In this document: piece after piece, positions 1-64,000 of the stretch
Layout: every line of letters starts with the position of its first letter
How positions within the stretch are numbered: the first letter of the stretch is position 1
Assembly (NCBI GenBank): GCA_005223145.1
Contig: NJBL01000002.1
Span: 3,541-67,540, forward strand
Direction of reading: 5' to 3'
From: a bacterium (candidate division B38) B3_B38
GTDB taxonomy: Bacteria; Acidobacteriota; B3-B38; Guanabaribacteriales; B3-B38
Length of the DNA stretch: 64,000 bases
Translations under genes and position numbers: made by a program
Notes under the pieces: model-generated
The model's input: only the letters and a program-made list of their open reading frames with translations
The model's database searches: none
Told to the model about the DNA's origin: nothing

Positions 1-623
1 TATTTGAAGAGGAGCACCCGGCTGTGGCTATCCAGACCATGGCGGAGTTCGACATCTTAAAGTTCATCTATCCGCATATTACTTACAACCAGACCATGGG
101 GAGAATTCTTGATAATGTTGAGAAGGTCATCTCCTGGTATAATCTCCTTTATAGGGAACCGAAGCCGAAGCTGTGGCTCATCTACCTTATGGGGCTCTTT
201 GAAGAGCTCTCTACCAGCGACCGCGAAGACGGAGCAGAGCGCCTTAACCTTCCTCCCAAAGAGAGGCAGACCCTTAAAGCCTATCCCGGAGAGATAACAA
301 CTCTCATTAACAAACTAACCAAAAAGAGAGAGGTAAAGCCGAGTCAGATATACAGCGTGCTTCATCGATGCCGACTGGAGGTGCTCCTCTACACCATGGC
401 GAGGGCTGAGCAGGAAGCGGTAAAAAAGGCAATCTCACTCTACCTCCGCCATCTCTCGCAGGTAAGGCTCAATATATCCGGTGACGACCTCCTGAAGCTG
501 GGCTGCTCGCCTGGACCCCTTTTCAATAAAATCCTCAAAAAGATTCTTCTTGCTAAATTAGACGGGCAGGTCTCCACTCCGGAAGAGGAGCTGGAGATGG
601 CTAAAAAGCTGATAAAATCGTAG
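1..623 (+). CDS. CCA tRNA nucleotidyltransferase / poly(A) polymerase family, C-terminal portion; 5' end lies outside the window
   Basis: The reading frame is open from nt 3 with no upstream stop. The C-terminal segment ...ISGDDLLKLGCSPGPLFNKILKKILLAKLDGQVSTPEEELEMAKKL matches the conserved C-terminal tRNA-binding region of CCA-adding enzymes. Confidence 0.55.
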   Translation, partial: FEEEHPAVAIQTMAEFDILKFIYPHITYNQTMGRILDNVEKVISWYNLLYREPKPKLWLIYLMGLFEELSTSDREDGAERLNLPPKERQTLKAYPGEITTLINKLTKKREVKPSQIYSVLHRCRLEVLLYTMARAEQEAVKKAISLYLRHLSQVRLNISGDDLLKLGCSPGPLFNKILKKILLAKLDGQVSTPEEELEMAKKLIKS

Positions 624-768
624 CTCTCTATCTTTTTCTGAAACTGCAAAATAATGAGAACCCGGATGGATACATCTGAATGTGACAACTTTATTAATGA
701 AGGAAGATACAGGCTGTGATAGTAATAGCTGGCAAGGAGCAGGTTACGGATAATATGCGCAGGTTATC

Positions 769-1353
769 TCACTTAACTCTTTGTGGATTCAATGCATCAA
801 TATCCAGCTCTCCAATGGGTCCTTGGTAATAATCATGTTCGCCGGGAAAGGCACTGAACTTGCCGGAGAAAACGCCAGCCATCATATCCACCCAGAAGCT
901 CTTTCTATAGGTATTGAAGGCTCTGATATACATAATCCAGTCATCCAGAGCGGTTTTAATCTCGTTAATCCCCTCTTCCACCGGGCAGCGTCCTTCGGCA
1001 ATATTCATGATGGTTCCAAAGATTCTGTCCAGATCAGCTCGGATCCTCTTCTTAGTCACTCTTTCTAAACTGAACCTTCTGGCGTATTTTTGATGCATTA
1101 TATCTACCACATAATCTATCACCTTTGGCGACTCATCACCCTCTCCGGCTTGAAACTCCCACATGGCATCAATAATATGGGCGACAAACTCAGCGGCTAC
1201 CTGGTCCAGCACCAGGGGTGGTTGAGTACCGTCAATCCATAAGTAGTTCTCTCGGGTAGGGTCGGTCAATCTTAGATGAAATCGGTGGCCATTAATGGTG
1301 GCATGCCTGATACCTTCCGAAGTAAATTGCGGTCTTCTCATATCCTTTATCAC
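769..1353 (-). CDS. hypothetical protein
   Basis: 194-aa ORF with coding-like composition and no recognisable motif. Confidence 0.4.
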   Translation of the reverse strand: MIKDMRRPQFTSEGIRHATINGHRFHLRLTDPTRENYLWIDGTQPPLVLDQVAAEFVAHIIDAMWEFQAGEGDESPKVIDYVVDIMHQKYARRFSLERVTKKRIRADLDRIFGTIMNIAEGRCPVEEGINEIKTALDDWIMYIRAFNTYRKSFWVDMMAGVFSGKFSAFPGEHDYYQGPIGELDIDALNPQRVK

Positions 1354-1653
1354 TGTATTTTAATGATTAAAGAGGGATAGGGGCTGTTTGATGACAACAT
1401 AGAATCTGTACTCACTAATGTCAAATAACCTATGATGAGCAAAATGAGCGTTCCAATCCTCCGTTTTTTAAATATATAGACTAATATCAGATTGATTGAG
1501 ATCAGTCAAGGGGGAAAATGTCGCTTTCGTCCTGAGCTTCCATCATAGAGCCATCATCAGCACAGCGACACGCTTTTGAATCAGTAGGCGATTTTGCACA
1601 AAAGAGAATTTCTCTCTTGATTGAGATTTTGGTCTCGCCTATACTCACAGCAC

Positions 1654-4047
1654 CTATTTGCCCATCCTGAAGCCAACTTCATCCAGGATAATCACACCTT
1701 TTGGCGTGCGGTTAAATATGAAGCGTATCGTCTTGAGGTCAGTCGGCTGGAACTGCGAATTAGCTTCCACAAAAGCGGAGAGCGGGAGTTCGTAGGTTTG
1801 TAGCACAGGCTCTGTGGGATTCTTATATTTCTTCCTTTCCAGATAATTCCACTTGGTAAATTGCGCGGTCAACGCAGGTGGGATAAGCGAAAACTGGCTC
1901 AAAGATAAATGGGCTGTGGAGCCGTCTTTAGTAATCAGTTCAATGGTTAAATCTAATGGTTTTTTTTCTTCCTTTGCCTTTTTGCTCTTTTCTGGCTCTT
2001 CTTTTTCGTTTTCCTCACCTGGTGTTGGTGGAGCTTCGTTTGCATCGGCAAAGGTGCAAATGAGCAGAGTATCGGGATTGAGCTGCCACTCCTGAGCGAG
2101 AGTATCAGGAAGCGTGATGGAATAGCTCGCCATCTTATTCTCTGATTGCTCAGCTTTGTCCTCTGTGTTCCAGCCCAGATATACCGCATTATTATTCTGC
2201 GCACTATCATCCTCTCGAAAATTTAATTCCTGCTCACGCCAAACCGCCAGATTTTCTCCTTGCTGAACTCCCCCTGCCACAGTGGTTGTGGTAACATCGA
2301 CATCCTCCTCATAGTCGCTGACCACCCTTTGGCGGGAGTCCTCAAATTGACTTATATATATGGTTTTAGGAAGCCACTCAGCAATAACCCGGTGGTCACG
2401 AAAAAGAGGTATATACTCTTGTCTCCTATGAAGTGTAGCCTCAAGAAAGGCGGACATGTAAACCTTGCCTATCTGGCGTTGTTCTTCTCCTTTCAGAAGC
2501 GGTTTTAAGTTTAATAGCCAGTTCGCCGGACCGTATAAATCCGTTCTTCCCCAGATGGTGTTGAACTGACCATGATTAGCCTGGTAAATATAAAGGGCTG
2601 ATTTAAACCAGTACTGCTCATCGGTAAACTTTACACGCTGGTATTGGCGAATTCCTAAGAATATGGACACATCACTATCGTGAGCTCCCTGCAGAACCAG
2701 ATAATTAATATTCTTCAACGACACCGGTTTGCTGGCAGGCTTAAATTGACCATCGACTGGCGCAATGGCTATTATCGATTTGATAGAAAAGTTAAAGTCA
2801 AACAAGATGGTGGCATCATCGGGATAGTGCGATAGCCTGTTGAAAGCTCCGGCGATGGCCACTGCTTCGCCTCCGCGTGAATGCCCAATAAGGGCAATAT
2901 TGTTCATATCTACTTTTCGATAAAACGGATTGCCCTCCACTTCGTTCCAGGAACGCCATACCTTGAGATGCTGGAGCAATATCCATCCGCGGGCGGAGTT
3001 TTCTTTCATAAGAGCACCGGCCCATGACACGTTTAAGAAATTCTCATCCACGGATACGGTGATAAATCCACGGCTCGCCAGTAGCTCTCCCAGGTAGGCA
3101 TACCCGGGGTCAGAGAACTCTTCCATCTTGTGGCCTCCATGCACAACCAGCACCAATGGAAATGGACCATCCCCCGCAGGATACCACACACGACCGTTAA
3201 GCGGGAAGTTCTTGGGTTCAAACTTCCAGTACCATTTTCTCGCTTTTGCTCTAAAGCCTTTCCATCCCTCGAGGAAAGGCGAAGCATCGACCGTATCGGT
3301 TTTCAGGTCCACAGACTCACCATATTCAGGACGGCGTATATCTGTACCGCTGCCATAGAACAGGGTTCGGACTTCATAAATACCGCGCTCAGACGGATTA
3401 GGCGCCCGGAGGCTGGGCACGCCGGAGGGAGCATCAAAATCTTCCTTGACCAGATGAGAGTCAGTACCCGAGTAAGTGAGCCATCCGATTACGGCAATAT
3501 TAAGGCACACTGCCAGAACCATCATCCCTATGGTAATGGCTTTCTTAACAGTTGATGCTCTCTTAAAGCCTTTGCCCACGACGACTACAATTGTAGCCAC
3601 GAGGAGAGCCTCCACCAGGACGATAGCAACTCCTGCGAGAGGTGCTATCTCGTCAAGCAAGCCGCACATTGGGAGAAGCACAGTGAGAAGCACAGAAAAG
3701 ACCACAATGGCGGCAACCAGAGCTCCGGTGAAAAGCAGTGGCAATGCTCTGACTAAAGCTGCAATGCCTATGACTACTGCTCCAATCAAAGTAATAGCTA
3801 TGACTCCAATGAGCGCAAAGATGAGGATATCTACCATAGAACCCAGCCCGGTCCCCAGCAGCGAGCCTATAAAGGCTGTCAGGGCCACAGCAAGGGCAGC
3901 TGCTCCCATTGCCGCCGCCTTCCATGTGCGAGGTGCAGGCTTGAGCTTCACCAGTGCAGCTCTAATCTTAGTGGATAGCTTTCTTGGAGGCTTCTCTTTT
4001 TTACGCTCCTCTTTTGGTGTTTTTTTGGGATTGCCATTGGTGGTCAT
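1654..4047 (-). CDS. membrane-anchored alpha/beta hydrolase, PAF-acetylhydrolase/lipase-like
   Basis: Basic N-terminus followed by about 150 aa of A/L/V/I/G-rich predicted transmembrane helices. Then a hydrolase core with VVHGGHKMEEF and the nucleophile elbow IALIGHSRGG (GxSxG). A Lys/Glu-rich linker and a C-terminal domain of unknown function follow. Confidence 0.6.
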   Translation of the reverse strand: MTTNGNPKKTPKEERKKEKPPRKLSTKIRAALVKLKPAPRTWKAAAMGAAALAVALTAFIGSLLGTGLGSMVDILIFALIGVIAITLIGAVVIGIAALVRALPLLFTGALVAAIVVFSVLLTVLLPMCGLLDEIAPLAGVAIVLVEALLVATIVVVVGKGFKRASTVKKAITIGMMVLAVCLNIAVIGWLTYSGTDSHLVKEDFDAPSGVPSLRAPNPSERGIYEVRTLFYGSGTDIRRPEYGESVDLKTDTVDASPFLEGWKGFRAKARKWYWKFEPKNFPLNGRVWYPAGDGPFPLVLVVHGGHKMEEFSDPGYAYLGELLASRGFITVSVDENFLNVSWAGALMKENSARGWILLQHLKVWRSWNEVEGNPFYRKVDMNNIALIGHSRGGEAVAIAGAFNRLSHYPDDATILFDFNFSIKSIIAIAPVDGQFKPASKPVSLKNINYLVLQGAHDSDVSIFLGIRQYQRVKFTDEQYWFKSALYIYQANHGQFNTIWGRTDLYGPANWLLNLKPLLKGEEQRQIGKVYMSAFLEATLHRRQEYIPLFRDHRVIAEWLPKTIYISQFEDSRQRVVSDYEEDVDVTTTTVAGGVQQGENLAVWREQELNFREDDSAQNNNAVYLGWNTEDKAEQSENKMASYSITLPDTLAQEWQLNPDTLLICTFADANEAPPTPGEENEKEEPEKSKKAKEEKKPLDLTIELITKDGSTAHLSLSQFSLIPPALTAQFTKWNYLERKKYKNPTEPVLQTYELPLSAFVEANSQFQPTDLKTIRFIFNRTPKGVIILDEVGFRMGK

Positions 4048-4136
4048 TTTATCCCTCCTTTATTGCGTAAAAAATGTGCACTTGCATCTTTCACACTTAA
4101 GATATATGAATAAGCTTATATTTGAAACCTTAGCAT

Positions 4137-4154
4137 CTACAATTATAATTGTAG
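4137..4154. promoter_or_regulatory. 18-bp perfect palindrome CTACAATTATAATTGTAG (contains TATAAT) in the promoter region of the membrane hydrolase gene
   Basis: Read directly from the sequence. It is self-complementary over all 18 nt and lies about 90-110 nt upstream of the minus-strand start at 4047. Confidence 0.35.
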
Positions 4155-4190
4155 AGGTAAACGCTGCAGTTATAATCTGAGGAGTATGAA

Positions 4191-5435
4191 TTAGTTCAAG
4201 GACAGAATCATAAGGATGTCTTGCTTCATTCCCACAAACAGACCTTCTATTTCGGCTTCTTCTCTCAGGCTGTGATTGTAGCGGCAGTAGGTACGACCGA
4301 GATTTATAGATGGGATTCCGCGTTCAATGCCGGCATTGGCATCGGTAGAGCCAAGCGGGTCAATCTCTAAATCTTTCACTTTGAGAAATTTAAGAATATC
4401 CTCGGCCGTTCTGACCAGAGTGGAGTGGCGAGCGCCGGGCAGCTGGCGGGCTCTGGCATTTTTATTCAGGCTTATCTCTACCTCAACTTCCATCTCATCT
4501 GCGACCTGGCGACAAATCTCCTCTATCTGGCGAGCTGCCTTTGCCAGCTCTGCCTGGTCTCCGGAACGCAAATCAATGCTAAAAAATGACTCCTGAGAAA
4601 CCGCGTTATTCACTTTGCCCCCGCCTATCATACCCACATTATAGATGGTGTATTTTTCAGGCGGCTCGGCAGGAACAGAGATGTTATAGATTCGGTCAAT
4701 GGCTTTAGCCACCGCTAAATTGGGGTTAGGAACTCCACGACTATTCATGGTGTGCGCACCGGGACCTCTAAATACGACACGACCGCCTCCAAACCCCAGC
4801 GCTCCATAGCTCAGACTTCCCAGATTAGCATCCAGGGCGATGAGCATATCGAATTTTTCTTTGCTGTCATCCAGGAAAAGCCTCAATCCCCTGAATCCGA
4901 TTTCCTCACCCACAGTGGCCAGAAAATAATAATTGTTGGCATGCTTAAAACCTGCATCTTTCAGCGCCCTGATTGACCAGAGAAGGTTGATACAACTGGA
5001 AGTGTCATCCCCAACACCTGGTGCTTTGAGAAGATTCTCTTCTCTTGTTACCTTTATCTCCCACACTCCCTGAAAGACCGTGTCCATATGAGCGGCAAAG
5101 ATAATGTTCTTTCCTTGATTGGTGCCTTTCCAGATGCCAACCACATTGCCAAACTCATCAATATAAGTCTCGTCCAAACCAGCGGCTTCAAATTGTTCTT
5201 CAATATATTTGGCTCTTTTCTCTTCGTGACCCGAAGGAGCGGGAATTTCGGTGAGATAAATCCACTCCTCAATAATGGCTTCTCTATTCTTTTCTATAAA
5301 AGAGAATATCTTTTGAGCCAGAGGAGATGAGGCTATTTCAGGTTTAAATAATGATTTCTCACTTTGCTGAGTGGAAGAAATAGCAGCCAGGAAAATGAAA
5401 GCGACAAATACCAATAAAGTAATGATTTTTTTCAT
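4191..5435 (-). CDS. secreted M20-family metallopeptidase (peptidase T / ArgE-DapE-like)
   Basis: Signal peptide MKKIITLLVFVAFIFLAA. M20 motifs AAHMDTV and GVGDDTSSC. RBS GAGGAGG sits upstream of the internal Met, so the start is set at the MKKII Met (5435) rather than the track start at 5450. Confidence 0.7.
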   Translation of the reverse strand: MKKIITLLVFVAFIFLAAISSTQQSEKSLFKPEIASSPLAQKIFSFIEKNREAIIEEWIYLTEIPAPSGHEEKRAKYIEEQFEAAGLDETYIDEFGNVVGIWKGTNQGKNIIFAAHMDTVFQGVWEIKVTREENLLKAPGVGDDTSSCINLLWSIRALKDAGFKHANNYYFLATVGEEIGFRGLRLFLDDSKEKFDMLIALDANLGSLSYGALGFGGGRVVFRGPGAHTMNSRGVPNPNLAVAKAIDRIYNISVPAEPPEKYTIYNVGMIGGGKVNNAVSQESFFSIDLRSGDQAELAKAARQIEEICRQVADEMEVEVEISLNKNARARQLPGARHSTLVRTAEDILKFLKVKDLEIDPLGSTDANAGIERGIPSINLGRTYCRYNHSLREEAEIEGLFVGMKQDILMILSLN

Positions 5436-5699
5436 AATGAACCTCCTCATTTTTTATTACTCAAGAGATACATTCTTGTCTATTTTTACCTGAAAGTCAA
5501 CTGCAATTTTAGTCTCCGTAACCTTCTCATTTTTCGTTAATGACATCCACTTAATTATGGAATACAGTTATCTCTTTAAACTCAAAAAATTCGCCGCAAT
5601 ATCAATATGAGCTCAAATATCGATTTTTCCTTTTAACACTGTTTTATTCTATGGTAACATTGAGTCATGTTAAACTCTGATTTTTTTAAGGAGGTTATC

Positions 5700-7700
5700 A
5701 TGAGAAAAAATCGGGTTTTTATCTTTATCTTGGGTATTGTTATTCTGTTCCTGGGGGCTTATTTACAGGGAGATGAGCTTAAAAATCGCTTAACAGTAAG
5801 CTTTTATCTTGACTGGGAATATGTGAGCAGTCCACAGATTTCTCCTGAGGGAACTCAAATAGTGTATGTGCGGCGGATAACGGAGAAGATAAATGATAAA
5901 TTCGAGAGTCACATCTGGACTATAAATTTCGATGGCTCCAGGAATCGACAGCTTATCAAAGGCTCATCGCCTCGCTGGTCGCCGGATGGGAAAAGACTGG
6001 CTTATATCTCCTCAGTTGACAACCGCTCTCAAATATTCGTCCGCTGGATGGATACGGGAGAAGCCACTCAGATAACCCATTTGGACCAGAGCCCAAGCAA
6101 CATAGCCTGGTCGCCAGATGGGAAAAAAATTGCCTTTACCATGCTGGTTCCTTCATTTACCCCGTCTTGGATTAAAATGCCGCCCAAGCCAAAGGGCGCC
6201 AAATGGGCTGACCCAGCCATGGTCGTTGACCGCCTGAGCTACCGTAATGATGGTCGCGGAAATAGACCGTTGGGATTCCGTCACATTTTTTCAGTACCTG
6301 CTACAGGTGGAACTCCCCGACAGTTAACCAACGGCGATTACGACCATGGAGCACCGCAGTGGAGCCCGGATGGGCAGACTATTATCTTCAGCGCCACCCG
6401 AAAACCCGAAGCTGAGTATCTGCCTGGAGGCTCGGAGGTCTATGCTCTCTCATTAAAAGATGGGCAGATTCGCGCTTTAACCGACCGAGATGGACCTGAC
6501 TCTAACCCTAAAGTTTCTCCTGATGGACGATTCATTGCTTATACCGGATACGACCAAAAGAATTACAGCTACCATGTCAGCAAGCTCTATCTTATGGATT
6601 CTGATGGTCAGAACAAGCGCCTTCTCTCGGAGAAGCTGGATCGCTCAATTAGAGGCGTTATTTGGGCGCCAGACAGCAGTGGAATCTATTTCGCGGTAGG
6701 CGACAAGGGAACCTCCAATATTAATTTCGCGCCTGTAAGCGGAACTATCAGGCAAATCACCAAGGGAACTCATATGCTTAGCTCCCTTTCCCTCTCTTCA
6801 AATAATCGGGCTGTGGGCATTCTCTCCGCTCCCTGGGAGCCTGGCGATTTGGTCACCTTTTCCCTTGACCAGCCAACCCATGCAAAAATTACCGGAGTGA
6901 ATGAGGATCTTTTAGAAGGGGTTAAACTGGGAGAGGTGGAGGAGATCTGGTACAAATCCTTCGATGGAAAACCTATCCAGGGGTGGATTATTAAACCCCC
7001 TGATTTTGACCCTGAGAAAAAGTATCCTTTGATTCTTTACATTCACGGCGTTCCCCATGCTATGTACAGTGTCGCTTTTAATTTTGAATTCCAGAATCAC
7101 GCTGCCCACGATTATGTTATCCTCTACACCAACCCCAGGGGGAGCACCGGTTACGGTCAGGAATTTGGCAATGCCATATGGTACAGCTATCCCGGCGATG
7201 ATTATCATGACCTGATGAAAGGGGTAGATGCTGTCCTTACAAAGGGCTACATCGATGAAGAGAACCTCTTTGTCTGCGGGGGGAGCGGCGGCGGCGTGCT
7301 TACTTCATGGATCGTCGGTCACACAGACCGCTTCAGAGCAGCCGTGGTCATGAAGCCGGTCACCAACTGGTACAGCTTTGTGGGCACCACTGACGGAGCC
7401 CACTGGTACCGCAGATTCAGAAAAATGCCCTGGGAAAATCCCCAGGAGTATCTTGACCGTTCACCTATTTCTTACACGGGGAATGTCACCACACCCACCA
7501 TGGTGTTAACCGGGGAGTTGGACCTGCGCTGCCCCATGGAGCAGACTGAGCAGTATTACAGAGCTCTCAAGATACAGAAGAAAGAGACCGTTATGGTTCG
7601 CATACCCGGAGAGTACCACGGAATCGGGCGGAGAAATCCTACGCATAAAATTGCTCAAATACTCTATCTCAGGCAATGGTTTGAACGGTATAAAAAATAG
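5700..7700 (+). CDS. S9-family serine peptidase with N-terminal beta-propeller (acylaminoacyl-peptidase / prolyl oligopeptidase-like)
   Basis: Repeated WSPDGK blades (WSPDGKRLAY, WSPDGKKIAF, WSPDGQTIIF). C-terminal alpha/beta hydrolase with GGSGGG nucleophile elbow. RBS AAGGAGG 7 nt upstream of the chosen Met; signal-anchor N-terminus. Confidence 0.75.
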   Translation: MRKNRVFIFILGIVILFLGAYLQGDELKNRLTVSFYLDWEYVSSPQISPEGTQIVYVRRITEKINDKFESHIWTINFDGSRNRQLIKGSSPRWSPDGKRLAYISSVDNRSQIFVRWMDTGEATQITHLDQSPSNIAWSPDGKKIAFTMLVPSFTPSWIKMPPKPKGAKWADPAMVVDRLSYRNDGRGNRPLGFRHIFSVPATGGTPRQLTNGDYDHGAPQWSPDGQTIIFSATRKPEAEYLPGGSEVYALSLKDGQIRALTDRDGPDSNPKVSPDGRFIAYTGYDQKNYSYHVSKLYLMDSDGQNKRLLSEKLDRSIRGVIWAPDSSGIYFAVGDKGTSNINFAPVSGTIRQITKGTHMLSSLSLSSNNRAVGILSAPWEPGDLVTFSLDQPTHAKITGVNEDLLEGVKLGEVEEIWYKSFDGKPIQGWIIKPPDFDPEKKYPLILYIHGVPHAMYSVAFNFEFQNHAAHDYVILYTNPRGSTGYGQEFGNAIWYSYPGDDYHDLMKGVDAVLTKGYIDEENLFVCGGSGGGVLTSWIVGHTDRFRAAVVMKPVTNWYSFVGTTDGAHWYRRFRKMPWENPQEYLDRSPISYTGNVTTPTMVLTGELDLRCPMEQTEQYYRALKIQKKETVMVRIPGEYHGIGRRNPTHKIAQILYLRQWFERYKK

Positions 7701-7892
7701 CCGGTAGAAGATTTAGGGGTGAGTTTTCATTATTCGTTATTTGACCGTATAGTATTGAGGTAAGGTATAGATTTTAAAGGGCAAGCTGTTTTCCTCTTTA
7801 GTATCTTTTGCTTCTCTTTTCAGCTAAGATTCTCTACCTATATTCAAATGTAAGGCAAAATCTATCGGTAATTTCCCTGTCAAAAGGAGGTC

Positions 7893-10238
7893 ATGAGGAT
7901 GAAGGCTAAAACTATTTTCTCCACCATAATGGTATTCACCTTGTGTATTATTTTGCCGAGTATCGCCTATGCCCAGGGCACCAAAGAGGATTATGAGCGC
8001 GCTGAGAAGTTTCTCCCTGCTAACATCAAAAAGTATGCCTTCAAGCTCAGGGTTGAGCCCCATTGGATAGAGGACAGTGATAGCTTCTGGTATAAAAACG
8101 ATACCCGTGATGGAAAAGAGTTTCTATTTGTCGACCCGGTGCACAATATACGCAGACCAGCCTTTGACCATTCCAAGCTTGCAGCAGCGCTCACGCTGGC
8201 TACGGGTACTGAGTATCCAGCTAAAAAGTTGCCCTTCGAGAGCTTTGAGTTTATTGATGAGGGAAAAGCGATTCAATTTGAGGTAGAAAAAACTACCTGG
8301 AAGTGCGACCTGGCAACTTATAAATGTGCGAAGGTTGAGCGGAAGGAGAGACGTCCAGACGAGCTGCCATCTCCGGATGGCCGGTGGATCGCATTTGTGA
8401 AAAACTTCAATCTCTATGTGCGTTCAGCTGACACAGGAGAGGAGATTCAATTGAGCCATGACGGTGAGGCGTTGTACGACTACGCCACGCCATTGCCTTC
8501 GCCGGACCTGGAGGTGATGGTGAAAGAGGGTAAGCTGGTGGGAAAAGTGAGAGTGGCGGCGATCTGGTCTCCCGACTCAAAGAAGCTGCTATCCCATCGT
8601 ATCGACCAGCGGAATATCGGGCGGTTTCACCTGCTTCAGTCGGTGCCGCCGGAGGGCGGATTGCGACCCGTACTGTACTCGTATGCATATCCCCTTCCCG
8701 GAGATAAGGTTGTTCCTGTGGCGGAGCTGGTGATCTTTGATGTTGAGAAGAGAGCGCAGGTAGCGGTGGACTCTGAGCCGCTCCCCCTCCTGTATTACGG
8801 GTCTCCACTAATGGGGTGGAGCAGAGCCTACAACCGCATACAGTGGAGTGAGGATAGTCATCGCATCTACTTCCCCCACATAGAGCGTGGGTACAAGGCG
8901 CTAAAACTGCGGATGACCGATGCCGAAACGGGGCAAGCGCAGACAGTAGTAGAGGAACGGGCAGCGACCTATATGGACTCCTATGTTTCGTGGAAGGTGC
9001 GCATTATGAACGGCGGTTCCGAAGTCATCTGGTTCTCGGAGAGGGATGGCTGGGGTCACCTTTACCTCTATGACGGAAAGACCGGGGAGCTGAAGAACCA
9101 AATTACGAAGGGACAGTGGGTTGTTCGCGAGGTGCTGCATGTGGACGAAAAGGGTCGGTGGGTATACTTCACCGCAGGAGGACGGGAGGAAGGTCGGGAC
9201 CCCTACTATCGTCATCTCTACCGCATCAAGTTGGACGGCTCACACCTTGAGCTGCTGACACCGGAGGATGCAGAGCACGAGGTCACCTTTTCCCCGACAG
9301 GACGGTACTTCGTGGATACCTATTCCAGGGTCAATATGGCGCCCGTGTCGGTGCTGCGAGGCAGTCCGGACGGGGGTATCGTGCGTGAGCTGGAGAAGGC
9401 GGACCTTGAGCTGCTCCTGGCGATGGGATGGTGGTGGCCGGAGCCGTTCCGCACTAAAGCCCGGGATGGCAAGACCGATATATACGGGGCGCTCTTCCGC
9501 CCTTCGAACTTTGACCCGGAGAAGAAATATCCTGTTCTTGATTACATCTACGGAGGTCCGTCATCTGTTCAGACGCCTAAAGCCTTGAACGATAGAGGAA
9601 CACTGTGGGATGCCCAGGCCATAGCCGAATTGGGGTTCCTGGTGGTCACCATAGATGGGTTGGGGATGCCCTACCGGTCCAAAGCGTTTCACGATGTCTC
9701 ATATAAGAACCTGGGAGACGCAGGAATTGAAGACCATATCGCTGCGCTGCGGCAGTTGGCGACTCGCTACTCATATATAGACCTGAGCCGCGTGGGAATT
9801 TTCGGTCATTCCGCCGGTGGGTATTCCTCCACGCATGCTATTCTCGCCTATGCGGATTTTTTCAAGGTTGCCGTATCCTCAGCGGGAAACCACGACCATC
9901 GGCTCGATAAAGCCGTGTGGATTGAACATTATATGGGTTCTGAAGTAGAAGACCATTATCGGGAACAAGCTAATTCGACCATCGCCCATCAACTCAAGGG
10001 CAAGCTGCTGCTTGTTCACGGCGACCTGGACCAGAATGTGCATCCTTATTCAACCATTCAACTCGTTGATGCGCTCATCAAAGCGAACAAGGATTTCGAC
10101 CTGCTCATTTTTCCCAATCGGAATCACTCCTTAGGGAGAGACCCCTATTTCATTCGCAAGCGATGGGACTACTTCGTGAAACATCTGCTGGGCGTGGAGC
10201 CACCAAAGGAGTATAAGATTCAAATAGAACCGCAATAA
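7893..10238 (+). CDS. secreted S9-family dipeptidyl-peptidase IV-like serine peptidase
   Basis: Signal peptide ending AYAQG. N-terminal propeller, catalytic GIFGHSAGGYSS (Ser), LLLVHGDLDQNVHP (Asp), NRNHS (His). RBS AAAGGAGG. Confidence 0.75.
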   Translation: MRMKAKTIFSTIMVFTLCIILPSIAYAQGTKEDYERAEKFLPANIKKYAFKLRVEPHWIEDSDSFWYKNDTRDGKEFLFVDPVHNIRRPAFDHSKLAAALTLATGTEYPAKKLPFESFEFIDEGKAIQFEVEKTTWKCDLATYKCAKVERKERRPDELPSPDGRWIAFVKNFNLYVRSADTGEEIQLSHDGEALYDYATPLPSPDLEVMVKEGKLVGKVRVAAIWSPDSKKLLSHRIDQRNIGRFHLLQSVPPEGGLRPVLYSYAYPLPGDKVVPVAELVIFDVEKRAQVAVDSEPLPLLYYGSPLMGWSRAYNRIQWSEDSHRIYFPHIERGYKALKLRMTDAETGQAQTVVEERAATYMDSYVSWKVRIMNGGSEVIWFSERDGWGHLYLYDGKTGELKNQITKGQWVVREVLHVDEKGRWVYFTAGGREEGRDPYYRHLYRIKLDGSHLELLTPEDAEHEVTFSPTGRYFVDTYSRVNMAPVSVLRGSPDGGIVRELEKADLELLLAMGWWWPEPFRTKARDGKTDIYGALFRPSNFDPEKKYPVLDYIYGGPSSVQTPKALNDRGTLWDAQAIAELGFLVVTIDGLGMPYRSKAFHDVSYKNLGDAGIEDHIAALRQLATRYSYIDLSRVGIFGHSAGGYSSTHAILAYADFFKVAVSSAGNHDHRLDKAVWIEHYMGSEVEDHYREQANSTIAHQLKGKLLLVHGDLDQNVHPYSTIQLVDALIKANKDFDLLIFPNRNHSLGRDPYFIRKRWDYFVKHLLGVEPPKEYKIQIEPQ

Positions 10239-10243
10239 TCCGC

Positions 10244-12343
10244 TCAGAATTTCACCAGACCTATTTTCTGCAGGTCTTCGGCAAAGTGAAGGACGAACTC
10301 TATATCTGTCTCGTCGAATTCGCAGGATACAATATGTCTGATATCCAGGAGGGTACGCTTACCGTCCATCAGGTTTACGATTTCGTAAGTCTTGGAACCG
10401 TAGGCACCTCCAGCTTTCTGCCTGTTTTCCGCATACCACTTATTACTTTCTTCATCGAGCTTCTCCCTCAGGTAGTTCCAGGGCAGAGGACCCTGGAAAA
10501 GCCTCTGGGGCTTAAGGGAAGAGGCTTTTTTATATAAATCGGTAGGGCGGAATTCCTCTTTCTTTAAATTGTATTGACGGGTCAAGAGGTCGTATATTAG
10601 CTTTATTTTTTCCTTTTCGCTGGCGACCTGACGGTATATATCTTTAGCCAGCTCATCAATAATCTTTCTGCTTGCTTGTTTATCACAGAGTTCCGTTACC
10701 TCCCTTAAGTTTGTCGACTCGATACCAGCCTGAACATGAGGATAGTTGATTATGTTGAAGTAAAGCTCAGCTAAATGCTTGCTCTTTTCGGAGTCATAGA
10801 CGTATTGCTGAAGTAATCGAATGGATTTTTGGGTTCTCTCTACAATTCTCAGTATTGCCTGACTGTAAAGCTCACCAGCGATTTTTACCGCATCCTCATC
10901 ATCGGCGTTGGCTAAAAGGAGGGCGGCTGCCAGAGAGAGACTGATTATCCTCTTCATCTCCGTGGGGTCGCACTTATCGGGAGTATCCAGGCTGCTATGA
11001 TGAAAGACATCGCCGTGACCCAGCATGGGCGTGGGGATGGAAAAAGCGGAGTCGTTAAACATGATGTGGTCTGAGCCTCCACTATAGGGATTGATGCGGA
11101 AATTGAAGCGGTATCTGCTTCCCCGCGGAGAATAGAATACGCCTCCATCCAGCCAACCCAGCAGGTTAATAAGAACATCATTGATATAGCCAGGAACCGA
11201 ATAGGGAGAGCAAGTCAGGTTGAAGTTCGCCTGGCAGAGGGCATAATCCTCGCCAATCATATCCAGGTTCAACCCGGCAATGCCCTTATCCTTGAGGTCT
11301 TGATGCTCAGTAAGATAGGCTGCTGCTCCGTGTATTTCGGGAAGCCAGAGAAAACGAAGGGTTCTCCTGGGAGGCGGAATCTCTCCCCTGCTGACCAGAG
11401 CCAGGATGTTTCTCACCATCTCCACCATACCGGCTGAACCCGAGGCGTTGTCGTTGGCTCCGGGCTTATAATGGTCGAGGTGCCCCATGATGATAATCTC
11501 CTGGGAAGGATGTTCACTTCCGGTTATCTTAGCTTCGAGCACTGCCATCTCGCCGTCGAAAAGCTCAGCGTCCACCCTGGCCCGCATGGTTACCTTTTCC
11601 CCTGCTTTAAAGAGAGAAACAAGTTCCTTCTCCTGCCTTCTGGATAAGGCGAAGCCAAAGCCAGTCTTTTCTCTTTCCTCTCCAGTGGGTGAGAGGCGGC
11701 TGACCTCTATTAAATCGGGGTACGGAAGACGGTTCTCTCTATCCGAAGGTCCGACAATAACGCCACAAGCTCCTCTCTTTAAAACAGCTTGACGATGGAC
11801 CTGCGAGCCTCCGCCGCCGGTGGCGAAAACAAGCTTACCTTTGACATCTATATTTTTATAATTGGCGTCTGATTTCCCTCCGCCCACATAGATAACCTCA
11901 CTTTCCACCTCGCCACCCCGAGAGTAAGGCATCAGGCTCACCGCCTGGTCGGAATAGCGGGCGAGAAGCTTTTTGTAAGGTTCCACCAGCCATAATTCAG
12001 CCTCTTTCACTCGCCAGCCGACGAGGGAGTTCCAGAGGAAATATTTTTTGAAGCCGTCGGCTGTATATCTTTTAATAATGACCTCTTCAAGCCCCATTTT
12101 TTTCAACTCATTGGCCAGGTATTCAACGCAGCGATTGTAATCAGAGCCCTCTCCTCCGCCCCTTATACGGTGAAAGCGCGATATTTTGGAAACCATATCC
12201 CAGGCTCGCTCCCCTGAAACCTCGTTTTGAATAGCTTCTAACAGCTCCTTATCAAGGAGATAGGGGTTGTCCTGAGGATAGACAAACAGAGAACTGGAAA
12301 GAAAGAAGATGATGGTGAATAATAAAAGAATCCTTTTTACCAT
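10244..12343 (-). CDS. secreted M28-family zinc aminopeptidase with large C-terminal extension
   Basis: Signal peptide MVKRILLLFTIIFFLSSSLFV after RBS GGGAGG. M28 metal-ligand motifs MGHLDHY and GANDNASGSAG. Confidence 0.65.
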   Translation of the reverse strand: MVKRILLLFTIIFFLSSSLFVYPQDNPYLLDKELLEAIQNEVSGERAWDMVSKISRFHRIRGGGEGSDYNRCVEYLANELKKMGLEEVIIKRYTADGFKKYFLWNSLVGWRVKEAELWLVEPYKKLLARYSDQAVSLMPYSRGGEVESEVIYVGGGKSDANYKNIDVKGKLVFATGGGGSQVHRQAVLKRGACGVIVGPSDRENRLPYPDLIEVSRLSPTGEEREKTGFGFALSRRQEKELVSLFKAGEKVTMRARVDAELFDGEMAVLEAKITGSEHPSQEIIIMGHLDHYKPGANDNASGSAGMVEMVRNILALVSRGEIPPPRRTLRFLWLPEIHGAAAYLTEHQDLKDKGIAGLNLDMIGEDYALCQANFNLTCSPYSVPGYINDVLINLLGWLDGGVFYSPRGSRYRFNFRINPYSGGSDHIMFNDSAFSIPTPMLGHGDVFHHSSLDTPDKCDPTEMKRIISLSLAAALLLANADDEDAVKIAGELYSQAILRIVERTQKSIRLLQQYVYDSEKSKHLAELYFNIINYPHVQAGIESTNLREVTELCDKQASRKIIDELAKDIYRQVASEKEKIKLIYDLLTRQYNLKKEEFRPTDLYKKASSLKPQRLFQGPLPWNYLREKLDEESNKWYAENRQKAGGAYGSKTYEIVNLMDGKRTLLDIRHIVSCEFDETDIEFVLHFAEDLQKIGLVKF

Positions 12344-12463
12344 TTTTAAACCTCCCTGCAATAAAGGTTTCAATCTATGGGGATAAATACTTTGTAATTC
12401 ACCACTCCTTCAGTTTGAGGACTTAAACGGCAAGTCTGCTGTCACATCTACCTTTTAAGATAT

Positions 12464-13744
12464 TTACCTGCTTAACTTTTTCTCAAATTTATTTGAAACC
12501 TCAATACCTGACAAATCTGTAAGCACTTTTAAAAACTGTTCTGTCGATTTCACCTTATTTATTATCAGTCGTTTTAATAACTGCAGAAAATTATCATTAC
12601 CAATTTCTGCTTCCAGTTCGTGAAGTAAAATACAACCTTTATCATACAAGACAGTAGAGGCATTTTCATCCATTCTGTCTATTCCCTTAATCGCAGGCAT
12701 ATTTTTAGATTTTTGGCGCTTAGCTTGTATCAAATCTTTAAATGTTTCGTTTCCGAATTTCTCTCTGACAGCCATTAATGCAGAATACTCAGCAAATGAT
12801 TCATTAAGCCAATCTTCCCAGGTATTAGTAGGAGCATTAAGCCACCAAATATGAGCAAATTCGTGAGCAATGTACCTGAAATAACCGATTTTGTTTTGGT
12901 AATAATCTTCATCTTCAAAATGATTAAAAACAACAAAACCCCTTCTGGCATAACCTCCGCCTATATTTCTTGGAGCAATAACAATCGAAGCCTTATATGC
13001 TTTGATATCACTAAACCATTCACCATAGTTGTCTAATATCCACAGACCTTGTTCCATCATATCAACTGCGGTAGAATCACTCGTAGCAGTGTAACTTATA
13101 TCCATACTCAAACCATTTCTTTGGTTCTTTTTCGTATGAATTTCTTTAGCTGCCATTATGATAATATCATTTGTAGGATTTTCCTGTGAAACCTGCCAAT
13201 AATCGTCCAATTTTTTTGTCTTGCCCATACCAATAATTTGATATTCTGGGTCGATTTTTACATCCACGATATATGTGAAGTTTTCAATTGCAGGCTGATA
13301 AGGAAACCAGGGAGTATACATACCCAGCTCTATCCATTCTTTCGTTATACGATTTATCTCCCATTGCGTTACAACTCCTATTTTCCCGACATATTGCAAA
13401 TTGATTTGTAGCGCTTCGCCTTTTTGTAGTGGTTTGCTCAAGTGAATCGTAAGCGTACCTGCTTCTGGTGTAAAAGGGAAAGCACAGGGATCTTCTGTAT
13501 TAAATGTGTATTCAACAAGATTTTTACATGTTAGAGTTTCAATGGAAAGATTTCTATGAAGATAAAATGTTAAAATGTCAACCCGTTCTTTTTTGGCATA
13601 GTAGGTTAAATCAACATTAGCATTGAGCAGCTGCCTATTTACATCGAGTTTGAGATCAATTTTATAAAAACTGGTGCCAGTTTTCTCTGTAACAAAACAA
13701 CTGGTCAATATAATTAACAGCAGTAAGCAGAATGTCCATCTCAT
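12464..13744 (-). CDS. gluzincin metallopeptidase, M1 aminopeptidase-like (short form), lipoprotein or secreted
   Basis: HEFAHIWW...WLNESFAEY gives HExxH-(18)-E spacing typical of M1. N-terminus MRWTFCLLLLIILTSC has a signal sequence with lipobox-like LTSC. Start moved to the internal Met at 13744. Confidence 0.55.
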   Translation of the reverse strand: MRWTFCLLLLIILTSCFVTEKTGTSFYKIDLKLDVNRQLLNANVDLTYYAKKERVDILTFYLHRNLSIETLTCKNLVEYTFNTEDPCAFPFTPEAGTLTIHLSKPLQKGEALQINLQYVGKIGVVTQWEINRITKEWIELGMYTPWFPYQPAIENFTYIVDVKIDPEYQIIGMGKTKKLDDYWQVSQENPTNDIIIMAAKEIHTKKNQRNGLSMDISYTATSDSTAVDMMEQGLWILDNYGEWFSDIKAYKASIVIAPRNIGGGYARRGFVVFNHFEDEDYYQNKIGYFRYIAHEFAHIWWLNAPTNTWEDWLNESFAEYSALMAVREKFGNETFKDLIQAKRQKSKNMPAIKGIDRMDENASTVLYDKGCILLHELEAEIGNDNFLQLLKRLIINKVKSTEQFLKVLTDLSGIEVSNKFEKKLSR

Positions 13745-14103
13745 TGGAATCTCACCCGTTATATTTTTAAATTTCGGATGATGTTCCTGGGCTTTGCGAA
13801 GCTGACGCAGGCAGTGTGGGCGTAGGGAGTGAGCCGCTAAGCCAGGATTATCTGTCATTTGCCACAAAGTTACGACTCCTTACCTCGTAGCGCACTTACA
13901 AGTCCAGCCAATACAGCGCCAAAGAGGGCTACTTTAAACGCAGTGCACCAAGATATTGACCCTGCTATCAAGATTTGCTTAACAGCTCTCTTATATGGCT
14001 TTAAGATTTATGACCTAATTATCTGCTTCTAAAGCTATTTTCGATTCCCACGGTATCGCCACTCGGGCTTTTTCAATCCGTTGCGGGAATTTTCGCTGGC
14101 TGG

Positions 14104-15324
14104 TTAGGTGATTTTTTTGATTTCTTGAGAGAATTTCTTGTATTCCCCTGAGGCTAAGATTGCATCAATCTCCCTGAATAAGGTTTCTATCTCCTCGTCC
14201 CTGGTGTAAAAGTGGGGTCCCACCCTGATTACATCGGGCTCTTTGTCTCCTCCCTTTCTGAAATCAACCTTAATCCCTCTTTTCTCTAAGGCTTGCTTGA
14301 CGGGAAATGTATGCGGAAAACCGACGGAGACAGCTCCTCCCCTCAAATTATTTTCCTCTGGCGTGAAGAGGCTGAATCCTCTCTCTCTGGCTTTGTTAAT
14401 AATCATCTCTGTCTGGTGAAGGGATTTCTGTCGCATCTGAGAGATACCTATTTTCTTGATGATATGCAGCCCAGCCAGAGCTGTATAAAGACAAGGCACA
14501 GGAGGAGTTCCTGACATGAACCTGTAAGAGCTCTGAACATATTCCATTTTCTGGGCGAAGAGAAAGGGATGCTGATGGGCAAACCAGCCTGTCAATTGGG
14601 GTTTAAGGTTGGAAGTTAACTCTGGCCTGACATATAAAAAAGCATTCCCGGGACCACCGCAGAGCCACTTCAAACAGCCGCCAATGTAGAAATCGACATC
14701 AAGCTGTTTCACATCTACCGGAAGAGTACCAGGAGCATGATAGCCGTCGATGAGAGTCAATGCCCCCATCTGGCGAGCTCTGGCAGCAATTTGGGAAATA
14801 TCCTGAACATACGCTGATTTGAAATAGACATGGGAAGTGGCGACAAAAAGGGTTTTTTCATCAATATTCTTTACAATGTCATTTACATCAATCCCTGGCT
14901 GCCCGTGACTTTTGATTACCTCAAGCTCCCATCCCATACATTGTGCAATCTTAGAGACAGCATAGAGTATAGAGGGAAAATCGTGGTCTGTCATGATAAT
15001 CTTGTTTCTTTTGTTTTTTGGGGACGAAAACATGGTCGATAGTGCTACCCAATGGCTGACCGTGGCATTGGTCATCATGGTCACTTCATCCTTACCTGCA
15101 CCGATAAGAGAAGCAACTTGATTACCGACCCTGCGAGAAAGGTCCCACCATTCCTTCTCCCAGGCACCCACACCATCCTCAGCCCACAACTGGTAATATT
15201 TTTTAAGAACTTCCAGAGCCTGTCTTGGAACAGCGCCTAAAGAATTGCTGATGAGGTAGACGCTTCGGGCTAAAATAGGGAATTCATTCCGTATTGAGTC
15301 TAAATCCCGGTTTAAGTCCCACAT
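14104..15324 (-). CDS. kynureninase-like PLP-dependent hydrolase (aminotransferase class V fold)
   Basis: N-terminal FP...VYLISNSLGAVP resembles the kynureninase (I)YLDGNSLG motif. Length of 406 aa fits. Confidence 0.5.
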   Translation of the reverse strand: MWDLNRDLDSIRNEFPILARSVYLISNSLGAVPRQALEVLKKYYQLWAEDGVGAWEKEWWDLSRRVGNQVASLIGAGKDEVTMMTNATVSHWVALSTMFSSPKNKRNKIIMTDHDFPSILYAVSKIAQCMGWELEVIKSHGQPGIDVNDIVKNIDEKTLFVATSHVYFKSAYVQDISQIAARARQMGALTLIDGYHAPGTLPVDVKQLDVDFYIGGCLKWLCGGPGNAFLYVRPELTSNLKPQLTGWFAHQHPFLFAQKMEYVQSSYRFMSGTPPVPCLYTALAGLHIIKKIGISQMRQKSLHQTEMIINKARERGFSLFTPEENNLRGGAVSVGFPHTFPVKQALEKRGIKVDFRKGGDKEPDVIRVGPHFYTRDEEIETLFREIDAILASGEYKKFSQEIKKIT

Positions 15325-15793
15325 TGTCTCTGTCTAAAAGTAATCTTGAGCAGTAAATGCTAAAAGGGCATAAGGGGTTATTTTATTGATAGACAACAGG
15401 CTTTGGCAGTTTCTGCTCATTTTTCTTCACTTCGCTATTTTTAGAATATACCACGGGAAAAGTGGTATATCAAGTGAGTATTGATGCGGGGAAATTAAAG
15501 TGAATTAATTACACTTCGATTATGTAGATTTGGTTATGCCAATATCCGCTAATCACCTTTTAAGGGATACTTTAAACAAATTGTTTAAATTTGACAATCT
15601 AACTCATTATTTCTCAGGGATAATTTTATTTTTAAAAGTTCACTTCTTAAGTTGTTTTCCCTGCCACCCTTCAGACAACAATCCTCCCCATCCCTATCGG
15701 TGATGCTCTCTGGCAGAAAAATATCACCCGCTGCGTTTTTTGATTCTAAAAGGAGCTTTGTCTTGCTATAATGTATGCACGGCAAGGGGCTAA

Positions 15794-17143
15794 ATGGGAA
15801 AAAAGAGCCGAACAATAATGATTATCTTATTGGCTTTCTTACTCCTCATCGTCATCGGAGTGGTATGGTTTCTCAGATGGACTAATCCCGACTTTGCCTC
15901 CAGCCTTGAAGGGGTCAAGCGCAATCAGGTCACCAGGAAGCTGATCATCTGTGTGGATGGGGTCCCCTGGCGAACTATAAACCAGTTGTGGGAAAAAGGG
16001 CATTTTAAAGCCTTCCACCGACCGAGCAAGGTGATAGTCGCTTTTCCCACTATGACCAATGTTACTTCTACCGTTATATGGAACGCCAGCAGGGTCGCCG
16101 GGTATGAGAGCGCCTATTTCGACAAGGAGAAGAACCTCATGGTCAGCGGGGTCGGCAAGTATCTCCACAAAAGGGTCATCGAACCGGGAGACTTTCATCA
16201 GCACTTCGATTATCTGGAACCTATCCCCTATGAATCCACCACCTATGTGCTCCCCAGAAGAATCTGCAAATCCGATTTAAAACGATTCATAGAAGCATAC
16301 AGCATCTCAGAAAAGGAGGAATTCTGCACCTTTATAAAATCGACCGACGGCATGATGCACATATTGGGAAAGGAGGGAGCAGAAGAAATTCTCCTCGTTA
16401 TTGATGACATGCTGGATAAGATTTACCATTCCCGCAAGGATGATATGGAAATAATGCTATTCTCAGACCACGGCTTTAACTTTGCTAAAAGCCGGAGGGT
16501 TAAATTGAAGTCCCTTCTTAAATCCAGTGGCTTTGATGTGAGAAACGACCTTCGGAATGAGAAAAGTGTCGTACTTCCAAGCTTTGGGTTGGTTGGTTTC
16601 GCTGCCATTTACACAGCAGAGGATAACAAGAGAAAGATAGCCCAGCAGGTACCGGCCCTGGAAGGGGTAGATTTCTCCGCTTATCGTAAAGACGATGCTC
16701 TTCATATCTTCGGTCAGGAGGGTGAAGCGAAGATACTCAAGAAGACGGTCAACCATACCGAGCTGTATAAATATGAGATAATCACCGGCGACCCCTTATC
16801 ATACAAAGACATCTTAGAGAGTCTTACACGCCTTGGAAAGGCTGACAAAGAGGGATATATTCCCGATTCCGATTGGTTTGAAGCAACGAAGGACCATCCC
16901 TATGTCGATGCCCTAAATCGCCTCTACCAGGCTTTCAGCGGTCAGGTGGAATCTGAAGCTGACATTCTCATCTCTCTGAAGGACGGCTATTTCCACGGAA
17001 ATGCCCTCTTCTCCGTAATCGCTACCATTTTAGGAACCCATGGCAGCCTGCTGGATACTAACAGTGTGGGTTTCTTTATGAGCACCGCCAAAGAGGCGCC
17101 CTCTCATATCAGGGACAATCAGCTTATTGATTATCTCAAATAA
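15794..17143 (+). CDS. alkaline-phosphatase-superfamily enzyme, nucleotide pyrophosphatase/phosphodiesterase-like, membrane-anchored
   Basis: N-terminal TM anchor. ICVDGV and FPTMTNVTST correspond to the DG(x) and FPTxT metal/nucleophile motifs of the type I phosphodiesterase/NPP family. Confidence 0.55.
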   Translation: MGKKSRTIMIILLAFLLLIVIGVVWFLRWTNPDFASSLEGVKRNQVTRKLIICVDGVPWRTINQLWEKGHFKAFHRPSKVIVAFPTMTNVTSTVIWNASRVAGYESAYFDKEKNLMVSGVGKYLHKRVIEPGDFHQHFDYLEPIPYESTTYVLPRRICKSDLKRFIEAYSISEKEEFCTFIKSTDGMMHILGKEGAEEILLVIDDMLDKIYHSRKDDMEIMLFSDHGFNFAKSRRVKLKSLLKSSGFDVRNDLRNEKSVVLPSFGLVGFAAIYTAEDNKRKIAQQVPALEGVDFSAYRKDDALHIFGQEGEAKILKKTVNHTELYKYEIITGDPLSYKDILESLTRLGKADKEGYIPDSDWFEATKDHPYVDALNRLYQAFSGQVESEADILISLKDGYFHGNALFSVIATILGTHGSLLDTNSVGFFMSTAKEAPSHIRDNQLIDYLK

Positions 17144-17216
17144 TCAATGATAAAAAGGAGACATTGAGCAGCTCCATAGCTGGTGATGGAAACATCAACT
17201 CCCCGGGAGGACTAAT

Positions 17217-18245
17217 ATGAAAGACAGGAATATCTCGCGGAGAGGGTTTCTTACTCAATTGGTAGGCGGGATGGTCACCCTGGGAGCAGCAAAACTCCCC
17301 TTTCTTATCAGACCATTGACCCAATATCTGCCGCCAAGGAAGAGCCAGGGCAATCTGTTCACCAGGAACAAAAAGCCTCTGCTAATAGTGGTTAAAGGGA
17401 ACGATGCGGAACTTATGCTGGCTAAAGGGATGCAGGCCTTAGGCGGGATGGAGGTGCTGAAGCGAAACAGCACCTCGGTAACCATCAAGCCGAACTTCGT
17501 TGCCCCCCAACCCTTCCCTGTGACCTCTGACTTAGGGATGATAGCATCGCTGGTCGAATATCTCCGCAAAGGAGGAATGTCAAACATAACCCTCTGCGAA
17601 ATTTCTACTATCTCCCAGCGAGGAAATTTGCCGGAGAGAAAGTTTGAGACCCTGGGAGTATTTAAAGCTGCCAATGAAATGGGAATTCCACTCCTCCTGG
17701 GGAAGCTGGATGAGAAGGATGACCACATATTTACCTTCAACCAGCGCTGGCAGAGGGGTAAAGAGATAGGCATCCATAAGTTTATCTACCACTCCCCCCT
17801 CATCATCAGCACCTCAGTGCTGAAGAGACATCTCCCCGGCTGGATGAGCGCTGCTCTGAAGAATAACTTTATCGCCTACGGGCCCCACCGCTGGTATGCT
17901 CACCAGTGGTCAAGTAAGGGTGACGAAGGGATAAGATATTTCGACCACACCATAGCCGAGTTCGCCGATGCTATCCGACCGGAGCTGACCATTATTGATG
18001 CCCGCTCCATATTGACCAAAAGAGGTCCCACTCTGGGTTATGGAGCAGAGGTAAGAAGCGGTGTCAATCTGCTCATCCTGGGAGGGGATATGGTAGCCAT
18101 CGACTCCTACTGCGGAAGAATAATGGAGCAATACGATGATACCTTTAAGTTCAGGATGATAGAGCCCTGCCTCTCTTATGCCGAAAGCCTTGGGCTGGGA
18201 ACAGCGGACTTGAGCAAAGTGGAAATAATTGAGCTGGAAACATAA
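17217..18245 (+). CDS. Tat-signal protein, DUF362-like
   Basis: Twin-arginine motif SRRGFLTQLVGG. VTIKPNFV resembles the DUF362 KPNlv motif. Confidence 0.45.
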   Translation: MKDRNISRRGFLTQLVGGMVTLGAAKLPFLIRPLTQYLPPRKSQGNLFTRNKKPLLIVVKGNDAELMLAKGMQALGGMEVLKRNSTSVTIKPNFVAPQPFPVTSDLGMIASLVEYLRKGGMSNITLCEISTISQRGNLPERKFETLGVFKAANEMGIPLLLGKLDEKDDHIFTFNQRWQRGKEIGIHKFIYHSPLIISTSVLKRHLPGWMSAALKNNFIAYGPHRWYAHQWSSKGDEGIRYFDHTIAEFADAIRPELTIIDARSILTKRGPTLGYGAEVRSGVNLLILGGDMVAIDSYCGRIMEQYDDTFKFRMIEPCLSYAESLGLGTADLSKVEIIELET

Positions 18246-18309
18246 GCTGGGAGCTATCCACATGGCGAAGATAGGCTTAAGGATAACCTAAACCAAAGGA
18301 GGTTATATT

Positions 18310-18870
18310 ATGGGAAAGAGGCTATTTAAGGCAGCAACCCTTTTAGCTCTGTTTCTTATTGTCCCAGGTGCTATGCTTTTCGGGGTGCAGGAAAAGAAGG
18401 CAGAAAAGCCACTAATTGCGGTGAAGATAAAAACCACTACTCCGATGAGCATTGCCTACCTGGAGCATAAGGGTTCCTACTCGGAACTGACACCGGTATT
18501 TAACAAAGTGATGAGCTATGCCATGCAGAAAAACCTGGAATTAGCAGGACCCCCGGTAGGAATTTACTACGACGACCCTGCTCAGGTGCCCGCCTCCGAA
18601 TTACGCTGTGAGATCGGAGTGCAGGTAAAGGGTAAGCCGGAGGTGGACCCGCCGTTCAGGGTAAAGGAGATACCTTCCCAAGAGGTAGGCTACGCATTGC
18701 TCAAGGGACCCTATGAGAAAATCGTCCTTCACTATCAAGAAATCATCAACTCCCTGATGGCACAAGGCTACAAGATAGTCGGTCCCATCATCGAAATTTA
18801 TCGTGTCAGTGGACCGAACGTACAACCCGAAGAATACCTGACCGAGGTTTGGTTCCCCGTAGCAAAATAA
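18310..18870 (+). CDS. GyrI-like small-molecule-binding domain protein
   Basis: Signal peptide, then a roughly 150-aa domain with the duplicated pattern typical of GyrI-like / AraC effector-binding fold proteins. Confidence 0.45.
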   Translation: MGKRLFKAATLLALFLIVPGAMLFGVQEKKAEKPLIAVKIKTTTPMSIAYLEHKGSYSELTPVFNKVMSYAMQKNLELAGPPVGIYYDDPAQVPASELRCEIGVQVKGKPEVDPPFRVKEIPSQEVGYALLKGPYEKIVLHYQEIINSLMAQGYKIVGPIIEIYRVSGPNVQPEEYLTEVWFPVAK

Positions 18871-18888
18871 AGCTCCCGGAAGCGAGAA

Positions 18889-19098
18889 CTACTTTCTCCC
18901 GTGCACGGAGAGAAAGCGGTTCAAAGAGCGGTCGTAGGTTCGCTCCACATCATCGGGAAAAAAGCAAGCGGGAAGCTCTCTCATTTGCCAGTGGTATTGA
19001 ATACACTGACAGCAGAATCCTTTGCGGCTGCATGGCTCATAAGTGCAATTGCACCGCTGGCGGTTGGTCTGAAAAATGTCACACTCTTGCTGTCCCAT
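18889..19098 (-). CDS. cysteine-rich small domain protein
   Basis: Dense Cys pattern ECD...[30 protein letters not shown] 7 nt upstream of the chosen Met. The overlapping plus-strand ORFs lack comparable features. Confidence 0.45.
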
Positions 19099-19231
19099 AA
19101 TCGGCTCCTTGCTCACAAATGTGGTTTTCTCGAAATCGGCAACAAGAAAGGAGGCTACCCACCACCTTCAAAGATAACCATCTTAACTACCCATTTTCCA
19201 ACCTTTATATTATAAGGTTTAAATCTTAGAT

Positions 19232-19525
19232 ATGTCTACCAGGAAAACAGATTATCACCCGGCAAGCACCTGTTTTCGCTGCGGAAAATATCTCCGCCCC
19301 GGAGGGCTGAAATATCGGGTGGATATAACCATCACCTCGGCTTTCAATGGTGTAATAGACGAGCACTACGAGGAGGGAGAAATGGAGAAGCTGGCAGAAG
19401 AAATAAAGCGAATGGACCCCGAAGAACTGGAAAAAGAGGTCTACCAGGAGCTAATAATCACCCTGTGTAAAGATTGCCGTGAGGGATTAATTGACTATCT
19501 CAGCGAAGCTGAAGAATTACATTAG
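19232..19525 (+). CDS. small zinc-ribbon-like hypothetical protein
   Basis: Two CxxC pairs: CFRCGK near the N-terminus and CKDCRE near the C-terminus. Acidic middle region. Confidence 0.35.
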   Translation: MSTRKTDYHPASTCFRCGKYLRPGGLKYRVDITITSAFNGVIDEHYEEGEMEKLAEEIKRMDPEELEKEVYQELIITLCKDCREGLIDYLSEAEELH

Positions 19526-19959
19526 CCCGGCTTCTTCCTTACCCAGGTTTTATCCTGCTCCAGTATGTGGACCACCACCCATCCCTTCTCCTCAAGGGCC
19601 TGGGCGATAAAGCGGCGATGACATCTCCAGGGAAACCGCTCGGCACATAGCAGAGTGGTGGTAAATCTATTCGCCCATCGCATCACTTCGTTAACTCCAT
19701 CTTGAAATCCCTGGGTCTGCGTATAGCTCTGATACCCTCCCCGGCGATACCCCCCCAGCTGCTCACCCATATAGAGATATTCAATCCCTGAGGCTTTAAG
19801 GAAATGGGATAGATTGTCCTTATTAAAATGCTCCAGCTTGCTCACAGGAAAGCGGCGCACATCTATCACCAGCTGGATATTATAGCTTTTTATCAGCTCG
19901 AGAAACTCCTCCTCGGAGCGAAGGCTGCTGCCCAGCGTATAAATAATCTTATTGTCCAA
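19522..19959 (-). CDS. DUF488 family protein
   Basis: Conserved CAERFPWRCHRRFIA motif characteristic of DUF488. Confidence 0.55.
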   Translation of the reverse strand: MDNKIIYTLGSSLRSEEEFLELIKSYNIQLVIDVRRFPVSKLEHFNKDNLSHFLKASGIEYLYMGEQLGGYRRGGYQSYTQTQGFQDGVNEVMRWANRFTTTLLCAERFPWRCHRRFIAQALEEKGWVVVHILEQDKTWVRKKPG

Positions 19960-20132
19960 TATAAAGGCTCCTCCTCTACAATCCTCTAATTAGGGGAATC
20001 TTGAAATAAAAATGGAATATCTGATGGCACCATCTTTTCTCAGCAAATGACGGAGAGGTGTTCATCCAAACTAAATAAGAAAATCCTCTGACCGGCGAAC
20101 TGTCAGATTGCAGGCAAGGGAGGGGGGGATAA

Positions 20133-21353
20133 CTACTCTAACTCAAAAAAGCTAAGTTGTTCCTCCTCGTCAGATTTTAGCGGTATTATTTTATAGTCCT
20201 CTTCTGTTCGTTGATAACTCTTGATTTTCTCCACCAGCTCCGGGCTCCAATTTTCCTCTTCAACCGCCTTGGCTAAAGCAGAGGTACTGAGGTCGGAGAC
20301 CTCCATCCACTTCCCTTCTTGTTTCAGCAAATCCTCCAGGTCTCTTCTCTTCTGAGTCTCATCCTTGCCAGGGAATTTTGCCCTGTGGTAAATTTTCACC
20401 CGGAGTTTATTACTCTTCCCTCTGATTATCTCCACCCCTTCCCGCCTGGCATAGGCGATGATAGCCTCTTTTAGCTTTTCCAGCTCAGCTTTAATCCTCC
20501 TCTTCTCAGCCACCAACTCGGTGTAGTGATTAACAAGCTGGTAGCCCTCTTCGGTGGAATACTTGTTAGAGGGAATCGCTGTGAGACGGGCGAGGTGCTT
20601 CATAAAGGGGCAGAGGTCGGGGTAAAGACACCAGTAGCACAGCGGGCTCTCCACAGGGGGAAAGTCATCAGAAGCTTCAATCCTGCGGATTTGCTCTAAT
20701 GTTTGCTCCTTTAGTTTGGCAAGCTGAGAGGGAGAGCGGGTGGAACGAAGCTCCCGGTCAAAAGCCAGGTAATGCCACACCAGGGCGAAATGGCGGGCAT
20801 CCGGCAGCATCTCTGTCAGGGCAAGCTGGTAAAGACCGAGCTGCTGGTCGGAATCAACCTCCTGCTGGTTGGGGAGCTTGGAGGAAGTCTTGTAATCATG
20901 AACCTCGTAGACACCTTCGGCGGTCTGCGCCAGGCGGTCGATATAGCCTATAAATCGATACTCACCGGTCTCATCCAGGGGAAATCTTAATTCCTTCTCC
21001 AATCCAATAGTTAAAGCATCCTCAAAGGGGGTATGGCGCTCATAATAGTTCTTGATGCACTTTCTGCCCAGCTCCTTGTAATGCTCCGCTGTGTATTCCC
21101 TTTTGACAATACGCACCAGAGGATGCCATTTTCGGCTCCATTGCTCCTCGTAAGACTCAATTAAGTCAGACAAGGAGTTCCGCTTGGTAAACATAAGGTC
21201 TTTGTAAAGCTTGCGTAAAGTCTCATGAACCTGGCTCCCCATAAAAGCCTCAATGTTCTCCGTCTCCCTTTTAATTCTATCAATATAGTGGAGTTTGTAT
21301 TGCAGAGGGCAGTTATCAAAGGTGGACAATTTTGAATAAGAGTAAACAGGCAT
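20133..21353 (-). CDS. PD-(D/E)xK nuclease, RecB/Cas4-like with Fe-S Cys cluster and long C-terminal coiled-coil extension
   Basis: N-terminal YSYSKLSTFDNCPLQYKLHY, then IGYIDRL (motif II Asp), EVHDYKTS (motif III E.K), QLGLYQLAL (QxxxY) and C-terminal CYWCLYPDLCP. RBS AAAGGGAGG upstream of the MPVYSY Met. Confidence 0.65.
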   Translation of the reverse strand: MPVYSYSKLSTFDNCPLQYKLHYIDRIKRETENIEAFMGSQVHETLRKLYKDLMFTKRNSLSDLIESYEEQWSRKWHPLVRIVKREYTAEHYKELGRKCIKNYYERHTPFEDALTIGLEKELRFPLDETGEYRFIGYIDRLAQTAEGVYEVHDYKTSSKLPNQQEVDSDQQLGLYQLALTEMLPDARHFALVWHYLAFDRELRSTRSPSQLAKLKEQTLEQIRRIEASDDFPPVESPLCYWCLYPDLCPFMKHLARLTAIPSNKYSTEEGYQLVNHYTELVAEKRRIKAELEKLKEAIIAYARREGVEIIRGKSNKLRVKIYHRAKFPGKDETQKRRDLEDLLKQEGKWMEVSDLSTSALAKAVEEENWSPELVEKIKSYQRTEEDYKIIPLKSDEEEQLSFFELE

Positions 21354-21496
21354 AAGGAGAACCTCCCTTTTCGTCATTATATTAGCATACAACCATAGGC
21401 ATTGCAAAAAATTTTACCTCCGACAATTTCCTTCTTCTAATAAGCACTCCTTAATGGTATACTCATAAACGATTTTGTTGAGAGGAGGTAAGGAGT

Positions 21497-22894
21497 ATGG
21501 AGGCACAAGAGAGAAAGAAGTCATCTTTGAAATTCCACGGCGGACTTGGAGGTGCATTATTTCCGTTTCTCATAGTAGTAGGAGGGGCTCTCTATTTAGG
21601 CATTGCCCGGGTTCCCGACATTTATGGCTATTGGCCGACCGTCGCTTTCGCTCTGGTAGCGGGGATGCTTTTAGCTAAGAACCGTTATCGCTATACCGAA
21701 GTCCTCATCGAGGGGATGTCTCAGCCAATAGTCATGATAATGGTGGGCGCCTGGCTCTTCGCCTCGGTTATTGGAAATCTTATGTATGAGACCGGCCTGG
21801 TGGAGGCTCTCATCTGGGTGTGCTTAAAGATAGGGCTTACAGGGAGGCTTTTCACAGGAGCCACCTTTATTATAGCGTGTTTAATAGGCACATCCACCGG
21901 AACCAGTGTGGGAACCATCATAACCTGCACCCCCATATTATACCCGGCAGGCTACCTTCTGGGAGCTCATCCCGTGGCTCTGATGGGGGCAATCCTTGGC
22001 GGAGGAGCTTTTGGGGACAACCTCTCTCCCATCTCCGACACCACCATCGCCTCCGCCTTCACCCAGCGAACCGACATAGGAGGGGTAGTCAAAAGCAGGC
22101 TGAAATATGCCTTCCCTGCCGGCGGCATAGCTCTCATCCTCTATATCATATTCGGGCAAGGCTCCACTGCTATCCAGGAGGTAGATGCCATTGCTCAGAC
22201 TGCCAGCCCCCGGGGATTGCCCATGCTTCTGGTGCCTGTCTTGATTGTCATCCTCTGTCTGAAGGGACGCCATCTACTGGAAGCCCTCTTCTGGGGAATG
22301 CTTACCGGGTGCCTGACCGGGATACTCTTTGGTCTAATAACCTTCAAAGACCTCTTCCGTCTGGAGAGGGAAGCGGGAACCGCCCAGGGGATAATTCTCG
22401 AAGGGATGAAGGGGGGTGTCGGCATATCTATTTTTACTATTCTTCTCATCGGTCTGGTCTATTCCCTGCAGGCGGCTGGGGTAACAGGCAGGCTCATCTC
22501 CTGGGCGGAGAGGGTAATCTCCTCTGCCCGACAGGCCGAGTTTGTGATGATGCTTAGCACCATGTTCACCAACCTCATTATGATCCAGAATACAGTTACC
22601 ATCGTCTCTGTGGGGGAGTTTGCCCGCCAAACAGGCGAACGGTTCCAAATCCACCCCAACCGTCGGGCTAACATATTAGATGTCGCCGCCAATGTCTTTC
22701 AGCATATTGTCCCCTATATGGTGACCGTACTCCTCGCCTCGGCATACAGCCATTATGGGGAAAAATATGGAGCAGCGAAGCTGACACCTATCGCCATCGG
22801 GCTCCATAACTATCATAGCTGGATGCTCCTGGCGGTGCTGACCTTTGCCGTATTAAGTGGCTATGGACAAAAGTTCTTAAAGGACGACCGTTAA
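21497..22894 (+). CDS. nhaC: Na+/H+ antiporter NhaC family
   Basis: Polytopic membrane protein with the NhaC signature GGGAFGDNLSPISDTTIASAF. RBS AGGAGG. Confidence 0.7.
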   Translation: MEAQERKKSSLKFHGGLGGALFPFLIVVGGALYLGIARVPDIYGYWPTVAFALVAGMLLAKNRYRYTEVLIEGMSQPIVMIMVGAWLFASVIGNLMYETGLVEALIWVCLKIGLTGRLFTGATFIIACLIGTSTGTSVGTIITCTPILYPAGYLLGAHPVALMGAILGGGAFGDNLSPISDTTIASAFTQRTDIGGVVKSRLKYAFPAGGIALILYIIFGQGSTAIQEVDAIAQTASPRGLPMLLVPVLIVILCLKGRHLLEALFWGMLTGCLTGILFGLITFKDLFRLEREAGTAQGIILEGMKGGVGISIFTILLIGLVYSLQAAGVTGRLISWAERVISSARQAEFVMMLSTMFTNLIMIQNTVTIVSVGEFARQTGERFQIHPNRRANILDVAANVFQHIVPYMVTVLLASAYSHYGEKYGAAKLTPIAIGLHNYHSWMLLAVLTFAVLSGYGQKFLKDDR

Positions 22895-23344
22895 AGGAAA
22901 GATGAACTCTGACCGCCAGGTTTGAGAATTTCTTATTGACATCAGAGGAATTACTATATTACTATGAAAAAAATATTGGGCACCTCAGAAAAGGAGGTGG
23001 GTAAAACTGGAAATCAGCCGACGAAGATTTCTCCAGGTGGGCGGGTTCTCAGTTTTAGCTATGGGGATGGCTTCATACCTCACGGAGACAAGACCTTCCA
23101 CTAAGCGCGTAGCCTCATCAAAAAATATAAATGATAGCCCTCATCAGCTCCTGTGGAACCATGGAAGCCCTTATCTCGGCTGCTCGACCACCTATTTCAA
23201 CAAACTGATGCCGACTGTTGAAGAACAGTGGCTGGAGATCGTCCACTTCCATATGTACCCCAAGTGCAGGGATAGGTTTTTATTCCATCTATGATAAAAG
23301 ACTCATTTAAATAAAAAGGACTAATACCGCCAAGGAGGAGGATA

Positions 23345-24790
23345 TTGAAGGAATTTACCGATTTAGCGCTCGACACCGCCAGCCGTAAAGGGGCCTCCTA
23401 TGCTGATATCCGTATCTGCTTCTATAAAAACCAGTTTATTAGCGCCAGGGATAAAATCGTCACTGGGGTGAGGGATTACGAGGACTCCGGATTCGGTGTG
23501 CGTGCCTTTTACAATGGTGCCTGGGGCTTCGCCGGCAGCTCGGTCATCTCCAGGGAAGAGGTTCAGGCAGTAGCCTCTCTGGCGGTGGACATTGCTAAAG
23601 CCAGCGCTATGACCATAAAGGTCCCCTTAGAGCTGGTCTCAGTGACCAAATATGTAGACCACTGGCAAACCCCCTTCATTAAAGACCCCTTTAAGATACC
23701 CAATGAGAAGAAGATAAATCTGCTGCTGAAGATTAACGAAATAATGAGCAAGGTGAAAGGAATCAAGAGAACCACCTCCTATATATCCTCCACCAGCGAA
23801 CAAAAATACTTCGCCAGCACCATAGGCTCCTTTATCGAGCAGCTCATAATGAGGTCTTCGGCTGGCTACACAGTCGTGGCAGTTGGCAAGGAAGGGTTTG
23901 AAAGCCGCAGCTTCCAGGATTTCCCCCTCAATAAGGGTTATGAGAATATTGAAGAGCTCCCCTTGATAGAAAATGCCCAGCGGGTGGCGGAAGAGGCGGT
24001 AAAGCACCTCACCGCCAAGGAGTGTCCAGAAGGGGTACAAGACCTTATCCTCTCCCCTTCTCACCTCTGCCTGACCATCCACGAGTCGGTGGGGCATGCC
24101 ACCGAGCTCGACCGGGTGCTGGGGTGGGAAGCCGATTATGCCGGCACCAGCTTTGCCACCACCGATAAACTGGGAAAACTGAAATATGGCTCCCCCTTGG
24201 TCAATTTCACCGGCGACCGGACTCTTCCTCACGGTCGCTCCACCTGCGGTTACGATGATGATGGAGTCAAAACCAAAAAATGGGATATTATCAAGGAAGG
24301 GATTTTAGTCGGCTACTCCACTACCCGGGATACCGCACATTACATTGAAGCTAATGAGAGCAACGGATGCAGCTATGCCGACAGTTGGGCTAGTATCCCC
24401 ATTTTGAGAATGCCTAATGTCTGCCTTTTGCCCGGGAACCAGGGGGCTCCCACTCCCGAAGAGCTCATCGCCGATACCAAAGACGGGATTTACATTGACG
24501 GAATGGGGAGTTTCAGTATTGACCACCAGCGCCGAAATTTCCAGTTCGGTGGGGACGCCTTCTGGGAGATTAAAAACGGAAAGAAGACTCAGATGCTCAA
24601 AAATGTGACCTATCAATCAACTACTCCGGAGTTCTGGGGTTCGGTGGACGCGGTCTGCGGTGAAGAAGATTGGAAACCCTGGAGCATTGCCGACTGCGGA
24701 AAAGGTCAGCCCGGTCAGCAGGGACAGATGACCCACGGGAGTTCCACCATCAGGGTGAGGAGAATAAAGGTAGGAGGAGCGAGAGCATGA
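23345..24790 (+). CDS. tldD: metalloprotease TldD (peptidase U62)
   Basis: HESVGHATELDRVLG motif; length and architecture fit TldD. Probable TTG start after GGAGGAGG. Confidence 0.8.
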   Translation: MKEFTDLALDTASRKGASYADIRICFYKNQFISARDKIVTGVRDYEDSGFGVRAFYNGAWGFAGSSVISREEVQAVASLAVDIAKASAMTIKVPLELVSVTKYVDHWQTPFIKDPFKIPNEKKINLLLKINEIMSKVKGIKRTTSYISSTSEQKYFASTIGSFIEQLIMRSSAGYTVVAVGKEGFESRSFQDFPLNKGYENIEELPLIENAQRVAEEAVKHLTAKECPEGVQDLILSPSHLCLTIHESVGHATELDRVLGWEADYAGTSFATTDKLGKLKYGSPLVNFTGDRTLPHGRSTCGYDDDGVKTKKWDIIKEGILVGYSTTRDTAHYIEANESNGCSYADSWASIPILRMPNVCLLPGNQGAPTPEELIADTKDGIYIDGMGSFSIDHQRRNFQFGGDAFWEIKNGKKTQMLKNVTYQSTTPEFWGSVDAVCGEEDWKPWSIADCGKGQPGQQGQMTHGSSTIRVRRIKVGGARA

Positions 24791-26103
24791 TTTTAACAGA
24801 AACTGAAGCGAAGGCAATCCTGGAGAAGCTTATCAGCTATTCGACCGCCGATGAAATGGTAGCCGTTCTCACCGGGGGAAGCAGAGGCTTCTCTCGCTTT
24901 GCCAACAACGCCATGACCCAGAATGTAGACAAGCGAGGCTTCTCGTTAAATGTGAATGTGGCTTTCGGAAAGAAGGAGGGTTCCTCAACAATTAATAAGT
25001 TTGATGATGCATCCCTAAAAGGCGCAGTCAAAAGGGCAGAATCCATAGCCAGGCTCCTCCCTGCCAACCCCGAACATATGCCTCCCCTCCCCTCTCAGAA
25101 GTATCAGAAAATCGAAGCATACTTTCCGGAGACAGCGGAGTTCGGTCCTATAGACCGGGCTAAGGAAATCCTCAAGGTCATCCAAACCTGCGACCAAAAA
25201 GAGCTCATAACCGCCGGAACTTTCTCCAATGGTGACGGCTTCACTGGTATTGCTAACTCCAAAGGATTGTTTGGTTATCATAAATCTACCAGCTGTGGCT
25301 TCAGCGTCAGCGTGAGAACCCAGGACCGCACGGGTTCGGGCAGAGCGCAGCAGTCAAATGAAAGGAAAATAGGTGATATAAATCCTTCTCCGTTAGCCGC
25401 TGAGGCGATAAGAACAGCAGAGATGTCCCGCAACCCCCATCCCAAGGAGCCGGGGGATTATACGGTAATCCTAAAACCTACAGCTATGATGGAGCTATTT
25501 ATATATCTCCTTTTCGGTCTCAGTGCCCGTTCAGCGGATGAGGGGAGGAGCTTCCTGTCCGACCGCAGAACCGGCGGCAATAAGCTGGGGCAAAAGATAT
25601 TCGGAGAGAACATCACCATTCGGAGTGCAGCTACTCACCCAAAACTCCTGGGTACCCCTTTTGGAGGGGATGGGCTTCCTGCCAGGGACATCACCTGGGT
25701 GGAGAAAGGGGTGGTCAAAAATCTCAGCTACAGCAGGTATTGGGCAGCCAAGAAGGGGAAGGAGCCTACCTTTGCCATGAACTTTCTGATGGAAGGCGGC
25801 GACCATACCATAGAAGAGCTGATAAAGGATACCGACAAGGGGATATTGGTCAGCAGCTTCTGGTATATCCGCATGGTGGACCCCAATAACCTTTTATGTA
25901 CCGGGCTGACCAGAGATGGGACCTTCTGGGTAGAAAACGGTAAGATTCAATACCCTATTAACAACGTCCGGTTCAACGAATCACCAGTGGTGCTCCTCAA
26001 CAACATCGAGAAGATGACCAAACCCCAGAAGGTGGGCTTCGGCATCATGCCGGGGGTAAAAGCCCATAACTTTACTTTATCCAGCGTGTCGGAAGCTGTA
26101 TAA
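24787..26103 (+). CDS. pmbA: metalloprotease PmbA/TldE (peptidase U62 partner)
   Basis: TldD/PmbA-family fold. ATGA start/stop overlap with tldD; GGAGGAG RBS. Confidence 0.7.
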   Translation: MILTETEAKAILEKLISYSTADEMVAVLTGGSRGFSRFANNAMTQNVDKRGFSLNVNVAFGKKEGSSTINKFDDASLKGAVKRAESIARLLPANPEHMPPLPSQKYQKIEAYFPETAEFGPIDRAKEILKVIQTCDQKELITAGTFSNGDGFTGIANSKGLFGYHKSTSCGFSVSVRTQDRTGSGRAQQSNERKIGDINPSPLAAEAIRTAEMSRNPHPKEPGDYTVILKPTAMMELFIYLLFGLSARSADEGRSFLSDRRTGGNKLGQKIFGENITIRSAATHPKLLGTPFGGDGLPARDITWVEKGVVKNLSYSRYWAAKKGKEPTFAMNFLMEGGDHTIEELIKDTDKGILVSSFWYIRMVDPNNLLCTGLTRDGTFWVENGKIQYPINNVRFNESPVVLLNNIEKMTKPQKVGFGIMPGVKAHNFTLSSVSEAV

Positions 26104-26178
26104 TAGAGAAAGGGAAGGGATAATTCTGCAACAAAATTTCCTGAAACCAGATAATTAATCTATTAAGGAGTGAGGGAT

Positions 26179-26550
26179 ATGTTATATAAAAGGGTTATAT
26201 TAATGGGGGTGCTGGCGATATTCACCGCCGGCGCTCTGTCTCTCCTATTAGGTCAGGGTGTTAAGGTCGGGAATTTCACTCTTCCCAGAGATGTGGAATA
26301 CAGCGGTAAGACAATACCCCAAGGGGTATACCAGCTTTCGTTAGAGACCAAGGGTGAGGATACTTATATCTGCATCTGGAAAGATGAGGAGCAACTCTCC
26401 AAGGAGCTGGCCATCATCCAGGATGCTAAGAAGAACTATGCCAAGCCTGTTATCGCTGTGGATGTGATAACCCAGGATAAGGACCAGTTTGTCAGAATTA
26501 GCGTATTTATGGAGCGGAAGGTATATAAAGCCTTCTATAAATGCATATAA
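26179..26550 (+). CDS. small secreted hypothetical protein
   Basis: Signal peptide VILMGVLAIFTAGALSLLLG. AAGGAG RBS 8 nt upstream of the chosen ATG. Confidence 0.4.
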   Translation: MLYKRVILMGVLAIFTAGALSLLLGQGVKVGNFTLPRDVEYSGKTIPQGVYQLSLETKGEDTYICIWKDEEQLSKELAIIQDAKKNYAKPVIAVDVITQDKDQFVRISVFMERKVYKAFYKCI

Positions 26551-26668
26551 GATATCCCTTGGAGAGACTGTTCACCATCTTTTATCAGTTAAAAAGAGAA
26601 TAAATCGGTGGAGAGGTGAGTCTTTGTAAACGGAGGGCTACCCTCCCCTGTCGTTATAATATAAACAG

Positions 26669-27016
26669 ATGGAAGCCAATATAAGATACCAGGAAAATGT
26701 GGTCATTGTAGACCTGAAAGGAAAACTGGTCTGGGGGAGGGAGAGACTCGTTTTAAAGGAGACTATCACCCAGCTGCTGGAAGCGGAGAAAAAAAATATC
26801 CTTCTTAACCTCTCCGAGGTAAAATATATGGACAGCAGTGGCATCGGGGAGCTGGTATCCAGCTATCGAGCGGTGAAACAGGCTGGAGGGCGGTTGAAAA
26901 TTGTCCATCTGAGCAACAGAATCTATACCACCCTGACCATTATGAGGTTATTGCCGATTTTTGAAGTCTTCTCAGATGAAAAGGAAGCGGTAAAGAGCTT
27001 CTCCACTGGAGCTTAA
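26669..27016 (+). CDS. STAS-domain anti-sigma-factor antagonist (SpoIIAA/RsbV-like)
   Basis: STAS pattern VVIVDLKG...LNLSEVKYMDSSGIGELVS with the phosphorylatable Ser in a DSSG context. Confidence 0.7.
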   Translation: MEANIRYQENVVIVDLKGKLVWGRERLVLKETITQLLEAEKKNILLNLSEVKYMDSSGIGELVSSYRAVKQAGGRLKIVHLSNRIYTTLTIMRLLPIFEVFSDEKEAVKSFSTGA

Positions 27017-27035
27017 AAGGCGGACTCCCCTCTGC

Positions 27036-28601
27036 CTAAGGCTGCATGTCCTCCAGAACCCTTTTGAACCCGCAGTGTTGACATACCCTCTCCTCCTGGG
27101 AGCACCAATCTTGATATATCTGAAGAAGCCCCTGTTGTCTTCGGGCGCTGTTGACAACCCTTTTTAGCCGATTTTCATAAGCAAAAAGCCTGTGTTCCAT
27201 ATATCTCAACAGGCTGTTGGAAGGCAACCTGGGATACCAGTAGTAGAAGCGAGCCAGGAGATTTTCCAGCTGTTTATGCTCTTTATTTCGCGCATATAAT
27301 AGCAATGCAGGAATTATAACATTCACTATAATGGCAGCCGCTCTCCCAGAACCGATTAACCGGATGGTCTTTTTCAACTTTTTCCCTGCAAAGGAGTAGT
27401 GCCAGCTCCAGTAATCCTCTTCCTCTACGAAGCCGAATAGCTCTTTCAACTCTTTGTCTATCCTTTTAAAAGGGGTTTCTTGTGCTGAAATCCCCGGAGT
27501 GCAAAATATCATTAGTAACTTATGAAGGGGAGTTAAGAGAAAGATTCGGAGAAGAAAGTGGCACATGCCGGCTATGCGTCGAGCAGGGAAGTTAGCTGGT
27601 CGCATTCCACTTTTCCATATATCCCAGGGTAGCACTTTATCCTGATATCGCCCCTTCAATCTCTCCCAGCTCTGCTCCAGCTCTCGTATATACTTATCTT
27701 GGAAAACCGCCGGCTTAAGCGGAAGCTCCTGCTGGCTGGGCAATATACCAGCCGTCCCGAAGAAGAGCGCTTGCAGAGTTATCCCCCAGATGGATGGTTT
27801 GGTTGATGACAATAATTCCCTTATCTCTTTCAAGGGAAGCCGACGGGCAAGGAGCAAGAACTGCTCCTTGTTCCGCTTGAAGCCCAGCGCCTCCATAATC
27901 CTTTCGTAAATGACCTGATTGTAATCCTCCCGGGAGAGCTCTTTTTCGAAGCGGTTGGCTTTGCTGGCTATTCGAGCATCCCCGGCTAAGTCTAAAAGCT
28001 CACCCACTTTCCTTAATTCCTTGGCTCTAATGATCGAATAGCAGGAACCCTGGCTGGAAGGAGAAGCGAAGGGGTAAGCGGAAGAGTTTATGCTGGAGGA
28101 AAGGGATGTCAGTTCGGTATCCAGGGCATAATAAAGGGGGAGTTGGGGTATCTCCCTCCCCGCAGAATTGACCAGCCTCTTGTTCGCCCCCAAATCGTCC
28201 CACATTATTACATGGAGAATAACATTATCATAATTTTTATCCTGATGATGATTGTGGGCAAACCATTCAGAAGCTAAAACATGGACTTCAATATCACCCC
28301 TCAATGCCTCTGTGGATGATATCTTTATAGCCGATTGGATAAAATCGGGACCGGACTCCGAGTTCCACTTACCCGGAGAGAGAACCTCCACCTTTTCACC
28401 CGAGTTTGTTCTAAGCCTATCCTTGCATAGACGCTGGTCGAACCATATACTCTGCACCAGCTTCTCCGCAATCCGCTTCTCCAGTCCATACTTAGAAAAG
28501 ACAACTCTACTCTCTCTTGTTATCCAATAGGTTGTGAGCTTCTTAAAGTAATTTTCGAAGAAGCCCTGGCTATCTTCCCATTTTCTTTCTTGCCCATTCA
28601 T
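27036..28601 (-). CDS. large hypothetical protein (possibly DUF2851-like)
   Basis: 521 aa with no catalytic motif recognised. The segment SGPDF...DIEVHVLASEWFAHNHHQDKNYDNVILHVIMWDD recalls DUF2851, but this is a weak, memory-based match. Confidence 0.35.
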   Translation of the reverse strand: MNGQERKWEDSQGFFENYFKKLTTYWITRESRVVFSKYGLEKRIAEKLVQSIWFDQRLCKDRLRTNSGEKVEVLSPGKWNSESGPDFIQSAIKISSTEALRGDIEVHVLASEWFAHNHHQDKNYDNVILHVIMWDDLGANKRLVNSAGREIPQLPLYYALDTELTSLSSSINSSAYPFASPSSQGSCYSIIRAKELRKVGELLDLAGDARIASKANRFEKELSREDYNQVIYERIMEALGFKRNKEQFLLLARRLPLKEIRELLSSTKPSIWGITLQALFFGTAGILPSQQELPLKPAVFQDKYIRELEQSWERLKGRYQDKVLPWDIWKSGMRPANFPARRIAGMCHFLLRIFLLTPLHKLLMIFCTPGISAQETPFKRIDKELKELFGFVEEEDYWSWHYSFAGKKLKKTIRLIGSGRAAAIIVNVIIPALLLYARNKEHKQLENLLARFYYWYPRLPSNSLLRYMEHRLFAYENRLKRVVNSARRQQGLLQIYQDWCSQEERVCQHCGFKRVLEDMQP

Positions 28602-29217
28602 CGTAATACTTCAAGTAGGTGTTAGCCACCTCCGTGGGGTCAAGCTGGAGGCACCTGGCATACTCTATGAGGAAGCCCCTCAGATATATCCTGCAAGGGA
28701 GAGCTTCGTAATTGTCCTTTTCTATGTTTTCTAAAGTTTCCACGCTTATTTTGGTAACTTTTGAAATATCGTTCAGTTCTACCTGCTTCAATATTCTCAT
28801 TCGCCTGAGAAACTCCCCTTTGTATATGCCCTCCTCCTGAGGAAACGACCCCTTCTCTTCGGTAACCTCTCCTCCTTGGAAAGATACCTCCTGACCCCGC
28901 TCAGGAGCTACCGCCAGCCCTCTCTGGAAGAGCTCCTCTGGCTTTAAGCGTCCCTCTTGTATCATTTCCTCATTGTATGCCTCCCTCCTCCTCTCATTCA
29001 CCAAGACCTGGTAAGCCTCATCCAAAGCCCGGGAGGTATTTTCCAGCTCTTCCTCGGAAAAGAGGGAGTAGATTGCCAGAGAGTCTGGCTGGTAGATGCT
29101 CTTCAGCCGCTTATAGGCTTCTTTTATCTCCTCCTCGGTAGCAGAAGGGGAAACCCCTAAGAGCTCATAATGGCTTGGCTTGGGCAGGTCTTCAGGGAAA
29201 AGCCTGTATTGTCGCAT
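28570..29217 (-). CDS. J-domain-like (HPD replaced by QPD) plus RodZ-type HTH (HTH_25) protein
   Basis: N-terminal YELLGVSPSATEEEIKEAYKRLKSIYQPD is a J-domain helix II-III with Q in place of the catalytic H. C-terminal LNDISKVTKISVETLENIEKDNYEALPCRIYLRGFLIEYARCLQLD matches the RodZ N-terminal HTH. Confidence 0.5.
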   Translation of the reverse strand: MRQYRLFPEDLPKPSHYELLGVSPSATEEEIKEAYKRLKSIYQPDSLAIYSLFSEEELENTSRALDEAYQVLVNERRREAYNEEMIQEGRLKPEELFQRGLAVAPERGQEVSFQGGEVTEEKGSFPQEEGIYKGEFLRRMRILKQVELNDISKVTKISVETLENIEKDNYEALPCRIYLRGFLIEYARCLQLDPTEVANTYLKYYDEWARKKMGR

Positions 29218-29240
29218 CTTATCCTCTGATTAGTTAGAAA

Positions 29241-30176
29241 TCACCTCTCATAACCGACAAGCAACCGATTAGTGACATTCCTGATAGCCTTAGCGACGCC
29301 GGAATCGGGGTACTTTAGAAGGAGGGGCTTCCTTAATCTGGTCGATTCCTCCACTTGCAAGTCGTAATCAATGTAGCCCAAATACTGGAGAGCAACCCCC
29401 ATGGCACCCTCGCAGACCTTCTCGATGGAATAGCCAAGTGTTCTGTGGTCAGGGGTGGTAGTCCAGTTCAAAATGAGCTTGACTCCAAAGCGGGCGAGTT
29501 CCTCTTCGATTTTCTTCCTAACCCCTTCATTCAACATCCCTCCCGCTTCACTAATTATCTTAGCCACCCTTTTTACTCCCCATTCCCCTTCCTGGTCAAA
29601 GGATGCCTCCCATCTCTTTCTTGTACTGAGATCCGGGATTAGAGTGGTTAACCTTCGCCAGAGGGCGGTCTTGATAAATTGGAAGAAGTTTTCAATGGAG
29701 GCTGGCTCTGGTCGGGCAATTACCACCTTATGATGGGCTATGAGAAAAAAATCGAGGACATTAAAGGAGACACCGGTCCCCAAGTCTAAGATGATGAAGT
29801 CTGCTGAAAGCCTTTTGATCGCCTTGAGGAGCGCCATTTTCTTCTTATAAACTATATTGGCTACCCCCAATGGGGCTTTACCTCCGGGGATGAGGGAAAG
29901 ATGGGGTACACCGGTCTGAATTGCAGCCGGGGCTAAATTGGACACCTTGCCAGAGATGAAATCGGAGAGAGTGAGCCCTTTGAGGGGGAGGTCCAGATAG
30001 GTATGAAGATTGGCATTACCGAGGTCTGCGTCAACCAATATCACCTTCTTGGAAAGCCCGGCAATGTGGATTCCTATATTAGTAGCCAGAAAGCTCTTCC
30101 CCACACCGCCCTTCCCGCTGCCCAGAGCTATAATTATTCCGCCAGCCTGACTGCAGTCCAATATATCTCGGAGCAT
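29241..30176 (-). CDS. MinD/FlhG(FleN)/ParA-family P-loop ATPase
   Basis: Deviant Walker A GSGKGGVGKS. VILVDADLGNANL and the DLGTG Walker B region are present; fold length typical of MinD/FlhG. Confidence 0.7.
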   Translation of the reverse strand: MLRDILDCSQAGGIIIALGSGKGGVGKSFLATNIGIHIAGLSKKVILVDADLGNANLHTYLDLPLKGLTLSDFISGKVSNLAPAAIQTGVPHLSLIPGGKAPLGVANIVYKKKMALLKAIKRLSADFIILDLGTGVSFNVLDFFLIAHHKVVIARPEPASIENFFQFIKTALWRRLTTLIPDLSTRKRWEASFDQEGEWGVKRVAKIISEAGGMLNEGVRKKIEEELARFGVKLILNWTTTPDHRTLGYSIEKVCEGAMGVALQYLGYIDYDLQVEESTRLRKPLLLKYPDSGVAKAIRNVTNRLLVGYER

Positions 30177-30210
30177 ATCTCTCCAATCTTAACCCAGGGC
30201 AATCCTTGAG

Positions 30211-31062
30211 CTAAGGAATCTCTTTGGAAGAGGTTTTTAGCACCTCGTTCATGCTCCCTGTGCGGTATCCTTGCAGGTCTAATGTTATATATTTGTATCC
30301 CAGACTTTTAAGCTTCTTTACAACTTTTTCGACCACAAGAGACGCGAGGAAACGGGGAATCTCTGAGGAGAGCACCTCAATGCGCGCCACATCCCCATGG
30401 TGACGAACCCGAACCTGCTGGAAACCGAGTTTCCTCAAAAAATCCTCCCCCTGATTTACAGCCTTCAACTTCTCCCCAGTGATGGTGGCATGATAAGGAA
30501 ATCGGCTTGCCAGGCAGGCTGACGAGGGGAAGTTCCAAGTCGGCAGACCGGCCTTTCGGGAGAGATAACGAACCTCATCCTTGATAATTCCGACATCTAT
30601 CAAAGGGCTTAAAACCTTAAGCTCCTGCGCAGCCTTCAATCCGGGGCGGAAATCCGAAGTATCATCCAGATTGCTCCCATCAACAACCACATTATAACCC
30701 TTCTCTGCTGCAATTTCTTTCAATCGGGTGAAGAGCTCAATTTTGCAATAATAGCAGCGGGAAGGGGGATTAGAGCGGAATTGAGGAGACGCCAGCTCAT
30801 TGGTAGCGATAACTGTATGAGCTATCCCGTAACGGTGGGTGAAATCTTTCGCTCTTTTCAAATGGTGCTGAGGATAAAGGGAACTCTGGGCGGTCACTGC
30901 CAGAACCTTATCCTTCAGGACTAACTGGGCTATATAGAGCAAATAGCTGCTATCCGCTCCCCCGCTGAAAGCCACCACCACAGAACCGTAGCCCCGCAAA
31001 AGCCCTTTGAGCCTCTTCTCCTTTTCCTCCGGGGAAAGCCCTTCTTTATATTTATTTCCCAT
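30211..31062 (-). CDS. larE: PP-loop ATP pyrophosphatase, LarE-like (sulfur transferase family)
   Basis: PP-loop VVAFSGGADSS, conserved CYYCK, and C-terminal region typical of the LarE / TIGR00268 family. Confidence 0.6.
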   Translation of the reverse strand: MGNKYKEGLSPEEKEKRLKGLLRGYGSVVVAFSGGADSSYLLYIAQLVLKDKVLAVTAQSSLYPQHHLKRAKDFTHRYGIAHTVIATNELASPQFRSNPPSRCYYCKIELFTRLKEIAAEKGYNVVVDGSNLDDTSDFRPGLKAAQELKVLSPLIDVGIIKDEVRYLSRKAGLPTWNFPSSACLASRFPYHATITGEKLKAVNQGEDFLRKLGFQQVRVRHHGDVARIEVLSSEIPRFLASLVVEKVVKKLKSLGYKYITLDLQGYRTGSMNEVLKTSSKEIP

Positions 31063-31230
31063 ATTCTGAGAGTTGTAATTAAAACCTTTTTAACTATGCT
31101 AACAAAGGCGTTAGGATTAAGTCAAGGCATTTTCCCCTAAGCTGATAATAAAAAGCACTCTGTTTTAGTTCTTGATTAGTTTGACAAATGACACTGTTTA
31201 AGCTATCTTTTTACAAAAGGCAGAAGAAAG

Positions 31231-32349
31231 GTGGATGAGGTGATTGACCTGAAAAATTGGAGGAGAGGCTTAACAATTTTTCTGTTTACCATCTTTTACT
31301 TGTTTCTCTCACCCTTATTCAGGGAAAACTATGCCTGGCAGGAGGAGAGAGGAGCAAAATTCCGCAAGCTGTGGGAGTTCCAGGTTGGAGAAGCCACCAA
31401 TTTTACGTCTTCCATAGCCATTCTCACCCAACCTATTTGTGATGCGGAGAAGGTCTATTTCGCCTCCGAAAACGGAACCTTCTATGCCTTGAATATTGTC
31501 AGTGGAGAAAGGGTCTGGGAATTCACCGCCGGCAGTCCAGTTCGACAGAGTGCTACCTTGGGGGACCACAGCCTTTTTGTGGCCACCTCGGGCATGGAAG
31601 CACTATCTCTGGACCTCATTACTGGAAATCTGCGCTGGAGAAGGAGGATGGACGGCGAAATCTTCACTCCCTTAATCTTCAATAAAGGTGCTTTGTATTT
31701 CGGCTTTTCCCGATATATCGCTTGCTTGAGAGCCTCTGATGGGGAAGAGATATGGAGATTTGAGACTGGGGATGAAGTCCATGCTCCCCCAATTATTGAA
31801 GGTGAATTCCTTTATGCGGGTTCGGACGACGGCTTCCTCTACGCTCTCACCCCACGAGAGGGTAGGCTTCGGTGGAAATTCTCCACCTCCGGGAAAATCG
31901 TAGCTGCTCCCCTGCTGTTTGAAGGAACGCTCTTTGTGGGAAGCTACGACAACTACATCTACGCTCTACACCCCGACTCAGGAAAGCAGAAATGGAAGAA
32001 AATCACTGGCGGGGATGTGAATTGCCGCCCGATAGGATGGGAAAAGTGGGTATTTGTTTCCTCCTTAGACAATTTTCTATATTGCTTGCAGGTGAAAAAC
32101 GGCTATCTCTCCTATAGGTTCAGACTTCCTTACCGCCTTTACCACTCGCCGGTAATTTCCGGAGACCTCCTGTTTATGGCTCCCTTATCTGATACACTGG
32201 TCGTTATAGACCCCATAAATGGGGAGAAGGTGGGTGGTTTTACTGCTCCTTCCTTGATAACCTCCCCTCCTGGCCTGTCCCCAAATGGAGATATCATCTT
32301 CATCGGTACTAATAAGGGGCTCCTCATCGCCCTCAAATTGATAAGTTAG
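31231..32349 (+). CDS. PQQ-like beta-propeller repeat protein (BamB-like)
   Basis: N-terminal membrane anchor. Repeated roughly 40-aa units of the form G.lYa....G.l.A......W. Confidence 0.55.
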   Translation: MDEVIDLKNWRRGLTIFLFTIFYLFLSPLFRENYAWQEERGAKFRKLWEFQVGEATNFTSSIAILTQPICDAEKVYFASENGTFYALNIVSGERVWEFTAGSPVRQSATLGDHSLFVATSGMEALSLDLITGNLRWRRRMDGEIFTPLIFNKGALYFGFSRYIACLRASDGEEIWRFETGDEVHAPPIIEGEFLYAGSDDGFLYALTPREGRLRWKFSTSGKIVAAPLLFEGTLFVGSYDNYIYALHPDSGKQKWKKITGGDVNCRPIGWEKWVFVSSLDNFLYCLQVKNGYLSYRFRLPYRLYHSPVISGDLLFMAPLSDTLVVIDPINGEKVGGFTAPSLITSPPGLSPNGDIIFIGTNKGLLIALKLIS

Positions 32350-32524
32350 TTAGCGACTTGGTAAATATCCAATTGAGATTGGCTATAAATTTATGAAAAA
32401 AGATTTAAAATAGATGTGGAAATGCAGAGATGTAATCCGAGAATGGTTAAAACAACATTATTTAGAAACCTTCAGTATCTTAAAAACATTCTTTGTATTT
32501 AGATTTATACTTTTACTCATTGTT

Positions 32525-33619
32525 TCACAGAAGAAAGCCATATACAATGTGTTCTAAATCATTGTAATTATTTGAGATGATTTTAAACTTTTCTAAATTT
32601 AATTCCATAGCCATTGATTTCAGCCTTTTTACATCAGACTCTCGAGGGTTTAGCTTTACCTCATATGCCTCTTTTTTATCCAGAATAATGTCAATTTCTA
32701 CCCCATTTTTTCTTTGATAATAATTGAACTCTCCCTTAGGCCTAAGATTCTGAAAAATACTGTTTTCGAAAAGGCTTCCCATATCCAAGTTAGCAAAATG
32801 ATTGGCTATACCGGTATCACATAGGTAAACCTTAGGCATCTTTCTAATCTCAGAATTTCTTCCTTTACTAAATGGTCTTATTGTTTTTATGAAGTATATA
32901 CCCTCCAAGAAAGAAATATATTCGCTCAATGTTGGACGAGAAATACCCAATTCTCTTGAGATATTTTGAATATCTAATTTAGAACCAAGCCGTTGCATCA
33001 AAAGTAACATTAAATCTCGAATAGCTTCGTTTCTTCGAAAATCCCCTAACTGTAGAATTTCCAGTTGAAAAAAGGAATTGAAGATTTCTTCTAATGCTTT
33101 TTTCTTCTCTTGAGCATTAGATTTTAAAACTACTCCTGGAAATCCGCCAAATTTAATATATTCATCATATAAAAGAGAAATTTCGTCAAAGATCGGTTGG
33201 GTGATATGGCGCGCATTCTCTGGTATTCTTAAAGAGCTTCCTTTGAATAAGAGACATTCACTAAAACATAAAGGAAAAAGCTCAAAAATATATTTCCTTC
33301 CAGAAAGCGATTCTGTGAAAAGGTTTTTTAAGTAGAAACTGGCTGAACCGGTCAAGAAGAATTTTACTTGATAATGGTCAATAAAATATTTAACGACTGA
33401 AGGTAGATTTTTTACAAACTGTATCTCGTCCAAAAATATGAACGGCTTACTCGTAAAATCAATTCCTAAACTCTCAAACGAGAACTTGATTCGCTCATAA
33501 TTACGCTCTTCAAAATATTTTCTATTTAATGGATTTTCTAAATCTAAAAAAACTTTATTTTTCGAGGCAATTTGACTATCAATAAATTTGAGAAGCGTCG
33601 TTTTACCAGTCCTCCTCAT
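32525..33619 (-). CDS. AAA+ ATPase of the COG1373/DUF4143 family; N-terminus lacks an ATG (possible pseudogene or ATA start)
   Basis: The track ORF begins inside the Walker A (GMRRTGKTTLL). The frame stays open 27 codons further upstream (…IVKPRLIFNTIKAYLDSPEAIIVTG), with ATA at the position where family members have Met. The gene lies in a low-GC segment. Confidence 0.55.
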   Translation of the reverse strand: MRRTGKTTLLKFIDSQIASKNKVFLDLENPLNRKYFEERNYERIKFSFESLGIDFTSKPFIFLDEIQFVKNLPSVVKYFIDHYQVKFFLTGSASFYLKNLFTESLSGRKYIFELFPLCFSECLLFKGSSLRIPENARHITQPIFDEISLLYDEYIKFGGFPGVVLKSNAQEKKKALEEIFNSFFQLEILQLGDFRRNEAIRDLMLLLMQRLGSKLDIQNISRELGISRPTLSEYISFLEGIYFIKTIRPFSKGRNSEIRKMPKVYLCDTGIANHFANLDMGSLFENSIFQNLRPKGEFNYYQRKNGVEIDIILDKKEAYEVKLNPRESDVKRLKSMAMELNLEKFKIISNNYNDLEHIVYGFLL

Positions 33620-33695
33620 TCCAGTAACGATGATTGCCTCGGGAGAATCAAGGTATGCTTTGATTGTGTTAAATATTAGCCTTGGTTTGACTATA

Positions 33696-33765
33696 CATTA
33701 CTATTTGTCAAGTATATTTCACATATAGTAATACTATTTGCAAAATATATTTTACATATAGTATA
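33696..33765. repeat. two imperfect tandem ~33-bp direct repeats (…ACTATTTG-N5-TATATTT(T)ACATATAGTA…) upstream of the AAA+ ATPase gene
   Basis: cattactatttgtcaagtatatttcacatatagta and atactatttgcaaaatatattttacatatagta lie side by side in an AT-rich intergenic region. Confidence 0.4.
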
Positions 33766-33893
33766 AACGAACTTAAAAATGCAAAATAAACCTCCATGCC
33801 AATTGAAATAAGTCTTGGATAAAGGATAAAAATAGCCCTGAAAGAAAGATAATACCATCCAATAAGACTTAAAAGAAGTTAAATAGAAAGGGC

Positions 33894-34817
33894 TTAAATC
33901 AAACCCTTTTCCTTAAGGTAGGCTTCGGCTGCGATGGCAGCTGTTGTGCCGTCGCTCATAGCATTGGTGATTTGCTTAGCTAACTGGAATCGGATATCCC
34001 CGGCAGCAAAGACCCCCTCTGCCGAGGTCAACATCTTAAAGTCGGTCTTAATGTAGCCTCTCTCGTCCAGCTCCAGATTTTTATTCAGGAGCTTACTGTT
34101 GGGTACAAATCCTATATAAATAAACACCCCGCTGACCTCAAGAGGGCTATTTTTGCCTGTCTTCACATTCCTCAGCAAAAGTCTCTCCACCGTCTCCTTC
34201 CCCTCTATCCTTTTTATTATGGTATCCCAGATGACCTCTACTTTAGCATTCTCAAGAAGTTCCTCTTGAAGCTCCTTTTTAGCTCGCAAGCTATGCCGTC
34301 GGTGAATAAGATAAACCTTCTGGGCAAACTTAGTTAAATATACAGCCTCCTGTACCGCAGCATCCCCCCCGCCGACTACTGCGATGGTCTGCTCGGCGAA
34401 AAAGGGTCCATCACACAGAGCGCAATAAGAAATTCCCTTCCCCAGAAACTCTTTCTCTCCCGGAACATTAAGCCACCTTGGCTCACCCCCCGCAGCCAGA
34501 ATTACCGCCCCTGCGTGGTAGGTACCTTTTGCCGTTTTTACCACCTTCGCATTCCTTTCGCTGTGAATCTCCTTCACTTCTTCCAGCTTTATATTCGCCC
34601 CGAACCTTCGCGCATGCTGTTCCATTCGCTGGGCTAATTCAAGCCCGGAGATACTATCAAATCCCGGACAGTTCTCAATCCTCTCGGTATTTAAAATCTG
34701 CCCTCCGGGCATCTTCTTTTCCAGCACCAGAGTATTGAGCTTTGCCCGGGCACAATACAGCGCAGCTGTGAGACCTGCTGGCCCCCCTCCCACAATTATG
34801 ATATCGTATCTCTCCAT
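33894..34817 (-). CDS. trxB: thioredoxin-disulfide reductase
   Basis: FAD motif [10 protein letters not shown], redox-active CALCDG, NADPH site. Confidence 0.85.
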
Positions 34818-34849
34818 CTTCTTCTTTCAAGGAGACTAACAAAGCCCCT

Positions 34850-35056
34850 TTAGCTACCCGACTTCTCCTTGACGAGAATCTCGTAACCCTCTATCTGGAC
34901 CTCCTCAACTTTACAATTCTCACGAGACTCCCGTTGCAGAAGATTGGTCTCCTTGGTACACTTCAGGAAAGCTTCTGCGGGGTTTCTGGCCACCACCAAA
35001 CCCCAGCAGGGGATCTCCCCCAAATGGCAGACTACATAAAGCCTTAAGTCCGACAT
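34850..35056 (-). CDS. small hypothetical protein (68 aa)
   Basis: Fits between trxB and dcd on the same strand. No motif; may be non-coding. Confidence 0.25.
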   Translation of the reverse strand: MSDLRLYVVCHLGEIPCWGLVVARNPAEAFLKCTKETNLLQRESRENCKVEEVQIEGYEILVKEKSGS

Positions 35057-35113
35057 CTTTTCTCCCTCTGCCTTTCCCGGAATTGTTTTAATAATCTGAT
35101 AAATAGTTAGATT

Positions 35114-35680
35114 TTATTCCGATTCTTTTACTCTCGATAAAATTATACCCTCTTGAGCTTGATATCTCCCTCCTTTATCTCGGTAGGAGAACTCACACTC
35201 TTCATCCGCTTCAAAAAATATCACCTGAGCTATTCCCTCGTTGGCATACAGCTTCGCTGGAGAGTGAGAATGATTGCATATCTCCATGGTGATGAAACCC
35301 TCCCATTCGGGCTCCAGAGGGGTGATGTTCAAGAGGATGCCGCAGCGGGCATAGGTGGACTTGCCCACACAGAGGGTGAACACATTCCGAGGTACCTTGA
35401 AATATTCAACCGACCTTCCCAGGACAAAGGAGTGAGGCGGGATAATACACACCGCCCCTTCGAAGTCTCTGAAAAAACCGGGCCCCATTTTTTTGGGGTC
35501 GACCACCTGTCCCTCTTGGGGGGAGAAAAGCTTGAACTTATCTGCCAGTCGGATGTCGTATCCATAGGAGGAAAGGCCATAAGATATGACAGCTTGGCTC
35601 ACCTGGGAGGGAGCGAAAGGCTTGATCATTCCATGTTCCAGAGCCATTTTCTTAATCCAGCGGTCCGACTTTATCCCCAT
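35114..35680 (-). CDS. dcd: dCTP deaminase
   Basis: KSDRWIKK...GMIKPF...[14 protein letters not shown] matches Dcd/dUTPase-fold deaminases. Start taken at MGIKSD, giving 188 aa. Confidence 0.7.
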
Positions 35681-35702
35681 GCTCTTCCTTTCTGGCAAAA
35701 GG

Positions 35703-36125
35703 TCAGGAGGGCACTTCCCGGCCATCTCTCAGTGCAATGCGCCACACCTCGTCTATGGTGTCCACAAATTGGAATTCAAGCTCTTTTTTTATGGCTTCGG
35801 GTATTTCCTCCAGGTCTTTTTCGTTCCTGGAGGGGAGGATGATGGTTCTAATACCCGCCCGTTTAGCCGCCAGCACCTTCTCTTTGATCCCCCCTACCGG
35901 CAGAACCTTCCCCCTGAGGGTTATTTCCCCGCTCATAGCAACATCGGGTCGCACCGGCTTATCCATTAACAGAGAGATGAGAGAGGTGGCAATGGTCACC
36001 CCAGCGGAGGGACCATCTTTGGGTATGGAGCCCGCAGGGATGTGGATGTGGAGGTCGTATTTATCAAAGAAGTCCTCAAACTTCTTGTGGAACTCCCAAA
36101 AATCTTCTTCAAATTTACCTTTCAT
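35703..36125 (-). pseudogene. lon: 3' fragment of Lon protease gene (C-terminal half of S16 proteolytic domain only)
   Basis: [28 protein letters not shown]...[49 protein letters not shown] aligns closely with Lon residues about 665-784, including the catalytic Ser and Lys. There is an in-frame stop 4 codons upstream of the Met, and no AAA+ or N-terminal domains precede it. No Shine-Dalgarno sequence. Confidence 0.55.
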
Positions 36126-36367
36126 GAGTTTTCTTGCTTATTGGGAACCACCATGCTGAGGATTTAATTATCCCTGAGGCTCTTCTATTCCAGCCCCAAA
36201 ATATACTCAAAAAGCCCAAAATCATCGGGAGGTCTTCCTAAAAATCTTCCCTCTTAAGCTTAAAATTAATTGGGAAGAAAAATGGGTCACGCAGGCCCAA
36301 TTTAAGAAAACCCCCCGGTTTCTGGACTTTTGTAATTTGCTCTTTGGTTTATATTTGAAAACCATTC

Positions 36368-36772
36368 CTATGCCTGGTGGGCTAAATCTGCCAAAGTTGT
36401 ATTTACCAAGACATCGGTCAGATTCTGCTGGGCTTTGCTCCAGACCTCCTTTATGCCACAACTGCTTCCGCATTCGCATCGATAATCATCGCTCAGACAT
36501 CTGTTAATAGCTAGAGGACCATTAATTGCTTCAAAAACCTCTAAGAAGCTGATCTCTCTGGCTGGCTTGGCGAGCAAAAACCCTCCCTGAGAACCCCGGT
36601 GAGACCTCACCAGCCCTTCTTTCATCAGGTTTAACAGAATTTTGGCTAAGAATTGCCTCGGAATTTTCGTTTCCTCGGATATCTCCCGCAGAATCACAGG
36701 ACGACTCATTGGCTGAGAAGAGAGGTAAAGTAATGCTCGCAAGCCGTAGTCTACTTTCCTGGTTATTTTCAT
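36368..36772 (-). CDS. Rrf2-family transcriptional regulator (IscR-like, Cys ligands present)
   Basis: MKITRKVDYGLRAL N-terminal wHTH signature. Three clustered Cys (CLSDDYRCECGSSC) consistent with an Fe-S-binding Rrf2. Confidence 0.75.
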   Translation of the reverse strand: MKITRKVDYGLRALLYLSSQPMSRPVILREISEETKIPRQFLAKILLNLMKEGLVRSHRGSQGGFLLAKPAREISFLEVFEAINGPLAINRCLSDDYRCECGSSCGIKEVWSKAQQNLTDVLVNTTLADLAHQA

Positions 36773-36816
36773 AGATGCTTCTCTATTCAATAAATAATAG
36801 GTTTTCCATCATTTAC

Positions 36817-38118
36817 CTAAGTAGACTTAATGGGACCCTTTTTTACTTCCCTCTGGCCATCCATCCTTATGGAGCAGAACTTCCCACACATACTGCAAAC
36901 CTTCTCTATATACGCCTCACTCTGTCTCCTCATCTCACGGGCGCGCTGCGGGTCAATAGCCAGCTTATACATCTCTTCCCAGTCCAAGGCTTTTCTTCTG
37001 CCAGACATCTCCTCGTCGAGCTGCCTTGCCCCCTTGACCCCTTTGACCACATCCCCACAATGAGCAGCAATCCTGGCGGCGATGACCCCCTCCCTCACAT
37101 CTTCTACCGTTGGCAACCGCAGATGCTCTGCGGGAGTGACATAGCAGAGGAAGTCGGCTCCCGCCGCTGCAGCTATTGCCCCTCCGATGGAGGCGGTTAT
37201 GTGGTCGTATCCGGGGGCAATATCGGTGGGCAGGGGTCCCAGGACATAGAAGGGAGCCCCCCGACAAAGGGCTTTCTCAAGCTGAACATTAAGGACTATC
37301 TGATCCAGAGGGATATGCCCGGGACCTTCGATCATTACCTGCACATCCTGGTCAAAGGCGTAGTGGGCTAATTCTCCCAGGGTCACCAGCTCCTGAACCT
37401 GACAGCGGTCGGTGGCATCGGCTATCGCTCCCGGGCGAAGACCATCTCCCAGGCTCAGGGTTACATCATAGTTTCTGGCGATTTCCACCAGCCGCCCAAA
37501 ATCCTGGTAGAGGGGGTTTTCCCGGCCGTGATGCTCCATCCAGCGGATAAGAAAAGCGCCACCCCGGCTGACTATACCCCCTATCCTTCCCTCTTTTTCC
37601 AGCCTCTCCACCGAGTCGCGGGTCACCCCGCAGTGTATGGTGATGAAATCAACCCCCTGCTGGGCGTGCTTCTCTATCACGGAAAAGATGTCATCGGGGG
37701 TAATCTCACCATGGGTTTCCCCCCGGCAGGCAAATTCCACCATTATCTGATAGATGGGGACCGTCCCCACCATTAATGGTGAGCGCTTCAATATCTCCTG
37801 GCGGATGGCATTGAGATCCCCACCAGTGCTCAGGTCCATAACAGAATCTGCTTTGGCTTCTACCGCCACCCTCAGCTTCTCCAGCTCCTCTTCCAACAGG
37901 TTGTGGACTTCCGATGTTCCAAAATTGGCATTTACCTTGGTTTTTAAACCTTCGCCTATTCCTCGGGGGTTGAACTTTCGGTTGATATTCTTGGGTATTA
38001 CTATGCTACCTTTGGCAACTCCTTCAGCTATTACTTCGGGCTCCAGATGCTCATCCTCAGCCACCTGCTTCATCTCTTCGGTAATTATCCCTCTTTTAGC
38101 CTGAGCTAATTGGGTCAT
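36817..38118 (-). CDS. thiC: phosphomethylpyrimidine synthase ThiC
   Basis: Full-length ThiC-like sequence. C-terminal CSMCGKFCS radical-SAM-type CX2CX4C motif. Confidence 0.9.
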
Positions 38119-38260
38119 TATTCGCTCCTAAGCTAAGTTGTCTCTTTAATTAAATATAAAGCTCTTCTGGCTTAAATTCAAGACGGTTTCCTCCCTTATT
38201 ATAGAATAATTTCACTCCCTCTTCCAGTCAAATTATTCAACCCTTATTAGGGGCTTCCCT

Positions 38261-38482
38261 CTAACGTCGGCAGGTAGTGCAGGAAGTTAGGGAGCAGGAA
38301 TTGCAGCTACTGTTCGGAGAGGAGGAGGTGAAGCCTTTATCACTTTTAAATGCGAAAGCGGAGAAGAGCTTCTCTACTTTTCGGTTCTGGCATTTAGGGC
38401 ATGAAATGGCTATCCCTTTTTTCAACACTAACTTCTCAAATTTATTTCCACACGAAAGACAGCTGTATTCAAATATAGGCAT
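38261..38482 (-). CDS. FmdB-family zinc-ribbon protein
   Basis: MPIFEYSCLSCGNKFE...CPKCQNRKVEKL is the FmdB signature. Start taken at MPIFEY. Confidence 0.6.
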   Translation of the reverse strand: MPIFEYSCLSCGNKFEKLVLKKGIAISCPKCQNRKVEKLFSAFAFKSDKGFTSSSPNSSCNSCSLTSCTTCRR

Positions 38483-38537
38483 AGTAAGTTGGGCTCTCTC
38501 CTTTAAAGGGGTAACAAAATCTTCTTCTTTCTCTCCC

Positions 38538-39476
38538 TTACATCTCTTCGCCCGCATCTTTCAGGAGCTGGTTCCATATCCGGTCAACCTCGACCTGGAT
38601 ACTTTCCAGCAGCTCCTCATTTTCGGGTCGGAGCAGATGCTTAAACCTCCCCTGGTCTTTTAACCATTCCACGACTGGTATTTTCTTCCTGGGCTTATAG
38701 GTGATGCGCACCACGCCGCTTTCCACCTCATAAAGAGGCCAGAAGCAGCTATCCACTGCTCGCTGGACAAACTCCAGCCCCCGGGTGGGGTCGGTATGCC
38801 AACCGGTTGGACAGTGGCACAGCACATTAATAAAAGCGGGACCATTTACCTCGAACGCCCGGTAAGCCTTCTTCATCAGGTCCAGCCACTTAGAAGGAGC
38901 AGCCTGAGCGGCATAAGGGATATTGTGAGCGGCCATGATACGGGTGAGGTCCTTGCGGAACTGCTGTTTCCCCTGAAGCACCTTGCCCACTTCGGATGTG
39001 GTTGTTCGGGCACCTGAAGGGGTAGCGCTGGAGCGTTGTCCCCCGGTATTCATATACCCTTCGTTATCGAGGCATACATAGACGATATTGTGCCCCCGCT
39101 CCATAGCACCAGAAAGGGCTTGGAAACCTATATCATAGGTTCCCCCATCCCCTCCGAAGGCTAAGAACTTTATCTTCCTCTCCTTGGGTATCTCCCCCCT
39201 TCTTACCTTTGCCCGATACATACTTTCCAAGCCAGCTATAGTAGAGGCGGCATTGGGGAAAGCGGAGTGAATCCAGGGGACCCTCCAGGAGGAGAAGGGA
39301 AAGGTTCCCGAGCATATCTCCAAACAACCGGTGGCATTCGCTATTACAACTGGCTCCTCAAAGGAGGCCATTATCTGCCTGACGGTGATGGCTACCCCAC
39401 AGCCCGGGCACATCTTATGTCCTTGAGCAAAAGGCTCTTCTCTGGTAGCAATATCTTTCAATTTGAAGCTGACCAT
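38538..39476 (-). CDS. porB: 2-oxoacid:ferredoxin oxidoreductase beta subunit (TPP-binding; POR/VOR family)
   Basis: CPGCG near the N-terminus. TPP-binding GDGG...NEGYMNTGGQ. Confidence 0.8.
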   Translation of the reverse strand: MVSFKLKDIATREEPFAQGHKMCPGCGVAITVRQIMASFEEPVVIANATGCLEICSGTFPFSSWRVPWIHSAFPNAASTIAGLESMYRAKVRRGEIPKERKIKFLAFGGDGGTYDIGFQALSGAMERGHNIVYVCLDNEGYMNTGGQRSSATPSGARTTTSEVGKVLQGKQQFRKDLTRIMAAHNIPYAAQAAPSKWLDLMKKAYRAFEVNGPAFINVLCHCPTGWHTDPTRGLEFVQRAVDSCFWPLYEVESGVVRITYKPRKKIPVVEWLKDQGRFKHLLRPENEELLESIQVEVDRIWNQLLKDAGEEM

Positions 39477-39491
39477 CTTACTTCTCCTTCC

Positions 39492-40703
39492 TTACTCCCT
39501 CAAGTTAAGGAAATCTACTAATTTTCCCCGTTCGCCGGTTCTGGCAATTTCACGGAGGCGAAGGTAAACGTCCTTGATATGTCTTAAGGGCAAATCCCTT
39601 CCGCCGAGACCATAGATGTAATTTATGACTTGAGGAGGGGACTTCTCCTCGTAAAGAGCGGCTCTCACTTCAAGAAAGAGGGGTCCACCTTGGGCACCCC
39701 CGGTTCCACATCGGTCCAAAACAGCTACGCTTTTCGTCCGGGAAAGGCTCTTGGCCACTTCCTCAGCGGGGAAGGGTCGGAAAGCCCGAACCTTCAGCAG
39801 ACCAGCCGTTACCCCTTCTTCTCTCAGTTGGTCAATTACATCTTTGACGCTGCCAGCAGTAGCGCTCATAACCACAATGGCATGCTCAGCATCTTCCATC
39901 CGATATTCCTCTACCAGGCCATAATACCTTCCCGTGAGAGCCCCATACTCCTGTCCCACCTGCTGGATCACCTCGGGGGCATTAATCATCCCCACTAACT
40001 GGCTCCTTTTGTGTTCCATATAATAATCGGGTCTATCAGCTGCTCCATAAAGGACCGGATTATCAATATCAAGCATGGGATAAGATGCGATATATTCGCC
40101 GATAAACCTCTTCACCAGATTATCCGGCTCAACTGTCAAGGTCTCCACCATATGGGAGGTCTGGAAGCCATCTATAGCTACCAGAACCGGGGTGCGAACA
40201 TTGGGGTTCTCCGCGATCCTGAATGCCTGGATTGTGTTATCATAAGCCTCCTGGCCATTCTCGGAATAGAGATGAATCCACCCCATATCTCGCATGGCCA
40301 TGGTGTCGCTGTGGTCTCCATGGATATTTAACGGAGAGTTCAGGGCACGGTTGGCAATTGCCATTACCATAGGAAGCCGAAGCCCTGAAGTTACTCCCAG
40401 CACTTCAAACATATAAGCCAGCCCTTGCGAGCCGGTAACCGTCATCACCCTGCCACCACCGGCAGCCGCTCCCACACAAGCGCTCATGGCACTGTGCTCG
40501 CTCTCGGTGGCCACAAACTCGGTATCCACCAATCCATCGGCAACAAAGCGAGCGAAGGATTCCACTACCTGAGTGGAAGGGGTAATAGGGTAAGCAGCCA
40601 CCACATGGGGATTGATTTGACGCATAGCCTCTGCAATGGCATCGTCTCCTGTTAAGGAGACTCTCCTCTTCGATTTTTTCTCTTCCAAAGTTCCTTTTTC
40701 CAT
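39492..40703 (-). CDS. porA: 2-oxoacid:ferredoxin oxidoreductase alpha subunit
   Basis: Transketolase-like pyrimidine-binding domain (YPITPST...). Length 403 aa. Confidence 0.8.
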   Translation of the reverse strand: MEKGTLEEKKSKRRVSLTGDDAIAEAMRQINPHVVAAYPITPSTQVVESFARFVADGLVDTEFVATESEHSAMSACVGAAAGGGRVMTVTGSQGLAYMFEVLGVTSGLRLPMVMAIANRALNSPLNIHGDHSDTMAMRDMGWIHLYSENGQEAYDNTIQAFRIAENPNVRTPVLVAIDGFQTSHMVETLTVEPDNLVKRFIGEYIASYPMLDIDNPVLYGAADRPDYYMEHKRSQLVGMINAPEVIQQVGQEYGALTGRYYGLVEEYRMEDAEHAIVVMSATAGSVKDVIDQLREEGVTAGLLKVRAFRPFPAEEVAKSLSRTKSVAVLDRCGTGGAQGGPLFLEVRAALYEEKSPPQVINYIYGLGGRDLPLRHIKDVYLRLREIARTGERGKLVDFLNLRE

Positions 40704-40769
40704 CGATTATTCTCCAGCTTTTCGAAATTTAAGGTTAACAGCTCAGATTTGTCAATCCGAGCATTTCTG

Positions 40770-41069
40770 TTAGGCTACCTCCTCAGAGATAATTTCCAGC
40801 GATTTAGGCTTGGTGGGGCACACTTCTACGCAAATGCCGCAGACCTTGCAATGATAGTCATCTATCCCTATCATTTTGCTATCTTTGACCTTGATGGAAG
40901 CATCGGGACAGTTAATCCAGCATAGAAGACAATGAGTGCATGTATCATCATGCCATACCAAACGGTTGGGGTTCCAATCCCCGGTCTGGGTTTCTGACGA
41001 ATTACCCATATCCAATATAAGCCCACCTATCGGTAGCTCCTGCCATTTCTTAAGCTTCTCTTTTTTCAT
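40770..41069 (-). CDS. porD: 2-oxoacid:ferredoxin oxidoreductase delta subunit (2x[4Fe-4S] ferredoxin)
   Basis: Two CxxCxxCxxxCP motifs: CTHCLLCWINCP and CKVCGICVEVCP. Confidence 0.8.
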   Translation of the reverse strand: MKKEKLKKWQELPIGGLILDMGNSSETQTGDWNPNRLVWHDDTCTHCLLCWINCPDASIKVKDSKMIGIDDYHCKVCGICVEVCPTKPKSLEIISEEVA

Positions 41070-41638
41070 CCTTGTTTCACCTCCTCAAAGCCCCGTTTGG
41101 CAGCTTTCAGGTTCCCTTCGATTATCTTAGAAGTGAATTTCTTACCCATTAGGGCTCGGAATTTTTCATTAAAGCTATTAATATCAGCCAGGTTGGTAAC
41201 CTTCACCAGAGCACCTAACATAGGGGCATTAGGGATGTCGACTCCAATCTCATTGATGGCTATTCTGCTTCCGTCGAGGACATATAACCTTCTTTCTCCT
41301 ATATTAAGCTTCTGTCGCAGTTCATCCGGCTGGCGATTGGAATTGGCTATGAAAATAGCATCTGGAGTCGCTCCTTCAGACACATCAACTGTTCGGAGGA
41401 GGGTCTGGTCTAAGACCAAGACCACCTGAGGCTCCTCAATTCGGCTATGGATACGGATGGGACTATCGCTGATGCGGTCGAAGGCCTCCACCGGGGCTCC
41501 TCTCTTCTCGGCACCGTATTCGGGATAAGCTTGGGTGTATTTTCCCAATTCACCAAGAACCTGGGCTAAATTGTTTGCCGCCATTACCGCTCCCTGTCCG
41601 GCACGGGCGTGCCATCGTATTTCTAATACCTTGCTCAT
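41066..41638 (-). CDS. porG: 2-oxoacid:ferredoxin oxidoreductase gamma subunit
   Basis: IRWHARAGQGAVMAANNLAQ... is a typical gamma-subunit N-terminus. RBS GGAGGAG. 4-nt overlap with porD. Confidence 0.8.
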   Translation of the reverse strand: MSKVLEIRWHARAGQGAVMAANNLAQVLGELGKYTQAYPEYGAEKRGAPVEAFDRISDSPIRIHSRIEEPQVVLVLDQTLLRTVDVSEGATPDAIFIANSNRQPDELRQKLNIGERRLYVLDGSRIAINEIGVDIPNAPMLGALVKVTNLADINSFNEKFRALMGKKFTSKIIEGNLKAAKRGFEEVKQG

Positions 41639-41674
41639 ATTTTCTCCTCCTGCCTTAATACCTGAAAAGCACAC

Positions 41675-41705
41675 GCAAAAATAATAAAAGGGTGTTAAAA
41701 CCCTT
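41675..41705 (-). terminator. intrinsic-terminator-like hairpin (AAGGGT-tttaac-ACCCTT followed by TTATTATTTTT) between nifU and porG
   Basis: Seen in the minus-strand reading as a 6-bp stem, 6-nt loop and U-rich tail. It lies only about 45 nt upstream of the porG ATG, so it may act as an attenuator or partial terminator. Confidence 0.3.
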
Positions 41706-41895
41706 CTTCAGAACTCTTAACCACGCTTTCAATCAATACTGCAATTGTTTAAATAATAGCAGACTCTTACTCACATTATGCTGCAAAAAGCCTATTATTA
41801 TAGCACAAATTATTACCCCTGCCTAATAAATTAAAGCTGTCACAAAAATATTTATAATCGTCCCCTGGGCAAATTTATTTGACGCTGGGGTGTAT

Positions 41896-42306
41896 TCAGT
41901 CCTTTTGAGCTTTATTCTCTTTCCCATCAGTTTTCTTTCTGTAATCTTCGATGGCTGCCTTTAAGGCATCTTCTGCCAAAACAGAGCAATGCATCTTGAT
42001 CTTGGGCAGTCCATCGAGGGCTTCGGCAACTGTTTTATTGCTAATGTGTAGTGCTTCTTCTATGGTCTTTCCTTTAACCATCTCGGTCACCATGGAGCTG
42101 GTAGCGATAGCAGCGCCACATCCGAAAGTCTTGAATTTCGCATCCACAATGCGACCATTCTCCACCTTTATGGTGAGTTTCATCACATCACCACAAGCGG
42201 GGTTACCCACGGTGCCCTCGCCACTGGGATTCTCAATCTCTCCCACATTGCGGGGGTTCTGGTAATGTTCCATCACCTTGGCGCTGTACTCTTCCAGGTT
42301 ATACAT
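41896..42306 (-). CDS. nifU: Fe-S cluster scaffold NifU/IscU
   Basis: HYQNPRNVGE...NPACGDVMKL...FKTFGCGAAIATSS...HCS contains the three scaffold Cys. Confidence 0.8.
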   Translation of the reverse strand: MYNLEEYSAKVMEHYQNPRNVGEIENPSGEGTVGNPACGDVMKLTIKVENGRIVDAKFKTFGCGAAIATSSMVTEMVKGKTIEEALHISNKTVAEALDGLPKIKMHCSVLAEDALKAAIEDYRKKTDGKENKAQKD

Positions 42307-42307
42307 A

Positions 42308-43468
42308 CTACACCTCTTTATACAAGGGGGACATCTCCCGCAATCGAGCCACATTTTTGCTCAGCTCTTCCACCAGATAATCAACCTCATCCTCCGTGTT
42401 GGACCTGCCCAAACAGATCCTGAGTGAACAGTGGCTCAGTGCCTCTTGAACCTTCATAGCCAGCAAAACATAGGAAGACTTCAATGAGCTGGAAGTGCAG
42501 GCGGAGCCCGAAGAGATGGCAAAATCCTTTAAGGAAAGAATCAACGATTCCCCCTCAACAAACTCAAAGCTCAGGTTCAAATTTCCTGGCAACCTCTTCT
42601 CCGAATGCCCATTAAGGTAGACACGCTTTATTCTCTTCATGACCCCTTGGTAAAGACGATTTCTCAATTTAGTGAGCCTTATAGCTTCTGCTTTCATGAC
42701 CTTGCCCGCTTTCTGGCAGGCTTTGCCTAAACCGATTATCCCAGGGACATTCTCGGTGCCCGCCCTTAAACCTCTCTCGTGTCCGCCACCATGGAGAAGA
42801 GGCTCTATCTTAACCCCCTTTTTCATATAAAGCGCCCCTATTCCCTTGGGACCGTACATCTTATGACCCGAGATGGAGAGAAGGTCAGCTTTCAACTTAT
42901 CCACTTTGGTCTCTATTTTACCTGCCCCTTGAACAGCATCCGAATGGAACAACACCCCTTTCTCTCTGGCTATCTCCCCTATCTTCTCCACTGGCTCGAT
43001 GGTGCCCACCTCGCTGTTCACGAACATAATGGAGATTAGTATGGTCTTATCGGTAATAGCCCTTCTTACCTCTTCCGGGTCAACCATGCCATAGCGGTCC
43101 ACGGGGATGTAGGTGACCTTAAAGCCCTCTTTCTCTAAAAACTTGCAGGTCTCCAGCACCGCTTTATGCTCAATCTGGCTGGTGATAATATGGTTCCCTC
43201 GGTCTCGGTAAGCGTGAGCCACTCCCTTAATAGCAAGATTATCCGCCTCGGTAGCTCCGCTGGTGAATATAATCTCTTCAGGATGGGCTCCAATGAGGCC
43301 TGCCACCTGACTGCGTGCCTCATCTACTGCTCGACGGGCTTCCCATCCATAGGCATGGGTGGAGCTGGAAGGGTTGCCAAACTTATCGGTCAGATAAGGC
43401 ATCATAGCCTCCAGTACCTCAGCGTCAAGGGGAGTGGTAGCATTGTGGTCCATGTAAATAATCTTCAT
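42308..43468 (-). CDS. nifS: cysteine desulfurase NifS/IscS
   Basis: IYMDHNATTP N-terminus. The PLP-Lys region SGHKMYGPKG. The active-site Cys region SSGSACTS. RBS GGGAGGGA. Confidence 0.8.
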   Translation of the reverse strand: MKIIYMDHNATTPLDAEVLEAMMPYLTDKFGNPSSSTHAYGWEARRAVDEARSQVAGLIGAHPEEIIFTSGATEADNLAIKGVAHAYRDRGNHIITSQIEHKAVLETCKFLEKEGFKVTYIPVDRYGMVDPEEVRRAITDKTILISIMFVNSEVGTIEPVEKIGEIAREKGVLFHSDAVQGAGKIETKVDKLKADLLSISGHKMYGPKGIGALYMKKGVKIEPLLHGGGHERGLRAGTENVPGIIGLGKACQKAGKVMKAEAIRLTKLRNRLYQGVMKRIKRVYLNGHSEKRLPGNLNLSFEFVEGESLILSLKDFAISSGSACTSSSLKSSYVLLAMKVQEALSHCSLRICLGRSNTEDEVDYLVEELSKNVARLREMSPLYKEV

Positions 43469-43569
43469 TCCCTTCGTCCCTCCCATTTATGACCAAAATA
43501 GTCTTCTTTTTAATATATTTCCTTCTTTCTATTTTGTCAATGAAAAAAACAAAGAAAAGTCTATCAATC

Positions 43570-44457
43570 TCACTCGGAGGGTGCCCACACTACAAGGCTT
43601 CTGGGGAGTATAGAGACCTTCAGTTGGGGAGCCTCAATGAAGGGGTCGCCATCCATATGAATGGGACCGGGCTTCTCCCTGATAATCTCGGTTTGAGCTA
43701 TCTGGTAATAGTCCATCTGGGGTATGGAGTCTATCTTGCCAGTGAACAGCTTGGGAAGCTTTATGAGTGCCTGCAGCAGGCTCAAATTCCTCAGTATACA
43801 CAGGTCAAGCAGACCATCATCGATCTTAGCCCTGGGGGCTATTTGGGCTCCACCACCATATTGTCTGCAATTGGCTATGGTTATCAATAAAGGGGAAACC
43901 CTGATATTATCCCTATCAATTCGCACCTGCAGTAGCTCTGGTTGGTAAAGAAAGTACTCCTTCACTCCGATGTAGAAATAGGGGAGGACTCCTCGACGAC
44001 GCCGTTTACCTCGCTGATTGTACAACAGACCAATGTGGGCGTCGAAGCCGAGCCCGGCGGTGCTGAAAAAATATTTCCCGTTTATAACTCCCGTATCAAC
44101 TTCCCTCCTGCTTCCGCGAAGGAGGGCTCGGCAGGCACCCTTAAGGTTCAAGGGAATGCGCAGGTCTCTTGCCAGACCGTTGCCCGAGCCGGTGGGGATA
44201 ATGCCCAGGGCTACTCCGGTGTGGACCAATCCGCTGGCCACCTCTTTTACCGTGCCATCGCCCCCTATGGCCACCACCAGCTCGTAGCCCTGCTTAACCG
44301 CATCTTGAGCTAAATAGTAGCCATGTCCCCGCTGCTCGGTAAGGATTATATCAAAATCCCATAAAGGACCACGAAGCTCTCGCCGCAACAGGCTGACAAC
44401 CTTTTCGGGAGCTCTCCTCATTCCGGCAACCGGATTAAGAACAAACTTAGCCCTCAT
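43570..44457 (-). CDS. diacylglycerol-kinase-family lipid kinase (YegS/DgkA-like)
   Basis: DAGK_cat motifs AIGGDGTVKEV and PTGSGNGLAR. Confidence 0.7.
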   Translation of the reverse strand: MRAKFVLNPVAGMRRAPEKVVSLLRRELRGPLWDFDIILTEQRGHGYYLAQDAVKQGYELVVAIGGDGTVKEVASGLVHTGVALGIIPTGSGNGLARDLRIPLNLKGACRALLRGSRREVDTGVINGKYFFSTAGLGFDAHIGLLYNQRGKRRRRGVLPYFYIGVKEYFLYQPELLQVRIDRDNIRVSPLLITIANCRQYGGGAQIAPRAKIDDGLLDLCILRNLSLLQALIKLPKLFTGKIDSIPQMDYYQIAQTEIIREKPGPIHMDGDPFIEAPQLKVSILPRSLVVWAPSE

Positions 44458-44695
44458 AATCCTTCACTAAAGTGATGAAACAAACTTTCTAAATAAGTTA
44501 TCATAAAACTCCTCTTTTTCCAAGCCTTTAAGGCTTGGCCAGAGGATAGAAGATATGAGGGGATATTGGTATTGAATCTCATCCATTTATATTGTAATAT
44601 TTCTTAAGAGCTCTCCTTAATAAAGGAGAACGGGCAGGTATGAAGTCTGATGCTAAAAGTATTTCTAAAAGACCATTCTTCTGAGGAGAACCCTC

Positions 44696-45148
44696 ATGAA
44701 GGAAAGAATAGACTACGAAAAGATTCTTCGCTCTTCACCCACGGTAACCATCAAAGAATTGAAAGAGTGCTATCCTGTCATCAGGAGGTTGCTTCGGCGT
44801 CTCCAGAAGAGATTAAAGCTTTCTGATGATGAGGTGTACAACTTACAGTTAGCTGTAGGAGAAATCTGCGCTAACGCCATCGAGCATGGGAATAAATGTG
44901 CCCCGGACAAGTCGGTGCACGTCTCCTATGCCTTTCATCAGCATAGATTAATTTTTCAGGTGGAAGACGAAGGCGAAGGGTTCAATCCCGAAGACCTCCC
45001 TGACCCCACTAAGCCGGAAAACCTTCTGAAGAAGAGGGGGCGGGGCATATTTTTAGCCTGCTCGTTGGTGGATGAGATAATCTTCCAAGATAAAGGAAGA
45101 AGGGTCATCCTGGTGAAAAAGCTGACCCAATCGTCATCCCCTGCCTAA
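44696..45148 (+). CDS. anti-sigma regulatory factor, GHKL Ser/Thr kinase (SpoIIAB/RsbW-like)
   Basis: N-box EICANAIEHGNK and G1-box VEDEGEGF. 150 aa. Confidence 0.6.
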   Translation: MKERIDYEKILRSSPTVTIKELKECYPVIRRLLRRLQKRLKLSDDEVYNLQLAVGEICANAIEHGNKCAPDKSVHVSYAFHQHRLIFQVEDEGEGFNPEDLPDPTKPENLLKKRGRGIFLACSLVDEIIFQDKGRRVILVKKLTQSSSPA

Positions 45149-45175
45149 CTGACTCCCCGAACCCTAACTCCCCCA

Positions 45176-46120
45176 TCAGGGCGTGCTAACCTTTATGATG
45201 GATGAGGTGGAAGAAGTAGCATCATCATCATCGGTGACCGTCAGGGTAACCGTCTTATCTCCTGATGTGCTGTAGGGATGGGTAACTATTTTGCCCATAC
45301 CCGTGAGAGCATCTCCAAATTCCCAGCTGTATTTAACGATAGTCCCATCAGGATCGTAAGAAGAGGAGGCATTGAATGTCACCGATTCGCCCACTTTGGG
45401 ATCGGAAGGAGAATAGGTAAAGTTAGCTGTAGGGAAGATGTTAGGTGGAGTAATCACCTTAATAGCTATAGAAGAAATGATAGCCCCGGCGGTGGCGGTC
45501 ACCGTCACCGTATCCACATCCTTATCCCAACTGCCAAGCGTGAGGGTATCGAAAGCCTCCCCACTCTCATTGGTGAGGACAATCTGCCCACCAGAATCGA
45601 GGGCACCGGCATCGGTGGAGAAGGTTATCGCCGCATTAGCAATGGTCTGAGCATTCTCATCAAAGGCAATCGCCGTAATGGAACTGGTGGCTCCCTCCTC
45701 AAAAGAAATGGAAGCCGGCGTGGCGGTGAGGGAGATGAAGGCGATAGCCGCCCCAATCTGGACTATAATGGGCTCTGCAGTGCCCACCACACCTGAACTA
45801 ACCGTTATCTCCGCAATGCCAACCTCAATCCCGCTGGTGAGGATGGAGCGAGCCATACCATCGGTGGTAGTCACCCGCCCATCAATGGTGCCCATGGTGG
45901 TGGTCAGATAAACCACTGTCCCATCGGGCACTGGATAGCCATCACCTCTGGTGATGATGACGGTGATTACCGCGTTGTCTCCCCCAGGGTTAATGACCGC
46001 GGGATTGACACTGATGGTCATAATGGCATCCTCTGGTGCTACAGGGTCGACCTTCTGACAAGACGTTATCAGCCCTATGCAAAGCCCGATGGAGGCGAGA
46101 GTTAACAATTTTTTAATCAT
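45176..46120 (-). CDS. lipoprotein with Ig-like (Big) repeats and C-terminal PKD domain
   Basis: Lipobox LITSC. Thr/Val-rich beta-sandwich repeats. C-terminal YSWEFGDA...GDKTVTLTVTDDDD is a PKD signature. Confidence 0.55.
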   Translation of the reverse strand: MIKKLLTLASIGLCIGLITSCQKVDPVAPEDAIMTISVNPAVINPGGDNAVITVIITRGDGYPVPDGTVVYLTTTMGTIDGRVTTTDGMARSILTSGIEVGIAEITVSSGVVGTAEPIIVQIGAAIAFISLTATPASISFEEGATSSITAIAFDENAQTIANAAITFSTDAGALDSGGQIVLTNESGEAFDTLTLGSWDKDVDTVTVTATAGAIISSIAIKVITPPNIFPTANFTYSPSDPKVGESVTFNASSSYDPDGTIVKYSWEFGDALTGMGKIVTHPYSTSGDKTVTLTVTDDDDATSSTSSIIKVSTP

Positions 46121-46167
46121 AGGCTATACCCTTTTTAGTCAGAATAAAGGGTTTTCTTTCCTCCTTA

Positions 46168-46578
46168 CTACCATTCCCGGTAATAGGTTCCATCTAAAGC
46201 CTGCTCATAAGAGCCACTGTGAATATCCCATATGCCTGGTTCTTCGTCAGGCTCTAATTTCTCCCAGTCAATATAGACTTCCACCCAAGTTTCAGCCGAT
46301 TCGGTAAATGGGTCCACCGGTATACTCCGCAAATAGCCCTCAGTGACCAGATCTTCCAGCGTGTAGGGGTATCTCTCCTTATCAACATAGAACTGGTCTA
46401 TGCAGTCCCTCATATAAAACAGGTCCTTCTTCAACACCGCCTCTTTTGCTCGGATATGGGAGTAGCGAAAGGTCGGCAGGGCTAAGGTGGCTAAAATCCC
46501 TATCATAGTAATAACTATCATTAACTCAATCAGGGTAAAGCCTTTCTGCTTTGCCGAAATAGCTCGCATCTTATTCAC
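46168..46578 (-). CDS. type IV pilin-like / T2SS GspG-like pseudopilin
   Basis: Prepilin leader and methylation site KGFTLIELMIVITMIGIL. C-terminal ...LDGTYYREW. Confidence 0.7.
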   Translation of the reverse strand: MNKMRAISAKQKGFTLIELMIVITMIGILATLALPTFRYSHIRAKEAVLKKDLFYMRDCIDQFYVDKERYPYTLEDLVTEGYLRSIPVDPFTESAETWVEVYIDWEKLEPDEEPGIWDIHSGSYEQALDGTYYREW

Positions 46579-46590
46579 TCTGTTATTTTC

Positions 46591-47079
46591 TTACCAATCT
46601 TTATATTTAGTGCCATCCAAGGCAATTCCTTCGCTTTTAGAGTAAACATCGAAGACATTCTCCCCTCCCCAAGAGGTGGAATCAAAATCATCCTGATAGG
46701 AACGCATTTCCCAATCGGTGGAGTTAGTCATCGGGTCACGGGGTATGCGGCGCAAAAATTTCTTCATTACATCCAGTTTACCCACCTCTTCCACGCCCTC
46801 GACCAGAGCCTGGAGATCGGGGGGATAGCCTTCGGAGCCGAATTCTGCCGTAATCTGCCCCAGGTCAACCATTTTTTTATATTCGTCGATTGCCCTTCTT
46901 ATAATCCTCAGATTCTCCCGCAGCTCAACCTCTTTAGCCCTCTTGATGGCGATTCGGGCTACCGGCAGGATGGATGCAGCTAAAACAGATATGATGGCTA
47001 CTACCACCATTAGCTCTGCCAGGGTAAACGCCGATGTAGAGCCTCGCATATTGATTTTGGAAGCCAGAACCTTTATCAT
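46591..47079 (-). CDS. type IV pilin-like / T2SS GspG-like pseudopilin (second copy)
   Basis: SAFTLAELMVVVAIISVLA prepilin N-terminus. C-terminal ...LDGTKYKDW is paralogous to the neighbouring pseudopilin. Confidence 0.7.
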   Translation of the reverse strand: MIKVLASKINMRGSTSAFTLAELMVVVAIISVLAASILPVARIAIKRAKEVELRENLRIIRRAIDEYKKMVDLGQITAEFGSEGYPPDLQALVEGVEEVGKLDVMKKFLRRIPRDPMTNSTDWEMRSYQDDFDSTSWGGENVFDVYSKSEGIALDGTKYKDW

Positions 47080-47088
47080 CCTTTCTCC

Positions 47089-49353
47089 CTATTGGACCTG
47101 AATCTTCGCCGGCACAAAATTAGCGGGGAGAGTGTTAGAGGTGGCATCGCGCACACTGTTATTGGAGAAGACTATATCCGTGCTCCCTGCACCGACTGCC
47201 TTGAAAACCACAGTGCACAATATCCCCGACCCATCCACTCCGGTATCCTTCCCTAACCTGGCGAGACTCACCCTCAGCTGTCCTCCCTTATTGTCATAAT
47301 CCCTGACGAAGCTCACCTGGGCACCATCCTTTCCCAATAAGGGTCCCATAGTTACCTCTACTATCTGCAGAACATTGGGGTCAAAGCCCAGATTGAAGGG
47401 TACATGCCCCACATTACGAGCGTTGTCGAGATTGATGTTGACCGAAAATCTTTCTTCCCGAAAGACGATAAGGCTGGCTGGGGTTATGGAAACCTCAGCG
47501 GGAGTGAGTTCTTCACCCATCTCTTCTGGTTCTGGCTCTGCTTCTTCTTCCTCCGGTGGCGACTCCTCGGCTGGAGGGGTTTCCTCCTCTGTCTCCTTTT
47601 TAGCGGGAGCTGGCTTCTCCTCAGGCGGCTTCTCCCCTGCTGGCTTCATCTCTTCCATTACTGCTCTCTCCTCCAATTCGGCAATGGGTGGCGCCTCTCT
47701 ATAAACCATAGCCCTTTCAGTCCCCGCCCAAATAGCCCTCAGGTCTTCCTCGGTAATGTTGGGGGTTTTGATGATGTGAGGGGTCATGGTAAGAACGATG
47801 TCGGTTTCTACATTCTGGGAAAGCTCTTTGGAGAAAATTTTGCCTAATATAGGTATATCGCTCAACCCCGGGATACCAGAAATGGACTTGCGCTCCTCGA
47901 ACCTTATCAAACCTGCCAGCAGGTTGGTCTCCCCATCCTTCAACCTTATTGTTGATTCTATCATCCGGCTGGTGAAGGTTGGCTGCCCTTCCAGCATTTC
48001 GGCCAGAATCGATTCTATCTTCACTGTGAGTGCGAGGGTGATCTCGTTGTTATGGTGCACTCGGGGGGTCAAATCTATCTGAATCCCTACTCGGCGATAC
48101 TGGTAGGAGTGAATAGGGGTCACCACTCCGATAGTCTGTGCCGGGGTGATGGTGGTCACCCGGATGGGGATTTCCTCTCCGATGAACAGAGAAGCCTTTT
48201 CCCCTTCGGTGATTCTGAGCTGAGGCTTGGCCACGAGGCGGGCGTCACTGGTCTGCTTCAGCAGGGTATAAGTAAAAGAGGGAATAGTCAGGAACCAATC
48301 GGCTTGACTGATATAGGGGATTTGAGAAAGACGGATACCGGTCTCCTCCTGAGCCAGGCCCTGAGTAATGCTGTAACTGCTAAGCAACAAGCCGTATTCG
48401 TTGAGCTTGGTTCGGTTAACCTCTAATATCTCAAGGTCAACTATGACCTCCCCTTTCGATTTATCAGCTCGGTTAATTAACTTTTCGGCAAGGGCAATGA
48501 TATCGGCTGAATCGCGAATGGTGACGGAATTGAGCTGAGGATCCGCGGAAATGTTCCTAATCCCCAGAACGGTGCGGAGCCCCTGTAAGACACTTTTGAC
48601 TTCGGCGTTAGACAGGTAAAAGGTCTGGATCACCAGTTCAGTATACTCCCTTCTCTTGGCCGGGTTGTCGGGGACTACAACTATAGTGGTTGGATTGACG
48701 ATCTTGTAAAAATGACCATTAGTGGTTACCAGAGAATCTAACGCATCCAGGAAGGAGACATTGGCCACCTCAAAGCTCATCTTGCGGTCTCTGATGGTGG
48801 GGTCTAACAGGATGTTTATTCCCGAAAGCTTGGCTAAAGCGGTGTAGACTTCCTTCATGTTGTTGCTGGGGAAGCTAAGGGTAATCTTTTCCGGGGATTT
48901 GGGGCTCAAGTAGACAGGAGGAGCCTTCTCAGTCTCTACCTTCTCTTTGAGCATCTCAATCTCGGTCTTCTCTCTAAGCCTCTCAGCTTCCTCCTCTACC
49001 TTGGCTCGGGCTTTATCCATTTCGATGAGGGCAAGCTGATTGGTGGAGTCTAACTCTATCGCCAACCGAAACTCCACCATTGCTTGCTCGATGTTCTCCT
49101 CTTCCATCATCTGTTTTGCCTTGCTCAAATGCACCTTTGATGCCTGACGACGAGCAGTTTCCAGGCTCAGGCGGTAAGCGAGGTTGTCGGGGTTCAATTT
49201 CATGGCTTCGAAGTAATAGAGCACCGCCTGGTCCCAATCGCCCTCTCTCTCTGCCTGCACTCCCCTCTTATAGGTTTTGGTAGCTGCACAGCCGGCTAAA
49301 AAGAAGAGAAGGAGAACGATTACCAACCTTTTTATTAATAACCCGTTTTTCAC
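47089..49353 (-). CDS. pilQ: secretin (PilQ/GspD family) with N-terminal lipoprotein-TPR module and C-terminal Pro/Glu-rich linker plus cohesin-like domain
   Basis: Lipobox LAGC followed by TPR-like helices. Secretin C-domain ending ...DIVLTMTPHIIKTP. Then the PEEKPAPAKKETEEETPPAEESPPEEEEAEPEPEE linker. The final 140 aa (NLGFDPNVLQIVEVTMGPLL...GSGILCTVVFKAVGAGSTDIVF...AKIQV) match the type-I cohesin beta-sandwich pattern. Confidence 0.8.
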   Translation of the reverse strand: MKNGLLIKRLVIVLLLFFLAGCAATKTYKRGVQAEREGDWDQAVLYYFEAMKLNPDNLAYRLSLETARRQASKVHLSKAKQMMEEENIEQAMVEFRLAIELDSTNQLALIEMDKARAKVEEEAERLREKTEIEMLKEKVETEKAPPVYLSPKSPEKITLSFPSNNMKEVYTALAKLSGINILLDPTIRDRKMSFEVANVSFLDALDSLVTTNGHFYKIVNPTTIVVVPDNPAKRREYTELVIQTFYLSNAEVKSVLQGLRTVLGIRNISADPQLNSVTIRDSADIIALAEKLINRADKSKGEVIVDLEILEVNRTKLNEYGLLLSSYSITQGLAQEETGIRLSQIPYISQADWFLTIPSFTYTLLKQTSDARLVAKPQLRITEGEKASLFIGEEIPIRVTTITPAQTIGVVTPIHSYQYRRVGIQIDLTPRVHHNNEITLALTVKIESILAEMLEGQPTFTSRMIESTIRLKDGETNLLAGLIRFEERKSISGIPGLSDIPILGKIFSKELSQNVETDIVLTMTPHIIKTPNITEEDLRAIWAGTERAMVYREAPPIAELEERAVMEEMKPAGEKPPEEKPAPAKKETEEETPPAEESPPEEEEAEPEPEEMGEELTPAEVSITPASLIVFREERFSVNINLDNARNVGHVPFNLGFDPNVLQIVEVTMGPLLGKDGAQVSFVRDYDNKGGQLRVSLARLGKDTGVDGSGILCTVVFKAVGAGSTDIVFSNNSVRDATSNTLPANFVPAKIQVQ

Positions 49354-49394
49354 TCTTCCTCCTTAAATGACATAATCCATACCGATTATACAAA

Positions 49395-50024
49395 TCAGAA
49401 GTTGCCATTCACTAAGGGGATTTTCTGCTTCAAGCTGGTATTTACTACCCCCAGCTCAATATATTGATAATCTATCTCAAGAATGGTGAATCTCTCCTCT
49501 ATGATGTCCCCCTTGATTCCTACTAAGATTTTGTCCCCTTTTTTGAGGGTAGCTATCATCTGGCTATCCTTTCGGGCAAATCCGAGGAATTTAAATCCAG
49601 CTAACTCCTCGAGCGCGGGGGGAGAACCGGGAGAGGAAGCCTGCTGTTCAGCAGTGGTCTTATCTGCGACCACCCCCCCTTCAGTCTTTCTTGGAGCGTC
49701 TGTTTGCTGCGTCTGCGATGAGGATCGTCTTCTTGTAGAAGCTGGTGCGGCAGCCTTAGCTGCCCCGAACCTGAACAGATTCCTCCCCAAAACAGAGTAA
49801 GCGGGCATCTGCTGGTTGAGGAGCTTCAGGTTTATCTCTGGCAGAAGCGATTTCCCCTGAAGTGAGGAAAGGCGTGCTTCCCCTTCAGATGGAGCCTCTG
49901 AAGTGATAGGGATGCTGGCTATCTCTCCGCTCCTTCCACCTATCCTTCTCAGTTGGTAGGCCACGAGGGCAAAGAACACCACTAACAGAATTAATAACAA
50001 AATCTTTTTCTGCCGTCGCTCCAT
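49395..50024 (-). CDS. PilP-like pilus assembly protein (membrane-anchored, low-complexity linker, C-terminal beta domain)
   Basis: Position between pilO and the secretin. N-terminal TM anchor, Ala/Ser/Thr/Gln-rich linker, C-terminal KGDKILVGIKGDIIEERFTILEIDYQYIEL. Confidence 0.45.
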   Translation of the reverse strand: MERRQKKILLLILLVVFFALVAYQLRRIGGRSGEIASIPITSEAPSEGEARLSSLQGKSLLPEINLKLLNQQMPAYSVLGRNLFRFGAAKAAAPASTRRRSSSQTQQTDAPRKTEGGVVADKTTAEQQASSPGSPPALEELAGFKFLGFARKDSQMIATLKKGDKILVGIKGDIIEERFTILEIDYQYIELGVVNTSLKQKIPLVNGNF

Positions 50025-50071
50025 CTGGGAAACCTCTTTTTATATAATATCAGTCTCCTTGCTCTATCTAT

Positions 50072-50620
50072 TTATAGCAGAGAGAAATAGGTAGACAGCT
50101 TGATGTTGAGTTTGAGATTACCCCCTGTTTCCTCTGGATTAGAAAGCTCTACACGGTCGATAATGAGGAAATATTTGGAGTTTTCAATCTGGTTGACGAA
50201 GCGTCTCAGATTGGCGTAGCTTCCCCGCAGAGGGAAGGTGATTTCAAATAAAATTACTTTATCTTCCTCAATAATTTCGTGGTTATATTGAATGTTCTGC
50301 TTTTCCACCTGAAATCGCTTGGCTAACCTCTCCACCTCGCCAAGTATATCAACCAACCCTTCCTCTTTTTGGCTCAATGTCTTGGAGTAGAAGTTCTCCA
50401 CCTGCCGGCGGATTTCCTTAAGCCTCTTGTCATTCTCTTTTCTTTGAGCCAGCTCCTGCTTTCCTTTCTCTATCCTCATACCAAGGGCAGCAGCTTTACT
50501 ATCCAGTTTTTTGAGCCATCTCTCCCGGGGCAGGGTGAAAATAGTCAGAATAAGGATATTAGCTACCATAGCGACCAGAACCGGTATCACCAACCATTTA
50601 CGATGCCAGAGAAGTTCCAT
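50072..50620 (-). CDS. pilO: PilO-like inner-membrane pilus assembly protein
   Basis: Single TM helix, coiled coil, and C-terminal domain. Positioned after pilN. Confidence 0.6.
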   Translation of the reverse strand: MELLWHRKWLVIPVLVAMVANILILTIFTLPRERWLKKLDSKAAALGMRIEKGKQELAQRKENDKRLKEIRRQVENFYSKTLSQKEEGLVDILGEVERLAKRFQVEKQNIQYNHEIIEEDKVILFEITFPLRGSYANLRRFVNQIENSKYFLIIDRVELSNPEETGGNLKLNIKLSTYFSLL

Positions 50621-50664
50621 TGACTCCCTTTATCAGAACCTATAGCAGAAGTTTCTATAAATGG

Positions 50665-51243
50665 TCATTCGGAAACCTTAACTTTCGGAAAATAGTCCAA
50701 CTGGAGCTTAAAGTCTATCCTCTTAATCCCCTGATGTTCCTTTTCACCTTCTGTGTTTGGGTAGACAGAGGAGAACACTGGTGATTGCTCCAGGTTTTCA
50801 ATAAACTTTAATATATTTTGATAACCATCCCCTATTAAGCGAAGGTTGATTTTGATCCTCCCACCCTCCACTGTAGGGTTGATGGAGACCATCATAATCC
50901 GTGGTGGCATAATATTCTCGAAGTGATTGAAGAGCTCGGTCCAGGAGAGTTTCCGCCAGCTGATGATCCGATTAATGAAGTCAGTATAACTTCTTAGCTC
51001 CTCGACTTTCCGAGGTTCAATGGCGCGCTCGTAATAGCTTAACGCGTGCCCCTGGCGTCGCAAAGCCGCTTCCTTTAGCAGAATCTGCTCCTTTATGTCC
51101 CGCGAGCTATCCACATAATGCACATAGTTCAACCAGTTATAATAGGATAATCCAACCACTACCAACACTGCCATGGTGAAAATAAAATAGAATAGAGCCA
51201 TATTTCTAAAGGGACGAGAAGCTAAATTTATGGATATTCGCAT
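50665..51243 (-). CDS. pilN: PilN-like pilus assembly protein
   Basis: N-terminal MRISINLASRPFRN (the conserved INLLP-like PilM-binding peptide) followed by a TM helix. Confidence 0.65.
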   Translation of the reverse strand: MRISINLASRPFRNMALFYFIFTMAVLVVVGLSYYNWLNYVHYVDSSRDIKEQILLKEAALRRQGHALSYYERAIEPRKVEELRSYTDFINRIISWRKLSWTELFNHFENIMPPRIMMVSINPTVEGGRIKINLRLIGDGYQNILKFIENLEQSPVFSSVYPNTEGEKEHQGIKRIDFKLQLDYFPKVKVSE

Positions 51244-51247
51244 AGGC

Positions 51248-52261
51248 TCAGCCCCTCACCAGTAAACCAATGGTGGCTGCCAACCTTGAGAGCTCTCCTT
51301 TATCTATAGAGACTCCTTCATCCAGTTTCATTGCCCCCCAGGGATTGATGGTTTCCACCTGGAGATCAAAGTTTTCCTGAATCTGGCTTTTAAGCTCTGT
51401 CAAACGGGGACTAATTCCACCCACATAGACCATTTTAAGCCCATTCCCCCCTAAGCGCTCTTTATAATAGATATAAGATGAATTAAGCTCCCGGAGGGCA
51501 ATTTGAAGGATTGATTTTCCTGAAAAGCCAGCTCCTAATTCTTTGGTGCGATAGAAGATAAGCTCCTCCCCTCGGAAGATCACCATAGAGATATATGCCT
51601 CAGAGAAGTTGACCACCATGCTCTCAGAACTATCATTATGCCCTCTTGGTATAGACCAATGGCAGAAATTGACCAGGCCAAAGGAAGAAGGAATAACCAC
51701 ACCGGGAACAACCCCCCAGGGCTCAAACAACCTCTCAAACTGAGCCCGTACATCCCTCTTAATAATAGCTGCCAGAAGCTTTGGAGAACCATCCCTGCTC
51801 ACCATAGGTTGAAAGCCTATCATAGCCTCTTCTATCCTGAAAGGTAAGGTCTTCTTCAGCTTCCATTGGATGAGCTTCACGGTCTCCCCTTCCCTATGGG
51901 GTAAGCGTTGAAGGTTATCGAGGAGAACCACCTTTACTACGTTGTCCGGAATAAGAAGGTAGATTTTTTTTATCTTTGCCTGATCATTGCTCAGGATGGA
52001 AGCGATCTTCTGTTCTACCACGGGTGGAATGACCATATTGGAGCCGAGCATAGAAGCCTGTACCCCTTCCGGGGAAAGCTCCTCCAGAGAGTAATCAGCC
52101 AGAAAGTAGCTCCCTTTGTGGCGGGCAACCCTCGCCCATCCCAGCCATCTCTGGGATATCTCTATCCCTGTAAGGGGGGCTTTGGAGGGGAATCTCACCA
52201 CATCAGCTATAGACTTAAAAGGATTCATTTCTAACAAAGGATTTAGCCTCTTATTCCACAA
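51248..52261 (-). CDS. pilM: PilM-like actin-fold pilus assembly ATPase
   Basis: Actin-like fold of about 330 aa. C-terminal ...LSRLAATIGLLVRG. The start may instead be the internal Met at 52228. Confidence 0.7.
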   Translation of the reverse strand: MWNKRLNPLLEMNPFKSIADVVRFPSKAPLTGIEISQRWLGWARVARHKGSYFLADYSLEELSPEGVQASMLGSNMVIPPVVEQKIASILSNDQAKIKKIYLLIPDNVVKVVLLDNLQRLPHREGETVKLIQWKLKKTLPFRIEEAMIGFQPMVSRDGSPKLLAAIIKRDVRAQFERLFEPWGVVPGVVIPSSFGLVNFCHWSIPRGHNDSSESMVVNFSEAYISMVIFRGEELIFYRTKELGAGFSGKSILQIALRELNSSYIYYKERLGGNGLKMVYVGGISPRLTELKSQIQENFDLQVETINPWGAMKLDEGVSIDKGELSRLAATIGLLVRG

Positions 52262-53903
52262 AGGTGACCCGATTTATCTCTTGCAGGGTTGCAATTCCAT
52301 TGAGCACCTTCTCCAGAGCCGACTCCCGAAGAAACCTCATCCCCTCTGCTTTTGCCTGCTTTTTAACCTCTGCCCCTGCCCTTTTTTCCAGAATCATAGC
52401 CCTGATGGTATCAGACATCTCCATAAATTCCATAATAGCAGTTCTTCCCCTGAAGCTGGTCCCTCCACAATCGATGCACCCTTTCCCCTCGTAAAAAGTG
52501 AAATCGCGGTATTTCTCTACCTCCAACCCCGACTCCTCCAGTAGCTGGGGAGAGGCTTTAACCGGAGTCTTGCAGGAAGGGCAGATAATCCTTACGAGCC
52601 TCTGGGCTAAAACGCAGTTAACCGCAGAGACGAAGTTATAAGGCTCTATTCCCATATGGAGCATCCTTCCCATAACATCGATGACATTGTTCGCATGGAC
52701 AGTGGTGAAGACCAGGTGCCCAGTGAGAGCTGATTGGATGGCTATTTGAGCGGTTTCGGGGTCTCTGATTTCTCCTACCATAATTTTATCGGGGTCGTGC
52801 CTTAATATAGAACGCAGCCCCCGGGCGAAGGTGAGCCCTTTCTTTTCGTTGACCGGCACCTGGGTAATTCCCTCAATCTGGTACTCCACCGGATCTTCGA
52901 TGGTTATAATCTTATCCTCCTCCCGCTTGATTTCTGAAAGCGCAGCATATAGGGTGGTGGTCTTGCCGCTCCCGGTGGGACCGGTCACCAGAAGCATCCC
53001 ATAGGGTTCGGATATATATTTCCTTATCTTCTTCAGCTCCCGGGGGGAGAAACCGAGAACATCGAGCCTGAGCTCAGCAAACTCCTTATTGATGGACTCT
53101 TTGTCCAAAATCCTGATAACGGCATCCTCTCCGAAGATGTTGGGCATAATGGAGACCCGAAAATCGATGGTCCTCCCCTTATATTTGAGTTTGAACCTTC
53201 CATCCTGGGGGATGCGCTTCTCAGCTATGTCCAGCTCGGACATAACCTTTATGCGGGAGATTATGGTCCCGCTGTGCTTATTATCAATGGGCTCCATCGC
53301 CTGTAACAGAGAGCCATCGATCCGATATTTTATGAGCACCTCATCGTCCTTGCTCTCAACATGAATATCACTGGCTCTTCTCTCAATAGCATTGAAGATA
53401 ATGGAATCGACCAGCCTGATCATAGGGCTGGTATCCTGGGTCAGCTTATCGATGGAGAGGCCCTCTTGCTCCCCTTCTTCCTCAGAAACCAGCTGAAGAC
53501 GGAACCCTTCGGTTGCTTCCTCCAGAATCCGCTGCGAGGACTCGCTCTTCTTCAATATCTCCTGGATGGCACTTTTGCAGCCCACCTTAACCTCTATGTG
53601 GATTCCCAGCAAGAGCTCTATCTCATCGACCATAAGGATATCCGAAGGGTCTGCCATGGCGATGGTAAGGGAAGCTTCATTCTTCTCCAGAGGGATAAAA
53701 TTGTACTTCATCATGAGCTGAACCGGTATTCTCTGAAAGAGGTCGTGGTCAACTATGAAATCTGTAAGGTCGATGTATTCGAGACGTAGCTTCTGGGCTA
53801 ATTGCCTCGCTTCTTCCTCCTCGGCTATTTTCGTCTCATTGAAGAATGAGTACCCCTTTGCTCCTTTTGGCAAGTTTTTGTTTTCCTCTTCCATAATGCT
53901 CAA
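52251..53903 (-). CDS. pilB: type IV pilus / T2SS assembly ATPase (GspE/PilB)
   Basis: Walker A LLVTGPTGSGKTTTL. Asp and His boxes. Tetracysteine CPSCK...CIDCGG. Confidence 0.85.
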   Translation of the reverse strand: MSIMEEENKNLPKGAKGYSFFNETKIAEEEEARQLAQKLRLEYIDLTDFIVDHDLFQRIPVQLMMKYNFIPLEKNEASLTIAMADPSDILMVDEIELLLGIHIEVKVGCKSAIQEILKKSESSQRILEEATEGFRLQLVSEEEGEQEGLSIDKLTQDTSPMIRLVDSIIFNAIERRASDIHVESKDDEVLIKYRIDGSLLQAMEPIDNKHSGTIISRIKVMSELDIAEKRIPQDGRFKLKYKGRTIDFRVSIMPNIFGEDAVIRILDKESINKEFAELRLDVLGFSPRELKKIRKYISEPYGMLLVTGPTGSGKTTTLYAALSEIKREEDKIITIEDPVEYQIEGITQVPVNEKKGLTFARGLRSILRHDPDKIMVGEIRDPETAQIAIQSALTGHLVFTTVHANNVIDVMGRMLHMGIEPYNFVSAVNCVLAQRLVRIICPSCKTPVKASPQLLEESGLEVEKYRDFTFYEGKGCIDCGGTSFRGRTAIMEFMEMSDTIRAMILEKRAGAEVKKQAKAEGMRFLRESALEKVLNGIATLQEINRVTFVE

Positions 53904-53940
53904 TCTCCAGTAAGGATGATAAATAAACCTCTGCGCCTGT

Positions 53941-55146
53941 TCACCTCACTGCCGATATCACCCTGAACAGGGGGAGATACATCGACAGAAGCATCCCGGC
54001 AACAACTAATCCCATTCCCACAAGGAGAACTGGCTCCAGCAAGGATATAAGAGAATTGAGGTTATTATCAATCTCCTCGTCGTAGAAATCGGATATATTG
54101 CTCAACATCTCAGAAAGGGAGCCGGTCTCCTCGCCTACCTGTATCATCTCCAGGGTCATTTCGGTCATCAGACCTGTCTTCTCTAAAGAGTCGGACAAAC
54201 TCTCCCCTTCTACTACCTTTTCCACCACATTGCTTACTTCACGGGCGACCAGCTGGTTGCTCACCGATTGAGTGGCAACCTGCAAAGAAGGGACCAATGG
54301 TATTCCTCCAGAAAGCATGGTCGCCAGGCTACGGGTCAGCTGGGAGATAGAATACTTCTTCCAGATACGACCAAACAGCGGGAGCTTGATCCCTACCCGG
54401 CTGAGTAATATCCCCCCCTTCTCCGTTCTCTTCCATAATTGGAAGAAGGCTAAAGCAAGGACGATTATCAAAGCAATAAAGACGATATTCTGCTTTATAA
54501 ACAGGGATACGCGGATCAAAGTTAGGGTCAGAAGGGGCAATTGGGCGTTGAATTCGGCGTAAAACTGGGAAAATTTTGGAAAGACATAGGTAAGCAATAT
54601 GACTACCAGACCGATAGAAAGAGCGATAAGAACCAGGGGATAGGAGATAGATGAAAGCACTTTCTTGCGTAGAGAAGATAGTATACGCACATATCTGGTA
54701 TAGTGTCTCAGCATCCCCTCTAAATCACCGCTCTTCTCCCCTGCCACCAGAGAGGCAATATATATGCGAGGGAAAGCCCCGCCCTGCATATCAAAAGCAT
54801 CCGACAGGGAGAAGCCAGATTTGACCTTTTCCCTCACATCTTGCAAGATGGTCTTAAACCTCGACTTTGGACGCCGCTTGATTAATATATCCAGGGATTG
54901 AAGCACAGGGAGCCCCGCACGGATGAGGGTGGCTAACTCCTGATTGAATATCAGAAAGTCGTCTATCTTGATCTTTTTTCTCCAAAAAGGGAGACCCCCA
55001 GCCAGCGATAGCTTCCTCTTTATGTGGAAGATATAAAAATCCCCCTGCTCCAGCTGTCGACGGAGCACTTCCTCATTAGGAGCGCTGAAAATCTGCTCCA
55101 CTATCTCCCCGGCAGAGTTGCCCACCTTGCACCTATAAAATGCCAT
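53941..55146 (-). CDS. pilC: type IV pilus / T2SS platform protein (GspF/PilC)
   Basis: Two T2SSF repeats with three TM segments. Length 401 aa. Confidence 0.8.
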   Translation of the reverse strand: MAFYRCKVGNSAGEIVEQIFSAPNEEVLRRQLEQGDFYIFHIKRKLSLAGGLPFWRKKIKIDDFLIFNQELATLIRAGLPVLQSLDILIKRRPKSRFKTILQDVREKVKSGFSLSDAFDMQGGAFPRIYIASLVAGEKSGDLEGMLRHYTRYVRILSSLRKKVLSSISYPLVLIALSIGLVVILLTYVFPKFSQFYAEFNAQLPLLTLTLIRVSLFIKQNIVFIALIIVLALAFFQLWKRTEKGGILLSRVGIKLPLFGRIWKKYSISQLTRSLATMLSGGIPLVPSLQVATQSVSNQLVAREVSNVVEKVVEGESLSDSLEKTGLMTEMTLEMIQVGEETGSLSEMLSNISDFYDEEIDNNLNSLISLLEPVLLVGMGLVVAGMLLSMYLPLFRVISAVR

Positions 55147-55156
55147 CTTTCTATGC

Positions 55157-55876
55157 TCACCTCTGAACTTTGGCTGTAATGACCATCAGCAGAGCGCGAT
55201 CGCTCATCTCGCTTTTAGATGCCCCCACAATGATGGTCTGCTGGTTAATCAGGTTCAAGGCAGAACTGAAGAGCTTTTTATATCGGTACTTGCCATTAGG
55301 AAGAAGCTCACTCTTAAACAGCGTGAAGTTCCGCAACTTAATAACCCCCGGACCATCGTCAATAAACTCTCCATAGAAGCTTATAAAATATCGATTGCCC
55401 GCCTGATGCCGGAAATTCTCCCCCTCCACTGCCTTCAGCAAAACCCTGTCCACCAATTCATAGTGGTTGAAGTTCAGAACTCCGCTCAGCCTATTGGCCA
55501 CCTCTTCCAGCTCCACGGAGACCTTGCCTGGCTGAGCGGCTTTGCTGGCTTCAATGAAGTGGATGGCAATAATGAGCCGTTTCGGCGGAAGGTCAAAAGC
55601 CCTTATCACCTTCTCTATTTTCTCGAGGTTGTAAGGGAAGTCTTTGACCACCAATTGCTTCTGCTGCGGCCTTATCAGAATAGACCCCTGGCTGCTGACA
55701 AATGGTCTGATCTTGAGAGTAGCCTCATTGAGGTCTCTAAACCTCAAGGTAAAGGTTTTCTCTTTCAACTTCTGGTCAGAAGCCTCCTGATAACAAAAGG
55801 AGGTAGCAGTAAAACATAGCACCATAATAAGGGAGAGCATTAACCCTATCTCTCCTCTCTGACAAAAATTTCTCAT
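55157..55876 (-). CDS. secreted protein with Secretin_N (NolW-like) domain
   Basis: Signal peptide. LRFRDLNEATLKIRPFVSSQGSILIRPQQKQLVVKDFPYNLEKIEKVIRAFDLPPKRLIIAIHFIEAS follows the Secretin_N pattern (…v.vD.r.N.Liv….i…I..lD.pp.qv.I…iiE.). RBS GGGGGA. Confidence 0.5.
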   Translation of the reverse strand: MRNFCQRGEIGLMLSLIMVLCFTATSFCYQEASDQKLKEKTFTLRFRDLNEATLKIRPFVSSQGSILIRPQQKQLVVKDFPYNLEKIEKVIRAFDLPPKRLIIAIHFIEASKAAQPGKVSVELEEVANRLSGVLNFNHYELVDRVLLKAVEGENFRHQAGNRYFISFYGEFIDDGPGVIKLRNFTLFKSELLPNGKYRYKKLFSSALNLINQQTIIVGASKSEMSDRALLMVITAKVQR

Positions 55877-55895
55877 ATCATCCCCCTTCTGACAT

Positions 55896-56438
55896 CTAAA
55901 GGTCAATTTCTGAGCCGAATATTAAGATAAGATTTGTTTTGTCCTCCAATAGGAGGTTGTAAACTCGGAGGTTAGGGCTTTCTACCTTCTCGAGGGTGGG
56001 ATAACGGTTTTCCAGCTCCTCAGCTTTCTCCGGAGATACCACCTCTCCCCTTCCCTTCCAGGGCTCGGCTATAAGGGAAGGCTCCTCGCCCTTCTCGGCT
56101 TGCTGGAAATGTAACCAGGTAAAGGTAGCTAATAAGGCAATAAGGAGCCCGGCTGCCACGCTGGCAATAACTCTATAGCTCCACCTGAAACGGTAAACCG
56201 GCGCCCTCTCCCACTCAATGGCCGCCTTTATCCGGGACCAGAACCCCTCCCAGAAATATTCCTCCTTTTCCTGCAGGGTTAACAAAGAGAAAAGCTTGGA
56301 AGGCTCATTTAAGCAGACCGCCTTATAACATCTGGGGCAGCGAGCTAAATGCCTCTCTATTTCTCTGGTCTCCTCCTCGGAGAGCTCATATCTGAGGTAA
56401 GAGTCCATTAAAACAGCAATCTCTTTGCAAACTTTCAT
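55896..56438 (-). CDS. zinc-finger (zf-HC2) anti-sigma factor, single-pass membrane
   Basis: HLARCPRCYKAVC motif plus the TM helix VIASVAAGLLIALLATFTWL. Overlaps the sigma gene by 4 nt. Confidence 0.6.
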   Translation of the reverse strand: MKVCKEIAVLMDSYLRYELSEEETREIERHLARCPRCYKAVCLNEPSKLFSLLTLQEKEEYFWEGFWSRIKAAIEWERAPVYRFRWSYRVIASVAAGLLIALLATFTWLHFQQAEKGEEPSLIAEPWKGRGEVVSPEKAEELENRYPTLEKVESPNLRVYNLLLEDKTNLILIFGSEIDL

Positions 56439-57046
56439 TTTCTATTTATCCAGGTTATATATTCCGGGAAATGGCGTTCAATCTGCTCTCGCAAGAACTT
56501 CTTAGCCAGCCAAAGGTTATTCCTTATGGTCGATTGTGTTGCTCTCATAATCTTCGCTATCTCCCGGATAGAAAAGCCATGGATCTCCTTGAGCACAAAA
56601 GCCGCCCGCTGCTTGGGAGGAAGACGGGAGGCGAGACAATTGAAAATCGCCTGCAGCTCCTTGATGAGAAGCTTCTTCTCGGCATCCGGCTGGATGGAGG
56701 GAAGCTCCTCAGCCATCCCCTCCACCGCAGATACCCCACCCGCACCTCTCTTCTTATTGCGAAGATAATCGATGCTCCCATTCACCACCATCCTGTAAAG
56801 CCAGGTATTAAATTTTCTCCCCCGCTGAAACCTCCCTATGCGCTGCCACAGCTTGATAAAAGTTTCCTGGGTAATATCCAGAGCACCATCTTCATCGCCG
56901 GTTATCTGATATGCAATCCAGAATATCCGCTGTCGCTTCCGCTCTACCAGCTCTTCAAACGCTTGCCAATCCCCTCTTTGGCACCTCTTGATGAGAAGCT
57001 CTTCCTCCTCGCTACTGACTTCCCAGCGCTTGTCAGGCTTATCCAC
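56435..57046 (-). CDS. ECF-subfamily RNA polymerase sigma-70 factor
   Basis: Region 2 (FEELVERKRQRIFWIAYQITGDEDGALDITQETFIKLW) and region 4 (FSIREIAKIMRATQSTIRNNLWLAKK). Confidence 0.8.
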   Translation of the reverse strand: MDKPDKRWEVSSEEEELLIKRCQRGDWQAFEELVERKRQRIFWIAYQITGDEDGALDITQETFIKLWQRIGRFQRGRKFNTWLYRMVVNGSIDYLRNKKRGAGGVSAVEGMAEELPSIQPDAEKKLLIKELQAIFNCLASRLPPKQRAAFVLKEIHGFSIREIAKIMRATQSTIRNNLWLAKKFLREQIERHFPEYITWINRK

Positions 57047-57077
57047 TAAGCTTCACCTTTATATACGCAAAAAGTTG

Positions 57078-57107
57078 CTGAAGTATCTAAAAAATTCTTA
57101 AGTTGCC
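57078..57107 (-). promoter_or_regulatory. candidate ECF-type promoter (GGCAACTT-N16-CTTCAG) upstream of the ECF sigma gene
   Basis: Minus-strand reading is tGGCAACTTaagaattttttagatacTTCAGCAACTTtt. It resembles sigma-E-type GGAACTT-N16-TCnAA elements and lies about 30 nt upstream of the sigma start. The GCAACTT half-site is duplicated. Confidence 0.3.
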
Positions 57108-57298
57108 AAAATATAGCACATACCACAGGCTTCGTCAACATCCCTCTCTTTGAATTGTAATACATAATTGGAGGGAATTTAACTATTTTAGTATTGTTAG
57201 ATAATATCCCTTATGATAAGATAAAAAACATTAATTATAAGAAAGACCGCTAAATGAATAAGATGGGTCAACCCTGGTAGTCGGAAAGGTTAATTACT

Positions 57299-59137
57299 AT
57301 GAAAGAAAATATCCTGAATAGATTGGAAAAAGAAGTTCTCCTGTGCGATGGGGCGATGGGGACCCTGCTAAACTCAAAAGGAGTCCCCTATGATAAATGC
57401 CGAGAGGAACAGAACCTGGTCAACCCCGAGTTAGTCCGCACCATTCATCAGGAGTATATTGATGCCGGCGCTCAGATAATAGAGACCAACACCTTCAGAG
57501 CTAATCGGATAAAGCTCCGCGCCTTCGGCTTAGAAGATATGATTGAGGAGATAAACAAAGCGGCAGTAACAATCGCCAGGGAAGCTGCCGGGAAGGAGGT
57601 TTATGTAGCCGGCTCGGTAGGTCCATTGGGAGTGTTAGCCAAGCCCTATGGGCACCTCACCGTGGAGGAGATCAGTCAGCTCTTTCAAGAGCAGATAAGC
57701 TATCTGGTGGAAGCAGGAGTTGACCTTCTGATGATTGAGACCATCTCCAGCCTTCTGGAAGCGGTAGAGGCAATAAGCGCAGCCAAAAAGGTCTCCCCCA
57801 CCGCCCCGGTGGTATGTATGATGAGTTTTCTGGAGGATGGGAAGACCAAATTCGGGGACGAGATGATTAACTCCCTGAATAAAGTCAAGGAGGCTGGCGC
57901 AGATATAGTGGGAGTCAACTGCACCATAGGCCCCAAAGAGACCTATGACTTAGCCCGTATTTTTATCCCCCAGGTGGATGCCAAAATCTCCATAATGCCC
58001 AATGCCGGCTACCCCACCATAGTTCAGGGAAAGACTATTTTCCTCTCCTCCCCCGAATATCTCAAAGAATACGCCTCTCTCTTCGTTGAGTTAGGTGCCA
58101 ATATAGTTGGGAGCTGCTGTGGGACCACCCCCGAGCACACCCGCGCCATGGCTCCCCAGGTGCGGGGTAAAAGACCCGCTCGGGGAGTCTCCACAAGTCC
58201 TACCATAACCCCTGTCGAGGGAGCAGCGGAAATTTCTAAAGTTGCAGTAGCAGTGGAGGCAAGGAGATTTACTGAAAAGCTGATTCAGGGGAAGTTTGCC
58301 ATCACCGTGGAGGTCGACCCTCCCAAAGGCTCCGACTACAATAAGATGCTGGAAGGAGCGGAAATGTTGAAATCCCTTGGTGTTGATGCTCTCAATATAT
58401 CCGACAACCCTATGGCTCGGGTGAGAATGAGCTCGATTGCCTTAGCCCATCTTCTTCAGGAGGAGGTGGGTATGCAGACCATCCTCCACTTCACCTGCCG
58501 CGATAGGAACCTCCTGGGGCTGCAATCGGAGCTTATAGGCGCCTCCGCTCTGGGGATTACCGCTATTCTCGCCCTGACCGGTGACCCCTCATCAATCGGC
58601 GACTTCCCCAAAGCGACCTCTGTGTTCGATGTCGACTCCATCGGTTTAGTCAAGATAATAAAAGGTCTTAATAACGGAAAAGACCTGGCAAATAATCCCA
58701 TTGGTCGCCCCACCTATTTCAAGATAGGGGTAGCGGTGAAGCCGGCAGCCGAGGGGCTTGAGCTGGAAATTCAGCGTCTGGAGGAAAAGGTAAAATCCGG
58801 GGCTGATTTCGCCCAAAGCCAACCGATTTACGATATCGAGGTGGTAGAGCACTTCCGAAAAAAGACCGCCCACCTGCGCCTCCCATTGCTGGTGGGCATC
58901 CTCCCCTTGCGCTCCTATCGCCATGCCCAATTTCTCCATAACGAGGTCCCCGGCATCACCATCCCCAAAAATATATTGAAAAGGATGCAGAAATCGACCC
59001 CCGAAGAGGAGATGCGAGAGGGACTGAAGATTGCGTGCGAGTTCGTCCGTCAGGTCAAAGGACTGATCGATGGGTTTTTGTTCATCCCACCCTTTGATAA
59101 GTATCATCTGGTCGAAGAGATGATAAGAGCGCTCTGA
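57299..59137 (+). CDS. yitJ: bifunctional homocysteine S-methyltransferase / 5,10-methylenetetrahydrofolate reductase (YitJ-like fusion)
   Basis: N-terminal Hcy-binding domain (LLCDGAMGT...GVNCTIGP...CCGTTPEH). C-terminal MTHFR domain (AITVEVDPPKG...HFTCRDRN...LALTGDP). Confidence 0.8.
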   Translation: MKENILNRLEKEVLLCDGAMGTLLNSKGVPYDKCREEQNLVNPELVRTIHQEYIDAGAQIIETNTFRANRIKLRAFGLEDMIEEINKAAVTIAREAAGKEVYVAGSVGPLGVLAKPYGHLTVEEISQLFQEQISYLVEAGVDLLMIETISSLLEAVEAISAAKKVSPTAPVVCMMSFLEDGKTKFGDEMINSLNKVKEAGADIVGVNCTIGPKETYDLARIFIPQVDAKISIMPNAGYPTIVQGKTIFLSSPEYLKEYASLFVELGANIVGSCCGTTPEHTRAMAPQVRGKRPARGVSTSPTITPVEGAAEISKVAVAVEARRFTEKLIQGKFAITVEVDPPKGSDYNKMLEGAEMLKSLGVDALNISDNPMARVRMSSIALAHLLQEEVGMQTILHFTCRDRNLLGLQSELIGASALGITAILALTGDPSSIGDFPKATSVFDVDSIGLVKIIKGLNNGKDLANNPIGRPTYFKIGVAVKPAAEGLELEIQRLEEKVKSGADFAQSQPIYDIEVVEHFRKKTAHLRLPLLVGILPLRSYRHAQFLHNEVPGITIPKNILKRMQKSTPEEEMREGLKIACEFVRQVKGLIDGFLFIPPFDKYHLVEEMIRAL

Positions 59138-59241
59138 GGCAGATGAACAACCTTTTCTTATAGACACATTTAACATTTTGCCTTCAGAGCTTAGGAGGGA
59201 CGCCAGACATCTTCAGCAAAGACCGGAAGAGGAAGCTTCCT

Positions 59242-60540
59242 ATGAAAACTATTAGATGGGTAGCGCTTATCTGCCTGCTCCTGCTTTGGATATTATGTTC
59301 GTCGTCGCCTATATGCTCTTATAGTAGCCCTGCTGAAAGGAAAATAGAGCAATCCAACCGCGTACCCGTTGACAAAGAGCTGTATCTTTTTATCCTCAAT
59401 CCCCAGATGCAAATGCCGGTGGGTGCAGTTGACCTGACCACCCTCCACCAGATAAGCTACCGCTACGAGAGCCGACTGTTTAACCTTTTGCCCATTAAGG
59501 AGAAAAACCTTGCCGGAAAGCTCTGGGGTGTCTCTGTCCGCCTGGGAAAAAGCATCCTTATAGACCTGCCTGTGGCCAGGTGGCTTGCCGTGGTGCAGCA
59601 CGAGGTCTTCGGGCATGGAGCCCGGGTGAGGGAGTTTAGAGGGAAAGCCTCCTATACCCTTTACCACCCCTGGAGCAGCAAGAGGGCCTTCACCAGCTTC
59701 CGCCTGCAGGATATCACCATCAGCGACCTCATCCAGTTCACCGGAGGGGGAATAGAGAGCAATCAGGTAATGGCATGGGAGATGGAGCGGCGTATGTATG
59801 GAGACTACCCCCTCCACTGCTATGACTGGCTATCCTTTGCCATAAATAAATATGTAGTGAACAACTACATATACCACACTCCTGATCCTCGACTTTACCC
59901 CCAGGTTTTTAACGAGGAATACAAAGAAGGGGGTGATATAGCCCACTTCCTGGGAGAGATGAACTATAAATATCACGGGCGTTACGGGATCTTCCCTGAG
60001 GAAGTAGACCCGCTGGTGGCTGATAACTATCGAAAAATCAAACGAGAAGCAATCTGGAATCTCCTCGACCCCGCCCTATGGCTGGGGATATACTATTACG
60101 GCAGATATATTCTCACCGGAAAGGAGAGGTTTACCCTCCCTATGCTCCCCCTGTGGGGTATGCGGCTAATGGGAGGCACTCGTTACAACCTCACCCCTAT
60201 TGGAGGGGAAAGATACCTCGACATATACATTAAAAAAGGAGGGCATCACTTCAACTTTTATCTCCGAAGGGGGTCCTTTGAGGGAATGAGCTGGTATGGG
60301 TGGGGATGTGGGGCTGACAGATTGTGGAGATATGATAACTCTCATCTGGGATTGAGGTTTGATTGGTGGAACCAGTTAGAGACCGGCGGAGGAGGTAATC
60401 TGGAAGGAGAGCTTCATCACTATATAACCCCTGATGTCGGCATCACATTACAGGGGGGTTACAAAACCCAGGGTTACCTAATGGGTAAGGCTGCCGATTC
60501 CGGGTTTTACACCTTTTTTGGTGCCCTGGTCAGATTTTAA
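59242..60540 (+). CDS. secreted hypothetical protein, outer-membrane beta-barrel-like, with HEVFGH motif
   Basis: Signal peptide. Tyr/Trp/Gly-rich. C-terminal ...FFGALVRF ends in Phe as outer-membrane proteins do. VQHEVFGHGARV is a possible metal site. Confidence 0.4.
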   Translation: MKTIRWVALICLLLLWILCSSSPICSYSSPAERKIEQSNRVPVDKELYLFILNPQMQMPVGAVDLTTLHQISYRYESRLFNLLPIKEKNLAGKLWGVSVRLGKSILIDLPVARWLAVVQHEVFGHGARVREFRGKASYTLYHPWSSKRAFTSFRLQDITISDLIQFTGGGIESNQVMAWEMERRMYGDYPLHCYDWLSFAINKYVVNNYIYHTPDPRLYPQVFNEEYKEGGDIAHFLGEMNYKYHGRYGIFPEEVDPLVADNYRKIKREAIWNLLDPALWLGIYYYGRYILTGKERFTLPMLPLWGMRLMGGTRYNLTPIGGERYLDIYIKKGGHHFNFYLRRGSFEGMSWYGWGCGADRLWRYDNSHLGLRFDWWNQLETGGGGNLEGELHHYITPDVGITLQGGYKTQGYLMGKAADSGFYTFFGALVRF

Positions 60541-60557
60541 AGAGGGGGCTCACTGAT

Positions 60558-62993
60558 ATGAAGAGGGATGAGTTCTTAGCCCGTCTGCAAGAGGAGATAT
60601 TGGTGCTTGACGGAGCGATGGGAACCTTGCTGCAAAGCAGAGGACTCCTCCCCCCTGACCAGTTACCTGAAGCCCTTAATCTCCATCATCCCGAGGTGAT
60701 AGAAAAAATCCACCAGGAATATGTAGCCTCCGGAGCCAACATCATCATCGCCAACACCTTCGGTGCCAACCGTCTACGGCTGACCGAATACCATTTGCAC
60801 GACCGCCTTGAAGAAGTCAATCGCCAGGGTGTGCTCCTCGCCCGCCGAGCAGCCGGGAGAAGTTCTCTGGTGGCTGGCTGCATAGGTCCTACGGGCAAAT
60901 TCCTGAAGCCCATCGGCGAGCTGGAATTCGACCATGCCCTCCAAATCTTCAAGGAACAAATAACCTTTCTCCTGCAGGAGGAGCCCGACCTTTTAGTGAT
61001 AGAGACCATGTCGGATATCCGGGAGATAAAAGCAGCTCTTATTGCCTGCCGGGAACTCACCAGCCTCCCTGTCATCGCCAATATGACCTTCGCTGAAGAC
61101 GGACGCACAGTGACCGGGACCGACCCCCTCACCGCCTTGACCGTCTGCCAGGCTCTGGGAGCTGATGCCGTAGGGGCTAACTGCAGCACCGGTCCTTCGG
61201 ATTTAATAGAGGTCATGAGGATAATGGCTTCTGCTACCGACCTCCCCCTGTCGGTGGAGCCCAACGCTGGCATGCCTGAGCTGGTAGAAGAAAAAGTCGT
61301 TTACCGCCTCACCCCTGGCCAGATGGAAGAATATGCTGAAAAGTTCGCCCTGATGGGAGTTAACATCATCGGCGGCTGCTGCGGGAGCACCCCAGCGCAC
61401 ACCCGAAGAATTAGTGAAATGGTAAAGAGGCTAAAGCCGATCAAGAGGGAACCGAGGTCTGTCTTAAGGCTATCCAGCAGGACTCGGACAGTGGAAATAG
61501 ACCGCAGCCTCCCCTTGCGCACCATCGGGGAAAGAATTAATCCCAGCGGTCGCCCCAGGCTCACTGCCGCGCTTAAGTCTCGGCAATACAACCTGGTCAG
61601 GGAAGAGGCGCTCAAGCAGATGAACGCCGGAGCTAACATCCTCGACCTGAATGTAGGGGCGGAGGGGGTGGACGAGAAGAAAGCCCTGACGGAGGCGGTG
61701 AAGGTAGTCCAGCAGGCGGTCCCTTTACCCCTCTCACTGGATACCATAGACGCCGAGGCGCTGGAATGCGCCCTAAAAGAGGTGGAGGGGAAATGCCTCA
61801 TAAACTCGGTCACCGGCGAAGAGGAGAAGCTGCAGCGAATCCTTCCCTTGGCCAAGAGATACGGGGCGGCGATAGTGGGGCTCACTATAGACGAGAAGGG
61901 CATCCCGGAGAAAGCCGAAGATAGGCTGAGAATCGCAGAGAAGATAATCAAAAGTGCAGCAGACTTCGGCATCTCCCGAGACGATGTTCTCATTGACTGC
62001 CTGACCCTCTCAGCAGCCACTAATCCCGAAGGAAGCCTGGAGACACTTCGAGCCCTCCGGCTGGTAAAGGAGAAACTCGGGGCGAGAACCATACTTGGAA
62101 TAAGCAACATCTCCTATGGTTTGCCCGCCCGCTCGGTACTCAACGCCACCTTTCTCTCTATGGCTTTGGCGGCGGGCTTGGAACTCCCCATCATAAATCC
62201 CTATGACCCTTCGATTAAACAAGCCCTGGATGCCGCTAATCTCCTGATGGATAGGGACAGAGGAGGGGTTCAATTTATCCAGACCTATGGTGTCAAATTG
62301 GAAGAAGCCCCTCCCGCCGAACTACCAATCCCAGAGAAAAAGCCCATAGGAGAGGAGATGTATCATGCAGTCCTCACCGGCAATCGGGAATCCATTGAAG
62401 GGCTTGTAGAGGAGGCTTTACAAAGTGGGATAGCTCCTTTAGAGATTACCAACCGGTATCTGATAGCTGCAGTGCAAGAGGTGGGCCAGCTATTTGAAGC
62501 CAAACGATACTTCCTCCCGCAGGTTCTCCTTTCCGCCGAAACCATGCGCCTTGCCTTTCAAAAGATAAAGGCAGCCTTATCAAAAAAGGAATCCCTTCCC
62601 CAGAAAGGGACCATCGTCTTTGCTACGGTTAAAGGAGATATCCATGACATCGGAAAAAACATAGTGTCCACCCTGCTGGAGAGCAGCGGCTATCGGGTAA
62701 TAGACCTGGGCAAGGATGTGGAGAGGGAGAAAATCATCGCCGCCGCCAGGGAGAGCCGGGCAGATATTATCGCTCTCAGCGCGCTGATGACTACCACCAT
62801 GCTGGAGATGCCCAGAGTGATTGAGGCTGCTCACAAGAGCCACTGCCACAGCCTTATCATAGTAGGCGGTGCGGTAATAACCTCCGACTATGCCGAGAAA
62901 ATCAAAGCTGACGGCTACGCCAAAGATGCCATCCAGGCGGTAAAGCTGGTGGAAAGGTTAATCAAAAAAAGAACCAAGCCCAACTCCGTCTAA
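60558..62993 (+). CDS. metH: cobalamin-dependent methionine synthase, short form lacking the AdoMet reactivation domain
   Basis: Hcy domain (LVLDGAMGT, GANCSTGP, CCGSTPAH). Pterin-binding domain (ERINPSGRPRL...LDLNVG). B12 cap and B12-binding DxHxxG (GDIHDIGKN). Ends at 811 aa. Confidence 0.85.
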   Translation: MKRDEFLARLQEEILVLDGAMGTLLQSRGLLPPDQLPEALNLHHPEVIEKIHQEYVASGANIIIANTFGANRLRLTEYHLHDRLEEVNRQGVLLARRAAGRSSLVAGCIGPTGKFLKPIGELEFDHALQIFKEQITFLLQEEPDLLVIETMSDIREIKAALIACRELTSLPVIANMTFAEDGRTVTGTDPLTALTVCQALGADAVGANCSTGPSDLIEVMRIMASATDLPLSVEPNAGMPELVEEKVVYRLTPGQMEEYAEKFALMGVNIIGGCCGSTPAHTRRISEMVKRLKPIKREPRSVLRLSSRTRTVEIDRSLPLRTIGERINPSGRPRLTAALKSRQYNLVREEALKQMNAGANILDLNVGAEGVDEKKALTEAVKVVQQAVPLPLSLDTIDAEALECALKEVEGKCLINSVTGEEEKLQRILPLAKRYGAAIVGLTIDEKGIPEKAEDRLRIAEKIIKSAADFGISRDDVLIDCLTLSAATNPEGSLETLRALRLVKEKLGARTILGISNISYGLPARSVLNATFLSMALAAGLELPIINPYDPSIKQALDAANLLMDRDRGGVQFIQTYGVKLEEAPPAELPIPEKKPIGEEMYHAVLTGNRESIEGLVEEALQSGIAPLEITNRYLIAAVQEVGQLFEAKRYFLPQVLLSAETMRLAFQKIKAALSKKESLPQKGTIVFATVKGDIHDIGKNIVSTLLESSGYRVIDLGKDVEREKIIAAARESRADIIALSALMTTTMLEMPRVIEAAHKSHCHSLIIVGGAVITSDYAEKIKADGYAKDAIQAVKLVERLIKKRTKPNSV

Positions 62994-63001
62994 GCTCCCT
63001 T

Positions 63002-64000
63002 TCATCCCCTCAATACATCGATTAAGTGCTTCGCCTTAACCGGGAGCTTCTTTAGTTGAATACCCTGACGGAAATAAATGAGACACCCGGGGCAGGCGGT
63101 AACTACAGTATTTGCCCCTGAGCTCTCGATATTTTTCATCTTCCTCTTGTTAATGGCAGAGGCGGTCTGGCTGTGGAAGAAGCTGTACAGACCTCCAAAG
63201 CCGCAGCACAAATCAGCCTCGTCCATCTCCACAAACTTCCCATCCGCTATCATCTTCAGCAGCTTACGCGGCTCCTGATCAACCCCCTGGATATGCTTGA
63301 GATGGCAGGGGTCGTGATAGGTCAGAATGCCATCGGTAAATTTTGGAAAAGAGAAGAGCTCTTTATGACGCCATAAAAACTGGGAGATGTCCAAAACTTC
63401 TATCCTCTCCCCCCTCTTGTTTACAAGCTCATAATACCCCTTCAATGCCTCCCCGCAGGTAGGGCAGGCGGTGACTAACACCTGTATATCCAGCCCCCGG
63501 AAGGCTTCCAGGTTCTTCTGGTTCAATTTGTTAGCCAGCTCGGTCTGTCCGCTTAAAAACGCCGGCAGCCCGCAGCACCCCTGCTCTGCCGGCAGCACCA
63601 CCGAGACTCCATTCTTGGTCAGCACTTCCAGCAAGCTGGTGCCAATTTCAGGCAGGACAAAATTTATTAAACAGCCGACAAAGAAGCCGACCCTCATCCT
63701 CTCCCTGGAGGCTTTGTGGGTTGAGGAATATTTGGGGAGGAAAAACTCCCTGGCGATGGGTGGGAACGCCACTCCCCGATTGAGCAGCGGAATGGGATAG
63801 CGGAGCCTCAAACCTCTCTCTTTGGGAATTCTCCTCAGAAGAAATTTCTGAAGCCAGCTCCCCAGCTTGAAGGCAAAGTAAAGCCGCTTGCGGGGATAGA
63901 AGAGCTCCATAATTAGTTTGCGGGAGAGGGGCATACCTAAAAACCTCGCCAGCTCAGACCTTCCAGAGCGAATGAGCTTGACTACTTCCACCAGGTTGGG
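63002..64000 (-). CDS. CCG-domain Fe-S protein (HdrB/GlcF/LutA-like), N-terminus beyond window end
   Basis: Two Cys-rich CCG motifs (GCCGLPAF...CPTCGE and LCCGFGGLYSF...CPGC). The frame remains open through nt 64000. Confidence 0.6.
   Translation of the reverse strand, partial: PNLVEVVKLIRSGRSELARFLGMPLSRKLIMELFYPRKRLYFAFKLGSWLQKFLLRRIPKERGLRLRYPIPLLNRGVAFPPIAREFFLPKYSSTHKASRERMRVGFFVGCLINFVLPEIGTSLLEVLTKNGVSVVLPAEQGCCGLPAFLSGQTELANKLNQKNLEAFRGLDIQVLVTACPTCGEALKGYYELVNKRGERIEVLDISQFLWRHKELFSFPKFTDGILTYHDPCHLKHIQGVDQEPRKLLKMIADGKFVEMDEADLCCGFGGLYSFFHSQTASAINKRKMKNIESSGANTVVTACPGCLIYFRQGIQLKKLPVKAKHLIDVLRG

Follow-up and report, generated by a model that had tools for sequence, protein, structure and literature searches.

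A conserved gene pair of an FlhG-like ATPase and an HPD-less J-like/RodZ-type helix-turn-helix protein, probably a cell-organisation module

What defines each ParA/MinD system, whether its ATPase positions chromosomes, septa, flagella, chemoreceptor arrays or carboxysomes, is its adaptor. In the window analysed here (the whole stretch of DNA, 64 kb), an ATPase of this kind is encoded beside a protein in which a degenerate J-domain is joined to a RodZ-type helix-turn-helix (HTH), hereafter the J-HTH protein, and the question raised by the locus is what such a partner does for the ATPase. A preliminary description had reported QPD in place of HPD in the J-domain, a C-terminal RodZ-type HTH and an adjoining MinD/FlhG/FleN-type ATPase carrying GSGKGGVGKS. 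All of these were recovered here, the first by Pfam, a phmmer alignment and translation of the nucleotides, the second by a Pfam match and by matches to RodZ structures, and the third by Pfam, PDB and fold matches (Table 1). The two open reading frames had also been delimited exactly, both on the minus strand and each preceded by a good ribosome-binding site, GGAGAG for the ATPase and AGAGGA for the J-HTH gene, which starts 23 nt past the ATPase stop codon.

Table 1. Coordinates of the gene pair and of its domains and motifs, counted from the first letter of the window
Feature	Position	Strand	Remarks and basis
FlhG/FleN/MinD-clade deviant-Walker-A ATPase	29241..30176	(-)	311 aa; first gene of the conserved pair; Pfam ParA, AAA_31, CbiA
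Deviant Walker A motif GSGKGGVGKS, signature Lys22, P-loop Lys27/Ser28	30093..30122	(-)	Translation
J-HTH partner protein	28570..29217	(-)	215 aa, soluble; second gene of the conserved pair; Pfam DnaJ and HTH_25
J-like domain (residues 16-87), DnaJ fold without HPD	28957..29172	(-)	Pfam, phmmer, AlphaFold model
QPD tripeptide at the HPD position, then family motif S46-x-A48-x-Y50-x-L52	29083..29091	(-)	Translation; phmmer alignment
Linker, disordered and variable (residues 98-129)	28831..28926	(-)	pLDDT below 50
RodZ-type helix-turn-helix (HTH_25, residues 134-202), Y178 and F182 at the RodZ MreB-contact positions	28612..28818	(-)	Pfam, PDB alignments, fold

The conservation of this neighbourhood had been left to a survey of related genomes, and the two genes proved to be neighbours in every informative locus. 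The ATPase gene lay directly upstream of the J-HTH gene on the same strand in 24 of the 25 species genomes, the 25th locus ending at a contig end, and the J-HTH gene was found directly downstream in all six look-ups begun from the ATPase; chance adjacency is ruled out by this locus survey and the six reciprocal look-ups. The pairs belong to at least six phyla (Acidobacteriota, Thermodesulfobacteriota, Bdellovibrionota, Myxococcota, Nitrospinota and Nitrospirota), with an intergenic spacing of -4 to +23 nt. Independent natural fusions of the two proteins were represented by about 16 cluster representatives, all in the order ATPase-DnaJ-HTH_25 and with mutual identity below 50%. Strict synteny over six or more phyla, tight or overlapping junctions and these fusions together indicate that the two genes make up one functional module. 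The absence of a J domain from one of the fusions, P0246, agrees with what a purely tethering role of the J-like domain would predict.

The flanks of the pair vary by clade and nothing but the ATPase and J-HTH genes is conserved. A wider operon was considered, with LarE upstream and DUF2851 downstream, but these are linked to the pair only in Aminicenantes (L001, L002) and are absent in other clades, which places them outside the module. A defence system was likewise rejected, as PADLOC gave only marginal matches (E above 0.003). The module is chromosomal and apparently single-copy, and it is located amid housekeeping genes. Its architecture had been called unusual, which does not hold for its frequency, since the J-HTH architecture comprises at least 150 clusters at 50% identity, but does hold for its treatment in the literature, where a full-text search found no published study or functional annotation of a DnaJ/RodZ-HTH/MinD-type architecture. 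The orphan ParA1 and ParA2 of Bdellovibrio were also looked at; their neighbours are described as being without homology to known proteins, so that they probably do not belong to this module.

The J-like domain of the J-HTH protein is a genuine, though degenerate, J fold. Pfam DnaJ matched residues 16-82 with 50.2 bits (cut-off 27.8), helices were predicted at residues 16-20, 28-41, 55-73 and 75-87, and solved J-domains matched the AlphaFold model (pLDDT 77) in Foldseek with TMt values of 0.8-0.9, where TMt is the TM-score normalised on the target. The HPD motif, which lies between helices II and III, is needed for stimulating the ATPase activity of Hsp70. In the window protein Q43-P44-D45 falls exactly on H33-P34-D35 of the E. 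coli DnaJ J-domain (phmmer; 1bqz, 5nro), and the loop carrying QPD and the family motif is 5 residues longer than in DnaJ. It had been allowed for that QPD might be a sequencing or assembly variant of HPD, but this is ruled out because HPD is missing family-wide: none of the 161 aligned members has it, one reads HVD, position 43 is S39/G35/A30/Q17 and others across these members, and P44 (40%) and D45 (58%) are poorly conserved. With the four-helix J fold present and the HPD tripeptide missing, the protein is classed as J-like and not as a J-domain protein. The mean net charge of the domain in the family is -4.8, against about +1 for the J-domain of E. coli DnaJ (our own count). Judged from sequence, activation of Hsp70 by the J-like domain is almost certainly excluded, and the family-wide loss of HPD suggests a protein-docking domain in place of an Hsp70 activator.

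Such a use of the fold has parallels. In ZipN/Ftn2/ARC6 of cyanobacterial and plastid division and in Pam16/Tim16, an HPD-less J fold has been turned to protein-protein interaction in a cytoskeletal or motor setting (PMC7766704, PMC3806816), although these proteins have no sequence kinship with J-HTH beyond the J fold and differ in partners and architecture. A further parallel is CbpA-CbpM, of which 3ucs appeared among the top fold matches and in which one protein binds the J-domain of the other, encoded next to it; however, CbpA keeps its HPD and is a true co-chaperone, and CbpM is not an ATPase.

As far as sequence and predicted fold can tell, the ATPase is an FlhG/FleN-like paralogue with its catalytic set intact. 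Its best PDB sequence matches were FleN 5j1j (E 1.3e-20) and FlhG 4rz2, and its AlphaFold model (pLDDT 87.6, pTM 0.89) ranked FleN first in fold (E 4e-17, TMt 0.88), followed by FlhG, archaeal MinD, bacterial MinD and Soj, the FlhG (YlxH)/FleN structures 5j1j, 8p53 and 4rz3 being the best sequence and fold matches taken together. Residues G21, K22, G23, G24, G26 and K27, the switch I aspartates D49 and D51 and the Walker B D131 are invariant in the 47-member alignment, and the deviant Walker A motif with its signature lysine, which is shared with FlhG/FleN, makes ATP-dependent dimerisation probable. The switch I sequence DADLGxAN and the helix-7 motif PEPTS are presumably also common to FlhG/FleN. 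Helix 158-177 (PEPxSxENxYxFxK), which we take to be the counterpart of the partner-binding helix 7 of MinD (MinE/MinC-binding), is among the most conserved stretches of the family.

The ATPase nevertheless lies under every NCBIfam equivalog cut-off and differs from both of its better-known relatives. It belongs to the same clade as MinD, has the deviant Walker A, signature lysine and switch aspartates, and like MinD has a dedicated partner gene immediately downstream, but it scored only 60.1 bits with minD_bact (cut-off 212.9) and 80.8 with minD_arch (cut-off 201.75), and it is without the membrane-targeting sequence and without minC/minE. FlhG/FleN are the closest in sequence and fold, yet the FlhF/flagellar context, the N-terminal FlhF-activating helix and the C-terminal amphipathic membrane helix that mark them are absent here, the ATPase bears an insertion of ~50 residues with three helices (about 183-229), and where FlhG/FleN act with FlhF, FliM/FliY or FleQ, the partner here is a J-like/HTH protein. 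No DQAxxLR activator motif was seen by eye in the short, variable N-terminus. Beyond the last core helix the window protein has a tail of just 6 aa (family median 10 aa), and no conserved amphipathic segment that could form a C-terminal membrane-targeting helix was found in the tails of the family. As there is no such helix, the ATPase would have to be localised through its partner.

The HTH of that partner is of RodZ type. HTH_25 matched residues 137-197 with 67.2 bits (cut-off 24.6), cytoplasmic domains of RodZ with known structures (2wus_R, 4gqm, 3fym) were matched as well, and RodZ 2wus, a complex with MreB, matched the AlphaFold model of J-HTH with a TMt of 0.8 and an rmsd of 1.8 A. Residues Y178 and F182 align with Y66/F70 of Chlamydia Ct009, which correspond to F60/Y64 of E. 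coli RodZ, and the positions of this aromatic pair are critical to MreB binding (PMC4047632). Aromatic residues are found at the Y178 and F182 positions in 98% and 100% of the 161 members, respectively. The partner of the RodZ HTH is MreB and not DNA (PMC6946637), and the RodZ-type HTH of the J-HTH protein may point specifically to MreB. The conserved aromatics and other HTH positions are, on the other hand, general features of HTH_25 whose conservation may be partly structural, which speaks against the MreB reading.

RodZ begins with its HTH, which precedes a membrane anchor and a periplasmic domain, whereas J-HTH has the HTH_25 with its aromatic pair but no such bitopic layout: its HTH is C-terminal, behind the J-like domain of a soluble protein, with 13 residues beyond it. 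No hydrophobic segment was evident in J-HTH on inspection of the sequence by eye or in the two confidently modelled domains, and the protein remains far under the cut-off of the NCBIfam RodZ models. Linker length is highly variable: among homologues, the J and HTH matches are ~40 to >200 residues apart. Related genomes that bear J-HTH also have a gene for a canonical membrane-anchored RodZ at another place; with this protein in the same genomes a second MreB binder is not obviously needed, which also counts against the MreB reading.

The pair is probably a cell-organisation module, and for its mechanism we favour, with a probability of roughly 0.4, a two-protein module of ParA/MinD type in which the ATPase is the docking site of the J-like domain and MreB the target of the HTH. 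An ATPase that dimerises upon ATP binding would here have its own dedicated adaptor in J-HTH and would be localised through it. The J-like domain would dock on the ATPase as its most probable target, the long disordered linker would join this docking domain to the HTH, and the HTH would bind MreB by the aromatic pair that RodZ uses or, alternatively, would bind DNA. The ATP-bound dimer would carry two MreB-binding heads, and the nucleotide state of the ATPase could in this way be coupled to MreB filaments and further to cell-wall growth, shape or polarity. Two-gene cassettes with the ATPase first and the adaptor second are likewise formed by type Ib ParA with a small HTH/RHH ParB, by PomZ-PomXY and by McdA-McdB, and by analogy the adaptor would presumably direct the ATPase to its target and control its cycle. 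To our knowledge an adaptor of J-like domain and RodZ-type HTH is undescribed for any ParA/MinD system. No mreB gene was found in the 64-kb window or in any J-HTH locus; this is weak evidence, as rodZ of E. coli is not known to adjoin mreB either. It also counts against the main reading that an acidic folded domain is unlike the known ParA/MinD ATPase activators, most of which are short basic peptides.

The XRE-type fold of the HTH and a gene order like that of a parA-parB cassette are further observations against MreB, and they bring in a module of ParA/ParB or FleN/FleQ kind, in which the HTH would bind the nucleoid, a centromere-like site or an operator and the ATPase would position DNA-linked cargo or modulate transcription, as do type Ib par cassettes, HTH-bearing type Ia ParA and FleN acting on FleQ. 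We regard this as possible but rather unlikely. In its favour are the order of ATPase and small HTH gene found in par operons, the weaker HTH_19 and HTH_31 matches on the HTH, the conserved T155 and K156 directly before helix 159-166, the slightly positive net charge of the HTH (+1.6), the DNA-binding regulator that is the partner of FleN, the closest fold match of the ATPase, and the precedent of CbpA, seen among the fold matches as 3ucs, for a J-domain protein that binds DNA. Against this, HTH_25 is the RodZ domain, whose characterised members bind MreB (PMC6946637), and the recognition helix varies at its exposed positions and is near neutral there across the family, with E160 and E163 in the window protein. 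Moreover, the ATPase is closer to FleN, FlhG and MinD than to the Soj/ParA clade, no iterons, centromere-like repeats or notable palindromes were found in or around the pair, and flanks that differ per clade provide no conserved adjoining cis site. That J-HTH is instead a specialised Hsp70 co-chaperone, which would hand the ATPase or a client held by the HTH to DnaK even with a changed tripeptide, is extremely unlikely: the true DnaJ fold and the basic residues that remain on helix II would suit it, but the HPD required for stimulating the Hsp70 ATPase is lost throughout the family together with firm conservation of P44 and D45, the overall charge of the domain is negative and a family-specific motif extends its loop.

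The two cellular roles suggested in the preliminary description, cell division and placement of the pilus machinery, were weighed against the same loci. A MinD-like regulator of the division site or of polarity, acting on the divisome or on cargo other than MreB with the J-like domain as cargo binder, would cover the former and appears improbable. It would agree with an ATPase of the MinD/FlhG clade, with a single-copy chromosomal module among housekeeping genes and with the need for the J-like domain of cyanobacterial ZipN/Ftn2/ARC6 in Z-ring localisation (PMC7766704), but neither minC, minE, ftsZ nor any other divisome gene was present beside the pair in about 33 loci, the ATPase is without a membrane-targeting helix, and the strongly conserved RodZ-type HTH would be left without a role. 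The pilus suggestion fared worse, as the type IV pilus cluster, although within the window (46.6-55.1 kb), is 17 kb from the pair, and no pilus gene accompanies the pair in other clades. A genuine FlhG, or an ATPase that positions pili, could be argued from FleN and FlhG as the best structural matches and from the FlhG label that many homologues bear; however, no flhF, flagellar or pilus gene adjoins the pair in any clade (about 33 loci), flagellar neighbours are absent from the window, the DQAxxLR motif (by eye only) and the C-terminal amphipathic helix are lacking, and the label itself is an artefact (see below), all of which makes such a role very improbable.

The combination of a chaperone-dead J domain with a RodZ HTH would represent an adaptor type that we did not find described, attached to an orphan, widespread FlhG-like ATPase. 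We know of no ParA/MinD-type ATPase directly linked to the actin-like cytoskeleton before, and with an HTH that indeed binds MreB the pair would provide the first such link; if our reading is true, the J-like domain would also be a bacterial case of the J fold reused outside the Hsp70 cycle. A broader and doubtful proposal is that of an unrecognised multi-phylum cytoskeletal system, in which a soluble RodZ paralogue would tether an FlhG/MinD-type ATPase to MreB and ATP-driven dimerisation would cross-link, pattern or regulate the actin-like cytoskeleton in parallel to membrane RodZ. As MreB and the nucleotide-binding domain of Hsp70 have the actin fold in common, the HPD-less J-like domain may, as a speculative extension, have been redeployed onto an actin-fold ATPase such as MreB, FtsA or PilM instead of the MinD-like ATPase.

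These proteins are currently named 'FlhG', 'CbpA' or 'HTH domain-containing protein' in the databases, and JGI labels many of the homologues FlhG ('flagellar biosynthesis protein FlhG'). The FlhG label must be an artefact of annotation, for it is also placed on J-HTH proteins (197-218 aa) that have no ATPase family among their precomputed Pfam domains, and the present results correct this propagated error.

The minus strand of the window carries four closely packed ORFs, encoding LarE, an ATPase, a protein with a J-like domain and a C-terminal helix-turn-helix (J-HTH), and a DUF2851 protein. A good Shine-Dalgarno sequence precedes both the ATPase gene and the J-HTH gene, with 23 nt between the two genes, and the four may be co-transcribed from a promoter-like site. 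The preliminary description of this locus was accurate: residues 16-82 of J-HTH match Pfam DnaJ at 50.2 bits and residues 137-197 match HTH_25 at 67.2 bits, both above the curated cut-offs, the tripeptide of the J-like domain reads QPD and the ATPase carries the motif GSGKGGVGKS. Synteny of the DUF2851 gene was kept in two Aminicenantes relatives (loci L001 and L002) and not in other phyla, and the linkage of LarE to the pair was clade-limited in the same manner.

Coordinates of the features discussed, in window positions
Feature	Position	Strand	Remarks
Peptidase genes	1654-13867		Left end of window; dense; M20/M28, two S9 prolyl oligopeptidase/DPP-IV types, M28, M1
DUF2851 protein gene	27036-28601	-	245.9 bits; 32-nt overlap with 3' end of J-HTH gene
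J-HTH gene	28570-29217	-	215 aa; Pfam DnaJ and HTH_25
QPD codons	29083-29091	-	Within J-HTH gene
ATPase gene	29241-30176	-	311 aa
LarE gene	30211-31062	-	Upstream of ATPase gene
Promoter-like site	31125-31096	-	
GC dip	32001-34000		0.347 vs ~0.48
AAA_14/DUF4143 ATPase gene	32525-33619	-	Coincides with GC dip
Type IV pilus/type II secretion-like cluster	46591-55146	-	N_methyl prepilin, secretin, PilO, PilM, PilB-type ATPase with MshEN, PilC
Secretin gene	47089-49353		754 aa

Alignment of residues 13-83 of J-HTH with the J-domain of E. coli DnaJ (phmmer against PDB sequences) placed Q43-P44-D45 exactly opposite H33-P34-D35, followed by a loop five residues longer than in DnaJ. In the AlphaFold model (mean pLDDT 77) a disordered linker (98-129) connects two helical domains, and the model superposes on J-domains with target-normalised TM-scores (TMt) of 0.8-0.9. 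HMMER, run exhaustively against 1.84 billion cluster representatives, gave 1,644 matches with E <= 1e-10, and both domains are present in nearly all of the top 150. A noted exception is P0100 (679 aa), a protein that consists of five or six J-like repeats in tandem, which are related to the J-like domain of this family. The tripeptide is QPD or QPG in close homologues and RVD, SQN, EAG or REM in remoter ones. Among 161 aligned rows (160 matched proteins and the window protein) HPD is absent and HVD occurs once; position 43 is occupied by S, G, A, Q or other residues, P44 is retained in 40% and D45 in 58% of the members, and S46, A48, Y50 and L52, which immediately follow the tripeptide, are conserved instead. 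As judged from this alignment QPD is a family trait and not an error, which upholds the reading of a degenerate J-domain. The mean net charge of the domain is -4.8 in the family, as compared to about +1 for the E. coli J-domain segment by hand count. HPD is required to stimulate Hsp70, and we therefore consider the domain as J-like with a different partner; that J-HTH is a true co-chaperone is most improbable.

Full-length J-HTH genes were found at 25 loci in a scan of one genome per GTDB species. The carriers are Ca. Aminicenantes (at 81% identity, and hence the most likely source group of the window) and Vicinamibacteria; Syntrophaceae, Desulfarculales, Desulfurivibrio and other Thermodesulfobacteriota; Syntrophorhabdus; Halobacteriovorax and Bacteriovoracaceae; Nitrospinota; and Myxococcales. 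In 24 of the loci an ATPase homologue (35-86% identity; tblastn with the window ATPase) lies directly upstream on the same strand, and in the remaining one, L013, the J-HTH gene begins 96 nt from the contig end. Conversely, all six contigs looked up from the ATPase side, one of a Leptospirillia (Nitrospirota) genome, have a gene for a J-like plus HTH_25 protein directly downstream at a spacing of -4 to +21 nt, and a seventh look-up starting from the J-HTH homologue P0012 found an ATPase gene directly upstream. At locus L088 the J-like part was missed by Pfam and detected by BLASTP. Clustering of all ORFs in the loci showed that across clades only these two genes are common, flanked by unrelated housekeeping genes that vary by group. 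The adjacency of the two genes is conserved. Besides, about 16 of the best 150 cluster representatives are single-chain ATPase-J-like-HTH proteins, Pfam-confirmed in six and coming from different data sources. Strict synteny over at least six phyla, together with overlapping or nearly overlapping junctions and recurrent fusion, argues strongly that the two proteins act jointly, probably in physical contact. P0246 (448 aa), a single MAG sequence, is a natural ATPase-HTH_25 fusion lacking the J-like domain, which fits a J-like domain that serves as tether only.

A gene for an RluD-type pseudouridine synthase (PseudoU_synth_2) comes directly after the pair in Bdellovibrionota and a number of further clades, in most of which a Cu-oxidase_4 (PgeF/YfiH-like peptidoglycan-editing) gene follows as well. 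This context was seen downstream of the pair at loci L016-L018, L081-L083 and L085-L087, a few genes further at L084 and L088, and was absent in Aminicenantes and the Syntrophaceae group. It may be the ancestral setting of the pair, and it hints weakly at a cell-envelope link.

The partner ATPase was confirmed as MinD/FlhG-like by both sequence and fold. Its catalytic residues K22, K27, D49, D51 and D131 are invariant in a 47-member alignment, and only its N-terminal half matches the PDB sequences of FleN (1.3e-20), FlhG and archaeal MinD. The confident model (pLDDT 87.6, pTM 0.89) is nearest to FleN (E 4e-17, TMt 0.88), then FlhG, archaeal MinD, bacterial MinD and Soj/ParA, and differs from FleN, FlhG, MinD and Soj structures by an insertion of about 50 residues with three helices (~183-229). 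It falls far under every NCBIfam equivalog cut-off (minD_arch 80.8 bits vs 201.75; minD_bact 60.1 vs 212.9). The N-terminus is short and variable, and the chain ends 6 residues past the last core helix (family median 10) with no conserved amphipathic segment at the family's C-terminus; the membrane-targeting helix that defines MinD and FlhG is therefore absent. None of the loci examined has flhF, fleQ, minC, minE or a flagellar gene beside it. The ATPase is a distinct FlhG-like paralogue, and databases label it 'flagellar biosynthesis protein FlhG' without justification.

The C-terminal part of J-HTH, described initially as a RodZ-type HTH, indeed matches the solved RodZ cytoplasmic domains of T. 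maritima (2wus_R, complexed with MreB) and Chlamydia Ct009 (4gqm) as well as S. aureus YmfM (3fym), and the model superposes on RodZ with TMt 0.8 and rmsd 1.8 A. HTH_25 is the RodZ cytoplasmic domain, an XRE fold whose partners are MreB and RodZ itself and not DNA (PMC6946637). F60 and Y64 of E. coli, equivalent to Y66 and F70 of Chlamydia Ct009, are given as critical for MreB binding (PMC4047632, citing van den Ent et al. 2010). The window protein has Y178 and F182 at these two positions, which are aromatic in 98% and 100% of the 161 members respectively, and which rank with G134, R141, E166, P174 and G181 among the best-conserved HTH positions. Against MreB as target, no mreB gene lies near the pair, and the conserved HTH residues are features of the whole family whose conservation could be partly structural. 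The genomes carrying J-HTH also encode one or two canonical bitopic RodZ proteins with HTH, transmembrane segment and, in some, periplasmic domain (L031 and L032 in the L005 genome, L044 and L060 in the L003 genome, L034 in the L015 genome); some are of ~135-145 aa with HTH and transmembrane segment, others full RodZ-like (~270-320 aa). As the canonical RodZ is kept, J-HTH is an additional, soluble paralogue and not a replacement.

We consider it probable (about 0.7) that the pair is a dedicated ATPase-adaptor module with the J-like domain as a non-chaperone docking domain. The ATPase, judging by its intact deviant Walker A set, would dimerise on ATP; by itself it has no element that targets it to the membrane or elsewhere. 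The J-like domain would dock on it, as suggested by the synteny, the natural fusions and the covalent fusion that lacks this domain, plausibly at helix 158-177 (PEPxSxENxYxFxK), which is highly conserved among the 47 members and is the counterpart of the partner-binding helix 7 of MinD. On its long flexible linker the RodZ-type HTH would bind MreB, so that an ATPase dimer would display two MreB-binding heads; this full model is tentative, at somewhat less than even odds.

The main competing explanation, in which the HTH binds DNA and the pair acts like a ParA/ParB or FleN/FleQ system, is favoured by the gene order and the XRE fold and is somewhat less likely than the MreB model. Against it stand the FleN/MinD-like ATPase, the known behaviour of HTH_25, the lack of repeats found at the pair and a neutral putative recognition helix, whose exposed positions (159-161, 163, 164) vary, average a charge of +0.5 and include two glutamates in the window protein. 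A divisome-directed role has a precedent in the J-like domain of ZipN/ARC6 and FtsZ (PMC7766704) and seems rather unlikely. Placement of the pilus machinery had also been suggested, and a type IV pilus cluster is indeed present in the window. It lies 17 kb from the pair, and in none of the other clades examined is the pair accompanied by a pilus gene; a pilus or flagellar role is very unlikely. The secretin of this cluster is unusual in its C-terminal cohesin domain and also has an N-terminal TPR.

No paper on the J-like, RodZ-type HTH and ATPase architecture was found in the literature searched, within which the pair stands as a ParA/MinD-family ATPase whose adaptor is of a type not described before; PADLOC gave no match for it. 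Named carriers are metagenome-assembled genomes or little-studied isolates, and public databases know the proteins only as 'helix-turn-helix domain-containing protein', 'curved DNA-binding protein CbpA', 'DnaJ-class molecular chaperone', 'FlhG' and 'P-loop NTPase'. JGI assigns the name 'flagellar biosynthesis protein FlhG' to many J-HTH proteins 197-218 aa long (P0293, P0294, P0301, P0306 and others) that have precomputed Pfam hits to DnaJ and HTH_25 and to no ATPase family, which is probably an error spread from the ATPase-J-HTH fusions; CbpA is the label of other members. Elsewhere in the window, the low-GC stretch with the AAA_14/DUF4143 gene may be a recently acquired insertion, and the run of peptidase genes fits a protein- or amino-acid-degrading Aminicenantes lifestyle.

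What the first reader, a model, noticed from the sequence alone, without database searches (positions are those of the whole stretch)
32350..33893. Low-GC island with a COG1373-type AAA+ ATPase whose start codon reads ATA, flanked upstream by tandem 33-bp repeats
The ATPase gene and its flanks (about 32.35-33.9 kb) are visibly AT-rich relative to the roughly 50% GC surroundings. The ORF-track protein starts inside the Walker A (MRRTGKTTLL). The frame continues 27 codons upstream with family-typical sequence (IVKPRLIFNTIKAYLDSPEAIIVTG). The position where homologs have ATG (M-I/V-K-R…) reads ATA, with a stop immediately before it. This suggests either a start-codon point mutation (recent pseudogenisation) or non-canonical ATA initiation. 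The upstream region holds two imperfect tandem 33-bp repeats. This ATPase family is frequently found in mobile or accessory contexts.
Basis: seen in the sequence. Interest (0 to 1): 0.5.

Follow-up and report, generated by a model that had tools for sequence, protein, structure and literature searches.

The report
Silenced, horizontally acquired ATPase-nuclease gene
A foreign, AT-rich candidate phage-defence gene sits between two housekeeping genes of this uncultured bacterium and has recently been switched off by losing both its start codon and part of its promoter. This is an ordinary case of gene decay, although the public annotation still lists the protein as intact.

Summary
Window 32350-33893 is the most AT-rich 1.5 kb of the window (GC 0.31 against 0.48). 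It carries a 389-codon AAA_14 + DUF4143 ATPase gene, which matches PADLOC candidate defence family PDC-S01. ATA stands where 42 of 43 distinct relatives have ATG. Two 33-bp tandem repeats lie upstream.

More distant relatives of this organism have the same gene order without the ATPase, so the DNA was inserted. Proteins 72-87% identical occur in about ten phyla.

The repeats are a duplicated promoter. Across relatives, a 29-bp two-fold symmetric element (TTGACAAATAGT-N3-ACTATTTGTAAAAT) holds the -35 and -10 boxes. The ATG follows 6-8 nt later with no Shine-Dalgarno sequence, so I predict a leaderless mRNA and, probably, self-repression.

In this lineage, seen in three independent assemblies, ATGATC became ATAGTC and a 20-bp deletion removed the proximal -10 box. 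Residues invariant in 90 homologs are also mutated (F147C, T266I, F336I).

Recent inactivation is the best reading (about 0.75). ATA initiation is unlikely. The excess of amino-acid changes is shared with ATG-bearing relatives, so it does not decide the question.

The parts
32350..33893 (.). Low-GC stretch between the PQQ-propeller gene (stop at 32349, + strand) and trxB (stop at 33894, - strand)
   Evidence: GC 0.31 against 0.483 +/- 0.031 for other windows of this size; it is the lowest in the window.
32380..33798 (.). Inserted foreign DNA (about 1.42 kb); borders approximate
   Evidence: This DNA is absent from syntenic relatives L062, L064 and L065, where the PQQ stop and the trxB stop are 51-110 bp apart. 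With 32380-33809 removed, the window aligns colinearly with those intergenic regions.
33799..33893 (.). Native AT-rich intergenic DNA next to trxB
   Evidence: Homologous to the empty-site intergenic regions of L064 and L062.
32525..33694 (-). AAA_14 - winged helix - DUF4143 (PD-(D/E)xK) ATPase reading frame. It has 389 codons counted from ATA, stop TGA at 32525-32527, and no internal stop or frameshift.
   Evidence: NCBI protein TKJ35853.1 (CEE39_00550) is this frame with the ATA written as M.
33689..33694 (-). ATAGTC where orthologs have ATGATC: lost start codon plus I2V
33698..33700 (-). In-frame TAA two codons upstream of the ATA; it excludes any upstream start
33617..33619 (-). First in-frame ATG (Met26), inside the Walker A loop G25-MRRT-G30-K31-T32. 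A product starting here would lack strand beta1 and G25.
   Evidence: (strand E21-25).
33699..33763 (-). Two tandem 33-bp units: a duplicated promoter/operator module
   Evidence: TRF result. Each unit is palindromic. The units are homologous to the conserved promoter of relatives.
33749..33762 (-). Upstream half-site ACTATATGTAAAAT
33716..33744 (-). Distal copy of the 29-bp symmetric promoter, TTTGCAAATAGT-ATT-ACTATATGTGAAAT, matching the consensus at 22 of 26 positions. Its -35-like box is TTTGCA (33739-33744). Its -10-like box is TGAAAT (33716-33721), with G where the critical A should be.
   Evidence: The consensus scan reports no promoter on this strand.
33700..33711 (-). Proximal TTGACAAATAGT arm (perfect -35 box TTGACA at 33706-33711), now left without its -10 partner
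33699..33706 (-). AAATAGTA, the junction of the 20-bp deletion. Relatives have AAATAGTATTTCAATGTGAT followed by a second AAATAGTA.
33596..33622 (-). Walker A (GMRRTGKTT)
   Evidence: these columns are invariant in alignment A2.
33425..33442 (-). Walker B (FIFLDE)
32900..32971 (-). Helix-turn-helix / winged-helix segment
   Evidence: Weak Pfam HTH_5 match (E 1e-3) and weak CasR/Csa3 HTH matches. The model shows helices 242-265.
32654..32773 (-). PD-(D/E)xK motif residues: E310 (LFENS), D335 (EIDII) and E345-x-K347 (YEVK). All are present, but the invariant F336 next to D335 is replaced by I.
32369..32379 (+). CCAATTGAGAT, an 11-bp direct repeat of 33799-33809 (CCAATTGAAAT) lying at the two insert borders
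   Evidence: Repeats of this length are what shuffled flanks give.

Best explanation
The low-GC stretch holds a single-gene cassette acquired by horizontal transfer. It encodes an AAA+ ATPase fused to a winged-helix segment and a PD-(D/E)xK nuclease domain (Pfam AAA_14 + DUF4143, COG1373, PADLOC candidate defence family PDC-S01).

The cassette entered the intergenic region between the PQQ-propeller gene and trxB in an ancestor of this candidate-division-B38 sub-clade.

In the wider subfamily the gene carries its own expression signals. A 29-bp two-fold symmetric element, TTGACAAATAGT-N3-ACTATTTGTAAAAT, has arms that contain a near-consensus -35 and -10 box. Many members have a further half-site upstream. 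The ATG follows 6-8 nt after the -10 box and there is no Shine-Dalgarno sequence.

I infer that transcription starts at or next to the A of the ATG (a leaderless mRNA). I also infer that the symmetric element is an operator, most likely bound by the protein's own winged helix to keep a potentially toxic nuclease at a low level.

The window's two 33-bp repeats are a tandem duplication of this module. In the lineage of this genome the module and the start were destroyed. A 20-bp deletion between two AAATAGTA repeats removed the proximal -10 half. ATGATC became ATAGTC.

The frame is still open, so the inactivation is recent, but replacements at invariant residues have begun to accumulate.

Shown: the insertion, the lesions, their presence in three assemblies, and the conserved promoter layout. 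Inferred: the leaderless start, autoregulation, loss of expression, and the defence role.
For: Identity of the gene:
- Pfam, PADLOC.
- Invariant Walker A, Walker B and D...ExK columns.
- Foldseek hits to AAA+/STAND proteins such as Apaf-1, Avs5, ORC, RFC and TnsC.

Foreign origin:
- GC 0.31, z = -5.6, GC3 0.30.
- Empty sites in L062, L064 and L065.
- Proteins 72-87% identical in Aminicenantia, Clostridia, Spirochaetota, Scalindua, Omnitrophota, Nitrospiraceae and Syntrophus MAGs.
- Only the promoter and the ORF are conserved between contexts.

Promoter layout:
- 41 of 43 distinct upstream regions match the 29-bp consensus at 17 or more of 26 positions.
- Spacer positions carry 1-2 bits each, and on average 9 of 12 arm positions are complementary.
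- 28 of 43 reach at least 9 of 12 matches to the sigma-70 consensus. In 24 of these the -10 box ends 6-11 nt before the ATG, and in 17 it ends 6-8 nt before.
- An SD-like tetramer occurs in 1 of 43.
- The independent scanner finds TTGACA-17-TAAAAT ending 6 nt before the ATG in L005, and nothing on the gene strand in the window.

Lesions:
- ATGATC to ATAGTC plus the 20-bp deletion, shared by three different haplotypes.
- All outgroups have ATG.

Decay:
- The ATA lineage has 13 non-synonymous and 3 synonymous changes. Flanking genes have 46:106 (Fisher p = 1e-4).
- The window violates 4 positions that are at least 98% conserved in 90 homologs (M1, F147, T266, F336). Those homologs average 0.3 violations, with a maximum of 3.

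Literature: leaderless mRNAs strongly require AUG, and AUA drastically lowered reporter output (PMC8459731).
Against: - The reading frame has no stop or frameshift over 389 codons.
- The excess of non-synonymous changes is not specific to the ATA lineage. L002 shows 5:3 and L060 against L061 shows 13:5, all with ATG. The comparison 13:3 against 18:8 gives p = 0.49. The ratio therefore indicates clade-wide relaxation or diversifying selection, not proof of death after the ATA change.
- The ATG-bearing close relatives also have sub-consensus promoters, so expression may already have been weak before the lesion.
- A degenerate distal promoter copy remains at 33716-33744 and could give a leadered transcript.
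- No transcription start, protein binding or expression data exist.
- Covariation between the two arms of the symmetric element is weak: 8.98 against 8.75 complementary positions, with 49 of 2000 shuffles reaching the observed value.
- The defence role is only a prediction. The one PDC-S01 gene tested in E. coli B was not among the candidates that protected against T4, T5 or T7 (bioRxiv 10.1101/2024.09.26.614923).
Confidence: 0.75

Rival explanations
1. The gene is still functional and starts at ATA (read as fMet), as the NCBI annotation assumes. It would be expressed at a low level from the remaining distal promoter copy.
For: - The frame is open over 389 codons.
- The catalytic Walker and D...ExK residues are retained.
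- The ATA allele has persisted long enough to split into three haplotypes.
- Within those haplotypes the changes are 5 non-synonymous to 3 synonymous, which is not clearly neutral.
- ATA is a permitted initiator in translation table 11, and NCBI annotated it that way.
Against: - It is the only ATA among 43 distinct alleles.
- No Shine-Dalgarno sequence precedes it.
- The family layout is leaderless, where AUA is very inefficient (PMC8459731).
- The proximal -10 box is deleted, and the distal -10-like box has G at the critical second position.
- Invariant F147, T266 and F336 are replaced.
Confidence: 0.13
2. A shortened protein made from the internal ATG (Met26) is the functional product.
For: Gene callers pick this ATG, giving the 364-aa products P0005 and P0241. 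The HTH and nuclease domains would be complete.
Against: - Met26 lies inside the Walker A loop, so the product lacks G25 and strand beta1.
- No ribosome-binding site precedes it.
- None of the 95 full-length homologs of 389 aa is shortened in this way.
Confidence: 0.05
3. The ATA and the deletion are sequencing or assembly errors of this metagenome-assembled genome.
For: The source is a MAG, and read-level data were not available here.
Against: The same ATAGTC and the same 20-bp deletion occur in two other assemblies from different sequencing runs. Those assemblies differ elsewhere in the gene and in the flanks.
Confidence: 0.01
4. The copy was already non-functional, or dispensable, in the whole B38 sub-clade before the ATA lesion. 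The ATA change and the deletion are only late steps of a longer decay.
For: - The N:S ratio is also elevated in ATG-bearing alleles. L060 against L061 gives 13:5, against 16:27 for the adjacent PQQ gene (p = 0.02). The L002 branch gives 5:3 and includes G116A at a position where 94 of 95 homologs have G.
- The proximal promoters of L002 and L060 are sub-consensus, and the better copy in L061 lies 41 nt upstream of the ATG without a Shine-Dalgarno sequence.
Against: - L060 and L061 have no violation of the 108 highly conserved positions.
- W against L060 gives dN/dS 0.16, similar to the flanking genes, so purifying selection acted over most of the clade's history.
Confidence: 0.25

Closest known systems
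PADLOC PDC-S01 candidate defence genes (Pfam AAA_14 + DUF4143; COG1373)
   Same: Same domain architecture and strong HMM matches. It is a single-gene unit with a patchy, cross-phylum distribution. The literature describes the family as an ATPase fused to a PD-(D/E)xK domain, as the fourth most common predicted defence system in prokaryotes, and as having crossed domains repeatedly (PMC12988326).
   Different: This copy lacks a start codon and a -10 box. It does not sit in a defence island: its neighbours are trxB, dcd, lon and a PQQ-propeller gene. No antiviral activity has been shown for the family. The palindromic leaderless promoter described here is not mentioned in the papers I could read.
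Controller (C) protein genes of restriction-modification systems (my own knowledge, not checked here)
   Same: Mobile defence modules whose regulator gene is preceded by palindromic operators (C-boxes) overlapping the promoter. Some, such as pvuIIC, are transcribed as leaderless mRNAs, and this layout works after transfer into a new host.
   Different: C proteins are small HTH regulators that control separate nuclease and methylase genes. Here the presumed DNA-binding domain, the ATPase and the nuclease are one polypeptide. No binding has been shown.
STAND/AAA+ nuclease defence proteins such as Avs
   Same: A P-loop ATPase core followed by helical and winged-helix domains and joined to a nuclease effector. 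Foldseek places the model nearest to Apaf-1, Avs5, Avs4, ORC and RFC.
   Different: TM-scores are only about 0.3 and the model has mean pLDDT 70. The protein has 389 aa and no repeat-type sensor domain. There is no sequence-level match to any solved structure.
Start-codon-loss pseudogenes in bacterial accessory genes
   Same: A derived loss of ATG, an accompanying regulatory deletion, and replacements at conserved residues, with the rest of the frame still open.
   Different: The excess of amino-acid changes is shared with relatives that keep the ATG, so the timing of the loss of function is uncertain.

Membership tests
AAA_14 + DUF4143 ATPases (COG1373) / PADLOC PDC-S01 | AAA_14 domain above the Pfam gathering score | tested here: met
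   101.2 bits against a cut-off of 27, residues 19-148.
AAA_14 + DUF4143 ATPases (COG1373) / PADLOC PDC-S01 | DUF4143 (PD-(D/E)xK clan) domain C-terminal to the ATPase | tested here: met
   98.7 bits against a cut-off of 28.1, residues 212-348. E310, D335 and E345-x-K347 are present.
AAA_14 + DUF4143 ATPases (COG1373) / PADLOC PDC-S01 | Match to the PDC-S01 profile HMMs | tested here: met
   PDLC04789 at 3.5e-62 over residues 5-376, and six further PDC-S01 models.
AAA_14 + DUF4143 ATPases (COG1373) / PADLOC PDC-S01 | Complete, translatable gene | tested here: not met
   ATA in place of ATG, no other in-frame start after the TAA, and the proximal -10 box deleted.
AAA_14 + DUF4143 ATPases (COG1373) / PADLOC PDC-S01 | Protection against phage or plasmid | not testable with these tools
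   The literature reports that validation is pending (PMC12988326). One PDC-S01 tested in E. coli B was not among the protective candidates.
Horizontally acquired genomic islet | Composition deviating from the host | tested here: met
   GC 0.31 against 0.483, z = -5.6; GC3 0.30 against 0.54-0.58.
Horizontally acquired genomic islet | Empty site in related genomes with the same flanking genes | tested here: met
   L062, L064 and L065.
Horizontally acquired genomic islet | Close homologs in unrelated lineages | tested here: met
   72-87% protein identity in about ten phyla.
Horizontally acquired genomic islet | Integrase, tRNA target or other mobility gene | tested here: not met
   There is no tRNA gene in the window, and the insert holds only the ATPase gene. 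In other contexts the cassette lies next to tRNA-Val (L007, L026) or close to tRNA-Gly and tRNA-Cys (L005).
Transposon-like insertion element | Target-site duplication | tested here: inconclusive
   An 11-bp repeat (10 of 11 identical) lies exactly at the borders and is single-copy in the empty site. However, 10-11 bp repeats with at most one mismatch are what shuffled flanks give, and 29 of 31 other loci show nothing above that level.
Transposon-like insertion element | Terminal inverted repeats and a transposase | tested here: not met
   No terminal inverted repeats are visible at 32380 and 33798. There is no transposase domain.
Leaderless mRNA genes | Start codon about 6-8 nt after the -10 box and no Shine-Dalgarno sequence | tested here: met
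   This holds for the homologs. It no longer applies to the window copy.
Leaderless mRNA genes | Mapped transcription start at the A of the AUG | not testable with these tools
   No transcript data were available.
Pseudogene | Disabling lesion relative to orthologs | tested here: met
   Loss of the start codon and deletion of the -10 box.
Pseudogene | Neutral substitution pattern specific to the disabled lineage | tested here: inconclusive
   The lineage shows 13N:3S, but ATG-bearing relatives show 18N:8S (p = 0.49). Violations of conserved positions are higher in the ATA lineage: 3-4, against 0-1 in the ATG-bearing relatives.

The most novel reading that the evidence does not exclude
This PDC-S01 subfamily may be a self-contained unit that moves itself. 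It consists of a 29-bp symmetric promoter/operator, a leaderless ATG and one ATPase-winged-helix-nuclease protein. On this reading, the protein both represses its own promoter and, through its PD-(D/E)xK nuclease, promotes insertion of the cassette at new sites. That would make it a single-gene mobile element of a kind not yet described.

The data do not exclude this:
- Conservation ends sharply at the promoter and at the stop codon.
- The cassette occurs in many unrelated contexts.
- An 11-bp repeat lies at the insert borders here.
- Long flanking direct repeats occur in L028 and L021.

The data also give little support: there are no terminal inverted repeats, and flanking repeats are at chance level in 29 of 31 other loci.
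Probability: 0.04. Interest if true: 0.8.

Novelty: new member of a known kind. Interest (0 to 1): 0.3.

Why it matters
1. Annotation. The public record (TKJ35853.1) lists a 389-aa protein that starts at ATA. Tools that census defence systems would count it as present, yet the copy is most likely silent.

2. Family biology. PDC-S01 is reported as one of the commonest predicted defence families, but it is uncharacterised. This subfamily carries a near-consensus promoter built into a 29-bp symmetric element, followed by an ATG with no leader, and the layout is conserved across about ten phyla. That gives a concrete, testable idea of how the gene is expressed in any new host and how it is kept in check.

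3. A small natural history. The locus shows insertion, duplication of the promoter module, and then knock-out by a slippage deletion plus a dinucleotide change.

None of this is surprising in kind.

Tried and rejected
- Rfam scan of 32200-34000 at E up to 1: no match.
- Terminator scan: none found. The repeat region folds as an AT-rich hairpin (-18.9 kcal/mol, z = -2.6) but has no U-tract, so it is not a canonical terminator.
- Sequence search of the PDB: no match.
- Structure prediction: mean pLDDT 70 and pTM 0.49 from a shallow alignment. Foldseek supports only a general AAA+/STAND fold at TM about 0.3, so I drew no finer conclusion.
- Viral contigs: no relative found.
- Plasmids: 525 records hold family members, but all are below 60% identity and the best is 43%. 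No direct vector was identified.
- dN/dS as a pseudogene test: it is elevated, but equally so in ATG-bearing relatives, so it does not discriminate.
- Target-site duplication: the 11-bp border repeat is within chance expectation.
- Covariation between the two arms of the palindrome: marginal.
- Flank conservation between contexts: none beyond the promoter and the ORF.
- The 55-aa ORF at 33691-33858 (- strand) and the 47-aa ORF at 32414-32557 (+ strand): no Pfam match for the former. The 20-bp indel shifts its frame in relatives. I treat both as spurious.
- Literature search for AAA_14, PF13173 and PF13635: only noise.
Full report
**What is there**

Window 32350-33893 lies between a PQQ-type beta-propeller gene (31231-32349, + strand) and trxB (33894-34817, - strand). 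Its GC content is 0.31. Other 1544-bp windows of the 64 kb average 0.483 (sd 0.031, minimum 0.353), so it is the most AT-rich stretch of the window (z = -5.6).

On the minus strand it holds one long frame, 33694 to 32525. Pfam finds AAA_14 (101 bits) followed by DUF4143 (98.7 bits), with a weak helix-turn-helix match between them. PADLOC assigns it to candidate defence family PDC-S01 at 3.5e-62. NCBIfam has no specific model for it.

The frame reads TAA TGT ATA GTC AAA CCA AGG ..., that is * C I V K P R L I F N T I K A Y L D S P E A I I V T G M R R T G K T T L L. The first canonical start is Met26, inside the Walker A loop. The window comes from the MAG "bacterium (candidate division B38) B3_B38". 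NCBI annotates the gene as a 389-aa protein, MVKPRL..., with the ATA written as Met.

**The ATA is real and derived**

Syntenic loci from other samples share the gene order lon, dcd, a 68-aa ORF, trxB, ATPase, PQQ gene, a PP-loop ATPase gene, a MinD-like gene and a DnaJ-domain gene.
- L002, L003, L004, L022 and L052 (97% nucleotide identity to the window), and the more distant L060 and L061, read TAA TGT ATG ATC/ATT AAA CCA.
- The window, L001 (SRR30888626) and L066 (SRR14803097) read TAA TGT ATA GTC AAA CCA.

These three also lack 20 bp (AAATAGTATTTCAATGTGAT) that the others carry between TTGAC and AAATAGTAATGT. The deleted piece is bounded by two copies of AAATAGTA, which points to a slippage deletion.

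The three ATA sequences differ from each other at 4-8 positions of the gene. They are therefore separate haplotypes, not one assembly error. Among 43 distinct upstream-plus-start sequences of relatives (42-100% protein identity), 42 start with ATG.

**The DNA was inserted**

More distant orthologs of the PQQ protein (75-81% identity) lie in loci L062, L064 and L065. These have the same flanking genes but no ATPase: the PQQ stop and the trxB stop are 110, 107 and 51 bp apart.

If window 32380-33809 is removed, the rest aligns colinearly with these intergenic regions. About 1.42 kb is therefore an insert, and 33799-33893 is native AT-rich intergenic DNA.

An 11-bp direct repeat sits at the two borders (CCAATTGAGAT at 32369-32379 and CCAATTGAAAT at 33799-33809) and is single-copy in L064. 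However, repeats of 10-11 bp with one mismatch are what shuffled flanks give, and 29 of 31 other loci show nothing better. I do not claim a target-site duplication. The window contains no tRNA gene.

**Spread of the subfamily**

Proteins of exactly 389 aa and 70-96% identity are numerous. GTDB species representatives with 72-87% identity include Aminicenantia, Clostridia, Spirochaetota, Candidatus Scalindua, Omnitrophota, Nitrospiraceae and Syntrophus. Members with 56-68% identity occur in Desulfobacteraceae, Cloacimonadota and Patescibacteria.

The gene stays AT-rich (GC 0.28-0.41 in most) whatever the host GC. Between contexts, similarity begins about 60 bp upstream of the ATG and ends at the stop codon. 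Over long distances the gene is under strong purifying selection, with dN/dS of 0.04-0.16.

**What the 33-bp repeats are**

Upstream regions of relatives share one layout: TTGACAAATAGT, three variable bases, then ACTATTTGTAAAAT, then 6-8 nt, then ATG.
- The two arms are reverse complements of each other, with 9 of 12 positions complementary on average.
- The left arm contains TTGACA and the right arm contains TAAAAT, spaced by 17 nt.
- Many loci have a further ACTWTTTGTAAAAT half-site upstream.
- 41 of 43 sequences match the 29-bp consensus at 17 or more of 26 positions.
- The spacer positions, which ordinary promoters do not conserve, carry 1-2 bits each.
- 28 of 43 sequences reach at least 9 of 12 matches to the sigma-70 consensus. 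In 24 of these the -10 box ends 6-11 nt before the ATG, and in 17 it ends 6-8 nt before. Only 1 of 43 has a Shine-Dalgarno-like tetramer.
- The independent scanner reports TTGACA-17-TAAAAT (11 of 12) ending 6 nt before the ATG of L005.

From this I infer a leaderless or nearly leaderless mRNA, and an operator that overlaps the core promoter. The element is the same in hosts from many phyla, and the cassette encodes only one protein, which has a helix-turn-helix segment. Binding by that protein (autorepression) is therefore the simplest reading. It is not shown, and covariation between the arms is marginal.

More distant homologs carry different palindromes directly upstream:
- GGATAATTTGTAC-N7-GTACAAATTATCC in L020.
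- ACTTTTTGCA...TGCATATAGT on a Runella plasmid.

In the B38 clade the 33-bp module varies in copy number. L060 has the standard one and a half palindromes. L061 and L002 have an extra unit. The window, L001 and L066 have that extra unit but lost the last half-site, and with it the proximal -10 region, to the 20-bp deletion. The window's two 33-bp repeats (33699-33763) are this duplicated module. The motif is unique in the window, and no Rfam family or terminator matches.

**State of the window copy**

- The proximal TTGACA (33706-33711) now lies 10 nt from the former start codon.
- The distal copy (33716-33744) has TTTGCA as its -35 box and TGAAAT as its -10 box, with G at the critical second position.
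- The scanner finds no promoter on the gene strand.
- The start codon is ATA. No ribosome-binding site lies upstream, and no in-frame start can exist after the TAA.
- Leaderless mRNAs depend strongly on AUG. In Caulobacter reporters every near-cognate codon tested, including AUA, drastically lowered output (PMC8459731).
- A product starting at Met26 would lack G25 of the P-loop and strand beta1.

**Substitution pattern**

I polarised the changes using L060 and L061 as outgroups.
- The ATA lineage has 13 non-synonymous and 3 synonymous changes. The stem branch alone has 8:0.
- Flanking genes over the same comparison have 46:106 (p = 1e-4).
- The window carries F147C and F336I, at positions where 95 of 95 homologs have F. 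It carries T266I (94 of 95 have T). It also carries K244N and K375N, at positions that are K or R in all 95.
- Against 108 positions that are at least 98% conserved in 90 homologs outside the clade, the window has 4 violations and L001 and L066 have 3 each. L002 has 1, and L060 and L061 have 0. The reference proteins average 0.3, with a maximum of 3.

There is an important caveat. ATG-bearing alleles of the clade also show an excess of amino-acid changes at short range. The L002 branch has 5:3. L060 against L061 has 13:5, against 16:27 for the neighbouring PQQ gene (p = 0.02). The ATA lineage does not differ significantly from them (p = 0.49).

Their promoters are also below consensus. The copy may therefore have been weakly expressed and under relaxed or diversifying selection since it entered this clade. 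The ATA change and the deletion would then be the final knock-out.

**Comparison with what is known**

PDC-S01 is described as a single-gene candidate found by a "guilt-by-embedding" approach. It is an ATPase fused to a PD-(D/E)xK domain, is reported as the fourth most common predicted defence system in prokaryotes, and has been transferred repeatedly between domains. Validation is pending (PMC12988326).

One PDC-S01 gene cloned in E. coli B was not among the candidates that protected against T4, T5 or T7 (bioRxiv 10.1101/2024.09.26.614923). DUF4143/COG1373 is listed as a PD-(D/E)xK family of unknown function (PMC3424549).

No solved structure matches by sequence. A medium-confidence model is closest to AAA+/STAND proteins. 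The broader family occurs on 525 plasmid records at 43% identity or less, and I found no close relative on viral contigs.

**Verdict**

The locus is a member of a known candidate defence family that was inserted by horizontal transfer and recently silenced.

The one feature that I did not find described in the papers I could read is the conserved symmetric promoter with a leaderless start. It is of modest interest and easy to test.

Noticed in passing
window 32525-33694 (-): The public annotation (NCBI TKJ35853.1, locus tag CEE39_00550) gives a 389-aa protein starting MVKPRL. That means the ATA is translated as Met. Other gene callers start the same allele at Met26 and give 364 aa (P0005, P0241).
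   Followed up: yes
L060:2385-2500; L061:270-386; L002:2180-2297: The 33-bp promoter module varies in copy number among close relatives. L060 has one unit plus a half-site. L061 and L002 have two units plus a half-site. The window has two units without the last half-site. This points to repeated slippage or unequal recombination at this spot.
   Followed up: yes
window 33689-33694 (-): The GA to AG change destroys a GATC site (ATGATC to ATAGTC) and creates a TATAGT hexamer. That hexamer lies only 10 nt from the orphaned TTGACA, too close for a sigma-70 promoter.
   Followed up: partly
L028: about 260 nt upstream of the ATG and 130 nt downstream of the stop: A perfect 37-bp direct repeat (TACATGAAGGCTCGGTCATAAACCGGGCCTTTTTTTT, a terminator-like hairpin with a T-run) flanks the cassette in this metagenome contig. 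Shuffled flanks give at most 12 bp. L021 has a 20-bp flanking repeat with one mismatch.
   Followed up: no
L007:5218-5292, L026:2718-2792, L005:3438-3668: In other hosts the cassette lies 48 bp from a tRNA-Val gene (L007, L026). In L005 it lies about 330-560 bp from tRNA-Gly and tRNA-Cys genes.
   Followed up: partly
L016 and L058; L014: Other copies look damaged. L016 has a stop at codon 127 of the aligned frame. L014 departs from the family C-terminus after about residue 362.
   Followed up: no
L020:3930-3990; L067:2440-2495: Distant homologs (43% identity) carry different palindromes directly upstream of the start. L020 has GGATAATTTGTAC-N7-GTACAAATTATCC. A Runella rosea plasmid has ACTTTTTGCA...TGCATATAGT together with a Bacteroidota-style TAtaTTTG motif.
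   Followed up: partly
window 29241-35725 compared with L060 and L002: Synonymous divergence of the ATPase gene is about half that of its neighbours. Against L060 it is 0.24 compared with 0.33-0.53. Against L002 it is 0.013 compared with 0.03-0.64. The flanking genes also differ widely among themselves, which suggests recombination between strains.
   Followed up: no
window 12250-13870 (-): This is the second most AT-rich stretch of the window (GC about 0.35). It covers a 467-aa ORF with a weak peptidase M1 domain, set among other peptidase genes (M28, M20, S9).
   Followed up: partly
window 33691-33858 (-) and 32414-32557 (+): Short ORFs of 55 and 47 aa run through the AT-rich non-coding parts of the insert. 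The first has no family match, and the 20-bp indel breaks it in relatives. Both are probably not genes.
   Followed up: partly

Follow-up and report, generated by a model that had tools for sequence, protein, structure and literature searches.

An open reading frame (ORF) of 140 codons lies between rrf2 and dcd in the window, the whole 64-kb stretch of DNA analysed in this study. It encodes the catalytic end of a Lon protease, and the rest of the enzyme is missing. The locus thus raises the question of what this ORF is: a lon gene cut by an assembly error, a piece left by a rearrangement, the product of a deletion, or a small protein with a function of its own. The comparisons below show that the ORF is an in-frame hsp20'-'lon fusion left by a single repeat-mediated deletion of about 2.47 kb, and its product is most likely an inactive remnant.

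Position and domains of the 140-codon ORF

The chimeric ORF hsp20'-'lon (140 codons and a stop) is located at 35703..36125 on the minus strand. The NCBI record of the exact protein is TKJ35857.1 (CEE39_00570) of bacterium (candidate division B38) B3_B38, where it is annotated as 'hypothetical protein'. The Pfam search matched Lon_C with E = 1.2e-55, in which residues 17-133 of the ORF corresponded to profile positions 88-204 of 205, and ChlI gave a weaker match. In the PDB sequence alignment, residues 18-134 corresponded to 1rr9_A 73-189 (E. coli Lon 657-773). Nothing in the ORF matches the 72 residues with which the crystallised Lon protease domain begins. The same alignment placed Ser40 (PKDGPSAG; codon at 36006..36008, minus strand) on the catalytic S679 of E. 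coli Lon and Lys83 (GGIKEK; codon at 35877..35879, minus strand) on the catalytic K722. The Ser-Lys dyad of LonA (MEROPS S16) is thus present. The first-pass annotation had described the ORF as the second half of the Lon S16 domain with catalytic Ser and Lys, and both alignments agree with this description.

The other parts of Lon were searched for in the ORF and around it. The LON substrate-binding domain (PF02190) was found neither in the ORF nor in any upstream frame, nor by tblastn in the whole window; it is present in L006, a relative with the intact gene. The AAA+ module with Walker A/B and the lid (PF00004, PF22667) gave no Pfam match in the ORF, and both are in the Lon of L006. A complete S16 domain (PF05362, approximately 205 positions) was not found in the ORF, which holds positions 88-204 only. 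The alpha-crystallin domain (PF00011) is absent from the ORF, in which only Hsp20 residues 1-16/20 are kept. The three frames upstream of the ORF contained no Lon sequence, and only residues 673-796 of a relative's full-length Lon matched the 64-kb window by tblastn.

An in-frame TAA is situated 4 codons 5' of the ATG of the ORF, and no Shine-Dalgarno-like motif was found 5' of this ATG. The start had been described in the first-pass annotation as a Met 4 codons past an in-frame stop, with no ribosome binding site (RBS) and no AAA+ or N-terminal domain upstream, and all of this was observed again. The hsp20 start in the intact L006 and L007 likewise has no Shine-Dalgarno motif. The missing RBS is therefore native to the hsp20 start and is no sign of a dead start.

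The hsp20-lon pair of relatives and the deletion

A genome-collection scan with dcd led to two close relatives, L006, which is a Candidatus Aminicenantes MAG, and L007. The gene order thiC-rrf2-hsp20-lon-dcd, with an hsp20 of 147 aa (Pfam HSP20, residues 46-141) and a lon of 796 aa, was present in L006, L007, L093 and L095-L101, and further intact loci were found in L093, L094 and L095-L102. The intact Aminicenantes relatives are 87–90% identical to the window and collinear with it on both sides, for no less than 7 kb upstream and 10 kb downstream. This comparison of synteny, which had been proposed at first reading, revealed the ancestral state. The proposal of a rearrangement breakpoint beside the rrf2 end of the Fe-S/POR/thiC array was not supported, because the relatives share the order and orientation thiC-rrf2-hsp20-lon-dcd, and the adjacency to rrf2 is therefore ancestral.

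BLASTN aligned L006 1-7143 with window 43214-36064 (90.1%) and L006 9603-11883 with window 36078-33799 (88.3%). The two segments share exactly window 36064-36078, which is a 15-nt repeat, and L007 and L093 behave alike. The locus, the flanks and the upstream spacer of the orthologous hsp20-lon pair are common to the relatives and the window, whereas the window is without the 2,474-2,475 bp between the two repeat copies, TGA(A/G)GACTTCTTTGA. In the intact relatives, one copy covers hsp20 codons 17-21 and the other lon codons 673-677. The 15-mers of L007 and L093, both intact, are TGAAGACTTCTTTGA (hsp20) and TGAGGACTTCTTTGA (lon), which are 14/15 identical and spaced by 2475 (L007) or 2474 (L093). 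The repeat encodes EDFF(E/D) and is in frame in both hsp20 and lon. The deletion of about 2 kb of lon that had been suggested for this locus is borne out by the 2.47-kb gap between the repeats in the relatives.

The sole remaining repeat copy, TGAGGACTTCTTTGA, is the deletion junction at 36064..36078 (minus strand), as defined by the BLAST overlap. The DNA is of hsp20 type up to AAGTTT and of lon type from GAGGACTTCTTTGAT onward. The hsp20-derived 5' part (36079..36125, minus strand) comprises the ATG and codons 1-16 and matches the N-terminus of the relatives' 147-aa Hsp20; 15/16 of the first ORF residues agree with the sister protein P0128 ('Hsp20/alpha crystallin family protein'). The Met from which the ORF was said to begin abruptly is in the position described, but it is actually the hsp20 start codon, followed by the first hsp20 codons. 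The lon-derived 3' part (35703..36063, minus strand) comprises Lon residues from about 678 to 796 and the stop, which is the C-terminal 57% of the S16 domain. The last 124 residues of the sister Aminicenantes Lon (L006/P0130, 'endopeptidase La') are 96% identical to the remnant.

In our best explanation, the intervening DNA was lost when the two 15-nt direct repeats recombined or when replication slipped from one to the other. The deletion took away one repeat copy, hsp20 codons from about 21 to 147, the 62-63-nt spacer and lon codons 1-672, and joined Hsp20 residues 1-16/20 with Lon residues 673/677-796. Since both genes read the repeat in the same frame, as EDFF, the fusion is automatically in frame. 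It keeps the hsp20 upstream region and start codon, as well as the lon stop 22 nt before dcd, and for this reason the fusion is probably still transcribed and translated. Translation through the fusion would keep ribosomes moving to dcd and so avoid polarity on the downstream genes. In-frame alleles may persist by avoiding such polarity on dcd, which starts so close to the lon stop. The deletion allele is probably young relative to the split from the sister species.

The upstream neighbour rrf2 (134 aa; 36368..36772, minus strand) is in its ancestral position. Between rrf2 and the ORF, the ancestral rrf2-hsp20 intergenic spacer of 242 bp (36126..36367, minus strand) is retained intact, and its sequence has changed very little within the genus. 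The rrf2 terminator is presumably located in it, and so are the hsp20 promoter and leader, which would now serve the chimeric ORF. The non-coding stretch of about 240 bp up to rrf2 in the first-pass annotation had the right length, but it is really the conserved upstream region of the deleted hsp20. On the other side, dcd (188 aa; 35114..35680, minus strand) starts 22 nt past the lon stop as in the relatives and is probably co-transcribed with the fusion ORF. The program-made ORF list gave dcd as 203 aa from 35725, overlapping the lon stop (35681-35725). The start of dcd is most likely the ATG at 35680, as suggested by the Shine-Dalgarno-like AAAGGAAG upstream of it and by the gene calls in relatives. 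With the start at 35680 rather than 35725, there is therefore no overlap between the ORF and dcd.

A structured element of approximately 120 nt was predicted in the spacer at 36210-36331 (minus strand), with a long hairpin around two small ones. Its minimum free energy (MFE) was -52.8 kcal/mol with z = -5.4. The structure was present in 6/6 aligned genus sequences, which are nearly invariant with almost no covariation. The element could represent the terminator of rrf2 together with a leader or regulatory element of hsp20. The Rfam search over 35600-38700 found no known RNA, and the sigma-70 promoter scan of the spacer found none. Upstream of thiC (38119-38260), neither a TPP riboswitch nor any other Rfam family was detected at E ≤ 1, and a 98-aa zinc-ribbon ORF (38261..38557) is located just upstream of the thiC region. 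The AAA_14/DUF4143 ATPase gene (ORF 32525..33619) lies in an insertion at 32337-33767 relative to L006, L007 and L087. This insertion is also present in L003, L090 and L091, and only a 104-aa DUF4143 fragment was called in L089.

The junction in other assemblies and a second deletion

Eight other assemblies (L001, L002, L004, L086 and L089-L092) contain exactly this junction string, and the 140-codon ORF is open in all of them. These are 97–99.6% identical to the window, each with its own SNPs, and come from SRA, ENA and JGI data sets: the Logan contigs SRR14803097, SRR16071516, SRR30888626, SRR31055082, SRR31055107 and SRR31055092, the ENA assembly ERZ27249619 and the JGI contig Ga0114930_10026335. 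The carrier contigs hold the order thiC-rrf2-140 aa-dcd in full or in part. No intact allele of the window's species turned up in a degenerate DNA search of the JGI metagenomes that used the lon side of the junction. Every allele seen in this species has the deletion, which is apparently fixed.

The first-pass annotation had also considered an assembly chimera, in which the true genome would hold an intact lon across a local mis-assembly. The junction sits in a short repeat, and the related MAG GCA_041862395.1 has its lon broken over two contigs. However, the 15-nt repeat is shorter than assembly k-mers, and the same junction recurs in the eight further assemblies, which derive from varied runs and pipelines (Logan unitig-based, MEGAHIT-style ENA and JGI) and carry their own SNPs in the flanks. 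The lon-side search of the JGI metagenomes, which returned no intact allele of the species, also stands against it. We give this explanation next to no probability, and the eight independent assemblies exclude the chimera. A rearrangement that relocated the 5' part of lon and most of hsp20 elsewhere in the genome is highly improbable. Only 64 kb of the genome is in view, which leaves room for it, but the flanks are collinear with the relatives on both sides, and neither the window nor the 20-kb loci from this species hold any other Lon or Hsp20 sequence. The missing DNA is exactly the inter-repeat interval with one copy left, which is the signature of a deletion. The in-frame deletion between the repeats is thus the reading that we retain.

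In the MAG GCA_041862395.1, lon is split over L003 1-545 (the 3' 180 codons) and L101 3849-4774 (the 5' 309 codons), with no assembled sequence for the part in between. The L003 sequence had appeared as a 96%-identical partial match (P0001). Its hsp20 and the 5' end of its lon are on L101, so that this gene is split by assembly and not deleted.

The degenerate DNA search of the JGI metagenomes with the lon side of the junction returned two contigs only, L086 and L087. L086 has the same deletion as the window, and L087 is approximately 83% identical to the window. L087 encodes a second fusion ORF of 399 aa (P0122/P0124; L087 6904-8103 and L088 10001-11200), in which Hsp20 residues 1-41 are fused to Lon at the Walker B motif (…SNKWK followed by FNEIDKLGADFRGDP…). 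What remains of Lon in this fusion is part of the AAA module, together with the lid and the whole Lon_C domain. Approximately 1.7 kb is missing, no clear microhomology was visible, and six more bases are gone within the fusion (FMLDEID to FNEID). The same allele was found in the ENA contig L088, which makes two assemblies, and the L088 sample (ERZ27249619) also holds the window-type allele.

The L087/L088 allele and the window allele are both in-frame hsp20'-'lon fusions at the same locus, and both keep the hsp20 start and the lon stop. Their end points differ: the second deletion begins at hsp20 codon 41, spans about 1.7 kb and leaves the lid and the full protease domain. L087 branches outside the group formed by the window, L006 and L007, and species nearer to the window are intact; the two hsp20-lon deletions are therefore independent. 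As a type of event, the fusion is an ordinary gene remnant, and the curiosity is the convergent in-frame loss in two species.

In L087, rrf2 contains stops and frameshifts (6250-6650), and no rrf2 gene was called in L088. The genes thiC, dcd and trxB are intact in this rrf2-pseudogene lineage (L087). We gave up the idea that a sweep had spread the second deletion, as L087 and L088 are approximately 99.9% identical over 10 kb outside one divergent block.

Fate and meaning of the remnant

The dN/dS of the 124 retained codons was 0.04-0.056 between the remnant and intact relatives, and 0.065-0.105 between intact copies. The second allele gave 0.065-0.087. Because the dN/dS of the remnant is no higher than that between intact copies, the deletion is probably recent on the lineage's branch. 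These ratios suggest that both deletions are young relative to the species branches, or else that the remnants are constrained. No stops or frameshifts were found in the remnant in the nine assemblies. As far as the selection tests go, a recent deletion and a functional remnant would fit the data alike.

Polymorphism among the carriers of the first deletion was 9 synonymous vs 2-3 non-synonymous in the remnant. L001 and L002 were left out of this evidence, because they were found by exact-protein look-up, which returns identical proteins only and would make the argument circular. The unbiased evidence comes from L004, L086 and L089-L092, which were found via other genes or DNA. The variants of the remnant are all confined to a patch of 115 nt (35784-35898); over the remaining 308 nt of the ORF, and also over the first 90 nt or so of the spacer, the carriers are invariant. 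The patch violates the four-gamete test, with all four gametes at two site pairs. Its variants are best read as a recombination tract imported from lineages with intact lon, not as mutations after the deletion. A function thus cannot be read cleanly from the low pN/pS, since the variants would have been filtered in an intact lon, and the 9:2 synonymous excess was set aside as a sign of function.

Patches of 7-14% local divergence between strains that are otherwise 97–99% identical were also observed at 34500-35499, in the 3' half of dcd, orf68 and trxB. In L002, 16 differences are found within 116 nt of dcd (patch 35350-35495). The pattern of these divergent patches indicates frequent imports from diverged lineages by recombination.

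The AlphaFold model of the 140-aa protein, made with 62 aligned sequences, had a mean pLDDT of 76.8. Residues 1-35 were below 50, and within them DLHIHIP, the strand which in Lon pairs with the missing N-terminal sheet, was unformed. Residues 40-135 (pLDDT of about 90) were modelled as a compact alpha/beta unit with both catalytic residues. Foldseek returned only Lon protease domains, over approximately 100 residues at 1.2 Å with a target-normalised TM-score of 0.51-0.57, and found no standalone protein with this half-fold. The fusion product is without the N-domain and AAA+ module of Lon, without at least the first third of the protease domain and without the alpha-crystallin domain, and it is therefore likely inactive as a protease or chaperone. 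The remnant is most likely translated but inactive, comparable to an expressed pseudogene.

Many Lon_C matches of 130-240 aa were considered as a standalone mini-Lon family and rejected. Most of them are on contigs of 1-3 kb, and one on a long contig (P0002/L005) is a frameshifted full-length lon: the 175-aa 'Lon_C only' call at L005 4150-6530, on a 67-kb long-read contig, is a full-length lon with frameshifts. At least some short Lon_C entries in the databases are therefore assembly or calling artefacts.

A functional 140-aa chimera kept by selection is a very unlikely alternative to the inactive remnant. It might act as a heat-inducible, ATP-independent Ser-Lys peptidase, or as a regulatory or decoy protein composed of the C-terminal Lon protease sub-domain and the amphipathic N-terminal peptide of Hsp20. 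The ORF is open in all nine assemblies, its synonymous excess at face value points to purifying selection after the deletion, and both dyad residues are present in the well-modelled part of the protein. The independent in-frame fusion in the sibling species also fits, as fusions of this kind could be useful. However, the polymorphisms are confined to the single patch that violates the four-gamete test, which points to an imported tract. Moreover, the protease domain is without its first 72 residues and the joining strand is modelled as disordered, Foldseek gives complete Lon protease domains only, and the one short Lon_C call examined on a long contig comes from a full-length lon with frameshifts. 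The peptidase activity of isolated Lon protease domains is weak even when the domain is complete. The first-pass annotation had likewise held a functional mini-protease to be less likely, and the absence of the N-domain, the AAA+ module and part of the protease domain agrees with this. A broader form, in which the 140-aa and 399-aa fusions are selected AAA-less peptidases or regulators on the hsp20 promoter, or in which the convergent loss of Lon and Hsp20 is adaptive in energy-starved sediments, also appears unlikely to us.

The loss itself, rather than its product, may have been favoured. Under this explanation, the loss of hsp20-lon was adaptive in sediment Aminicenantes; the alleles rose by positive selection, with locus sweeps via recombination, and in-frame alleles survived because they preserve the expression of dcd and the downstream genes. 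Both deletions begin within the first 41 hsp20 codons, are in frame, and remove the whole alpha-crystallin domain together with the N-domain and Walker A of Lon. Only the deletion allele was seen in the window's species, in two haplogroups that are 2.5–3% apart genome-wide, and around the junction a stretch of approximately 320 bp (35899-36218) contains no SNP. The start of dcd shortly past the lon stop also fits the preserved expression. On the other hand, there are two events only, which would both be in frame by chance in about 1 in 9 cases, and the repeat by itself sets the frame of the first. Other 500-bp bins in these comparisons are also poor in SNPs, and the second-deletion assemblies, which are nearly identical over 10 kb, give no sweep signal. 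Neutral loss fits equally well, for example if a second lon made this one redundant. We therefore regard adaptive loss as a doubtful explanation, worth keeping in mind beside neutral decay, and retain the inactive fusion remnant as the description of the ORF.

TKJ35857.1 should accordingly be relabelled as a truncated hsp20-lon fusion remnant, and the window's species should be scored as without this Lon and this small heat-shock protein. The locus is a clean example, from an uncultured sediment species, of how a major quality-control protease can be lost in nature through a repeat-mediated deletion. If the loss is adaptive, or if the genomes hold no other Lon, it bears on protein turnover in slow-growing subsurface bacteria; otherwise it is routine gene decay.

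A search of the literature on natural in-frame lon deletions and on candidate division B38 found nothing useful. The closest known enzyme is LonA, represented by E. coli Lon (structures 1RR9 and 3WU3). Residues 18-134 of the ORF are 55% identical to residues 657-773 of E. coli Lon, and the dyad is conserved. Unlike LonA, the ORF product is without the N-domain, the AAA+ module and approximately 72 protease residues, and it cannot be an ATP-dependent protease. A natural parallel for the loss is found in E. coli B/BL21, which is naturally lon-deficient owing to IS186 in the lon promoter. The loss of Lon has been tolerated and fixed in E. coli B/BL21, and apparently the loss of this Lon in the window's species as well, but it is due to a promoter insertion in the former and to a repeat-mediated deletion with a chimeric ORF in the latter.

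Follow-up and report, generated by a model that had tools for sequence, protein, structure and literature searches.

What kind of machine is encoded by a 12-kb locus in which components of type IV pili (T4P) and of type II secretion systems (T2SS) follow an ECF sigma factor and its anti-sigma, and is this pair in charge of it? The locus lies on the minus strand (57046→45176) of the 64-kb stretch of DNA that was analysed, hereafter called the window; all coordinates below are those of minus-strand features. The first-pass annotation had listed thirteen same-strand genes, and all 13 ORFs were recovered at their coordinates on the minus strand in the order ECF sigma, anti-sigma, mini-secretin, PilC, PilB, PilM, PilN, PilO, PilP-position protein, secretin, pilin 1, pilin 2 and Ig/PKD lipoprotein. 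Junctions between these co-directional genes range from -11 to +47 nt, and terminator-like sites are not more frequent in the operon than in shuffled sequence. Families were assigned with Pfam and NCBIfam, together with sequence searches of the PDB and, for structure models, Foldseek comparisons with the PDB. No published description or curated family was found for the 13-gene operon. The locus is a real operon, conserved across the Acidobacteriota, and encodes a pilus-like envelope machine with T4P and T2SS parts, which very probably activates itself by means of its own ECF sigma.

The gene order from sigma to pilin 2 is repeated in the genomes of at least 55 species of Acidobacteriota, and the window itself probably belongs to the Aminicenantes. 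It is found at every related locus with sufficient flank, except three that have no sigma, anti-sigma and mini-secretin genes. Coupling of the sigma/anti-sigma pair to the machine genes is kept in 55 of the 58 related loci with sufficient upstream flank, in several classes. The alignment of the secretin matched at least 589 stretches of the species-representative genome set, and the best 80 of them all belong to Acidobacteriota or to MAGs. Median identities across distant loci are 52% for pilin 1, 49% for pilin 2, 40% for the secretin and 22-29% for PilM/N/O, the pilins ranking second in conservation among the operon components. In related loci the operon neighbours waaA-like and dut genes, and no conserved cargo gene was found beside it among the flanks examined.

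The assembly ATPase (550 aa, 52251..53903; T2SSE 4e-131) is of the PilB type. It scores 552 bits with the NCBIfam PilB model versus 536 bits with GspE, and 431 versus 361 bits with PilB and GspE of the PDB, the top matches being the Geobacter and Myxococcus PilB proteins. Its alignment to Geobacter PilB begins at residue 66, so that it lacks the extreme N-terminal segment of the canonical protein. The PilC/GspF platform (401 aa, 53941..55146; T2SSF 3e-52) obtains 298 bits with GspF and 279 bits with PilC, both below the equivalog cut-offs. Next come a PilM-like actin-fold protein with an uncertain start codon (337 aa, 51248..52261; PilM_2 3.4e-9, 36.5 bits for a cut-off of 27), a PilN-like bitopic protein (192 aa, 50665..51243; PilN 4.5e-4, below the Pfam cut-off) and a PilO/GspM-like bitopic protein (182 aa, 50072..50620; PilO 1.8e-6, T2SSM_b 7e-4). 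The PilN-like protein, conserved in position, has 'MRISINLASRPF' at its N-terminus, ahead of a transmembrane helix. The PilP/GspC-position protein (209 aa, 49395..50024) consists of a transmembrane helix, a linker of low complexity and, at the C-terminus, a conserved beta-rich domain of ~70 aa, which is common to positional orthologues in 55 loci. It had been labelled 'pilP-like' but has no Pfam, NCBIfam or PDB sequence match, and its assignment is only by position and by the beta-rich domain behind the helix.

Two members of the secretin family are present. The lipoprotein secretin (754 aa, 47089..49353; Secretin 6e-38, Cohesin 6e-14, Secretin_N 2e-9, TPR) is made of a lipobox with an invariant Cys22, an N-terminal TPR region, N-domains, the secretin core, a Glu/Pro-rich linker and a C-terminal cohesin domain. 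It has more than 3,250 homologues, and Pfam detects no AMIN domain in it. Its NCBIfam scores are 137 bits with GspD versus 102 bits with PilQ. Together with an ATPase nearest PilB and with separate PilM, PilN and PilO, this GspD-leaning secretin bears out the initial description of a T4P/T2SS hybrid. The other member (239 aa, 55157..55876) had been called a 'Secretin_N protein'. The N-domain is there, but the AF2 model and its fold matches indicate more than this domain, namely a miniature secretin in which a signal peptide precedes a single secretin N-domain and a reduced beta core of secretin type. As a single sequence it reaches only E 6e-3, whereas its profile reaches E 1e-11 with the PilQ/GspD N-domain. 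The AF2 model has a pLDDT of 74 overall and above 90 in the N-domain, and its top 32 Foldseek matches in the PDB are all secretins (f1 pIV, TMq 0.48 / TMt 0.50). Its start is most likely the ATG at 55876, because the homologues are 239 aa long.

The GspG-like character proposed for the two pilins was substantiated. Pilin 2 (136 aa, 46168..46578; N_methyl, processing site ..KG/FTLIE) gives a high-confidence structure model, which in fold comes closest to EpsG and PulG, the major pseudopilins of T2SS. Pilin 1 (162 aa, 46591..47079; N_methyl, processing site ..TSA/FTLAE, with Ala instead of Gly at position -1 in the window) aligns with PulG residues 1-98, 'RRIPRDP' included, and scores 42 bits with TIGR01710 GspG, below the cut-off. 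The PulG motif 'GY(I/L)RR(L/I)P.DP' is common to the operon pilins, and a C-terminal Cys pair is absent. PDB 6VK9, which we take to be the Geobacter PilA-N/PilA-C filament, is among the matches, the N-terminal half of a pilin of the operon being similar to Geopilin domain 1 (E 2e-10). The last gene encodes an Ig-like/PKD lipoprotein (314 aa, 45176..46120; PKD_4 9e-20, Invasin_D3, Big_1, lipobox ITSC). The suggestion that it could be a cargo or an adhesin is not supported as a general role, since it occurs only in the window's clade (loci L001, L004 and L069), L020 having a lipoprotein of another type. At this position, 54 other loci carry a third pilin-like gene. The third pilin, present in most relatives, has no Glu5; GspK is likewise devoid of Glu5.

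As first claimed, the locus encodes neither PilD nor PilT, and neither was found elsewhere in the 64-kb window or in the 10-kb surroundings of 80 related loci. Among 38 further ORFs of the window searched with Pfam, none proved to be a type IV filament gene, Peptidase_A24 and PilT included, and no PilY1 or minor-pilin cluster was found near any of the 80 loci. T4aP loci commonly keep pilT and pilD elsewhere, and model T4aP organisms often have the two at unlinked sites; their absence from the locus is therefore not discriminating. The GspH/I/J/K minor pseudopilin set, thought to be necessary for priming the T2SS endopilus, is also absent from the operon.

How is this machine controlled? The ECF sigma factor (203 aa, 56435..57046; Sigma70_r2 4e-19, Sigma70_r4_2 1e-12, Sigma70_ECF; TIGR02937 106 bits for a cut-off of 43) is followed by a membrane-spanning ZAS zinc-finger anti-sigma (180 aa, 55896..56438; zf-HC2 1.9e-8) with the motif H-x3-C-x2-C. 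The extracytoplasmic C-terminal tail of the latter is conserved, '..RVYQ...VVMIVDExLDV' being common to positional orthologues. Upstream of the sigma gene, a putative ECF-type operon promoter, TAGATA-N16-CGTA (57064..57089), belongs to a conserved family with the bipartite consensus T(A/G)GACG-N16-CCGTA, where spacing is fixed and spacer sequence variable. The motif lies 5′ of the sigma gene in 60 of 62 loci and is missing at the three loci without a sigma gene. It is also the top de novo dyad, occurring in 49 of 59 distinct upstream regions versus at most 5 in shuffles. Among 77 matches in 1.54 Mb scanned, 55 are directly upstream of a sigma gene and the others are scattered singletons. The window contains a single match, none being within the operon, where no second conserved promoter motif was found either. 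Promoter mapping had been expected to reveal a GGAAC-like -35 element, but the actual element is T(A/G)GAC. A putative sigma-70-like promoter, TTGACG-17-(TG)cTATATT (57110..57138), also lies upstream of the sigma gene; with 10 of 12 consensus positions and an extended -10, it is the best match of the scanned region, and a 'CAGTATAAT' box stands at the equivalent place in ~50 related loci. Because the ECF-type motif is found in 60/62 loci, and only once in the window and never inside the operon, its conservation supports a predicted autoregulated, dedicated ECF control, in line with the claim made originally.

The best explanation of the operon, to which we would give about even chances, is a type IV filament core with its own regulator, working as a non-retractile T2SS-like endopilus exporter under ECF autoregulation. 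Such export would be its most likely function. In this model, the PilB-type ATPase, the PilC platform and the PilM/N/O/P-type alignment complex would polymerise the two GspG-type pilins into a short non-retractile endopilus (pseudopilus) under an outer-membrane gate. The gate would be the self-piloting lipoprotein secretin with its TPR and cohesin modules, and the miniature secretin-family protein would be a second partner beside it. The endopilus would most likely operate as in type II secretion and push either folded proteins of the periplasm or a short fibre through the secretin. The sigma-70-like promoter would ensure basal transcription of the operon, and the membrane anti-sigma would keep the ECF sigma inactive. 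Once released, presumably upon a sensed signal, the sigma would bind the T(A/G)GAC-N17-CGTA promoter before its own gene and drive the whole operon with positive feedback.

An endopilus would be favoured by the EpsG/PulG fold and PulG motif of conserved pilins devoid of the Cys pair, by the lack of a nearby PilT, by a GspD-leaning secretin without AMIN and by the GspK-like third pilin. Against an exporter stand the lack of a flanking cargo gene, the absence of GspH/I/J/K and the T4aP traits, a PilB-like ATPase and separate PilM and PilN. These traits, with PilO and a PilQ-like two-N-domain secretin, would suit a genuine type IVa pilus on the cell surface that serves in adhesion, twitching or aggregation, whose PilD, PilT and minor pilins would be encoded elsewhere, as often occurs for pilT and pilD, and whose expression would only be timed by the ECF pair; the Ig/PKD lipoprotein of the window's clade could then be an adhesin. 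We consider this rather unlikely: the pilins, GspG-like in fold and motif, lack a disulfide D-region and show a conservation that is unusual in exposed major pilins, AMIN is missing from the secretin, and PilT, PilY1 and a minor-pilin cluster were not found near the 80 loci. A DNA-uptake pseudopilus, comparable to the PilQ-dependent systems of Thermus and Neisseria or to ComG and stress-induced by the ECF sigma, appears very improbable. A short pseudopilus without linked PilT suits some competence systems, and the pilins match ComGC and ComGE models, and the secretin HofQ models, weakly; but all these scores are far below the cut-offs, and ComEA, ComEC and DprA were neither found in the scanned window ORFs nor recognised beside the related loci examined.

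It may also be imagined that the sigma/anti-sigma pair is a passenger, independent of machine genes using a promoter of their own. The sigma-70-like promoter also present upstream of the sigma gene, and the three related loci where machine genes occur without the sigma module, would agree with this idea. It is nonetheless the least probable of the readings considered, given the 4-nt overlap of the sigma and anti-sigma genes, the gaps of 19 nt to the mini-secretin and then 10 nt to pilC without terminator signal, the linkage kept in 55/58 loci and the lack of a second conserved promoter motif inside the operon.

The regulation proposed for the endopilus exporter has counterparts in known systems. 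SigW-type promoters read TGAAAC-N16-CGTA, which the T(A/G)GAC-N17-CGTA element of the operon resembles. As in FecI/FecR/FecA surface signalling, a sigma, a membrane anti-sigma and an outer-membrane protein form a triad gained or lost together. This likeness is one of genes alone, the outer-membrane partner being a mini-secretin instead of a TonB-dependent transducer and the anti-sigma being of the ZAS rather than the FecR type. HrpL (ECF32) is an ECF sigma controlling a type III secretion system (PMC7826278). In both cases, an ECF sigma is genomically coupled to a secretin-containing export machine that it is predicted to drive. However, the present sigma would serve a type IV filament machine and belongs to the operon it would control, beside a ZAS-type anti-sigma, and the promoter does not resemble the hrp box.

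With the type IVa pilus machine (PilBCMNOPQ) of Myxococcus, Pseudomonas and Geobacter, the operon shares the PilB-type ATPase, the PilC platform, separate PilM, PilN and PilO, and a secretin with few N-domains. It differs by GspG-fold pilins that do not match the T4a major pilin fold, by a lipidated secretin having TPR and cohesin modules instead of AMIN, by a PilP-position protein held by a transmembrane helix and unrecognisable by sequence, by a PilB without its extreme N-terminal segment, by the lack of linked PilT, PilD and minor pilins, and by the added ECF pair and mini-secretin. In contrast with type II secretion (GspC-M, GspO), PilM and PilN are separate where GspL would be expected, GspH, GspI, GspJ and a GspC with a PDZ or coiled-coil domain are missing, GspO is absent from the locus, and no Gsp equivalog score comes near its cut-off. 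Nevertheless, type II secretion shares with the operon a subunit of the major-pseudopilin kind that has the EpsG/PulG fold and the 'GY.RR.P.DP' motif, a secretin fitting best the GspD model, the lack of a retraction ATPase and, in most relatives, a Glu5-less extra pilin recalling GspK. According to a 2021 report by Gu and co-workers, the Geobacter PilA-N/PilA-C filament serves in secretion, as a pseudopilus mounted on a T4aP machine. Regulation, secretin architecture and the single-chain pilins with a GspG-like head, in place of a split pair, distinguish the operon from it, whereas both have a T4aP-type motor and secretin, a pilin N-terminal half resembling Geopilin domain 1 and a proposed role in secretion rather than motility.

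The thirteen co-directional genes proposed in the first-pass annotation were recovered by ORF listing, all on the minus strand, from position 57046 down to 45176. According to Pfam and NCBIfam scans, the first half of the operon encodes an ECF sigma factor (regions 2 and 4), a zf-HC2 anti-sigma factor, a protein with a weak Secretin_N match, PilC/GspF, PilB/GspE and PilM. The second half encodes PilN (a weak match), PilO, a 209-aa protein, a 754-aa secretin, two prepilin-type proteins and a lipoprotein with Invasin_D3, Big_1 and PKD domains. The same annotation had noted the absence of PilD and PilT, and Pfam scans of 38 other ORFs of the window indeed revealed no prepilin peptidase, no PilT and no further type IV filament genes. 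The parts are those of a type IV filament machine, in which a motor of the T4aP type and an alignment complex that is probably T4aP-like are associated with filament subunits resembling those of T2SS.

In the PDB, the best matches of the ATPase (52251-53903, minus strand) are PilB of Geobacter and of Myxococcus, at 431 bits versus 361 for GspE. Its top model match is TIGR02538 (PilB), with 552 bits, below the cut-off of 676. The alignment starts at residue 66 of Geobacter PilB, the extreme N-terminal segment being missing. In canonical PilB and MshE, this N-terminal stretch carries the c-di-GMP-binding MshEN motif. Control may have passed to transcription. As for the alignment proteins, PilM_2 and PilO pass the Pfam cut-offs and PilN stays below its own. 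The PilO-like protein also has a weak GspM/T2SSM_b match, and no match to GspL or GspC was obtained with the operon proteins in Pfam and NCBIfam. The 209-aa protein encoded between pilO and the large secretin gene consists of a transmembrane helix and, after a linker, a C-terminal domain that is conserved and rich in beta structure. It has no Pfam match and a profile search against PDB sequences returned only noise, so that its identity as PilP/GspC is positional.

The GspG-like, hence T2SS-like, character of the two pilins is supported, with a modest margin, by alignments to PulG and by a predicted fold. Pilin 1 aligns to residues 1-98 of PulG, the segment 'RRIPRDP' corresponding to 'RRLPQDPWG' in PulG. 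With hhalign, a profile of 31 pilin 2 sequences matched PulG (the last 36 residues of which were entered by hand) with 98.7% probability over 84 columns, extending past the helix shared by pilins. An AlphaFold2 model of pilin 2, built from 50 representative-search sequences (mean pLDDT 94.4), came closest to EpsG and PulG in a fold search; its best Foldseek match was the PulG pseudopilus, over 134 columns, with 26% identity, a probability of 0.97 and an E-value of 0.03. With TIGR01710 (GspG), the two pilins reach 42-47 bits for a cut-off of 89, and Pfam T2SSG is unmatched. Neither of them has a C-terminal cysteine pair. Searching PDB sequences with the pilin 2 profile was discarded as a discriminator, only the N-terminal helix common to all pilins having been matched. 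Considered together with the PilB-nearest ATPase, these EpsG/PulG-like pilins uphold the hybrid T4P/T2SS assignment made at first reading. It may also be mentioned that pilin 1 (46591-47079, minus strand), in the window and in its 90% relative, has an alanine at position -1 of the prepilin cleavage site (..TSA|FTLAE). A glycine is near-universal at this position, and pilin 1 orthologues elsewhere keep it.

Downstream of pilin 2, 54 related loci carry a gene for a third pilin-like protein of 250-300 aa. This protein is a paralogue of pilins 1 and 2 with a low-complexity insert, and it begins G|YNLV, thus without Glu5. A tblastn search with the third pilin of the family found no counterpart in the window, which has only two pilin genes; the minor pseudopilins GspH, GspI, GspJ and GspK were not found in the window either. 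In the window and its close relatives, the Ig/PKD lipoprotein gene replaces that of the third pilin. Since the related loci have a third pilin in that place, the lipoprotein, initially viewed as possible cargo, is a clade-specific accessory and not a conserved cargo. Clustering of flanking ORFs gave no candidate for a conserved cargo gene either; in this analysis, noisy owing to spurious ORFs at high G+C, the only clusters were the third pilin, a waaA-like gene on the upstream side and dut on the downstream side.

Two secretin-related proteins are encoded by the operon. In the large one, the lipobox cysteine is invariant; a TPR region lies at the N-terminus and a cohesin domain at the C-terminus, and there is a linker rich in Glu and Pro. 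Its domains are TPR, Secretin_N, Secretin and Cohesin, with no match to AMIN. Its best model is TIGR02517, that of GspD (137 bits for a cut-off of 351), and it has fewer N-domains than GspD in addition to the TPR and cohesin regions. TPR-lipoprotein pilotins such as PilF, PilW and Tgl, as well as self-piloting liposecretins, are known; by analogy, the lipidated TPR head of the large secretin may serve as a built-in pilotin. The second protein, the product of the third gene, is best described as a miniature secretin of 239 aa, with moderate confidence in its predicted core fold. A profile of 32 sequences covers the last N-domain and the first core strand of PilQ and GspD (E 1e-11). In the AlphaFold2 model (pLDDT 74; over 90 for the N-domain, whose match is firm, and 65-80 for the beta region), the predicted core is about 100 residues shorter than known cores and was matched through its fold only, the Pfam Secretin domain being unmatched. 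The top 32 PDB matches of this model are all secretins, including PilQ, InvG, XcpQ, EpsD, GspD, BfpB and pIV of phage f1. TMq ranges from 0.4 to 0.53 over these matches; for phage f1 pIV, TMq is 0.48 and TMt 0.50.

The distribution of the operon was studied through its large secretin, which has more than 3,250 homologues, those with a name being from Acidobacteriota. Most of them share the TPR, Secretin_N, Secretin and Cohesin architecture, and a homologue with 49% identity and another with 43% are surrounded by the same gene order, sigma factor included. When compared with one genome per species, the secretin alignment matched at least 589 stretches, the closest having 90% identity; the best 80 of these belong to Thermoanaerobaculia, Vicinamibacteraceae, Holophagales, Polarisedimenticolia, 'Candidatus Multivorans' and other Acidobacteriota. 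Complete Acidobacteriota genomes with the operon include OY969474, OZ250177 and OZ242167. A mini-secretin homologue, also with 90% identity, is labelled 'Candidatus Aminicenantes bacterium'. The pilin search yielded 1,422 cluster representatives at E ≤ 1e-10, many of which may match through the N-terminal helix alone. BLASTP of the 13 window proteins against the ORFs of related loci showed one and the same order wherever there was sufficient flank: sigma, (anti-sigma), mini-secretin, pilC, pilB, pilM, pilN, pilO, (PilP-position gene), secretin, pilin 1 and pilin 2. The anti-sigma and PilP-position genes have diverged beyond BLASTP detection, yet they are positional orthologues with conserved termini. 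Across distant loci, median identity to the window is 67% for PilB, 52% for pilin 1, 49% for pilin 2, 40% for the secretin and for PilC, 35% for sigma and 22-29% for PilM, PilN and PilO. The operon appears to be a phylum-level signature system of Acidobacteriota.

The sigma factor matches Sigma70_r2, Sigma70_r4_2 and Sigma70_ECF, has regions 2 and 4 only, and reaches 106 bits with TIGR02937 (cut-off 43). Its gene overlaps by 4 nt that of the anti-sigma factor, in which zf-HC2 scores 34.7 bits (cut-off 22) and the H-x3-C-x2-C zinc motif reads 'HLARCPRC'. In L003-L083, a series of related loci, the extracytoplasmic C-terminal tail of the anti-sigma factor (55896-56438, minus strand) is conserved as '..RVYQ...VVMIVDExLDV', the window version being '..RVYNLLLEDKTNLILIFGSEIDL'. 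The tail might act as a docking strand or as a signal for a protease.

Upstream of the sigma gene, aligned regions contain a bipartite motif, T(A/G)GACG-N16-(C)CGTA(T), in 60 out of 62 loci, with a fixed spacing and a variable spacer sequence. In an unbiased count of all 5-mer/gap/4-mer dyads over distinct upstream regions, TAGAC or TGGAC-N17-CGTA ranked first (49 of 59 regions), while any dyad in shuffled sequences reached 3-5 at most. The related loci, 1.54 Mb in all, contain 77 copies of the pattern, including 55 directly upstream of the sigma gene; the others are scattered singletons, fewer than the 44 expected by chance. The 64-kb window has it only once (57089-57064, minus strand), with 17 nt separating it from the start codon of the sigma gene. 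By its layout, the motif looks like an ECF promoter, and it resembles the SigW-type promoter, TGAAAC-N16-CGTA. Internal ECF promoters were also searched for in the operon and its flanks and were rejected, as only scattered non-conserved singletons, fewer than expected from shuffling, were obtained. Mapping of ECF-type promoters, suggested at first reading, thus leads to a single conserved site, upstream of the sigma gene. Dedicated ECF control, another of the initial proposals, is strengthened by this conservation and by the linkage of sigma to the machine genes, kept in 55 of 58 related loci.

Just upstream of the ECF motif, the window has a sigma-70-like promoter, TTGACG-17-TATATT, whose -10 is of the extended kind. 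A box that hardly varies, 'CAGTATAAT', is found 5′ of the sigma gene in about 50 related loci (e.g., L015, L021, L051), 7-180 nt upstream of the ECF promoter, and 'AGTATAAT' has only 54 occurrences in the 1.54 Mb, almost all of them 5′ of the sigma gene. Because the opposite strand of the box reads TATACT near the start of the divergent waaA-like gene, the box may serve the sigma gene, the waaA-like gene or both. In the simplest reading, basal transcription of the operon would start from the housekeeping sigma-70-like promoter. The ECF sigma factor, which we infer to bind the motif as its cognate site and to drive an operon-long transcript, would then positively autoregulate the whole operon, and the anti-sigma factor would gate this loop.

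The genes for sigma, anti-sigma and mini-secretin are kept or lost together, like a single module: all three are present in 55 loci, all three are absent from three loci, and no locus has a partial set. In the three module-less loci (L012, L023, L040), pilC directly abuts the same divergent waaA-like neighbour and the ECF motif is missing as well. It may be imagined, as a tentative and rather unlikely proposal, that this module mediates trans-envelope signalling. The mini-secretin, located in or under the outer membrane, alone or with the large secretin, would report the state of the gate, a substrate or contact with a surface, and the anti-sigma factor would receive this report through its conserved C-terminal tail; the ECF sigma factor would then be freed and the machine would induce its own synthesis. 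The proposed analogue would be FecI/FecR/FecA. Should this reading be true, cell-surface signalling would gain a new class, one based on a secretin fold, and Acidobacteriota would have a subtype of type IV filament that is phylum-wide and has not been described before.

Regarding the function of the machine, several possibilities may be envisaged. The one put forward here, with roughly even chances of being right, is that of a non-retractile endopilus that would export folded periplasmic proteins, or a short fibre, via the lipoprotein secretin and would be induced by its own ECF sigma. Its main rival, plausible enough to be kept in mind although doubtful, is a genuine surface pilus, for which the genes of PilT, PilD and the minor pilins would lie elsewhere. 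PilT and PilD are absent from the 10-kb flanks of 80 related loci, and neither the prepilin peptidase motif G.GD.K. nor a second T2SSE ATPase was found in these loci. Across distant loci, the pilins rank second in conservation, behind PilB; such a level is usual among periplasmic endopilins and unusual among exposed major pilins. A competence pseudopilus is a less likely, indeed improbable, explanation. NCBIfam equivalogs of T4aP, T2SS, MSH and Com components all scored well below their cut-offs with the machine proteins; as a result, this mixture of T4aP and T2SS parts is captured by no curated model. Finally, a sigma pair transcribed independently of the machine genes appears very improbable. 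Along the operon, gene junctions range from an 11-nt overlap to a 47-nt gap, and hairpins resembling terminators occur no more often than in shuffles.

Several neighbouring features of the window deserve mention. At 4191-13867, a run of peptidase genes encodes an M20/M28 enzyme, two S9 enzymes of the prolyl-oligopeptidase or DPP-IV types, an M28 and an M1 enzyme. Several of these have signal-peptide-like N-termini; they are possibly exported hydrolases and candidate substrates of a secretion machine. At 32001-34000, G+C falls to 0.35 versus about 0.48 elsewhere; this stretch, possibly an acquired island, contains a gene for an AAA_14/DUF4143 ATPase (32525-33619, minus strand). An RsbW-like anti-sigma kinase gene (HATPase_c_2; 44696-45148, plus strand) is convergent with the last gene of the operon, the two stop codons being only 27 nt apart, and a STAS (anti-anti-sigma-like) protein is encoded 18 kb away (26669-27016, plus strand). 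The two point to a possible partner-switching module with no relation to the ECF pair. Lastly, between genes for an MTHFR/homocysteine methyltransferase fusion and a MetH-like protein lies an ORF (59242-60540, plus strand) whose 432-aa product has a signal-like N-terminus and matches nothing in Pfam or NCBIfam.

Acidobacteriota are among the most abundant bacteria of soil and sediment and, to our knowledge, their envelope machines are essentially unstudied. No published description of the operon was found in full-text literature searches or in the ECF reclassification and TXSScan papers. If the machine were the main route by which folded hydrolases or a surface fibre are exported, it would bear on polymer degradation and attachment. 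The operon is widespread, uncharacterised and directly testable through its promoter motif and cultured carriers, such as Thermoanaerobaculum or Vicinamibacter. It offers a clean case of an ECF sigma factor integrated in a type IV filament machine, for which the promoter motif is defined. The mini-secretin brings to the field an unusual 239-aa secretin-like protein, and the TPR/cohesin lipoprotein secretin is of interest for secretin evolution and piloting.

Compared with known systems, the operon resembles T4aP by its PilB-type motor ATPase and, less clearly, by its alignment proteins, but its pilins are not T4a major pilins with a disulfide-bonded D-region and its secretin is devoid of the AMIN domain of PilQ. 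It resembles T2SS by the predicted fold and the motif of its filament subunits, but has no GspL, GspC or GspH-K. A conceptual precedent for the proposed exporter is found in Geobacter, where a T4aP machine reportedly uses its pilin as a secretory pseudopilus. The operon is not categorically new; within the type IV filament superfamily, it is a separate subtype that extends across Acidobacteriota and is distinguished by built-in ECF regulation, a mini-secretin and a cohesin-bearing liposecretin.
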